This document shows positions 1 through 24,406 of a stretch of 24,406 nucleotides of DNA, in pieces. The notes under the pieces were generated by a model. The model had not been told where the DNA came from. It saw nothing but the letters and a program-made list of their open reading frames with translations, and did no database searches. The DNA is from a virus. The position numbers were made by a program, and so were the translations under genes. The DNA lies in IMG/VR virus record IMGVR_UViG_3300033153_012907; one strand, 5' to 3'. Positions within the stretch are counted from its first letter, which is position 1. The number at the start of each line of letters is the position of its first letter.

Positions 1-1
1 A

Positions 2-760
2 TTAAAATTAGGATTAATAAATATTGATTTGATGTTAATTAATACACAGAACAATAGGTATTCTACAACAGGCACACATAGGTTTTCTAAATGTTGTAAG
101 GCAAGAGTAAAGAATAAGATGTATTGTAGTGATTGTGGAAAGGATATTTTAAATAGTGATTTATTAAAAGGATTTGATGAAGATAACATTTTATCTGAAA
201 GTCAAAGTGAAAAATTAAAAACTTTTTTAGATAATGGTGTTATTGAAGTTATTTCTATCAAAGATATAACTGAAACAACAACATACGACATATTACCTTA
301 TATACAAAAAACACAAATAATATTTCCAAGCATAAGCAAAGGATATAAAAAATCTAATATGAGAAGTTATTATAGTTTTACAAATGCTTTAAAAAAAGAG
401 AATAAATATATTATAGGAAAATTAGTTAATAGGGGGTTAGAGCATTTAGTTGTTATTATGCCCTATAAAAAAGATATGCTTATGTTTTTTCTTCCTTTTA
501 ATCATTATCAAAACACAGATGAAATTGATAGAATTAAAGAGGGTGTTAAGAATACTATTAGAATAGATAAGGTTGATAATTTATATGGGTTTGAAAAAGA
601 AGCGAAAAAGTTTATAAAAGGATTTGAAAGCAAGATTGATGTTTGTGAGATTAAAGAAGAAAAATTAAAATTAATTAATGAATTTAAAAATATGGGAGAA
701 GTAGAAATTAGCATAGATAAAGTTGAAGTTGAAGAAAATCCTTTTTTAGAGGTTAATTAA
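2..760 (+). CDS. ku: Ku-like DNA end-binding protein (prokaryotic Ku core), 5' partial
   Basis: The frame is open to the window edge (LKLGLINIDLMLI, matching Ku ISFGLVNIPVKLY). It has KARVKNKMYCSDCGKDILNSDLLKGF (Ku RIRYKRVC..CG.EV...DIVKGY) and YYSFTNALKKENKYIIGKLVNRGLEHLVVIMP (Ku YALL.EAL......IAKVV.RGREHLAALRP). The real start lies upstream of the window. Confidence 0.85.
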   Translation, partial: LKLGLINIDLMLINTQNNRYSTTGTHRFSKCCKARVKNKMYCSDCGKDILNSDLLKGFDEDNILSESQSEKLKTFLDNGVIEVISIKDITETTTYDILPYIQKTQIIFPSISKGYKKSNMRSYYSFTNALKKENKYIIGKLVNRGLEHLVVIMPYKKDMLMFFLPFNHYQNTDEIDRIKEGVKNTIRIDKVDNLYGFEKEAKKFIKGFESKIDVCEIKEEKLKLINEFKNMGEVEISIDKVEVEENPFLEVN

Positions 761-792
761 TAAATAAATATTTTGAGCTGAAATAAACTAAA

Positions 793-954
793 ATGGGAAT
801 TGATTTAATAAAACATATTGAAAAGTGTGATAAATGCCGAGTATTAGAGGATTTAAGAGATAAACTTAATGACTATGTTAAGTTAAGAATAGTAGATGTT
901 TTTGCTTGTATAGATGTTTTACAAATAGAGTGTTGTCAAAATGGAAAATATTGA
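793..954 (+). CDS. small hypothetical protein, 53 aa, CxxC motif
   Basis: Hand-translated MGIDLIKHIEKCDKCRVLE...; AAAATG start context typical of this window. Confidence 0.5.
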   Translation: MGIDLIKHIEKCDKCRVLEDLRDKLNDYVKLRIVDVFACIDVLQIECCQNGKY

Positions 955-1025
955 TATTGTTGGAGAAGAAGATGAGTTAGGTTTAGAAGCAGAAGAAACT
1001 AAAGAATTTCCAGATGGTGTTTAAA

Positions 1026-1166
1026 ATGGTAGAAATAAAATGTAGTTGTGGAGAAATTATTAAAGAATTTGAAGAAGGTGTTAATGATAGTGATTACTAT
1101 GAATGTGAATGTGGTAAAACCTATAATGTTATTGAAGGACATATAAATAAAAACATCCCTTTTTAA
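1026..1166 (+). CDS. small zinc-ribbon-like protein, 46 aa
   Basis: MVEIKCSCGE...YYECECGKTY contains two CxCG knuckles; below the ORF-track cut-off. Confidence 0.6.
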   Translation: MVEIKCSCGEIIKEFEEGVNDSDYYECECGKTYNVIEGHINKNIPF

Positions 1167-1171
1167 TTAAA

Positions 1172-1333
1172 ATGGAAAAAGAATTTAAACATTTAAAAGA
1201 AGAAAACGCAGAGTTAAGAGATAGTATTGATAATTGTCTTCCTATAAATACAGCAGAAAACAAGAATATTTGGAAAAAAATTAATCAATTAATCAATAAT
1301 GAGATAGAACAAGAAAAATACTGCAATCAATAA
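1172..1333 (+). CDS. small hypothetical protein, 53 aa
   Basis: Hand-translated; its stop is coupled to the next start (TAAAATG). Confidence 0.55.
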   Translation: MEKEFKHLKEENAELRDSIDNCLPINTAENKNIWKKINQLINNEIEQEKYCNQ

Positions 1334-1334
1334 A

Positions 1335-1559
1335 ATGGAAAAAACACACGAAGAAATGGTTGAAATCTCAGGTAGCATAATTGATATATTTGAAGATTTT
1401 TTAGAGAGCAAAGGAATAACTTTAAAGGATATACCTAATAAAGAAAGAATAGAATATGCAGACGGAGATTTAACAGATTTAGCTATTATTTTTGGCTCTG
1501 ATTATAATTTCCTTGAAAATAAAATAGAAAGTATATTAAAAAATATACTCAACAAGTAA
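1335..1559 (+). CDS. hypothetical protein
   Basis: ORF track; acidic helical 74 aa; coupled start; followed by a T-rich tract. Confidence 0.65.
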   Translation: MEKTHEEMVEISGSIIDIFEDFLESKGITLKDIPNKERIEYADGDLTDLAIIFGSDYNFLENKIESILKNILNK

Positions 1560-1593
1560 TTTTTATTTTTTAATTTTAAAGAGGAAGATTAAA

Positions 1594-1782
1594 ATGAAAT
1601 TAGTAGAAAAAAATAAGCCATTAAAATTTACGATTTTAGTAAGAAACAATAAAACAAATAAACATAAAAGTTTTAGAATAGATTGTGATGAAGATGAAGA
1701 TGAATTGTTAGACTTAATTAAGAAATTATTAAAAGAACATTATTATCTGAAAAAAATTAAAGAGGAAATTAGTAAAAAATGA
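1594..1782 (+). CDS. hypothetical protein
   Basis: ORF track; GAGG upstream; AAAATG start; ATGA overlap with the next small ORF. Confidence 0.6.
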   Translation: MKLVEKNKPLKFTILVRNNKTNKHKSFRIDCDEDEDELLDLIKKLLKEHYYLKKIKEEISKK

Positions 1783-1991
1783 ATTTTACAAAAAAAGAAT
1801 TGAAAAAATTAAAAGAAAAATATGAGGGGTTTATGAAAGATGTCAAAAGAAATAAATTTAAAGATTGAAATAGAAAATGTATTAGACAAGAACACACCAA
1901 AAATCAACGACTTAATTCGTGGTTTTGTTTTTAATTTAAAAGAACTATGTGTAGTTGAAAAATATAATTTAATTGGGGTAGAAATGAAATA

Positions 1992-2101
1992 ATGGTAAAA
2001 AAGAAAAAAATAAGTTAGATAAAGGGCAGTGTGAATTAGTAAAAGAATTATCTAATTGTCAAGAATATAAATGTGGAGATTATTTTGTTGAGGTAAAATG
2101 A
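1992..2101 (+). pseudogene. small ORF interrupted by an apparent 1-nt loss in an A7 run
   Basis: Adding one A at 2004-2010 gives MVKKKKNKLDKGQCELVKELSNCQEYKCGDYFVEVK*, whose stop overlaps the ATG at 2098 (ATGA). Confidence 0.45.
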
Positions 2102-2445
2102 ACGAAGAACAAAAAGAGTATGAGAAAGAAAGAGGAAAACATATTGATTGGTGTAACGATAGGTATAAAGATAATAATCTTGAATTATGGAAAACAGAAG
2201 ATATTAAAAAATTAAAAAAGGGGAGATTAAACTATTTATTAATATTTTTAGGATTGGTGGCGATTGCAGGAGTTATCTTTTATTTGGGATATTACAAAGA
2301 TGGATTTGGGGCAAATTTAATTTGTGGTAATTCTACAATAGATAATACCTGCACTTGCCCCAAATGTCCTGAAAATGTTTGCGAAGTAGAGTGTGGAGAT
2401 TGTAGAGTTCCTAATGACTTAAACTTGAATATTAGTGGTGAATAA
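2098..2445 (+). CDS. single-pass membrane protein with Cys-rich C-terminal domain
   Basis: Hydrophobic LLIFLGLVAIAGVIFYLGYY followed by CTCPKCPENVCEVECGDC; sequons NST and NIS. Confidence 0.7.
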   Translation: MNEEQKEYEKERGKHIDWCNDRYKDNNLELWKTEDIKKLKKGRLNYLLIFLGLVAIAGVIFYLGYYKDGFGANLICGNSTIDNTCTCPKCPENVCEVECGDCRVPNDLNLNISGE

Positions 2446-2447
2446 AA

Positions 2448-2624
2448 ATGAAAAGAAAAATAAAACATCAAATTTGGAGGGGGGGTTATTTATTAACCCT
2501 TCTTTTTGGGGTATCTTTTATTTTAAGTTCTTTTGATTTCCCTATAATGATAATCCCCCTTATAATACTCATAATAATTCACTCCCTTATTTTTTACTAT
2601 CTCCAAAAATGGAAAAATAAATAA
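2448..2624 (+). CDS. small two-TM membrane protein, 58 aa
   Basis: Hand-translated MKRKIKHQIWRGGYLLTLLFGVSFILSSFDFPIMIIPLIILIIIHSLIFYYLQKWKNK. Confidence 0.6.
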   Translation: MKRKIKHQIWRGGYLLTLLFGVSFILSSFDFPIMIIPLIILIIIHSLIFYYLQKWKNK

Positions 2625-2625
2625 A

Positions 2626-2730
2626 ATGATAGAAAAAAAACTTTACTTTAAATTATTAGATTGTTTGTGTGCAATACTCCTGTATATAGCTTTTGTTGGA
2701 GTTTGCATATCTATTATGTTAAAATGTTAA
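2626..2730 (+). CDS. small membrane peptide, 34 aa
   Basis: MIEKKLYFKLLDCLCAILLYIAFVGVCISIMLKC. It overlaps the track's TTG-start extension of the ATPase, which supports the ATPase starting at 2724. Confidence 0.45.
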   Translation: MIEKKLYFKLLDCLCAILLYIAFVGVCISIMLKC

Positions 2731-3842
2731 AACCAATAGAAGTAAAAAGATTAGAAAAATTTAGTAGCGGTTTAATTAATGGTGTAGATTGTGATGAAAA
2801 AACTTTTGACATCTGTTCTCATATAGATAATGAATTAAATTTTTATGAAAATAAAAAAATATTAAAACAAAAAATTTCTGAATTATATCCAATAGATATA
2901 ACAATAGATGTTCATAAAAAGAATTTGGTTTTAGAGGAAAAGGACGAATTTAAATTTAATCAAAAATTAAAGGAATTTGAAATTGAAGCAGAAAAGGAAT
3001 TTGAAAAGAGTTTAGATAAAATTGAAAGTGATGAAACAAGTAATCTTATTGAAGAGATTTATTATATCCCAAAACAATTTGTGAAAATGGTTGCTAATGG
3101 AAATGCAAGAGGATTGTTGTTGTGGGGAGAAGCAGGATTAGGAAAAACTTATTCTGTAATCAGAGCTTTTAAAGAAGCAAAAAAAGATTTTGTTATGTTA
3201 TCAGGACACATAACTTCTATGGAATTATTCCATTTCCTTTTTGAACACAGGAAAAAGAATATTGTTTTAGATGATGTTAATGTTTTAGAAAACGAACAAA
3301 ACCTTAATATGTTAAAAGCGAGTTTAAATGATAATTTAAGGGTTGTTCAATATCATACATCAAGCAAAAGATTAAGGGTTCCTAATAAATTTTTATTTGA
3401 AGGGAGTTTAATTGTTTTGTTAAATAATGTTCCAAGAAAAACAGAAAGTTTAAAAGCAGTTGAGAGCAGGATTTTAAACTTTGAACTAAAAGCAGATTAT
3501 AAAACAAAAATAAAAATTATATATGAATTAGCAAAACAAAACTATAAATCCTTATCAAAAGAAGAAAGATTTAAGATTGTGAAATGGATTAAGAAAAATA
3601 CAAGTGAAGCAACTGAAAATCTTAATTTGAGATTGTTGTTTTCTATTTATGAAATGAGATTATTTGATAAAGAGAATTGGAAAAAATTAGCAAGTAAAAT
3701 AATTTGTAATAATGAAGAATTGCAGATGATACTTAATGGTATGGGAGAAAAAGAGTGGTGTAAAATTACTCAAAGACATAGAGCAACCTATTATAAATAC
3801 AAACAAAAATTAAATTTACCAAAGTGGAAAAGGAAGTCGTAA
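2724..3842 (+). CDS. AAA+-like P-loop ATPase with probable C-terminal HTH
   Basis: Walker A GLLLWGEAGLGKT; Walker B NIVLDD; sensor-like LIVLLNN; arginine-finger-like AVESRI; C-terminal EKEWCKITQRHRATYYKYK resembles a resolvase/Fis-type HTH. Start moved from 2661 (TTG) to the AAAATG at 2724. Confidence 0.85.
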   Translation: MLKPIEVKRLEKFSSGLINGVDCDEKTFDICSHIDNELNFYENKKILKQKISELYPIDITIDVHKKNLVLEEKDEFKFNQKLKEFEIEAEKEFEKSLDKIESDETSNLIEEIYYIPKQFVKMVANGNARGLLLWGEAGLGKTYSVIRAFKEAKKDFVMLSGHITSMELFHFLFEHRKKNIVLDDVNVLENEQNLNMLKASLNDNLRVVQYHTSSKRLRVPNKFLFEGSLIVLLNNVPRKTESLKAVESRILNFELKADYKTKIKIIYELAKQNYKSLSKEERFKIVKWIKKNTSEATENLNLRLLFSIYEMRLFDKENWKKLASKIICNNEELQMILNGMGEKEWCKITQRHRATYYKYKQKLNLPKWKRKS

Positions 3843-4036
3843 AGTCGTTAAAAATGTGTATAAGAGAAGAAAAAACAGGATTGAATTATTTAACTGCTGA
3901 TGATGGTAGTCCTGAATATATGTGTTGTAATTGTAAATTTAGTGAAGAATGTCATAAACAAACAGCAGAAATGTTAAAGAGAGAAAAAGAGAAAGAAGTT
4001 TTAAATGGGAATGCAAGTTTATTAAAATGGGGATAA
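3824..4036 (+). CDS. hypothetical Cys-rich protein
   Basis: ORF track; C...CCNC...C pattern; overlaps neighbours in operon fashion. Confidence 0.55.
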   Translation: MEKEVVKSLKMCIREEKTGLNYLTADDGSPEYMCCNCKFSEECHKQTAEMLKREKEKEVLNGNASLLKWG

Positions 4037-4305
4037 AAAATAAAAAAGATTATGTTTTGAAAATAAAAGAGTTTCCTATTTGGAAACTCATTAATTTAGC
4101 TCATATGATAGAGCATAGGTTATTTGAGGCAGTTGGACAGGGGACATCATCTAAGAAAAGATTTATGCAAAATCTTCGTTATAAAAGAAACATTATTAGG
4201 GAAGTATTATTAGATAGATTAATATTGTGGAAAAAGGGAGAATTAAAAGATGGTATTCAGTTTTCAGATACTAACGAGAATTTGAATGAACTTGAACTAA
4301 TTTAA
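4027..4305 (+). CDS. hypothetical protein
   Basis: ORF track; stop coupled to the next start. Confidence 0.6.
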   Translation: MGIKNKKDYVLKIKEFPIWKLINLAHMIEHRLFEAVGQGTSSKKRFMQNLRYKRNIIREVLLDRLILWKKGELKDGIQFSDTNENLNELELI

Positions 4306-4306
4306 A

Positions 4307-4963
4307 ATGGAACAATTAATGTTAGGGCAATTTAAAAAGGGAAAAGTTTATGTAATTCTTGTCATAATAAAATTCATGGAACTAAACAAAAAAGATTTAG
4401 TCGAACACAAAAAGGAAATCCAAAAAATGTCAAAGGAACAAAAAGAAATAAAAACAGATAAATTTATATTAGATGCCTGTTGTGGAGCAAGAATGTTTTG
4501 GAATGATAAACATCAACCCAATACAATTTTTATAGATAATAGAAAAGAAGAAAAAGGATATAATGATTATCGTCCAAATAGAGAAATCAATCCAGATATT
4601 ATAATGGATTTTAGAGATTTAAAGTTTCCAGATAAAAAGTTTAAATTAATTGTTATGGACCCCCCACATATAATATCAGCAAGTAAGAATTTTAGAATGG
4701 CAAGAGATTATGGAATATTAAACAAAAGAACTTGGAAAGAAGATATTAAAAAAGGATTTGAAGAATGTTGGAGATGTTTAGATGATTATGGGATTTTAAC
4801 TTTTAAATGGAATGAAACAAGTATTAAAAGAAAAGAGATTTTAGAAGTTCTTGGAAGAAATGAATATTTAATTATTGGAAATCTAATGAGAAGTAAAATC
4901 CCCACTCATTGGTTTATATTTATGAAAATACCAAATGGAAAAAGAAAAAGGAATAACTTATGA
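4307..4963 (+). CDS. SAM-dependent amino-methyltransferase, phage-type (probable DNA N6-adenine/N4-cytosine MTase)
   Basis: SAM-binding ILDACCGARMFW; IFIDNR; catalytic-like LIVMDPPH; FEECWRCL..YGILTFKWNE. The start may be the ATG at 4376. Confidence 0.85.
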   Translation: MEQLMLGQFKKGKVYVILVIIKFMELNKKDLVEHKKEIQKMSKEQKEIKTDKFILDACCGARMFWNDKHQPNTIFIDNRKEEKGYNDYRPNREINPDIIMDFRDLKFPDKKFKLIVMDPPHIISASKNFRMARDYGILNKRTWKEDIKKGFEECWRCLDDYGILTFKWNETSIKRKEILEVLGRNEYLIIGNLMRSKIPTHWFIFMKIPNGKRKRNNL

Positions 4964-5034
4964 AGAACCAGAAGAACTTTCACCTAACAATGTAGTTTAT
5001 TATTCAAATACTTATAAACAGCTTAAAACTTTAA

Positions 5035-5664
5035 ATGCCAAAGGCAAATGGAAAACTTAGTTTTGAACCAGAAGAAAAAATATTTGAGTTCAAAGAAGTT
5101 TTAAATACAAAAAGAGCTTTAAATAAAAAGAATAAAATTGAATTTATTGTATTTATTGATGTGTTTATAAAAGGAAGTTTAGAAGAAAGGAGAAAAAGAA
5201 TGGGGATAACAAAAAAAGAATTTGAAATGAAAAAGAAGTTGATAGATTTACAACATAAATATAAAATACATAAAAAAATTATTAATTTAAGCAATAGAAC
5301 TTTAATAATCCTATTAGTAATTAGTATTTTTTCCATAATCCTTTTAGGTATTCTTATTCCTGCTTATATGAGTGCAACTTCTTTTATAACCATTTCTGAT
5401 GAAGTAAATAACACAGGGGGATATTATAAATTAGGTGGATATTACAGGGCTTCAACTGATGAAATTGTTGTTTTTGAAAAAGAAGGAACTTTCGCATATA
5501 AGGTTATTTATGCCCACGAAAAATGTCATCAACAACAAAATTATGAGGGAAGGTTGTATTATGATTTTTGGGGGGGTTTTTATAATGAATTAGAGTGCTA
5601 CATAAAGCAATGGTTTTTTTGGAATTGGGAAAATGGAAGTGATAGTAAAAAATCAGCCGATTGA
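5035..5664 (+). CDS. membrane-anchored protein with HExxH zincin-like motif
   Basis: TM segment LIILLVISIFSIILLGILIPAY; YAHEKCHQQQ...NELECY. The N-terminal half may be a separate gene. Confidence 0.6.
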   Translation: MPKANGKLSFEPEEKIFEFKEVLNTKRALNKKNKIEFIVFIDVFIKGSLEERRKRMGITKKEFEMKKKLIDLQHKYKIHKKIINLSNRTLIILLVISIFSIILLGILIPAYMSATSFITISDEVNNTGGYYKLGGYYRASTDEIVVFEKEGTFAYKVIYAHEKCHQQQNYEGRLYYDFWGGFYNELECYIKQWFFWNWENGSDSKKSAD

Positions 5665-6190
5665 AACTTTTGAAAAGAGTTTGGAAAAAACAGAAGCGAA
5701 AACTTTTCGTGGATACTTAAATGGTTGTATCCTAAAAGCAGTTAATAAAAATAATAAGGATATGGAAATCTTATTTAGAGAGATGTTAAGAATGTTCAAC
5801 AGGTTCTATCCACAACAAATTATAAAAAACGAAATAACAATTCTTGATGGTTGGAAGGGAAAAGATATTAGTGAGATTTATAAAGGGTTTGATAATGATT
5901 TTAGAATTGCTCAACATATAAAAGATAAAGAAACAGGAGAGATAAAACAAAGAGTTATTGAAGTTAGCAAAACACATATAAACAATATGATTTTAATAGT
6001 GAAGAAACTTCCCTTTAACCAACCGATAAAATGTTATTATTTTGCTAAACAATTAGGATATAACTCTTGGAAAGATTTGTGGAGAGAACGAAAAGAATAT
6101 TTTGCGAGATATTATTTTCCAATTAAAGTGCTTGAAGCATTATCTATAATTTCATATTCAGGGAAAGGAGCAATAACAAAATTAAAATGA
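5633..6190 (+). CDS. hypothetical protein, possible C-terminal winged helix
   Basis: ORF track; C-terminal helix-helix-hairpin pattern (YFPIKVLEALSIISYSGKGAITKLK). Confidence 0.6.
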   Translation: MEVIVKNQPIETFEKSLEKTEAKTFRGYLNGCILKAVNKNNKDMEILFREMLRMFNRFYPQQIIKNEITILDGWKGKDISEIYKGFDNDFRIAQHIKDKETGEIKQRVIEVSKTHINNMILIVKKLPFNQPIKCYYFAKQLGYNSWKDLWRERKEYFARYYFPIKVLEALSIISYSGKGAITKLK

Positions 6191-6337
6191 GATGTGAATA
6201 TTCCAAAAAAAAGTATATGTTTTGTGAGGGCTATATTAAAGGAAGAATAAAATATATAAATGGTATAAGAGTTTGTTCAAGATGTTTTAGCCACTTAAAT
6301 AGGTTAAGAAAGAAAGAATATAATAAAAGGAAAAAAA

Positions 6338-6553
6338 ATGAGAAATCTAACAAAAACTGAAAGTTTGGTTTTGTATAGAAAATATATTAGTAGTGGTTTA
6401 AACCCCTTTGAAGCTAGTAAAAAACTTGAAAGAAGAAAAGAATATTTAAGAAGATTACAATTTAAATTAAGAAAGAAAGGGAAGTCAGATAAAGATATTG
6501 AAAAGGTTTGGAAAATGGCTTGGGAAAAAATTTGTCAAGAAGATGAAATTTAA
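6338..6553 (+). CDS. basic hypothetical protein
   Basis: ORF track; AAAATG start. Confidence 0.6.
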   Translation: MRNLTKTESLVLYRKYISSGLNPFEASKKLERRKEYLRRLQFKLRKKGKSDKDIEKVWKMAWEKICQEDEI

Positions 6554-6869
6554 AACAATTTTTTGGATAATTTTTATAGCAGGTATGTTAGATTTATGTT
6601 CTACAATTATTGGTATTGAAATGGGGGTTTTATATGAAGCAAACCCTGTTGGAAAATTTATTTTATCATTAGGGTATGATTGGGCTTTTATAATCACCTC
6701 TTTTGTTTTTGTTTTTGTTTCTCTTGTTATTTTTACGATGGGAAAAGTTGTTGAAAAACCCTATCCTAAATTAAAGGGTTTTTCTCAATTAATTCTTATA
6801 TTAGTAATGATTATACCAAGAATATATTTCTCTTCAAAAGCAGTTTATTGGATAATTGGTGGGTGGTAA
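6543..6869 (+). CDS. DUF5658-like multi-TM membrane protein
   Basis: D-x2-ST-x2-G-x3-G-x2-EANP motif (MLDLCSTIIGIEMGVLYEANP) plus three hydrophobic helices. Start moved to the ATG at 6543. Confidence 0.7.
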   Translation: MKFKTIFWIIFIAGMLDLCSTIIGIEMGVLYEANPVGKFILSLGYDWAFIITSFVFVFVSLVIFTMGKVVEKPYPKLKGFSQLILILVMIIPRIYFSSKAVYWIIGGW

Positions 6870-6889
6870 GAAAGAGAATGTGCTTTCTT
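6868..6889 (+). terminator. short hairpin after the last gene of the left cluster
   Basis: AAGAAAG (6868-6874) pairs with CTTTCTT (6883-6889). Confidence 0.25.
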
Positions 6890-7007
6890 TCTAATTGCCC
6901 CATTATAATTGAAAGCACTATACAAGTATAGCTAATTCTCTTTTTAAGCGTTCCTAATCAATAATATTGAGGTTTGATAGGGTTTTGTATTAGGATAAAA
7001 ATTAATA

Positions 7008-7260
7008 AAATAGTGATTTATTATCTAATACTCTAATAGGAAATAGTGATTAATTGTCAATACTTACCTACAAGGAAAATGATGAAAAAAAGTGATGCAT
7101 AATTATATAATTAGTAATCACATAATATCTATTATCAAGAAAGTAAAGTAAATCATATATAACCATTATTTTATTATTATTTTATAATTAATTTATAAGT
7201 GATAGTGTATAATTAGAGTATTAGAATGAGTATGTGATTATGTGATTATGTGACTATTAC
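7008..7260. repeat. AT-rich intergenic region with nested inverted and tandem repeats (origin-like)
   Basis: 13-bp perfect inverted repeat CTAATACTCTAAT (7025-7037) / ATTAGAGTATTAG (7212-7224). 12-bp inverted repeat TAATCACATAAT (7115-7126) / ATTATGTGATTA (7237-7248). Tandem TATGTGAT x2 plus TATGTGAC (7231-7254). AATAGTGATT occurs twice. Confidence 0.7.
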
Positions 7261-7300
7261 TCAAAAACAATAACCACTTAAAAATGATAAATTAACAATA

Positions 7301-7314
7301 GAAACATTTAAATA
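7301..7314 (+). promoter_or_regulatory. archaeal BRE+TATA promoter (GAAACA-TTTAAATA), leaderless
   Basis: The TATA box ends 22 nt before the ATG at 7337. Confidence 0.75.
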
Positions 7315-7336
7315 GTATATATTATCTATTATCCTT

Positions 7337-7534
7337 ATGGAAAATAAAAAAGAGGAAATAATAAAGTGGTTAACTGAATTTAAAAAACTTCCCACCTCTA
7401 GATTTGTTGGGTTATTAGGTTTAGATTATGACGCCATAAAAAAACTTCTTGAAGAATTATTATCAGAAAATAAAATTAAAAAAACTAAAGAAACTTTAGC
7501 AACTTATTGGGAAATTCAAAATGAAGAAATTTAA
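7337..7534 (+). CDS. small winged-helix DNA-binding protein
   Basis: IIKWL...LPTSRFVGLLGLDYDAIKKLLEELLSENKIKK...YWEI follows the wHTH pattern. Confidence 0.7.
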   Translation: MENKKEEIIKWLTEFKKLPTSRFVGLLGLDYDAIKKLLEELLSENKIKKTKETLATYWEIQNEEI

Positions 7535-7997
7535 AATAATTTTGCCAGAACAAGAAATTGATGAAAAAGAAACAGAAAGTAAAAATCGGGCTAACTTTTC
7601 TAAGGATTTAGCAAAGGGGGGTTTATTAGCTAAATCCTTAATTTTTACTTATATGAACCAACCCGTCTCAACAACAGAAATAACTAAATTATTAAATGAT
7701 TATTATAAAATGGATTATGATAGAAGTTCAGTTTTTAGAGCATTACAAAAATTAAGTGAAAAACATATTATTGCAACAACAACAACAGGAACTGTTATGC
7801 ATTTACCTGAAGGAGATAGGAGTGAAATTCATAAAAAGGTTGTTGAAAAGTATTATGCCTTTCTTCACAAAATTCCAACACAATTTCAAAAAAAATTTCA
7901 AAACATAAATTATTTTTGGGTATCAAATGGGCTTGGAACAAAATATATTGAATGGTGTTGTAAGTTATTAAACTTTAAAATTGAGGGTGGAAAATGA
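7521..7997 (+). CDS. winged-helix DNA-binding protein (Fur/BlaI-like recognition helix)
   Basis: QPVSTTEITKLL...DYDRSSVFRALQKLSEKHII. Confidence 0.7.
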   Translation: MKKFKIILPEQEIDEKETESKNRANFSKDLAKGGLLAKSLIFTYMNQPVSTTEITKLLNDYYKMDYDRSSVFRALQKLSEKHIIATTTTGTVMHLPEGDRSEIHKKVVEKYYAFLHKIPTQFQKKFQNINYFWVSNGLGTKYIEWCCKLLNFKIEGGK

Positions 7998-8326
7998 AAT
8001 CTTTAAAGAAATTAAACCTTATTTTAATTGTATTAGGAATTGTTGTTTTGTTTGTTATATTTAAGACTGCAACAACTCCAAAACCGATTTCTGATTTATC
8101 ATTATATAGTGTTGATAATTTTGATTGTGGAATTATTGAAGAAACTATGGGTTGTGATGTTTTTTTTGTAAATAAAACAACTGGGGAAGGAAGATGGTAT
8201 TATAGAATTGCTTTTTCTGATGAATTATATGAAAAGTTAAATAATAGTAAAAATACTTGTAAATATTGTTCCTTACAGGATTATGAAATGTTAGAAGTAT
8301 TATTTATGAAAAATGAAAAAAATTGA
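7994..8326 (+). CDS. N-terminally anchored membrane protein, Cys-containing
   Basis: LILIVLGIVVLFVIF TM segment; four Cys; sequons NKT and NNS; ATGA overlap. Confidence 0.65.
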   Translation: MKSLKKLNLILIVLGIVVLFVIFKTATTPKPISDLSLYSVDNFDCGIIEETMGCDVFFVNKTTGEGRWYYRIAFSDELYEKLNNSKNTCKYCSLQDYEMLEVLFMKNEKN

Positions 8327-8480
8327 TGGTTATATTAAAGCAAGTGAAAAAGCACAGAGAACTTATTTTGATAAATTAGAAAATCAAAGAAAAGAATGGA
8401 GGGTTTATAATGCTTTGATTACAGCATTATGTGTTTTAGGAGCATTTATTATAGGAGGATTAATATGGTTGTTAAAATGA
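8313..8480 (+). CDS. small C-terminal-TM protein, 55 aa
   Basis: Hand-translated ...VYNALITALCVLGAFIIGGLIWLLK*; ATGA overlap with the ATG at 8477. Confidence 0.55.
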   Translation: MKKIDGYIKASEKAQRTYFDKLENQRKEWRVYNALITALCVLGAFIIGGLIWLLK

Positions 8481-8644
8481 AATCAACATTATCATATTAT
8501 TCAAAAGCAATTTCTCAAGGAAAAAGAGGAATTAAATATACTAGATTAAGTGAACAAGCTTTAAGAGAAGATGAAGAAGAAATAAGACTAAGAAAATTTA
8601 AATTAAAAAACAGAGAGTTTTTAATTGAAAGGAAGATAAAATGA
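8477..8644 (+). CDS. basic hypothetical protein
   Basis: Same frame as the track ORF at 8429; start moved to the coupled AAAATG at 8477. Confidence 0.5.
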   Translation: MKSTLSYYSKAISQGKRGIKYTRLSEQALREDEEEIRLRKFKLKNREFLIERKIK

Positions 8645-8648
8645 AAAA

Positions 8649-9170
8649 ATGACATACTCCCAAATGGAAAAACAAAAAACACAACAAGATATAGAATTTA
8701 CTTATTTATTACAACCACCAAAGAAATGGACTTTTGAACAACCAAAATTAAGAAAATGGATTGAAGAACATTGTAAGGGAAAAGTATTAAATTTATTTGC
8801 AGGGAAAACTAAACTTAATGTTGATGAATATAGGATTGATAGCAGTAATGAATTCCGTCCAGACCATTTAGGAGATGCTTTAGTTGATACAATTATTTTA
8901 GACCCTCCATATTCATTAAGAAAATCTTATGAAAAATATAAGGGGCATTATATTGGTTCAAGTTGGACACAAATCAGAAGAGCAGTTCCAAGAGTTTGTA
9001 ATAAAGATGCGATAGTAATTTCATTAGGTTATAATTCACAAGGTATGAGCAGAACATTAGGATTTGAGAAAATAGCAATTCTTTTAATTTGTCATAATGG
9101 AGACCATAATGATACAATAGTAACTTTAGAAAAACTAAAAAAGGAGGTTCGCAATTCCTCCCAACCCTAA
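8649..9170 (+). CDS. orphan DNA N6-adenine methyltransferase-like protein
   Basis: VLNLFAG SAM-binding motif; IILDPPY catalytic motif. The segment between GDAL and DTIILDPPY looks short. The C-terminus KEVRNSSQP* is supplied by a repeat. Confidence 0.8.
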   Translation: MTYSQMEKQKTQQDIEFTYLLQPPKKWTFEQPKLRKWIEEHCKGKVLNLFAGKTKLNVDEYRIDSSNEFRPDHLGDALVDTIILDPPYSLRKSYEKYKGHYIGSSWTQIRRAVPRVCNKDAIVISLGYNSQGMSRTLGFEKIAILLICHNGDHNDTIVTLEKLKKEVRNSSQP

Positions 9171-9185
9171 AGGGGAGGATATCTT
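9140..9185. repeat. palindromic repeat copy 1 (IS200/IS605-end-like)
   Basis: AAAGGAGGTTCGCAATTCCTCCCAA (9140-9164) is identical to 9807-9831. TCCTCCC (9156-9162) pairs with GGGAGGA (9173-9179). Confidence 0.75.
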
Positions 9186-9192
9186 AAAGAAA

Positions 9193-9837
9193 ATGGCAAA
9201 GAAACAAAAAACATTAACAGGAACTTCATTAGTTGGAGATTCAGTGAACAGGGAAAGAGTTAAAGAAGATTATTATGCAACCCCAAAAGAAGCAACAGAA
9301 TCATTATTAAATACCCTTGATTTATCAGAGTGCGAATCTTTTTATGAACCTGCTTGTGGTGAAGGGCATATCTCAAAAGTATTAAAAAAGTTTTATCCCA
9401 ATGCAGATATTTATTCAACAGATTTAATTGATAGAGGATTTGGTGTTGGAAATATTGATTTTTTAAAATTAGATAATTATACAAGAAAGTTTGATTGTAT
9501 AATTACAAATCCTCCATTTAAGTTATCGCAAGAGTTTATAGAGAAAGGATTAAAACTTTCAAATAAGTATGTGATTATGTTTGCTAAAATACAACTTTTA
9601 GAAGGAGTAGCAAGGAGAAAACTATTTGATAAATATACTCCAAAATATATTTATGTTTTTACAGAGAGAGTTAATCCTTTAAGAAATGGAAGTCCTGTTG
9701 ATGAGAATGGAAAAAAGTGGGCTTCTACTATGTGCTTTGCTTGGTTTGTATGGGAGATTGGATTTTCAGGGGAACCAATTATTAGATGGTTAAACTTAAC
9801 TAAACTAAAGGAGGTTCGCAATTCCTCCCAAGCTTAA
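9193..9837 (+). CDS. orphan DNA N6-adenine methyltransferase (phage NPPF family)
   Basis: DYYATP; FYEPACGEGHIS; IITNPPF; LLEGVARRKLF; CFAWFVWE. The C-terminus KEVRNSSQA* is supplied by a repeat. Confidence 0.9.
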   Translation: MAKKQKTLTGTSLVGDSVNRERVKEDYYATPKEATESLLNTLDLSECESFYEPACGEGHISKVLKKFYPNADIYSTDLIDRGFGVGNIDFLKLDNYTRKFDCIITNPPFKLSQEFIEKGLKLSNKYVIMFAKIQLLEGVARRKLFDKYTPKYIYVFTERVNPLRNGSPVDENGKKWASTMCFAWFVWEIGFSGEPIIRWLNLTKLKEVRNSSQA

Positions 9838-9853
9838 AAGGATTGGATATCCT
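9807..9853. repeat. palindromic repeat copy 2 (IS200/IS605-end-like)
   Basis: 25-bp identity with 9140-9164, then a diverged hairpin ending GGATATCCTT. Confidence 0.75.
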
Positions 9854-9993
9854 TATTACATTTATATGAAAAAACTAATCCAGTTAATTTAAAATGAAAA
9901 ATCTACAAAAAAATAATGGTAAAAAGAAATCAGATAACAAATTGGACAAAAAATTAAATTTCGGGAGGTTAACTTCCGAGCGAGGACACAGAA

Positions 9994-10194
9994 ATGAATG
10001 CTGTAATACTTAGAGAACTCTGGTCAAGGTCAGGGTCATTATCAGGGTCAGGGTCATGGTCAGGGTCATGGTCATGGTCATGGTCAGGGTCATGGTCATT
10101 GTCAGGGTCAGGGTCATTATCAGGGTCAGGGTCATGGTCAGGGTCATGGTCATGGTCAAGGTCATGGTCAAGGTCAAGGTCAAGGTCATGGTAA
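9994..10194 (+). CDS. (Ser-X)n peptide copy 1, [10 protein letters not shown] leader, X = W/G/R/L
   Basis: ATG with GAGG upstream; non-repetitive 10-aa leader identical to copy 3; all Ser encoded by TCA. Confidence 0.6.
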
Positions 10195-10221
10195 AATTTA
10201 ATTAAATTTCGGGAGGTTAAA

Positions 10222-10446
10222 ATGAAGAAGGATTTAAACAAATTAAGTTTTCAAGAACTTAAAAAACAAATAGAAGAACTTGATAAAAAGAAAGAATCAG
10301 TTGGTAAAATTCAGGTTAAAGAAAGTCCTTTAGTAATCGGAGAAAATTACTTGATAAGAACTGTAACTATGATTTACACTGGGAAATTAGTAAGAGTGTT
10401 TGATAAAGAACTTGTATTTGTAAGTGCTTCTTGGATTCCAGCTTAG
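10222..10446 (+). pseudogene. 3'-truncated Sm/Hfq-like (SH3-type barrel) protein
   Basis: Strong [43 protein letters not shown] follows the Sm1 pattern (G..V.I.......Y.GKL..fD..LV...A). It breaks at 10441, where it joins the repeat-peptide leader and stops at once. Confidence 0.6.
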
Positions 10447-10627
10447 AGAACTCTGGTCAAGGTCAAGGTCATGGTCATGGTCATGGTCAAGGTCATGGTC
10501 AGGGTCATTGTCAAGGTCATGGTCAGGGTCATGGTCATGGTCAGGGTCATGGTCAGGGTCAGGGTCATTGTCAAGGTCATGGTCAGGGTCATGGTCATGG
10601 TCAGGGTCAGGGTCAAGGTCATGGTAA
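10424..10627 (+). CDS. (Ser-X)n peptide copy 2, ATG leader lost, in-frame GTG upstream
   Basis: LRELW plus 28 Ser-X pairs; could only start at the GTG at 10424. Confidence 0.35.
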
Positions 10628-10674
10628 AATTTAATTAAATTTCGGGAGGTTAACTTCCGAGCGAGGACACAGAA

Positions 10675-10863
10675 ATGAATGCTGTAATACTTAGAGAACT
10701 CTGGTTAAGGTCAGGGTCATGGTCATGGTCAAGGTCATGGTCAGGGTCATTGTCATGGTCATGGTCAGGGTCATGGTCATGGTCAGGGTCATGGTCAGGG
10801 TCAAGGTCAGGGTCAAGGTCATGGTCAGGGTCATGGTCATGGTCAGGGTCAGGGTCATGGTAA
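10675..10863 (+). CDS. (Ser-X)n peptide copy 3
   Basis: Same leader and upstream sequence as copy 1; 26 units in a different order. Confidence 0.6.
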
Positions 10864-11057
10864 ATTATTTTCACCATAAATTTGAAAAATGATACCAAAA
10901 AGATGTAAGAGATGTAACAAGCTTGTGCATTAAAAGTTTATTATGAAAATCAGAGAAAAGAACGACAAAAAAAATCAAAACCTAACACAACAAAATCAAT
11001 TAATGTGTGATGAAGAGATAGAAGAGATGGAAAATTTAGTAAAAAAAAGTTTGGAAA

Positions 11058-11171
11058 ATGAGAATAAAGAAAAAAACAAAACCCTGCCCTGTTTGTAAAT
11101 CTACAAGAACGATAGTTACAAAAGAAGGTATGAGATGTAAAAGGTGTGGTTATTTTAATAAAAGATTTTAA
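11058..11171 (+). CDS. zinc-ribbon microprotein, 37 aa
   Basis: MRIKKKTKPCPVCKS...GMRCKRCGY contains CxxC...CxxC. Confidence 0.7.
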   Translation: MRIKKKTKPCPVCKSTRTIVTKEGMRCKRCGYFNKRF

Positions 11172-11185
11172 TAAAAGATGATAAA

Positions 11186-11317
11186 AAGGGTTTTGATTGT
11201 AGGGTTTTCGCTTAATTAAATTATTTGATGAGATATTCATTTATCCAACCTCACCGAAAGGATTATATAAAACCCTTTGAAATCCAATTTTGTTTGGATG
11301 ATGTAATCAAAACACTT
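11186..11317 (+). ncRNA. candidate structured RNA or leader (multi-stem)
   Basis: P1: 11186-11200 with 11303-11317 (14 of 15 pairs, two G-U). P2: AGGGTTTT (11201-11208) with AAAACCCT (11269-11276). Hairpin ATCCAA/TTGGAT (11282-11299). Confidence 0.4.
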
Positions 11318-11342
11318 AAAAATCATAAAAAAACTATAAAAA

Positions 11343-11618
11343 ATGAAGAAGCCAACAACAATAGCAATATCTAAAGAATTTTTAATTGAATTAAATCAAT
11401 TAAAAAAATTACATAATTTTTCAAATAAAGAAAATCTTATTAAATGTTTTAAAAGAGCTTGGGAAGAAAATATAAAATTAAAGAGGTTGAAAGAACTTAG
11501 AAACTATACGGGGCAAGATATTAATAAAGCAGAAGATTTTTCTGAGAAACTTAATAAAATATTAAATCAAAATCAAACAATCGCAAAGGCTATTTTAAAG
11601 CATGCATTGTTACCTTAG
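11343..11618 (+). CDS. ribbon-helix-helix/CopG-like DNA-binding protein with coiled-coil tail
   Basis: N-terminal TTIAISKEFLIELNQLKK....SNKENLI matches the RHH beta-alpha-alpha pattern. Confidence 0.65.
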   Translation: MKKPTTIAISKEFLIELNQLKKLHNFSNKENLIKCFKRAWEENIKLKRLKELRNYTGQDINKAEDFSEKLNKILNQNQTIAKAILKHALLP

Positions 11619-11723
11619 AGGGTGCATTTTATTGCCTGATGTTTTCTTATGAAATTATAAAATATTTCATAGCCCTTCATAATTGTGTTTGCAGAATCAA
11701 TATACCAATCGTTTTTGGCGTAC

Positions 11724-11790
11724 GAAACATTTAAATAAATAAAATACATAATATATATGTATTTTATGTGATACATAGATTACATAAAAT
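11724..11790 (+). promoter_or_regulatory. BRE+TATA promoter with two overlapping operator-like palindromes
   Basis: GAAACA-TTTAAATA (11724-11737). TAAAATACAT-N7-ATGTATTTTA (11740-11766). ATTTTATGT-N12-ACATAAAAT (11761-11790). Confidence 0.7.
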
Positions 11791-11822
11791 TTAAAAGGTA
11801 GGAAAACTTAAAGAAAATTCTT

Positions 11823-11959
11823 ATGGATTTTTATGAAGAAAATAAATCACAATTTGAAAAATTACCAATATTCTAAAAAAAGATTATGGCATATTAAGAA
11901 GTCCACCAATAATAAAAATTTATTTAGAAGAATTAGTTAAAGAGTTAATCCCAGAATAA
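11823..11959 (+). pseudogene. small ORF with an apparent 1-nt loss in an A5 run
   Basis: Adding one A at 11857-11861 gives MDFYEENKSQFEKITNILKKDYGILRSPPIIKIYLEELVKELIPE*, whose stop lies 2 nt before the next ATG. Confidence 0.5.
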
Positions 11960-11961
11960 AA

Positions 11962-12092
11962 ATGGCAAAAAAATATGGTAAGAAAACTACACAAACCCCC
12001 ACAAGAAGAAGAATAACATTCAAAGCAAGAACTCCAAGTGGGAGAAAAAAACTGTTACTTTTTTAGTTAGGAAAAAAAGAAGGAAAAAATAA
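11962..12092 (+). CDS. very basic microprotein (needs -1 shift at A7 run 12045-12051)
   Basis: MAKKYGKKTTQTPTRRRITFKARTPSGRKK, then after a -1 shift TVTFLVRKKRRKK*. Without the shift it ends ...RKKLLLF* at 12066. Confidence 0.55.
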
Positions 12093-12115
12093 ATTTTTTC
12101 ACTAAATTTTAAAGC

Positions 12116-12129
12116 AAAACATTTAAATA
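12116..12129 (+). promoter_or_regulatory. archaeal BRE+TATA promoter, leaderless
   Basis: CAAAACA-TTTAAATA; the TATA box ends 21 nt before the ATG at 12151. Confidence 0.75.
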
Positions 12130-12150
12130 TAGGTATTACTACAATACAAC

Positions 12151-12285
12151 ATGCCCTCACAAACAATTTATATTAAAAAAGAATTCTGGGATAAAGTTAA
12201 GGAAAAACCAAGTGAAATAGTCAATAAAGCATTAAAGTTTTATTTTAAAAGTTTGAAAGGAGGTAAAAATGAAAAGAAGAAATAA
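12151..12285 (+). CDS. RHH-like microprotein, 44 aa
   Basis: MPSQTIYIKKEFWDKVKEKPSEIVNKALKFYFK: beta-strand then helix, with the SEIVNKAL second helix. Confidence 0.7.
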   Translation: MPSQTIYIKKEFWDKVKEKPSEIVNKALKFYFKSLKGGKNEKKK

Positions 12286-13018
12286 AAAATTGCTATCTGG
12301 GATGGTTTTACCACTTATTGTTGCTGTGGTTTTAGTAAGTGCTTTTGTTTTAGTATCTTATGGTTTTGTTGAACAAGAAATTGAAGTAAAAACTCCAATT
12401 GAAGTTAGTCAAGAATCAGAAGACACAATAACTACTTGGCTTGGAGAAGAAACACAAGTTAAAGGAAGTCCAATAACAATAGATAATGTAGTTCCTTTAG
12501 AAGATGATTTTAGTAAAGATATTGAAGTTAGAATAAGTAATGACAATGAAGAAGAAGGAATTTCTGTTGTTTATTTAGCAAAATTAGAATTGTATTCTAA
12601 AAATACTGAAACTTGGGAAGAAGTTGGAGACCCAAAAGAAATCCTTTATACAGTAATAGGAGAAGAATTTATCGTAGAAAATGATAATGAAGGATTAATG
12701 GTAATAAATTATATTGAACCATCAGACCCATACACTGGTGCATTTAGGTTACCAGAAGATATCACAACAAGTTTTGTTGATGAAAAACTTTGGTTGGTTC
12801 CAGAAGATTCTGATTTAGATGATGATAATGCATTAGATAGTTGGACACCTGCAGAATACAAGTTTGAACATGAGTTAGTCAGTTATACAAAAGGAGACAC
12901 AGGAGTAATCATAATTCCTGAAGGTTCATCAATTACAATAATTCCATTATATATTGTTGAAGTTGAAGAAGCAATTGAAGATTTAACTATAACCACAACA
13001 GTTAACAATATAGAATAA
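12269..13018 (+). CDS. secreted/anchored acidic beta-rich protein, possibly TasA/SipW-cognate-like
   Basis: SD GGAGGT; basic-then-hydrophobic signal. KLWLVP..SD.......W.P.EY.FE..LVSY recalls TasA-like proteins of archaea/CPR (from memory, unverified). Confidence 0.6.
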   Translation: MKRRNKKLLSGMVLPLIVAVVLVSAFVLVSYGFVEQEIEVKTPIEVSQESEDTITTWLGEETQVKGSPITIDNVVPLEDDFSKDIEVRISNDNEEEGISVVYLAKLELYSKNTETWEEVGDPKEILYTVIGEEFIVENDNEGLMVINYIEPSDPYTGAFRLPEDITTSFVDEKLWLVPEDSDLDDDNALDSWTPAEYKFEHELVSYTKGDTGVIIIPEGSSITIIPLYIVEVEEAIEDLTITTTVNNIE

Positions 13019-13032
13019 ACCAAATATCTTAA

Positions 13033-13053
13033 TTTTTTTTATTTTTTTTATTT
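13033..13053 (+). terminator. archaeal oligo-T terminator
   Basis: T8-A-T8 tract starting 15 nt after the stop at 13018. Confidence 0.6.
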
Positions 13054-13088
13054 AGAGAAAAAAAAGGAAATTATATTAAATATAAGAA

Positions 13089-13631
13089 ATGGATAAAATT
13101 AAGATAGGATTAATATTTGGATATATTGGAATTTTAGTTTTACTTAATTCTATTTTTGCAGAAACAATTTATGCTGGAAAATGTAATTCAATAGAGTTCC
13201 CAAATACAGACCCTGTGAAGTTTTTTGTAGAAGGAAATTCAAGTAATATGGAGGGGTTTACATTTAATAAAATAGGAACAAATATAACTTATTGTTTCCA
13301 TATATTGTATAAACCGGATAATTTCACAATAACTTTCTACAATTATCAATCTGTAACTACAAATGGAGGCTCTTCATTAAGTGGGGGAGGTATTTGTAGA
13401 TATAATAAAAATTTTAACTGGAATTGTTCTGAATGGGGTGGGTGTTCTAATGGAACAAAAGTGAGAATTTGTAAGGCTTATAATAACTGCCACACTACTT
13501 ATGGAAAACCAAACGAGACATTAAATTGTTCAGTTGTTCAGAACACCACAGAACCAATTATTTTAGTGCCTGAAGAAAAGTTAAGTTTATTTAGAAGAAT
13601 AATTAACTTCTTAAAAAGATATTTTAGATAG
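13089..13631 (+). CDS. surface glycoprotein with thrombospondin-like Cys-rich module
   Basis: Signal peptide. WNCSEWGGCSNGTKVRICKAYNNC...KPNETLNC is a TSP1-like motif of the kind common in DPANN surface proteins. Eight N-x-S/T sequons. Confidence 0.75.
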   Translation: MDKIKIGLIFGYIGILVLLNSIFAETIYAGKCNSIEFPNTDPVKFFVEGNSSNMEGFTFNKIGTNITYCFHILYKPDNFTITFYNYQSVTTNGGSSLSGGGICRYNKNFNWNCSEWGGCSNGTKVRICKAYNNCHTTYGKPNETLNCSVVQNTTEPIILVPEEKLSLFRRIINFLKRYFR

Positions 13632-13644
13632 AAACCTTTATAAA
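13631..13644 (+). promoter_or_regulatory. archaeal BRE+TATA promoter, leaderless
   Basis: GAAACC-TTTATAAA; the TATA box ends 23 nt before the ATG at 13668. Confidence 0.75.
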
Positions 13645-13667
13645 CTATATTCTATATAATATAGTAA

Positions 13668-13970
13668 ATGGTAATAACAACTTTAATAGGAAGGACAGAG
13701 TGGATAGAAAAAAATAAAAATAATTTGTTTGATGCCCTTACCCCTTCTATTAAATACCTCCTTCTAGTTTTAAATAAGAATAAGAATTTTAACAATTTAA
13801 ATAAGAAAGCTCGTATTTTAAAAATTTCTTATTCTTTTCTTAATAGTCAAATGAGATTATTAGTGGATTTAGGATTAGTAATAAAAGAGATAAGGGGGAG
13901 GACTAGCTATTACATGGTAACAAAAAAAGGAGAAAATTTTTGTGAGGAAATTTTTCATAAACTAAAGTAA
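13668..13970 (+). CDS. archaeal winged-helix regulator (MarR/ArsR-like)
   Basis: ISYSFLNSQMRLLVDLGLVIKEIRGRTSYYMVTKKG: recognition helix, wing and the Y..T.KG motif. Confidence 0.8.
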   Translation: MVITTLIGRTEWIEKNKNNLFDALTPSIKYLLLVLNKNKNFNNLNKKARILKISYSFLNSQMRLLVDLGLVIKEIRGRTSYYMVTKKGENFCEEIFHKLK

Positions 13971-13973
13971 CAC

Positions 13974-14007
13974 ATTCCCAACCGACTAAAAAGTCGGGGG
14001 CTTTTTG
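13974..14007. repeat. palindromic element (third IS200/IS605-end-like hairpin, or terminator)
   Basis: ATTCCCAA-CCGACT-AAAA-AGTCGG-GGGCTTTTTG, directly after a stop codon. Confidence 0.5.
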
Positions 14008-14116
14008 GAGTTGAGTGAGGGTTAAGGAGAGAGTATGAGTATGATATTTATAATTGTCCTGAAGAACTTAAAGGACAATTAACAATCGGAGATTTTTCAA
14101 ATGATTAAAAAAAGAA

Positions 14117-14299
14117 ATGAAAAAATTAGAACCTTATGTTGAATATCATGGGCAAATCCCAACATTATTCGGAGGTAATGATGAAAAGTTTTTTGAATAT
14201 ACCGAAAATAGAACTAAAATCAAAACATTAAAGGAAGTTTTGAAGTTATTAAAAACTGATAAAACTAAAGAAGATATTATTAAGGAGATTAAAGGATAA
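14117..14299 (+). CDS. hypothetical protein
   Basis: ORF track; coupled to the next gene. Confidence 0.55.
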   Translation: MKKLEPYVEYHGQIPTLFGGNDEKFFEYTENRTKIKTLKEVLKLLKTDKTKEDIIKEIKG

Positions 14300-14300
14300 A

Positions 14301-14528
14301 ATGAAACTAAAAATTTATGGTACACATGGGATATTCTCTTACATCTTAACAGCAATAACATCTTGGATGTTTGGAATTTTTATTATAATTAGAAATCCAA
14401 ATATTTTTGGTGTAATCATCTTTATTTCCTTTATTTTAGCTGGAATATATTTTGGGTCAGTGGCTGGAAAACCTTACAATCGTATAATTACTTGTGAAAA
14501 ATATGAGGTAATTAAGAATGAAATGTAA
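14301..14528 (+). CDS. two-TM membrane protein
   Basis: Two hydrophobic helices. Confidence 0.65.
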   Translation: MKLKIYGTHGIFSYILTAITSWMFGIFIIIRNPNIFGVIIFISFILAGIYFGSVAGKPYNRIITCEKYEVIKNEM

Positions 14529-14618
14529 AACTTGTAAGGAGGAAATATTAGGAAATCCAAAATTTATTTTGGAACAAATGACAATGATAGGATATGAAAA
14601 TGGATTCCTTATTGACTT

Positions 14619-14807
14619 ATGAAAAGAAATTTTCAAAGAGGATGTCAGCATAAAAGACTGAAAAAATGGTATCCTTATGGAAAAAAATCAAAACCAGTTA
14701 TAAAGTGCAAAGATTGTAATTCGCTTATAACCTTGCTTCAATTAAGAAAATTAAGAAAATCAAAAGAAGAGAGAATGAGGAAAAATGGAAGAAAAAGAAA
14801 AATTTAA
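14619..14807 (+). CDS. basic zinc-finger-like protein
   Basis: CQH...CKDC; Lys/Arg-rich. Confidence 0.6.
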   Translation: MKRNFQRGCQHKRLKKWYPYGKKSKPVIKCKDCNSLITLLQLRKLRKSKEERMRKNGRKRKI

Positions 14808-15093
14808 ATTAAAGGTATACCTAAAATATCTTATACTAAGCCCTTGGAAAGAGTCTGTCTCAATTCCTAATTTTAGCACTATAACTTGGGTATTAATAAT
14901 AATTTCTTTACTTTTAAAATCAAAAGCTCTTTTATTTGTTTCTGTTTGTTTAGGTGTTATTTTTTATCTAATTAAAGAATACAAAAGCGGAATAGCTATG
15001 CACTGGTATAGAATGAGAAGTTATAAAGAACAGAAGGAAGCCTTAAAAAAAGTGAGGGCACAAAGAAAAAATGGACATAAAATTAATAATTAA
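14785..15093 (+). CDS. two-TM membrane protein
   Basis: Hydrophobic hairpin WVLIIISLLL...LLFVSVCLGVIFYLI; basic tail. Confidence 0.7.
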   Translation: MEEKEKFKLKVYLKYLILSPWKESVSIPNFSTITWVLIIISLLLKSKALLFVSVCLGVIFYLIKEYKSGIAMHWYRMRSYKEQKEALKKVRAQRKNGHKINN

Positions 15094-15310
15094 TATAGGA
15101 GTAGTTTTATTTTGTTCCTATCTTGTCGCTACAAACTATGAATATAAAACAATTCTTTTATTAGTAATCATACTCAGTTCGTTTTATCTTGGTAGAAGAT
15201 ATTTTGGACTGAATAAGGAAAGGCAAAAGAGAGAGGCTCACTCGCCTCCCTCTTTACCATCCAATCTTCCTGAAGAATTTAGATTAGAGCAACAGAGAAT
15301 GCCAATATAA
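15071..15310 (+). CDS. two-TM membrane protein with Pro-rich tail
   Basis: Two hydrophobic helices; SPPSLPSNLP. Confidence 0.7.
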   Translation: MDIKLIINIGVVLFCSYLVATNYEYKTILLLVIILSSFYLGRRYFGLNKERQKREAHSPPSLPSNLPEEFRLEQQRMPI

Positions 15311-15444
15311 AATGGGAAGAAAAAGAAAATTAATGACAAAAAGGGAAATAAATAAAGAACTTAAAGAAAAACAGAAAGCTTTAAAAAAGGTAAATGCTAT
15401 GATAATTCAAGAAATGATTGACGGCATTAACAGGAGATTACAAC

Positions 15445-15771
15445 ATGTATACTTTAAGCAAAGAACAAGTTAACACTATTAAAAAACTTTTGAACGAACG
15501 AAAAAGTTTTCAAATAAAAACAATTCTAAAGGATTTAGAAGTTTATCAAAATCCTATAATAAATAAATTAGAAAGATTTTTAAGGAACAAAGGAAAATCC
15601 ACAATTCTTCATTCTGAAATAAGAGAAATTATAAGGGAGGTTAAAATGGAAGAAGAAAATCAAGAAATGGAAAAAGAAGAACTTGAAGAAGAACAAAAAA
15701 CTGGCGAAGAAGAAAGTTCTGAGGACGAATCTGAAGAAGAAGAAAAAGAAGAAAATCAAGAGGAAGAATGA
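15445..15771 (+). CDS. protein with long Glu-rich C-terminal tail
   Basis: About 40-aa poly-Glu tail; start moved to the ATG at 15445. Confidence 0.65.
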   Translation: MYTLSKEQVNTIKKLLNERKSFQIKTILKDLEVYQNPIINKLERFLRNKGKSTILHSEIREIIREVKMEEENQEMEKEELEEEQKTGEEESSEDESEEEEKEENQEEE

Positions 15772-16145
15772 AATTTTTAATTTTTTTATTTATTTTTCTT
15801 TGTCTTCCTTTAGTAATAGCGGGAAGTGTACCACAGGCTTCTGTTGAATATTACTTAAATCAAACTGAGTTACCAATTTGCGAAGATGAACTAGAAACCT
15901 GTGTTAATGAATATAATAATCTCTTAGAAGATTTTAAAGACGGAAATAATTGTAAGGGGCTTTCTCAGATGTTAAAAAGTATGAATGAATTACTTGGAGA
16001 AGAAAGAGATGAATGTTTAAAAGAGATAGGCGCTCTTGAAGTATATAAGATAGGTTTTTTTAGTATGGGTGCTTTTTTGTTAATTACCGCGCTCTTTTTA
16101 ATTTACTCATCATTTAAAGATGGAAAAAGAAATACCAAAAAATAA
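15768..16145 (+). CDS. signal peptide, Cys-containing coiled coil and C-terminal TM
   Basis: MKFLIFLFIFLCLPLVIA signal; CEDELETC (Cx6C); TM IGFFSMGAFLLITALFLIY. Confidence 0.75.
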   Translation: MKFLIFLFIFLCLPLVIAGSVPQASVEYYLNQTELPICEDELETCVNEYNNLLEDFKDGNNCKGLSQMLKSMNELLGEERDECLKEIGALEVYKIGFFSMGAFLLITALFLIYSSFKDGKRNTKK

Positions 16146-16416
16146 AGTGTATGTAGGAAAAAAACCATTCCTAAATTATGTTACAGCAGTAAATACTCTA
16201 TTTCAAAAAGGATTTAAAGAAATTATAATTTGTGCAAGAGGAACATTTATCCATAAAGCAGTTGACGTCGCAGAAGTTATTAAAAATAATTTTTCAAAAG
16301 ATGAAGTATTATTAGATGTAAAGACAGGAACAGAATCTTTTAAAGAAAAAGACAAAATAATAAAAGTATCAACAATCGATTTAAAACTAACAAAACACAA
16401 AACAATAAGTTTATAA
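16120..16416 (+). CDS. albA: Alba-family DNA/RNA-binding chromatin protein
   Basis: KVYVGKKPFLNYVTAV...EIIICARGTFIHKAVDVAEVIK...VSTIDLKL matches Alba consensus along its full length. Confidence 0.93.
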   Translation: MEKEIPKNKVYVGKKPFLNYVTAVNTLFQKGFKEIIICARGTFIHKAVDVAEVIKNNFSKDEVLLDVKTGTESFKEKDKIIKVSTIDLKLTKHKTISL

Positions 16417-16449
16417 ACACTTTTTTGTTATTTATACTGAAACTAAATA

Positions 16450-16929
16450 TTGCCTTTCCTAAAATGCCCCATGAAAACAACCATAGTCTCAGAATTACTC
16501 TCCCAAAATAAAATAAAATTTCTAGATGAAAATAACTTACATTTTAGGATTTGTTACCCTTCTAAATTTAAATATGTAAACCAATTTCAACCACCTTTTC
16601 TTATCATAGATACTTTTGCTAAAAAAACAACAAGGCAAAAGGACATTGTAAGGATAAGTCTAAATGATTTAAAAAGAAAAGAGTTGGTATTGACTAGCGT
16701 AAAAGCAACAAAATCTACTAGATGGATTAGTTATCAAAAAAGGATTTATAGGATTGAACCCTTATTTTCTATATCCCCTAACTCAAAGAAACTTCTTACA
16801 GCTCCAGAAGGTCATAAAATCGAGTTTGACAGGGCAAACCAAGCAGTTAGATTAATCGGTAAATATGCAGGATATCCTCATAGGGGAAATGGAGGAAATT
16901 GGGTTCCAATTAAAAATGATAACGCCTGA
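16450..16929 (+). CDS. hypothetical basic protein upstream of the ATPase
   Basis: ORF track; the likely start is the ATG at 16471. Confidence 0.6.
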   Translation: MPFLKCPMKTTIVSELLSQNKIKFLDENNLHFRICYPSKFKYVNQFQPPFLIIDTFAKKTTRQKDIVRISLNDLKRKELVLTSVKATKSTRWISYQKRIYRIEPLFSISPNSKKLLTAPEGHKIEFDRANQAVRLIGKYAGYPHRGNGGNWVPIKNDNA

Positions 16930-19288
16930 AGAATTAAAATGCAGATTATGGGGAATGGGTTTTGCAAATCCAAGAACTAGATACAAGGAGAAAATGATAG
17001 AAGATATTCCAATAATGATAACAGATTCTGGAAAATTATTGTGTGTTCCAAATACAGAGGAAATAAAACATGTCGGAATTGTGGGGATGACTGGTTGTCA
17101 GCCTGCCGGAAGCAAGGTTTTAATGGCAGATGGTTCTTGGAAAAATATAGAAAAAATAAAGAAGGGGGATTTGGTAATTTCCCCCCAGAAGGAGGGGGGT
17201 AATATTTTTGCTAAGGTCAAATCTACTACCAAATGGTTCTCAAATGAAAATTATGAGATAAAAGAACAAAATAGAAACAAGAGAAGTCTATATAGGTGCT
17301 CCCATAATCATATAATCCCTTTTTATTTTAGGTCTAAAAAAAGTTCAAAAGATGCCTCATGGAAAATAAGACAGGAAACAGCATCACATTTCAATAAATA
17401 TGATGAATTAGCAAACTCTAGGATTGGTTTTTCTTCTTTTTTAATAGAAAAATTTAAAGGAAGAAAAAATTGTGAGATTGAAGCTTATACTTTAGGGGTT
17501 TTTTTAGGGGATGGATGTTCTATTTATAAGGAATATAAAAGACAAAAATATAAGGCACTTTCAATAACTTCTATGAATGAAGAAATTATAGATGAGGTAT
17601 CTAAATTTTATCCAATAATGAGTATAAGGAACAAAGAAAAGAGTAAGGCAAAACAGTATAATTTTTCAGTTAAGGGAGAACTTCAGAAACAAATAGAAAA
17701 ATATGGTCTTAAAGGGAAAAAAAGTGGAGATAAATTTATCCCAAAAGAAGCATTATTATCAGATTCAGAATATAGAAAAAAACTTCTTGCAGGATTAATA
17801 GATACAGATGGCACCATTAAAGATGGAACAAGTTATAACTTAGTTACAATATCTAAGAGTTTGGCAGAAGACATAAAATTTTTGATTTATTCTCTTGGTG
17901 GCAGATGTTCAATTAAAAAATATAAATCAAGTATAAAATCATCAAATTTTATTGGTGAACGTTATATTATAAGTTTTTATTTGCATAAATTAGAACTACC
18001 ATTAAAATTAAAATATAAAATAAGAAATAAAAAATTTTCTTATTTATCTTCTAATAGATTAGCGATTTCTGTAAAAAAATCAGAACCTGGGATGGTTTAT
18101 GGATTCCAAATAAACAGCCCCTCTAAATGGTATGTAACAGATAATTGGATGGCAACCCACAACTCCTGTAAGAGCATTTTTCTTAACGCTTTTCTTTCTT
18201 GGGACTATTGGCTTGCAAAAAGGAAATGTCTTGTTTTAAATGATTTTCAAAAAGAAACTTTTGAATGGAGCCTACCAACAGATACTCCAAGTTTTTTTTA
18301 TTCTTTAAAAAAAATAAACGCAAAACCTTGTCCAACACCTCTTGTTTATATCTTTCCTACAACGAAATCTCTCCAAATAGAACCATCTGATAAGAGATTT
18401 CCTTTGATAAAGATGACACTCCCTCTCGAAGAAGTCATAAAGAATGTAGAAAACTATCATAAATTAGACAAGAGCAAGGTTTATCTTGCAAATATAAAAG
18501 AAAAACTAGAAGATTGTAATTCTATTCAGGAGATAAGAGAAGTTTTGGAAGAGGAATTTCCAGAAAGAGAACAAAAGTTAATGAGGTTTAAGTTAATGAA
18601 TATTTTTGAAGATTTATTTGAAAACCATATTTTAAATGTAGCAGTTCCAAACGCCCCTTCTTATTTGGAATACAAAAAAAAAGAGGTTAGATATTATAAT
18701 AAGGTAGTGCAAACAATATTAAGGGCAAACTTAATCCCCTCAATTCAAACCTCTGATTTGAGTAATTATGAATTTTTTTCTGCTTATATGTCTTATATTG
18801 TTAGTTCTTTATATGAAAATCAATATCATGATAGTTATTTTAAAACTCAAACAATATCATTATTTGTAGATGAAATAGATAAATTATGGCTTGGATTTAA
18901 TGGCAATTTAATAAAAAGAGCCCTTAGTTTAATTGGAACAAATGGTAGAATGGCAAGAATAGGATTAAGGTGGGCAACACAACATTATAAAGTTGTTCCT
19001 GTTGGAATAAGGAGTAACACCAAATTCTTGGTTGTTTCAAGACAAAAAGATTCAAAGGAGGTATCAGAGATAAGAAAAGATTTTGATATCCCAAAATGGA
19101 TGGAAAAAGATATTTTAAATTTAAAGTCAGAACCAGAAAAAGGAATTTTTGAAGTTATTGCAGTAACTACAGAAAGATTTATATTATATGATTTAACAAC
19201 AGGAGAAAAAAAATTAAGTTCAGAAGCACAAAAAGGAGAACTGGTATGTCCAATTGCGCGACATCATAGACCAAACACTAAACTATAA
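16916..19288 (+). CDS. FtsK/HerA-superfamily (VirB4/packaging-like) ATPase with intein
   Basis: After splicing, Walker A reads HVGIVGMTG|SCKS. Walker B ISLFVDE. GRMARIGLRWATQ and IRSN motifs are characteristic of FtsK-HerA. Start moved to the AAAATG at 16916; spliced product about 434 aa. Confidence 0.85.
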   Translation: MITPEELKCRLWGMGFANPRTRYKEKMIEDIPIMITDSGKLLCVPNTEEIKHVGIVGMTGCQPAGSKVLMADGSWKNIEKIKKGDLVISPQKEGGNIFAKVKSTTKWFSNENYEIKEQNRNKRSLYRCSHNHIIPFYFRSKKSSKDASWKIRQETASHFNKYDELANSRIGFSSFLIEKFKGRKNCEIEAYTLGVFLGDGCSIYKEYKRQKYKALSITSMNEEIIDEVSKFYPIMSIRNKEKSKAKQYNFSVKGELQKQIEKYGLKGKKSGDKFIPKEALLSDSEYRKKLLAGLIDTDGTIKDGTSYNLVTISKSLAEDIKFLIYSLGGRCSIKKYKSSIKSSNFIGERYIISFYLHKLELPLKLKYKIRNKKFSYLSSNRLAISVKKSEPGMVYGFQINSPSKWYVTDNWMATHNSCKSIFLNAFLSWDYWLAKRKCLVLNDFQKETFEWSLPTDTPSFFYSLKKINAKPCPTPLVYIFPTTKSLQIEPSDKRFPLIKMTLPLEEVIKNVENYHKLDKSKVYLANIKEKLEDCNSIQEIREVLEEEFPEREQKLMRFKLMNIFEDLFENHILNVAVPNAPSYLEYKKKEVRYYNKVVQTILRANLIPSIQTSDLSNYEFFSAYMSYIVSSLYENQYHDSYFKTQTISLFVDEIDKLWLGFNGNLIKRALSLIGTNGRMARIGLRWATQHYKVVPVGIRSNTKFLVVSRQKDSKEVSEIRKDFDIPKWMEKDILNLKSEPEKGIFEVIAVTTERFILYDLTTGEKKLSSEAQKGELVCPIARHHRPNTKL
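17096..18163 (+). mobile_element. intein with LAGLIDADG homing endonuclease, 356 aa
   Basis: Block A CQPAGSKVLMADGSWKNIEKIKKGD; block B SHNHII; LAGLIDADG motifs LGVFLGDG and LAGLIDTDG; block G THN followed by Ser+1. Confidence 0.95.
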
Positions 19289-19733
19289 AATGATAATCAG
19301 CAACAAAGAACACAAAAATATAATAGCATTAGAAAAGCCAGAACACCAGATTATAGCAATAAAGGAATTTATCATAAATTTTAATAAAGAGGCTAAAAAA
19401 AGAAATTCCAAATGGTTTGCAGAATTATTGTTTAAACAATTCCCTCATATTACAAAAAGAAACGGGATAATAGATTTTTTTCTGTGTAGGATGGAACCTT
19501 CTTTTCAAGTTATAGATAGTGGAGGATATTTTTTCTTTGTAGATAATGATTATATCTGTAATTCAATAGGGAGAAAATTTAGTGATAGGTTTTTTAAACA
19601 TCTTCCAGAATTTAAACCAATATTAGAAGCAATCCCTCAAAAAGTCTATATATTATGGGATAATGAAAATTTAATGGGAAATATAGAAAACATAGAAAAA
19701 GAAATTTTAAAACTCAAAAATGGAAAAAAATAA
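19254..19733 (+). CDS. hypothetical protein
   Basis: ORF track; overlaps the ATPase end; the start may be the ATG at 19290. Confidence 0.6.
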   Translation: MRDIIDQTLNYKMIISNKEHKNIIALEKPEHQIIAIKEFIINFNKEAKKRNSKWFAELLFKQFPHITKRNGIIDFFLCRMEPSFQVIDSGGYFFFVDNDYICNSIGRKFSDRFFKHLPEFKPILEAIPQKVYILWDNENLMGNIENIEKEILKLKNGKK

Positions 19734-20022
19734 AACAATAGGATGGAAAGTAATAGCAATCTTATTTCTTTTGCTAGCATTTATCTTTTTTATGAAGGGA
19801 GAATACGACAAAAAACAACTTCATGAGGATTATTCAGATTGTATAACTAAAAAAAATGTGTGTACAAATGTTTTAAATGAAACTTTAAAAGGTTGGAAAG
19901 AATGTATTTTTGCAGTTGGATATTCTTTAAATATGACTACAGAAGAAATAGAATATGAATTAGATGTGGGAACAAATCCTTTTTATTTAAATAGTACAAA
20001 GGAGGTTCAAAATGAAGATTAG
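19720..20022 (+). CDS. type II membrane protein with Cys-helix motif
   Basis: N-terminal TM; YSDCITKKNVC-x9-GWKEC; sequons NET, NMT and NST. Confidence 0.75.
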   Translation: MEKNKTIGWKVIAILFLLLAFIFFMKGEYDKKQLHEDYSDCITKKNVCTNVLNETLKGWKECIFAVGYSLNMTTEEIEYELDVGTNPFYLNSTKEVQNED

Positions 20023-20620
20023 TTTAATTTTATTACTATTAATAAGTATTCCTTTAATAACAGCAGGATTAGATGAAGCTAGTTTGACTATTAGGGTTTC
20101 AAATAATTCAATAGAGATAATAGACAGCAAGTTTCCTAACATAAATAACCAGAATTTTACTTATTCAATAACAAACAAATCAATGTCTTTTACAAATACC
20201 ACATTTAATTTAATTTACGAGATTAATGAAACTGCCAGTGGTTTTGATTTTGCAGATGAATATACTAATTGTTTAACCAAAAAAACAGAATGTGAAATAT
20301 TAAAAAAAGATATTGATAGAGGGTGGACTGAGTGTTTGTCTAGTCTTAATAGATTTGAAGGACAAAATGCAACTGCTTGTGATGATTTATTAGATGATTG
20401 TGAATTAGATTTGGAAAGAAAAAAAGTAGATTTGGAAAGTAAAGCAAGGGAAATACAAGATTTATCTAATGACCAAGAAGATACAAGAAATACGAAATAC
20501 ATATATTTTGGTGCAGGGCTTTTGGTTGGAGTTCTTGGTTTATTATGGAAGCAAGGAAAAATAGGAAACAAACATCACGAAAAATCACAAGACGAATTAA
20601 ATAAACAAATAGCAGCTTAA
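20012..20620 (+). CDS. type I membrane glycoprotein with Cys-helix motif and coiled coil
   Basis: Signal peptide; six N-x-S/T sequons; YTNCLTKKTEC-x9-GWTEC; C-terminal TM YIYFGAGLLVGVLGLLW. Confidence 0.8.
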   Translation: MKISLILLLLISIPLITAGLDEASLTIRVSNNSIEIIDSKFPNINNQNFTYSITNKSMSFTNTTFNLIYEINETASGFDFADEYTNCLTKKTECEILKKDIDRGWTECLSSLNRFEGQNATACDDLLDDCELDLERKKVDLESKAREIQDLSNDQEDTRNTKYIYFGAGLLVGVLGLLWKQGKIGNKHHEKSQDELNKQIAA

Positions 20621-20621
20621 A

Positions 20622-21149
20622 ATGGTAGATAATCCAAGAGAAGAAATACTAATTCCTCCAGAATATTCTCTTTTAGAAACAGGAGATGGATATGTTAGCT
20701 TAGTTCAGGGAGCAATAGAAAAAGAAGACGAAGAAGGAAGACAAATAGTTGAATTTGTAATTAAGCCAACAAATGTATTAAGAAAAAGATATAATATACG
20801 AGAAGACCAACTTAAAGATGGAAAAATGATTTTTCAAGTATTAAAATCTGATTTGATTCCTTTAAATATACTTGATGATGCAAATAGAAAATGGCTTTAT
20901 GTAAAGTCTTTTGGACATGAAGAAACAGAATTAAGTAAAATACATTGGAAATTAAGAGAACAGCTTGAAGCAGAAAGAAGAAAAAGAGTTTATTTAGAAG
21001 GGGAATTAATATGGTATTCAGAACAATTAAAATTAGCAAGGACAAACCCACAAGAATTTATAGCACAAGGAATGGAGGTTTTTGAAAAAGTTGGAACCAG
21101 AATGGCAGACTTAATGAAAGGAAAACGAAGGGAGGATTTAGAAGAATGA
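20622..21149 (+). CDS. hypothetical protein, beta-rich N-terminus and coiled-coil C-terminus
   Basis: ORF track; TAAAATG coupling. Confidence 0.7.
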   Translation: MVDNPREEILIPPEYSLLETGDGYVSLVQGAIEKEDEEGRQIVEFVIKPTNVLRKRYNIREDQLKDGKMIFQVLKSDLIPLNILDDANRKWLYVKSFGHEETELSKIHWKLREQLEAERRKRVYLEGELIWYSEQLKLARTNPQEFIAQGMEVFEKVGTRMADLMKGKRREDLEE

Positions 21150-21634
21150 CAGAATTAGATGAAAAACAAGAAATAGAATTGGAATCTCTTTACTCAGGGA
21201 ATTTAGATTTAAAAACAACCACAGAAAACCCTATATTAACCCCAATTGCAGAAGCAAACAATACATTTACTAATCTTAGTCTTATAAGAAACAAAGCTCT
21301 TTTAGATTACGAAGAGATATATAGAAAAATTCAAGAAATGGTTGAAGAAAATCCAAGATATTCTGAAACAATGATTGTAACAACTATTTTTAATTTAATT
21401 ATCCAATTTAAACAAATTGTTCATTCACAAGACCTTCAAATAGAAACCATGAAAAAAACAATTCAAGAAATGATTAAAATTGTAAATTTAAGATATGATT
21501 TGCTAGGAGAAGAAGAAGAACCGATTGTAAAAGAAATAAAAAAAGAGAAGGTGGAAACCGATGAAGAGGTATTAAAAGAATTAAATAAAATAGCTAAACC
21601 TAAAGTTTCAAGTTTAACTGATAAACCAATATGA
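21146..21634 (+). CDS. coiled-coil hypothetical protein
   Basis: ORF track; ATGA overlaps at both ends. Confidence 0.7.
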   Translation: MTELDEKQEIELESLYSGNLDLKTTTENPILTPIAEANNTFTNLSLIRNKALLDYEEIYRKIQEMVEENPRYSETMIVTTIFNLIIQFKQIVHSQDLQIETMKKTIQEMIKIVNLRYDLLGEEEEPIVKEIKKEKVETDEEVLKELNKIAKPKVSSLTDKPI

Positions 21635-22026
21635 AAGGAGGCAAAATGAAAGACGAAGAATTTACTGAAGAAGGGGAGATTTATAAAGAAGCATTTGAAT
21701 CAAACGACGGAAGAAATGTAATCAAGATAGCAGGAAGAAGACCAGAAGTATATATAGAGACAATTTTGAAAAAACTTCAAAAATATGACCAGATAATAAT
21801 CTCTTGTTTAGATACTTATCTGGATATAGCAACTTATATAATTAGGTTATGGGAAGCAGTTGGAGTTTATCCTGAAAAGAATGAATATAATCCAAAACAA
21901 AAATTGTTTTTTATAAAAAAAATGGAAGAAATCTCTAACAGAGAAACTGGAAAAAAATATAAAAAACCTGTCAATATAATCACCCTAACCAAAGACCCCA
22001 ATATTTACAGATTTACTAAAATATGA
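21631..22026 (+). CDS. divergent Alba-like protein
   Basis: NVIKIAGRRPEVYIETILKKLQKYDQIIISCLDTYLDIATYII...VNIITLTK follows the Alba beta-alpha-beta-alpha order. SD GGAGG precedes the ATG at 21646. Confidence 0.5.
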   Translation: MKGGKMKDEEFTEEGEIYKEAFESNDGRNVIKIAGRRPEVYIETILKKLQKYDQIIISCLDTYLDIATYIIRLWEAVGVYPEKNEYNPKQKLFFIKKMEEISNRETGKKYKKPVNIITLTKDPNIYRFTKI

Positions 22027-22601
22027 CAAGTGGCGATGAATATTCTGAGTATAAAGACTGGCAAAAAAAACAAGGAAGTCTTTGGACTAGATTTTCCAAA
22101 CAAGTTAAATCAGTTCATTTGATTGGGTTCTTCGTTCTTATAATTGCGGGAAACTGGGCAACACAAACTGGAAAAATTCCTATGGCTGTATTTTTTACAG
22201 CAATAATTGCGTTTGCACTGGTTTTTCTTTTTGTTGCTGTTAGAGAATCTAATGAACCTAAATTAATTCCTGAACACATCATAAAACAAATTGGAAAAAA
22301 TGCTTTAGAAAAAAAAAGAGGTGAAGAAATCCCATTTGACGCAAAAATAAAAATTACCCTAATAGGAGAAGTAATCCATGAACAAGATATGATTTCAAGA
22401 ACCTCTGGTGTAATTAAAAGAGAAGTGGGTTTTCAACTTATCAAAAAAGGATATGCTAAATCTGGAGTAATTGGAATTCATCCTTATAATGGAATTGTTT
22501 TAGGAATAAGATGGGAAAGGCTTGGATATAGTGGAAAAGAAACAAAAGATAGAATTTTGGTCCCGGTTAATATTATAGACCAAGGTTTTAAAGGAAAATG
22601 A
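22023..22601 (+). CDS. two-TM membrane protein with soluble C-terminal domain
   Basis: Hydrophobic hairpin VHLIGFFVLIIAG...AVFFTAIIAFALVFLFVAV. Confidence 0.75.
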   Translation: MTSGDEYSEYKDWQKKQGSLWTRFSKQVKSVHLIGFFVLIIAGNWATQTGKIPMAVFFTAIIAFALVFLFVAVRESNEPKLIPEHIIKQIGKNALEKKRGEEIPFDAKIKITLIGEVIHEQDMISRTSGVIKREVGFQLIKKGYAKSGVIGIHPYNGIVLGIRWERLGYSGKETKDRILVPVNIIDQGFKGK

Positions 22602-22815
22602 TTTCAGAAAAAATAATAAAAGAAAACAATATCCCCATCCCTATGAATAAAGGAAAAAGGTTTTGGATGTATAAATATAAGGATGAGATAATTAGTTTAT
22701 ACACAAATAAAACTATGAATGAAATAAAAGATATAATGTAATCAGAATCTGGGAAAATGAAATAAAAAAAATGAATTTAAAAGATTTTAAAATTAAACTC
22801 CCAATAAGCTTTTAA
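22598..22815 (+). pseudogene. internally deleted DUF559/Vsr-like endonuclease remnant
   Basis: The 5' frame MISEKIIKENNIPI...YKDEIISLYTNKTMNEIKDIM* switches frame at GATATA (22730-22735) into YNVIRIWENEIKKMNLKDF, the typical G-Y-x-V-x-R-x-W-E C-terminus. Confidence 0.55.
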
Positions 22816-22979
22816 GAAATAAAACTATATCTTGAAACTATATCATAAAGATTTTCCAAATCTCTTTTTATCTTTTTTTTACAAGCGAAATCAAAATCTT
22901 GAATAATTCTTCCCAAATATTTTAAAAAAAGTGTTTCCACTTCTTCAAGGACAAACCCTTGTTCAGTATACTCTTGCAT
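22812..22979 (-). CDS. small hypothetical protein, 55 aa
   Basis: Start moved to the ATG at 22979, which lies 21 nt downstream of a TATA box. Confidence 0.55.
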   Translation of the reverse strand: MQEYTEQGFVLEEVETLFLKYLGRIIQDFDFACKKKIKRDLENLYDIVSRYSFIS

Positions 22980-23000
22980 AAAACTAAAAAATCTCATAGA

Positions 23001-23013
23001 TATTTAAATGTTA
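23001..23013 (-). promoter_or_regulatory. archaeal TATA promoter (AACA-TTTAAATA), leaderless
   Basis: Same core as at 7301, 11724 and 12116; 21-nt gap to the ATG at 22979. Confidence 0.65.
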
Positions 23014-23198
23014 TGTATACCTTTTTAAATAATTTTAAGATAATTCTATTTCCTTCCTTATTCTTAACCAAATACTCCTAAGGAACTAAGAAGAATATAT
23101 CCAACAATCAGTACACCAATTATCTTAATTAAATCAGTATATTTAAATCTTTCTCGATGTTTCTTATTCTACAACGAATTTAACTTTTATAAACGTTT

Positions 23199-23618
23199 CT
23201 AAATTCCAAATAAGACCCTGTATCTTGGTACAAGAGGAACATAACAAATTACATCTTTTTTATTAATAGGATAATCTAAAAATTCATTATTGTCTCCTTT
23301 TGTTATAAATTTATCCCCAAAAAAAACAATCCTATGAGAAATACCAAGCCCATTAGAAAAAAAGAAGATGATATCTCCAACAGAATAATTTTCTTTTTTT
23401 AAACAAATACATTCTGAATTATTTTTTATTGCAGGAATCATAGAAATCCCACTAACTTTTAATAAAGTAATCTCCTGCATTTTTGTATTCAAAATTTCTT
23501 GCTTAGAATAGACTGCTTCTTCTGGATTTATTTTTTCAATAGAAGGTCTGCAATAAGGGACAGGAGAAATTAAGTAAACAAAAAAAACAACAATTAAAAG
23601 AACTTTCCATGCTTTCAT
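23199..23618 (-). CDS. S26 signal peptidase I, archaeal/ER/SipW type
   Basis: N-terminal TM; catalytic Ser box VSGISMIPAI; GDII; His box ISHRIV; box E ITKGDNN...D. Confidence 0.88.
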   Translation of the reverse strand: MKAWKVLLIVVFFVYLISPVPYCRPSIEKINPEEAVYSKQEILNTKMQEITLLKVSGISMIPAIKNNSECICLKKENYSVGDIIFFFSNGLGISHRIVFFGDKFITKGDNNEFLDYPINKKDVICYVPLVPRYRVLFGI

Positions 23619-23755
23619 TTTTTCTTTCTTTTCTCTAGTTCTTTTATAAAGTTGGAAATTTCTTTTTTACAATTTGGACAATATTCCCCATTAAAATAAT
23701 AATAATCAACATCATCAAATTTTTTTCCACAAACATTACATATCTTAATTAGCAT
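23615..23755 (-). CDS. zinc-finger microprotein, 46 aa
   Basis: MLIKICNVCGKKF...EYCPNCKKEI; ATGA overlap with the peptidase gene. Confidence 0.7.
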   Translation of the reverse strand: MLIKICNVCGKKFDDVDYYYFNGEYCPNCKKEISNFIKELEKRKKK

Positions 23756-23776
23756 TACAAATTAAAGAATTTAATC

Positions 23777-23790
23777 TTTATAAATCCTTT
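23777..23790 (-). promoter_or_regulatory. archaeal BRE+TATA promoter, leaderless
   Basis: AAAGGA-TTTATAAA on the minus strand; 21-nt gap to the ATG at 23755. Confidence 0.7.
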
Positions 23791-24026
23791 CATAAGTACA
23801 TTGTTGCATAAGAGGGTCTTTTTGAAAGTAAAAAAATTAAATTGACTATGGCAGGATTCCTAAAGAAAAAGAGCCAAGATATTAGTATTATCCCAGAAGA
23901 TTTTAAGGAAGAAGAAATAACTGAAGGAGTATTGATTGGACAAAAAGACAATGCATTTCATAATTCATAAGTTCTCTGTTAACTTAAAGGTTGGTAAATG
24001 AGCCAAACTAAGAAGAATTAGACTCT

Positions 24027-24152
24027 ATGCCAGAAGAAAAAATTAAAAGCTGGTTTATTGAGCCATTATTTGAAGCATAGGTTGGGATGTATTGTTACCT
24101 TAATTGGTCTTAATTCTTGTTTTAGTTATTAATCTAATATTGAAAATCTAGT
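24027..24152 (+). pseudogene. decayed small membrane-protein gene with two in-frame stops
   Basis: One frame reads MPEEKIKSWFIEPLF*SIGWDVLLP*LVLILVLVINLILKI*. Confidence 0.35.
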
Positions 24153-24155
24153 TTC

Positions 24156-24169
24156 GAAAGATTTAAATA
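24156..24169 (+). promoter_or_regulatory. archaeal BRE+TATA promoter, leaderless
   Basis: GAAAGA-TTTAAATA; 21-nt gap to the ATG at 24191. Confidence 0.75.
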
Positions 24170-24190
24170 GATGAAATCTTACTTAATCTT

Positions 24191-24406
24191 ATGGTATTCA
24201 ATCCACCAATCGTAAAAAAAGGAAAATTAGTGACCTCAGGGTCATCAGTAGTGGTAACTATTCCTAAAGAGTGGCTTGAAGAACACCAATTAAAAGCAGG
24301 AGATGACATAATGATTATCTCAAATGGAGAGTTAAGGGTGTTAAAAATGGATGAAGAAAATATAACAAAAATCAGAAATCAATTATCACAATCAGATAAA
24401 CTCAAT
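24191..24406 (+). CDS. AbrB/MazE/SpoVT-family DNA-binding protein, 3' partial
   Basis: Hand-translated KLVTSGSSVVVTIPKEWLEEHQLKAGDDIMI matches the swapped-hairpin motif. It runs off the window end, so it is absent from the ORF track. Confidence 0.85.
   Translation, partial: MVFNPPIVKKGKLVTSGSSVVVTIPKEWLEEHQLKAGDDIMIISNGELRVLKMDEENITKIRNQLSQSDKLN

Follow-up and report, generated by a model that had tools for sequence, protein, structure and literature searches.

The Sm and LSm proteins SmD1, SmD3, SmB and LSm4 carry Arg-Gly tails. Expansion of the GGGGCC hexanucleotide of C9orf72 leads to dipeptide-repeat proteins such as poly-GR and poly-PR, and these Arg polycations bind RNA and proteins multivalently and independently of sequence. 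The ring protein TRAP binds (G/U)AG triplet repeats in the trp leader RNA. In T4-type phages, the early proteins GoF, MotB.1 and Frd.2 have an LSm-like fold that is recognized only by structure prediction, and they are suspected of acting on RNA (PMC12152347).

In this paper we describe a pair of adjacent viral genes that shares features with each of these systems. The first gene encodes a small protein with a predicted Sm fold, and the second encodes a peptide in which serine alternates with one of very few other residues, (Ser-X)n. A search of open-access papers and bioRxiv gave no description of Ser-X peptides or of an Sm-like/(Ser-X)n pair, the nearest being the unrelated T4 LSm-like proteins. 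The pair is very widespread and apparently undescribed.

Materials and methods

The window is the whole stretch of DNA analyzed, the 24,406 nucleotides of IMG/VR virus record IMGVR_UViG_3300033153_012907, numbered from its first letter. Loci in IMG/VR and in metagenomes were counted as carrying the pair when an ORF of at least 5 Ser-X units started within 150 nt of the end of an intact Sm-like gene, and only where at least 200 nt of downstream sequence were available.

Results

The window contig has a G+C content of about 26%, and nearly all of its genes lie on the + strand. The closest relatives of its Sm-like gene are found in MAGs of Nanoarchaeota, Woesearchaeota and Heimdallarchaeaceae (DPANN, Asgard), the closest genome hit being in Nanoarchaeota with 76% identity. 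Together with the Alba, Ku-like, DUF63/DUF5658 and intein-bearing ATPase genes (Table 1), the base composition and these relatives point to an archaeal virus or mobile element, and judging from gene content the window is probably archaeal, possibly of DPANN type. An AT-rich stretch upstream of the first unit (9838-9951) holds a TTTATAT element (~9862-9868), which could be a candidate archaeal TATA box for the whole array region; an ORF that overlaps this stretch (9894-10013, 39 aa) is probably spurious.

Table 1. Features of the window and of the three-unit array region.
Feature	Position	Strand	Remarks
Ku-like protein	2-760		
DUF63/DUF5658 membrane protein	6498-6869		
DNA methyltransferase genes	8649-9170, 9193-9837		Upstream of the arrays; a run of small genes lies downstream
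Unit 1, spacer/ribosome-binding region, 21 nt, normally 5' of the Sm-like gene	9952-9972	+	Same 21-mer at 10200-10220 and 10633-10653
Unit 1, remnant of the Sm-like gene end, ~25 nt, RTQK*, stop overlaps peptide ATG	9973-9997	+	4-nt CGAG duplication relative to the intact end in L284
Peptide gene 1, 66 aa, leader + (Ser-X)28, pI 12	9994-10194	+	Core 10024-10191
Unit 2, spacer with GGAGG ribosome-binding site before the Sm-like gene	10200-10221	+	
Truncated Sm-like gene, 73 of 121 codons, then Ala and stop from the fused leader remnant	10222-10446	+	Homologues 121 aa; by the model of a homologue, only the predicted N-terminal helix and strands 1-3 are kept
Deletion junction, 158 nt of L284 (its 223-380) absent	10441-10442	+	Missing: rest of gene, stop, first seven leader codons
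LRELW leader remnant, array 2 (28 units), stop	10442-10627	+	Core 10457-10624; no ATG or ribosome-binding site of its own
Unit 3, spacer 21-mer and gene-end remnant as in unit 1	10633-10678	+	Also in L284 and L285
Peptide gene 3, 62 aa, leader + 26 units	10675-10863	+	Core 10705-10860; 100% identical in L284 and L285
Alba	16120-16416		E 1.7e-16
ATPase or terminase-like gene with Hint/LAGLIDADG intein	16865-19288		

Tandem Repeats Finder places period-6 arrays at 10021-10192 and 10454-10861. Counted in the Ser-X frame these resolve into the three arrays of 28, 28 and 26 units that the original prediction had described, with the motif (NGG-TCA)n. As it had also stated, X is restricted in all three to Trp, Gly, Arg and Leu, encoded by TGG, GGG, AGG, TTG and TTA only. 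Its statement that the Ser codon is always TCA is correct for 81 of the 82 units, the sole exception being one TTA in copy 3. The three peptides are 62-67 aa long with a pI of 12, and two of the arrays form complete small ORFs. The identical LRELW that had been ascribed to all three belongs to a longer leader, which is complete in copies 1 and 3; copy 2 has the LRELW part alone, lacks its own ATG and directly follows the 74-codon Sm-like ORF. Copies 1 and 3 also share a 5' flank that opens with the 21-mer aattaaatttcgggaggttaa and extends through the leader, and in both a short frame ending in RTQK* overlaps the peptide start as ATGA, so that the near-identical flanks and the overlap reported earlier were found again. 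While the flanks are identical except for one base, the arrays differ, and the longest exact runs that they have in common are 29-47 nt.

The same study sampled elsewhere two sister contigs that match the window exactly, L284 over 10466-12817 and L285 over 10502-13966. Arrays 2 and 3 are base-for-base identical in the three assemblies, and therefore these arrays assemble reproducibly and are stable at this scale. The description of the arrays as hypervariable accordingly holds between copies and between viruses, and fails between these samples. L284 preserves what the window has lost. Beyond the residues SASWIP it encodes the remainder of the barrel as far as PRTQK*, whose stop overlaps the start of an intact peptide gene (ATGA) with complete leader and array 2. 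Its 158 additional nucleotides are those whose loss fuses codon 73 of the Sm-like gene to the middle of the leader in the window. Units 1 and 3 are complementary to this: in both, the spacer that normally lies upstream of the Sm-like gene is joined to the last ~25 nt of that gene, with the 4-nt CGAG duplication, leaving a peptide gene with its own ribosome-binding site and no Sm-like gene; the unit 3 junction is present in L284 and L285 as well. The same module can thus be recognized in units 1-3 of the window and, intact, in L284, where the Sm-like gene is followed by a micro-ORF with an MNxAILR-type leader, Ser-[W/G/R] dipeptides, and NGG codons with a single Ser codon.

By these junctions, an ancestral unit multiplied, two copies then lost nearly all of the Sm-like gene to become the peptide-only units 1 and 3, and the middle unit lost 158 nt across the end of the Sm-like gene and the start of the peptide gene. 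The window is thereby left with two peptide genes that are intact and with no complete Sm-like gene. Either the peptides can work alone, or this copy is dying, or the window is a minor variant. Taken jointly with the function proposed in the Discussion, the view that the region is a self-contained viral module of two genes, amplified in tandem and by now partly decayed, is one that we accept and doubt in about equal measure.

L284 also differs from the window farther upstream. Within its first 222 nt, methyltransferase 1 (8770-8884) is fused in frame with the Sm-like gene (10335-10441), which is entered at codon ~38. The join lies at a 7-nt microhomology, CTTTAGT, and removes 1450 nt comprising the rest of methyltransferase 1, methyltransferase 2, unit 1 and the N-terminus of the Sm-like protein. 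Two further contigs, L282 and L283, end at window positions ~8900-8936. We read the join and these ends as several structural variants of the region in the population, in which 8885-10334 looks like a present/absent cassette. In look-ups the truncated 74-aa product and peptide 1 were on no contig other than the window, and no contig was found for P0093 or for the second methyltransferase. Exact-pattern scans of IMG/VR returned nothing for the leader-array junction of the window, its deletion junction or the intact junction of L284.

The same observations could be taken to mean that the three-copy layout and the truncated gene are assembly artefacts of a repeat-rich, polymorphic region whose real genome carries one intact unit. 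The sister contigs break or switch exactly here, many IMG/VR contigs stop inside such arrays, and two of the products occur on this contig only. We nevertheless consider an artefact improbable. Both deletion junctions lie in unique sequence and not in the arrays, so reads that span them must exist; array 2, unit 3 and the downstream genes recur base for base in two other samples; and tandem modules and peptide-only units are common elsewhere (e.g. L155, L180, L190, L132).

The 74-codon ORF of the window has 124 homologues, nearly all of about 121 aa, which align over its full length and then continue for some 47 residues to a conserved end, LPR.QK. An AlphaFold2 model of one homologue, P0009, built from an alignment of 36 sequences, has a mean pLDDT of 90.1. 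In it a long helix at the N-terminus leads into a strongly bent antiparallel beta-barrel of five strands, the architecture of an Sm fold. In a Foldseek search with this model the top PDB matches were all Sm/LSm proteins, at a modest E of ~3e-3. By eye, the family alignment contains a stretch G..IRTVTM..G.L and another that resembles GRG.I.D, which are reminiscent of Sm1 and Sm2. At the level of sequence the family went unrecognized: none of its 36 members matched the LSM or Hfq families of Pfam at E values up to 1, PHROGs had no family for the protein, and a search of the family profile against PDB sequences matched no Sm protein. In the ESM Atlas it met unnamed viral clusters only, with DUF6948 as a weak lead (0.84). 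Since no sequence profile (Pfam LSM, PHROGs, PDB sequences) recognizes the gene, it is by predicted fold only that we place it among the Sm proteins; for the full-length homologue the model supports this fold with high confidence.

The Sm-like gene that had been predicted between copies 1 and 2 is thus supported at the level of predicted fold: a full-length homologue is modeled with the expected fold and finds Sm/LSm structures first, whereas the ORF in the window is truncated and the family lacks a profile signature. The window ORF ends at residue 73-74 of 121, within strand 3 of the model, and without strands 4 and 5 the barrel is incomplete. Cut inside the barrel, it cannot form one and is therefore probably not functional.

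Outside the window the two genes are regularly found together. A (Ser-X)n ORF lies 3' of the Sm-like gene in 52 of 59 non-redundant IMG/VR loci, which were found by protein homology, and in 31 of 47 metagenome loci; among genome hits, from bacterial and archaeal MAGs, a Ser-X run follows within ~450 nt in 44 of 50. The commonest spacing is -4, which is the ATGA overlap, and the range is -4 to +2. The proposed tie between Sm-like homologues and (Ser-X)n ORFs therefore holds, mostly through ATGA, and the proposed ancestral order of Sm-like gene, ATGA and peptide is seen directly in L284. The ribosome-binding site of the peptide gene sits within the final codons of the Sm-like gene, with an obvious Shine-Dalgarno-like tetramer at only 35 of 66 coupled starts. 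In L121, an intact 121-aa gene is followed one base past its stop by MTNPVILRELW and 29 Ser-X units of NGG-TCG. In the family alignment (A1), and for example at 6350-6370 of L121, the codons for the conserved P-R-E-Q-K at the C-terminus of the Sm-like protein are also the place of the AGGAG-like ribosome-binding site of the peptide gene, and part of the conservation of the protein may be due to dual coding. A -1 frameshift fusion of the two genes was rejected, as there is no conserved slippery site and the gaps vary over the range given above.

The pair is common. A relative of the Sm-like gene is encoded by 456 IMG/VR contigs as judged from one subfamily pattern alone, and a pattern of six GGTCAN units is present in more than 120 IMG/VR contigs, of which many have the same type of ORF, with leaders such as MNAAILRTGFDR. 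In GenBank, the uncultured myovirus MW202573 carries both genes, annotated as hypothetical proteins, beside a repressor gene. The MAG labels of the genome hits include, besides Nanoarchaeota, Woesearchaeota, Bathyarchaeota, Saccharibacteria, Planctomycetota, Acidobacteriota, Actinomycetota, Proteobacteria, Bacteroidota and others, and some hits, which lie on contigs of 0.6 to 2.5 Mb, may be in prophages.

When ORFs of at least 50 aa were clustered within 2.5 kb of 80 loci, no gene besides the Sm-like gene was conserved; with no third conserved neighbor, the pair is a self-contained cassette. This bears on the idea that the peptide is the precursor of a ribosomally made, post-translationally modified peptide (RiPP), with a leader and a Ser-rich core. 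A short conserved leader before a variable, Ser-rich core is what such a precursor would have. Cyclodehydratase, dehydratase, radical-SAM enzyme, protease and exporter genes are all absent as conserved neighbors from the 80 loci, however, and the core is 40-80 residues of pure repeat, so that a RiPP precursor is extremely improbable. Below the size limit of the clustering, the window has a zinc-ribbon ORF of 37 aa (CxxC...CxxC, 11058-11171) after the module, and in MW202573 a 'zinc finger domain protein' likewise follows (L201 1897-2238).

Seven other loci (L132, L169, L025, L004, L155, L180 and L190) have two to four consecutive peptide genes or two complete modules in tandem, and amplification of units is a general habit of the module. 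Viral contigs often end in or just after a hexamer array, some at both ends (L122, L134, L143, L147, L151, L172; L002/L063, L040/L058, L034/L036). The arrays may break short-read assemblies or mark the junctions of circular genomes, and because contigs end in them the module counts given above are underestimates.

Of the six reading frames, five run through the arrays of the window without a stop; the window by itself therefore cannot show which frame is used, and comparison between loci is needed. The peptide gene in general consists of a conserved leader of about 12 residues (MNxAILRxG[FYW]D-like) and 20-40 Ser-X dipeptides in which X is Trp, Gly or Arg; the peptides are of low complexity and strongly basic, with a median length of 73 aa and a pI of ~12. 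In ten leaders that end in ILRE[LFGM]W, including that of L121, the invariant Leu is encoded by five different codons, and Ile and Arg also vary synonymously. Arrays differ in their Ser codon (TCA, TCG, TCT or AGC), with essentially one codon per array. Nine arrays use AGC exclusively, which has no base in common with TCN at any position, so that only the Ser-X reading is kept while the other sense frames and the antisense Asp-X frame are destroyed. In most loci the Ser-X frame meets a stop codon where the array ends or near that point, and GenBank already calls one such ORF in MW202573. From these comparative signs we consider it very likely that the two genes form a genuine module and are translated. 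Alternative frames, namely (Asp-X)n or (Thr-X)n on the antisense strand and Gly-His/Gln or Val-X in the sense direction, were rejected because they change or break once the Ser codon is TCG or AGC.

The codons of the arrays follow a pattern of their own. Across 2371 codons, X is NGG in 88.5%, with G as second base in 92% and as third base in 94.5%. Only the first base is free to vary, being G in 33%, T in 28%, C in 21% and A in 17%. Third-base variants of X that leave the amino acid as it is are as rare as second-base variants that replace it. Gly is encoded by GGG in 96% of cases within arrays as against 19% in the adjacent Sm-like genes, and Arg by AGG or CGG in 96% as against 28%. TCC and AGT are almost never used as the array Ser codon. 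Selection on the peptide alone does not predict NGG with a single Ser codon, and hence the array may have an additional role at the level of DNA or RNA. One reading that fits the pattern is that the nucleic acid is selected as well, with GG at every six bases; such a GG-spaced tract could be a candidate site for the Sm-like protein or a G-quadruplex-prone tract. Another reading that fits is a fast turnover of units by slippage together with selection for a mixture of Trp, Gly and Arg, and because Trp has one codon, only NGG units regenerate all three residues by a single change. A pure Ser codon beside a diverse first base of X is hard to obtain from unbiased point mutation.

Carried further, the first of these readings would have the arrays act mainly as RNA or DNA, through GG-spaced sites (for example with the Sm-like protein wrapping its own mRNA) or two-quartet G-quadruplexes, and translation would be incidental or regulatory. 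The near-fixation of G at the second and third bases of X agrees with this, as do the near absence from arrays of GGA/GGT/GGC and AGA/CGN, which dominate in neighboring genes, and the putative RNA-binding protein encoded immediately upstream. Against it, the three-base spacer is always a Ser codon even though TCN and AGC have no common base, the leader is maintained at the amino-acid level through synonymous changes, a stop closes the frame where the array ends in most loci, and no Rfam family matched at gathering score (best E 0.034, 23 bits against 150). A mainly nucleic-acid role is for these reasons decidedly unlikely; the arrays may have a dual role, as peptide and as RNA or DNA.

Discussion

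The most economical guess that we can offer, and a tentative one, is that the module acts through a sequence-independent, composition-driven interaction with nucleic acid. The peptide would be a disordered polycation selected for its composition, in which sticky Trp and Arg residues are spaced by Ser and Gly. Together with the coupled Sm-like protein, which would probably form a ring, it would act early in infection on RNA or another nucleic acid, either by binding it multivalently or by condensation. If only composition matters, the order of units in the array would be free to drift. Under the strict NGG rule, a single change at the first base would be enough to turn any unit into Trp, Gly or Arg. 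Nucleic-acid interaction is the most economical choice because the genes are translationally coupled, the leader is conserved, the array is conserved in composition only, there are no enzyme neighbors, the location is early or accessory, and the module occurs in both domains. Its presence in viruses of bacteria as well as archaea fits best with a common target, either nucleic acid or the virus's own molecules. Complex prediction with the Sm-like protein (alignment A1) and the first 40 residues of the L121 peptide gave a score of 0.00, which we count neither for nor against a complex.

Two other functions can be weighed against nucleic-acid binding. The peptide may be a decoy or inhibitor in counter-defense, a Trp-in-Gly/Ser 'hook' or a mimic of a nuclease or kinase substrate, whose repeats are driven by an arms race and for which the Sm-like protein serves as chaperone. 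The module does lie in early or accessory regions, beside methyltransferases (window, L121) or a repressor (MW202573), many loci have two copies of it or more than one peptide gene, and its arrays differ strongly between paralogues. We find this role unlikely, since array order has no conserved motif and only composition is retained, the same design occurs in viruses of hosts as distant as archaea and CPR bacteria, which argues against a host-specific protein target, and arrays 2 and 3 of the window do not change between three samples. It is highly improbable that the product is a toxic or membrane-active peptide of the kind of the Trp/Arg-rich antimicrobial peptides, which would serve lysis or host shut-off and which the Sm-like protein would restrain as an antitoxin does its toxin. 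Trp and Arg would fall on one face of an extended chain, the pI is 12 and the two genes are tightly coupled in translation, all of which would suit such a peptide; yet it has no signal peptide or hydrophobic segment, half of its residues are Ser, the module lies outside lysis cassettes, and peptide-only units without an adjacent partner gene exist (units 1 and 3 of the window, and multi-peptide loci).

Returning to the preferred interaction with nucleic acid, its fullest form would be a portable ribonucleoprotein or condensate device, in which an Sm-like ring is combined with hexamer-encoded sticker-and-spacer polycations under the NGG scheme of evolvability, in viruses of bacteria and archaea, including those of DPANN and CPR hosts. 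The GG-spaced mRNA may in addition be the binding site of the ring and provide autoregulation. As a complete scheme we think this unlikely.

If the pair is as it appears, it is among the most widespread uncharacterized gene pairs of prokaryotic viruses, spanning many phyla and both domains. It would provide natural, selected, hexanucleotide-encoded dipeptide-repeat proteins outside eukaryotic disease, and a virus-borne protein of predicted Sm fold with a detachable low-complexity partner. The codon pattern, with variation confined to the first base of X and a single Ser codon per array, is a clean puzzle in repeat evolution. To this the window adds a probable archaeal-virus context, structural variants at the population level that show both multiplication and loss of units, and proof that the arrays assemble reproducibly.

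Among described systems, the T4 proteins GoF, MotB.1 and Frd.2 resemble the Sm-like protein in being small phage proteins without an assigned role and with an LSm-like predicted fold, and differ in having no coupled repeat peptide. TRAP offers an analogy for NGG at every six bases, as the gene of a ring protein near RNA with regularly spaced, G-containing triplets; TRAP, however, does not have an Sm fold, and in the viral arrays the spacers are always Ser codons and the array is translated. The dipeptide repeats of C9orf72 are likewise a hexanucleotide array read as a dipeptide repeat. The viral peptide, by contrast, comes from a normal gene that starts at ATG, encodes a conserved leader and is read in one fixed frame; it is selected and widespread in viruses, and consists of Ser, Trp, Gly and Arg. 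With archaeal and eukaryotic Sm/LSm proteins, above all SmD1, SmD3, SmB and LSm4, the pair shares a barrel, here a predicted one, and a basic low-complexity segment of Gly and Arg. Unlike these proteins, the viral protein matches no LSM profile and is modeled with a long helix at the N-terminus and a further helix that separates strand 3 from strand 4. Its low-complexity counterpart is made as a micro-protein of its own, coupled in translation, which has a conserved leader, a strict alternation of Ser and much Trp.

Follow-up and report, generated by a model that had tools for sequence, protein, structure and literature searches.

A conserved membrane-protein and HerA/VirB4-clade ATPase module on undescribed mobile elements of DPANN archaea, most likely viruses

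Organization of the locus

We analyzed a 24,406-nt stretch of DNA (the window) from IMG/VR record IMGVR_UViG_3300033153_012907, which had been predicted to carry a co-directional, tightly coupled run of genes. The coordinates and gene content proved correct: between positions 14619 and 22601, successive open reading frames (ORFs) overlap by 4 to 65 nt or are separated by no more than 33 nt at all 15 junctions, and all lie on the + strand. The features are listed below, with conservation counted among related loci.

14785..15093, +, small conserved membrane protein, 102 aa, two hydrophobic segments (residues 24-66) by hydropathy; homologs in 5 loci, family HMM E 2e-38
15071..15310, +, membrane protein, 79 aa, N-terminal hydrophobic segment by hydropathy; no homolog at the clustering threshold among related loci
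15418..15771, +, acidic protein, 117 aa, Glu-rich tail, pI 4.6; homologs in 3 loci
15768..16145, +, 125 aa, signal-like N terminus, Cys motif, C-terminal transmembrane (TM) anchor by hydropathy; in 4 loci
16120..16416, +, canonical Alba DNA/RNA-binding protein, 98 aa, Pfam PF01918
16450..16929, +, basic protein, 159 aa, detached ATPase N-terminal domain (subunit)
16865..19288, +, HerA/VirB4-clade P-loop ATPase precursor, 807 aa
17096..18163, +, intein, 356 aa, with LAGLIDADG homing endonuclease, within the Walker A loop
19254..19733, +, lineage-specific 159-aa ORF between the ATPase and 19720; no homolog in 7 related loci, no Pfam or PHROG family
19720..20022, +, N-anchored membrane protein, 100 aa, Cys motif, by hydropathy; homologs in 3 loci
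20012..20620, +, core gene, 202 aa, signal peptide-like N terminus, Cys motifs, C-terminal TM anchor (type-I topology); in 7 loci, HMM E 2e-47
20622..21149, +, soluble core protein, 175 aa; in 7 loci, HMM E 5e-73
21146..21634, +, acidic soluble core protein, 162 aa; in 7 loci, HMM E 1e-44
21631..22026, +, probable divergent Alba-fold protein, 131 aa, core gene; in 7 loci
22023..22601, +, core membrane protein, 192 aa, by alignment and hydropathy; in 7 loci
22592..22812, +, two out-of-frame homing endonuclease remnants of a free-standing gene with an internal deletion
23199..23618, -, S24/S26-clan peptidase, 139 aa, N-terminal TM segment, Pfam Peptidase_S24

Kyte-Doolittle analysis found hydrophobic segments in all six proteins that had been called membrane proteins (14785, 15071, 15768, 19720, 20012, and 22023), and the acidic-tail protein is indeed ORF 15418. 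The original prediction mentioned neither the intein nor ORF 16450 as a part of the ATPase.

The C-terminal anchor of 20012 is visible in its homologs too, and 15768 is a paralog, as judged by its match to the 20012-family HMM (E 1.2e-4). The soluble protein 20622 shares 47 to 59% identity with the three relatives compared and has no family match; its sequence, judged by eye and not by computation, looks beta-rich in the N-half and helical in the C-half, and 21146 likewise looks half helical by eye. Core protein 22023, which received no fold assignment, has one or two TM helices at approximately residues 30 to 77, preceded by a short N-tail and followed by a C-terminal domain of approximately 110 aa.

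An intein-containing ATPase with a detached N-terminal domain

The ATPase precursor, whose true start is likely at 16889 or 16916, is interrupted within Walker A (junctions GMTG/C...THN/SCKS). Alignment with intein-free homologs set the intein boundaries, leaving an N-extein at 16865-17095 and a C-extein at 18164-19288. The intein harbors Cys1, a SHNH block-B-like motif, two LAGLIDADG motifs, a terminal HN, and Ser+1, and it matches Pfam Hint, Hom_end_hint, Hom_end, and LAGLIDADG_3.

The fold confirmed that the ATPase belongs to the FtsK/HerA superfamily. When the model of an intein-free homolog (pLDDT 85, pTM 0.84) was compared with solved structures, HerA was the best match (4d2i; Z 25.9, rmsd 3.1 A over 310 residues, VIA-align) and VirB4 the second-best structural class (4ag6, Z 22.8; R388 TrwK, Z 19.7); the compact viral packaging NTPase B204 was less similar (Z 16.3, whole B204 length aligned). 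Foldseek gave TdpA and defense-associated HerA proteins as top matches. The predicted superfamily stood, with the correction that HerA and VirB4, and not the A32/P9-like packaging enzymes, are structurally closest. The ATPase has the Walker B glutamate and the invariant GTNGR..G..W.TQ arginine-finger/sensor block. Walker A is deviant, with Cys in place of Gly before the Lys (a sister clade has Gly in place of Ser/Thr), and ATPase activity is therefore putative only.

In all 8 loci, ORF 16450 directly precedes the ATPase, and it aligns to the N-terminal extension of 27 fused relatives of approximately 600 aa (hhalign probability 99.7%, E 2.4e-26, 126 columns). On this homology, the ATPase is a split two-gene enzyme with 16450 as its detached N-domain. 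Modeling of the complex also favors binding of the two proteins: the score was 0.86 versus 0.00 for the best of three controls. Among 80 solved complexes, 58 attain this mark, as do 2 among 110 mismatched pairs; these counts hold only roughly here because the alignments were custom-made, and split-gene halves may pass through likeness to solved HerA structures. At least 39% of the contacts were shared between runs, and the partner pLDDT was at least 67.

One canonical and one probable Alba protein

Two Alba-type proteins had been predicted, of which 16120 is certain (PF01918 E 1.7e-16; 60.2 bits versus a cutoff of 25) and 21631 is probable. The former is kept beside the module in three loci (L001, L003, and L006). 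The latter stays under the Pfam threshold, but several comparisons suggest a divergent Alba: its family HMM matches 16120 over the full length (E 0.0027), hhalign relates it to the Alba family of the element (E 1.5e-4), and its best PDB sequence match is Alba 1nh9 (residues 2 to 83 of 87, E 0.035).

Conservation and genomic context

A synteny search recovered the core 16450-ATPase-20012-20622-21146-21631-22023 in 7 to 8 of 8 independent loci, indicating that the run is more than chance. The related loci lie on contigs of 20 to 75 kb that are almost without Pfam-annotated genes. Of 401 genomes sampled from the phylum, 3 have the ATPase, which argues that the module is not a conserved host chromosomal operon; close relatives of the ATPase were found in 2 of 185,579 species genomes. 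The placement of the module on a mobile element of DPANN (Woesearchaeota-type) archaea was supported. Searches of IMG/VR, INPHARED (deposited phage and archaeal-virus genomes), and PLSDB yielded no relative.

Pfam and PHROG searches bore out the claim that the window lacks a recognizable capsid or terminase: neither the window, nor the next 9 kb, nor the large ORFs of a 64-kb relative yielded an HK97 capsid, portal, or terminase.

Downstream of the run, the family HMM assigns the endonuclease remnants to profile positions 32-79 (22592-22738) and 313-337 (22723-22812); an intact relative carries helix-turn-helix and DUF559/Vsr-like nuclease domains. The peptidase 23199 (28 bits versus a cutoff of 23.3 for Peptidase_S24), whose homologs adjoin the module in L003 and L006, is by sequence probably a signal peptidase traveling with it. 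Small two-TM proteins are encoded by 14785 and also by 14301.

A second conserved block, 1.5 kb past the window, encodes a pilin-like Ig-domain protein, polytopic membrane proteins (one of 230 aa with 5 predicted TM segments, 6 to 7 in homologs), and type-I glycoproteins. Among capsid candidates, only one was folded, the pilin-like protein of approximately 320 aa just outside the window; its model is an Ig/CnaB stack and not a jelly roll, and no capsid protein was among the matches listed when 48,161 representative chains were compared.

DISCUSSION

We conclude that region 14785-22601 represents the core conserved across a family of large mobile DNA elements of DPANN archaea, hitherto undescribed and most likely viral. 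More specifically, we see about an even chance that this module serves particle morphogenesis and DNA translocation in a new virus-like family of DPANN archaea, whose double-stranded DNA elements would measure about 45 to 75 kb or more and reside in Woesearchaeota-type hosts. The motor would be a two-subunit HerA/VirB4-clade ATPase, composed of the N-terminal domain 16450 and a catalytic core formed by 16865 after splicing of the P-loop intein. Element DNA, compacted by the two element-encoded Alba-fold proteins, may be pumped by an ATPase ring at a membrane into a membrane-bounded particle built from the co-encoded small membrane proteins. On its surface the particle would display the proteins of the second block (the pilin-like Ig-domain protein, type-I glycoproteins, and polytopic proteins), presumably matured by the element's own signal peptidase, and a protein capsid would be either absent or of a kind missed by present profiles.

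Several traits argue for viruses. The second block contains membrane or surface proteins only, free-standing homing endonucleases are many and accompany the intein, and relatives carry the replication genes MCM or D5. PHROG families are matched by a Ku-like protein (E 6e-08), a DNA methyltransferase (E 4.5e-60), and an AAA ATPase (E 5e-35), and a 1608-aa protein matches phage tail-fiber families (E 1.6e-26). A fused relative of the ATPase also scores above the Pox_A32 cutoff of Pfam. Alba-carrying DPANN viruses have a precedent (10.1101/2025.02.15.638363). Against this count the missing capsid, portal, and terminase, the pilin-like model of the folded capsid candidate, the deviant Walker A, the absence of relatives from virus databases, and the lack of an observed particle, spacer match, or terminus. 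Furthermore, the ATPase resembles cellular, defense, and conjugation enzymes more closely than it does the known packaging NTPases, and the module of relative L016 adjoins possible host DNA with genes for S-layer, S8 protease, and glycosyltransferase proteins.

We take up the alternatives in decreasing order of probability. The element might be a plasmid spreading in self-encoded vesicles, like the haloarchaeal pR1SE-like elements (apHPVs), with the HerA/VirB4-like ATPase recruiting or loading DNA into budding vesicles studded with element membrane proteins. The apHPVs have two syntenic structural-protein clusters, an S8 peptidase, and an S-layer-like protein but no capsid, and their ORF25 ATPase structurally resembles VirB4, TrwB, HerA, and the STIV2 NTPase (PMC10818511). 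Our elements likewise show two conserved membrane-rich blocks, an ATPase with structural neighbors in common with ORF25, and, beside the module of L016, genes for an S8 peptidase and for an S_layer_C protein. An H. turkmenica ORF25 homolog aligned co-linearly with our ATPase over 284 columns, but the profile-profile comparison (E 0.01, probability 4%, 112 columns) does not establish homology. Since tblastn against PLSDB gave no matches, apHPVs are reported from Halobacteria only, and the homing-endonuclease load and tail-fiber-like giant protein look more viral, we regard such vesicles as unlikely.

Slightly less credible is a conjugation- or Ced/Ted-type DNA transfer apparatus on a plasmid or integrative element, in which the VirB4-like ATPase would energize a channel and pilus. 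Ced/Ted systems comprise a VirB4/HerA-like ATPase, a 6- to 7-TM channel, and small two-TM pilins, and signal peptidase I cleaves TedC (PMC9905601). VirB4 is indeed among our top structural matches, and our elements encode small two-TM proteins, the 230-aa polytopic protein, a secreted protein that is pilin-like, and a signal peptidase of their own. However, the core block has no polytopic channel protein, most loci lack a coupling protein (VirD4) or second transfer ATPase, PLSDB yielded no matches, and the ATPase, of 450 aa, does not have the large VirB4 N-domain. To our knowledge, the two Alba genes and the soluble, coiled-coil-like core proteins have no counterpart in known type IV secretion systems.

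FtsK/HerA-type packaging ATPases are known from tailless icosahedral viruses with an internal membrane, and a PRD1/STIV/sphaerolipovirus-like virus, with a jelly-roll capsid among the proteins that lack a predicted structure and the ATPase packaging DNA at a vertex together with small membrane proteins, would fit several observations. The small membrane proteins adjoining the ATPase resemble the PRD1 vertex arrangement, B204 aligned over its whole length, one fused ATPase relative exceeds the Pfam Pox_A32 cutoff (24.1 versus 22.8 bits), and the C-half of the ATPase matches phrog_2666 ("head and packaging," E 1.5e-9). Nevertheless, we judge this virus type improbable: among the core proteins, only the one of approximately 320 aa is long enough for a double jelly roll and it is Ig/CnaB-like, the ATPase has the large HerA/VirB4 architecture and not the compact 200- to 250-aa form, and, by eye, about half of each of 20622 and 21146 seems helical. 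Lastly, HerA-based anti-phage defense or another cellular function carried as cargo is very improbable, even though SIR2-HerA, DUF4297-HerA, and TdpAB defense complexes are among the closest solved structures. Unlike variable cargo, the ATPase gene belongs to the universal core of the element family and keeps a fixed order with the membrane and Alba protein genes; 16450, which partners it, is its own N-domain rather than an effector; and Pfam and PHROG searches found no nuclease or NADase partner.

Comparison with known systems

The ATPase shares with Saccharolobus solfataricus HerA (4d2i) a RecA-like core that contains a helical insertion, as well as the arginine-finger/TQ sensor block. It differs by its low identity (~14%), separate N-domain gene, deviant Walker A, and P-loop intein, and it sits among membrane proteins on a mobile element without a NurA, Mre11, or Rad50 partner. 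VirB4, CedB, and TedB are alike in fold and in the genomic company of small two-TM proteins and a signal peptidase, but they measure 600 to 800 aa versus 450 aa here, and any homolog of the VirB6/CedA channel or VirB2 pilin in our elements is putative at most. The A32/P9/B204 NTPases have the superfamily in common, but they are compact (about 200 to 250 aa) and adjacent to jelly-roll capsid genes, neither of which holds here.

In the 320-aa protein, a CnaB/transthyretin-like domain and an Ig-like domain come after an N-terminal "KKG/KKA + hydrophobic helix," an arrangement that resembles Gram-positive shaft pilins (BcpA, SpaA, and SpaD; Foldseek E 2e-7 to BcpA) and archaeal type IV pilin-like proteins. 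It differs by TM-scores of only about 0.3, the lack of a sortase motif, and a conserved Tyr-Cys at its end. Finally, although apHPVs belong to another host phylum, give no PLSDB sequence matches, and have an ATPase similar at the superfamily level only (E 0.01), they are the closest analog in overall logic, a likeness drawn at the level of gene clusters and ATPase: both are capsid-less, with two membrane/surface clusters and a VirB4/HerA/B204-like ATPase.

Intein, motifs, and fold of the ATPase

The ATPase ORF encodes an 807-aa precursor in which the Walker A loop is interrupted by an intein, inserted as GMTG/C...THN/SCKS (slashes mark the junctions).

16865-19288, + strand: ATPase ORF
17096-18163, + strand: intein, residues 78 to 433 of the precursor
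17075-17095 and 18164-18175, + strand: the two parts of the Walker A region

Pfam recognizes Hint, Hom_end_hint, and LAGLIDADG_3 in the intein, and its Cys1 (C78), terminal His-Asn (...THN433), Ser+1 (S434), and two LAGLIDADG motifs (GVFLGDG and LAGLIDTDG) are intact. Judged by these sequence features, the element is a class 1 intein with a LAGLIDADG homing endonuclease. When intein-free homologues were aligned to the window ATPase, the gap closed exactly over the intein. A search with the C-extein returned 86 homologue clusters, most of them 434 to 450 aa long, intein-free, and without a Pfam domain. Inteins recur at the same P-loop site in 7 of the 86 near-length clusters and in many longer representatives.

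The Walker A motif of this family is non-canonical: the canonical GxxxxGK[ST] is replaced by G-x-T-G-[TSK]-[CSG]-K-[STG]. In the spliced loop of the window ATPase (GMTGSCKS), which lies at the correct position, a cysteine stands where a glycine precedes the lysine, and the loop of a sister clade (GMTGKGKG) has a glycine instead of the Ser/Thr. The two deviations are complementary, one clade carrying GxTG[ST]CK[ST] and the other GxTGKGKG. The Walker B glutamate (in LFVDEIDK) and the arginine-finger/sensor block GTNGR..G..W.TQ are invariant across 45 sequences, and both motifs align with their counterparts in TdpA and HerA.

Sequence profiles gave only marginal matches to TdpA, HerA, and FtsK, and NCBIfam only faint HerA signals. 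An AlphaFold (AF2) model of an intein-free family member (pLDDT 85, pTM 0.84) was then compared with known structures, using the VIA-align Z-score for the ranking and Foldseek alongside.

Structural relatives of the ATPase model, by VIA-align Z-score
Saccharolobus HerA: Z 25.9 (rmsd 3.1 Å, 310 residues)
VirB4: Z 22.8
Defence-associated HerA proteins: Z 20-25
TrwB: Z 18.1
STIV2 packaging NTPase B204: Z 16.3
FtsK: Z 16.1

These matches reveal a RecA-like ASCE core fold and bear out the original assignment of the ATPase to the FtsK/HerA superfamily. Of the two contexts named along with it, A32/P9-like packaging and VirB4-type transfer, the former does not describe the enzyme. HerA and VirB4 rank above B204, and A32-like enzymes reached a TM of only 0.2-0.3 in the comparison with viral models, so that the enzyme has the large HerA/VirB4 architecture and not the compact A32/P9 one. 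The best match among viral models was a 429-aa protein, A0A5Q2W8D8 (BFVD; TM 0.61/0.64), and we found no paper mentioning it. The sole "terminase" label found, phrog_2666, matches the C-terminal half of the HerA-like ATPase. Kinship with the pleolipovirus NTPase was considered and rejected, as HRPV-1 VP8 and the family profile aligned over 9 columns only.

ORF 16450 and the N-domain of the ATPase

HerA proper has an N-terminal HAS beta-barrel domain. The alignment of the ATPase chain to HerA starts only at HerA residue 117, and the N-domain is separate, in ORF 16450. This ORF (159 aa, basic) lies directly upstream of the ATPase gene in 8 of 8 loci. The wider ATPase clade comprised 398 representatives in an exhaustive profile search; many of them are about 600 aa long with an N-terminal extension of approximately 170 to 190 aa, and many carry inteins. 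The 16450 family matched a profile built from 27 such extensions with 99.7% probability (E 2.4e-26, 126 columns). PDB profile searches with the 16450 and 22023 families gave chance-level matches only.

Complex prediction for a cognate 16450-ATPase pair scored 0.86, and the best of three controls scored 0.00. At this mark, 58 of 80 solved complexes pass, as do 2 of 110 mismatched pairs (rough counts, own alignments having been used); the halves of a split gene can also pass through likeness to solved HerA structures. The runs shared at least 39% of contacts, with a partner pLDDT of at least 67. The prediction supports binding of 16450 to the ATPase, and we conclude that the N-domain of this enzyme has been detached and is encoded by ORF 16450. 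NurA, the operon partner of HerA (with Mre11/Rad50), was absent among the larger window and flank ORFs scanned with Pfam, and neither it nor Mre11 or Rad50 appeared in the precomputed Pfam matches listed for related loci.

Gene run and Alba-type proteins

The window (24.4 kb, G+C content of about 26%) carries nearly every gene on the + strand. Sixteen ORFs lie end to end between 14619 and 22601, successive ones overlapping by 4 to 65 nt or separated by no more than 33 nt. These junctions, together with hydropathy scans, Pfam, and the ATPase fold, confirm the tight co-directional run of membrane proteins, Alba, an acidic-tail protein, and an ATPase described in the original prediction. Hydrophobic segments were found in all six ORFs named as membrane proteins, among them ORF 14785 (102 aa), which has two such segments and no family match, and the acidic-tail protein is ORF 15418 (pI 4.6).

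Two Alba-type proteins had been proposed, and one of them is firm: with 60.2 bits against a Pfam cut-off of 25 (PF01918), ORF 16120 is by its sequence a canonical Alba protein. The other, ORF 21631, stays under that threshold. The HMM of its family matches 16120 over its full length (E 0.0027), hhalign aligned it to the Alba family of the element itself (E 1.5e-4), and of the PDB sequences Alba 1nh9 matches it best (residues 2-83 of 87, E 0.035). These three weak matches are concordant, and ORF 21631 is probably an Alba-fold protein. In one related locus (L005:12305-12964), its homologue is a tandem domain duplication of 219 aa.

Several other features lie close to the run:

12269-13631: two secreted/anchored proteins upstream of the module, one of 249 aa, acidic, with an N-terminal anchor, the other of 180 aa, Cys-rich, with many N-glycosylation sequons; no homologues in related loci
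22592-22812: homing-endonuclease remnants in two out-of-frame pieces
24191-24406: AbrB/MazE-type SpoVT domain gene (Pfam E 4.5e-9), truncated by the window end, between peptidase gene 23199 and the second block of conserved genes

We considered whether the remnants represent a decayed structural gene and rejected this, since their family is one of free-standing homing endonucleases with HTH plus DUF559/Vsr.

Conserved core, second block, and size of the element

Synteny was assessed in the window and seven related loci. The core 16450-ATPase-20012-20622-21146-21631-22023 is kept in 7 to 8 of the 8 loci, while ORFs 14785 and 15768, the Alba gene 16120, and the peptidase gene 23199 occur in three to five loci each and ORF 19254 is lineage specific. 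A second block is present in 6 to 7 of the 7 relatives and encodes proteins of about 320, 236, 260, and 170 aa and one of 500 to 860 aa, every one a membrane or surface protein.

A 44.9-kb JGI/NCBI contig, found via the peptidase of the window, matches positions 13224-24406 at 99.5 to 100% identity and carries the second block 1.5 kb past the window 3' end. It stops near position 10,477, within a region (9934-10876) of three GC-rich arrays of 6/12/18-nt tandem repeats that flank a 74-aa ORF (41% G+C in a 26% genome). Since this independent assembly ends inside the repeat, the repeat breaks assemblies. Window and contig combined give an element of at least approximately 55 kb.

One member of the second block resembles a pilin:

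L021:6789-7739 (on the contig that continues past the window), - strand: pilin-like protein of about 320 aa, approximately 1.5-2.4 kb beyond the window 3' end, with homologues in loci L001-L007

Its N terminus consists of KKG or KKA followed by a hydrophobic helix, and its model (pLDDT 84) contains a CnaB/transthyretin-like and an Ig-like domain. Structurally it is most similar to the shaft pilins of Gram-positive bacteria. The other proteins of the block are polytopic, or type I with many N-glycosylation sequons. The pilin-like protein nearly always ends in Tyr-Cys and is followed by a multi-TM protein of about 230 aa, with five predicted TM segments (six to seven in homologues); one member of the latter family (in L016) has a weak Rce1/CPBP-protease match. 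The two proteins may form a C-terminal processing or lipidation pair.

Distribution and gene content of the element

Close relatives of the ATPase were found in 2 of 185,579 species genomes, both DPANN-type MAGs and one labelled Woesearchaeota, and a sensitive six-frame search detected the ATPase in 3 of 401 genomes of that phylum. The module is therefore not a conserved host chromosomal operon, one of the outcomes that would have spoken against the original prediction. The other outcome, an ordinary tailed virus, was not observed either: Pfam and PHROGs revealed no HK97-fold capsid, portal, or TerL in the window ORFs scanned, in the 9.2 kb beyond, or in 20 large ORFs of a 63.9-kb relative. 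No relatives of the ATPase were detected in INPHARED and PLSDB by tblastn or in IMG/VR by a pattern scan.

The 63.9-kb relative, a contig of a Woesearchaeota MAG, has no tRNA and a uniform G+C content, and encodes MCM, several homing endonucleases, TnpB, and giant ORFans. One of these (1608 aa, L010:11644-16467) matches phage tail-fibre PHROGs (E 1.6e-26 and 7e-22), and its 1295-aa neighbour has no matches whatever. Three window proteins fall into PHROG families: the AAA ATPase, a methyltransferase, and Ku. The upstream half (2-760, 2661-3842, 4307-4963, and 8649-9837) encodes the Ku-like protein, the AAA ATPase (viral family phrog_1250, E 5e-35), and three probable DNA methyltransferases (4307, 9193, and 8649, the last by its DPPY motif only), and has the look of a module for replication and anti-restriction. 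In another relative, one with a fused ATPase (L016:8676-15131), the module adjoins genes for an S_layer_C protein, an S8 subtilase, and a glycosyltransferase, which represent either host DNA reached by integration or a structural cluster like that of the haloarchaeal plasmid-vesicle elements (apHPV).

Virus, vesicle, or conjugation

The reading that we favour, at about even odds, is a particle module of virus type. The virus reading draws on the load of homing endonucleases and inteins, the tail-fibre-like giant protein, the replication and modification genes of viral families, and one fused relative of the ATPase that passes Pox_A32. It is possible, if rather doubtful, that the particle is a capsid-less virion of a deep, previously unseen lineage of DPANN viruses. 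In such a virion, two virus-encoded Alba-fold proteins would chromatinize the DNA, and the motor that loads this DNA into a lipid envelope would be HerA-like with two subunits. The envelope would bear glycoproteins and pilin-like fibres encoded by the virus. If this is true, both the particle architecture and the packaging route have been described for no virus.

An unlikely alternative, yet the foremost of them, is a plasmid-vesicle element of the pR1SE type. The apHPVs follow the same overall logic, with an ATPase among the same structural neighbours (PMC10818511), and a single-sequence alignment of our ATPase with theirs, ORF25, is co-linear over 284 columns (E 0.038). However, against a profile of six ORF25 homologues, hhalign gave only E 0.01 and a probability of 4% over 112 columns. 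Membership among the apHPVs would call for at least five of their six structural core ORFs (6, 8, 17, 21, 23, and 24).

Conjugation or Ced-like (T4SS) DNA transfer we regard as improbable. The VirB4 likeness, the small proteins with two TM segments, a polytopic protein, and a signal peptidase would all fit such a system (PMC9905601), but the Alba proteins and the soluble core proteins do not fit it. The core block contains no VirB6/CedA-like channel of six to seven TM segments; a candidate, the 230-aa polytopic protein, lies in the second block. ORF 14785, with its two hydrophobic segments, is a candidate for a two-helix pilin of the VirB2/CedA1 kind.

An icosahedral virus with an internal membrane and an unrecognized capsid is quite improbable. 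The protein of about 320 aa, one candidate for a jelly-roll capsid, is Ig/CnaB-like, and comparison with 48,161 representative chains placed no capsid chain among the matches listed. A defence or other role has very little probability, and defence is unlikely for the ATPase in particular because its gene is a constant part of the core and its partner protein is the N-domain of the enzyme itself.

Relation to known DNA transfer systems

In the literature searched on DPANN viruses and on HerA/VirB4-type archaeal elements, we found no description of this element family. Its general kind is known, a mobile element built around a DNA pump of the FtsK/HerA superfamily, although it may well prove more distinct than that. 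At 90% identity, the family that the module defines comprises at least 86 protein clusters, and the wider ATPase clade has 398 representatives. DPANN archaea account for a substantial part of archaeal diversity. Markers for finding such elements are the ATPase in its split form, its N-domain 16450, the Alba-like core protein, and the pilin-like protein. The split or fused N-domain and the deviant, intein-targeted P-loop represent testable enzymology. If the particles prove to be capsid-less and packaged by a HerA-like motor, they would connect the packaging of viral genomes with vesicle-borne plasmids and with DNA transfer of the conjugation type.
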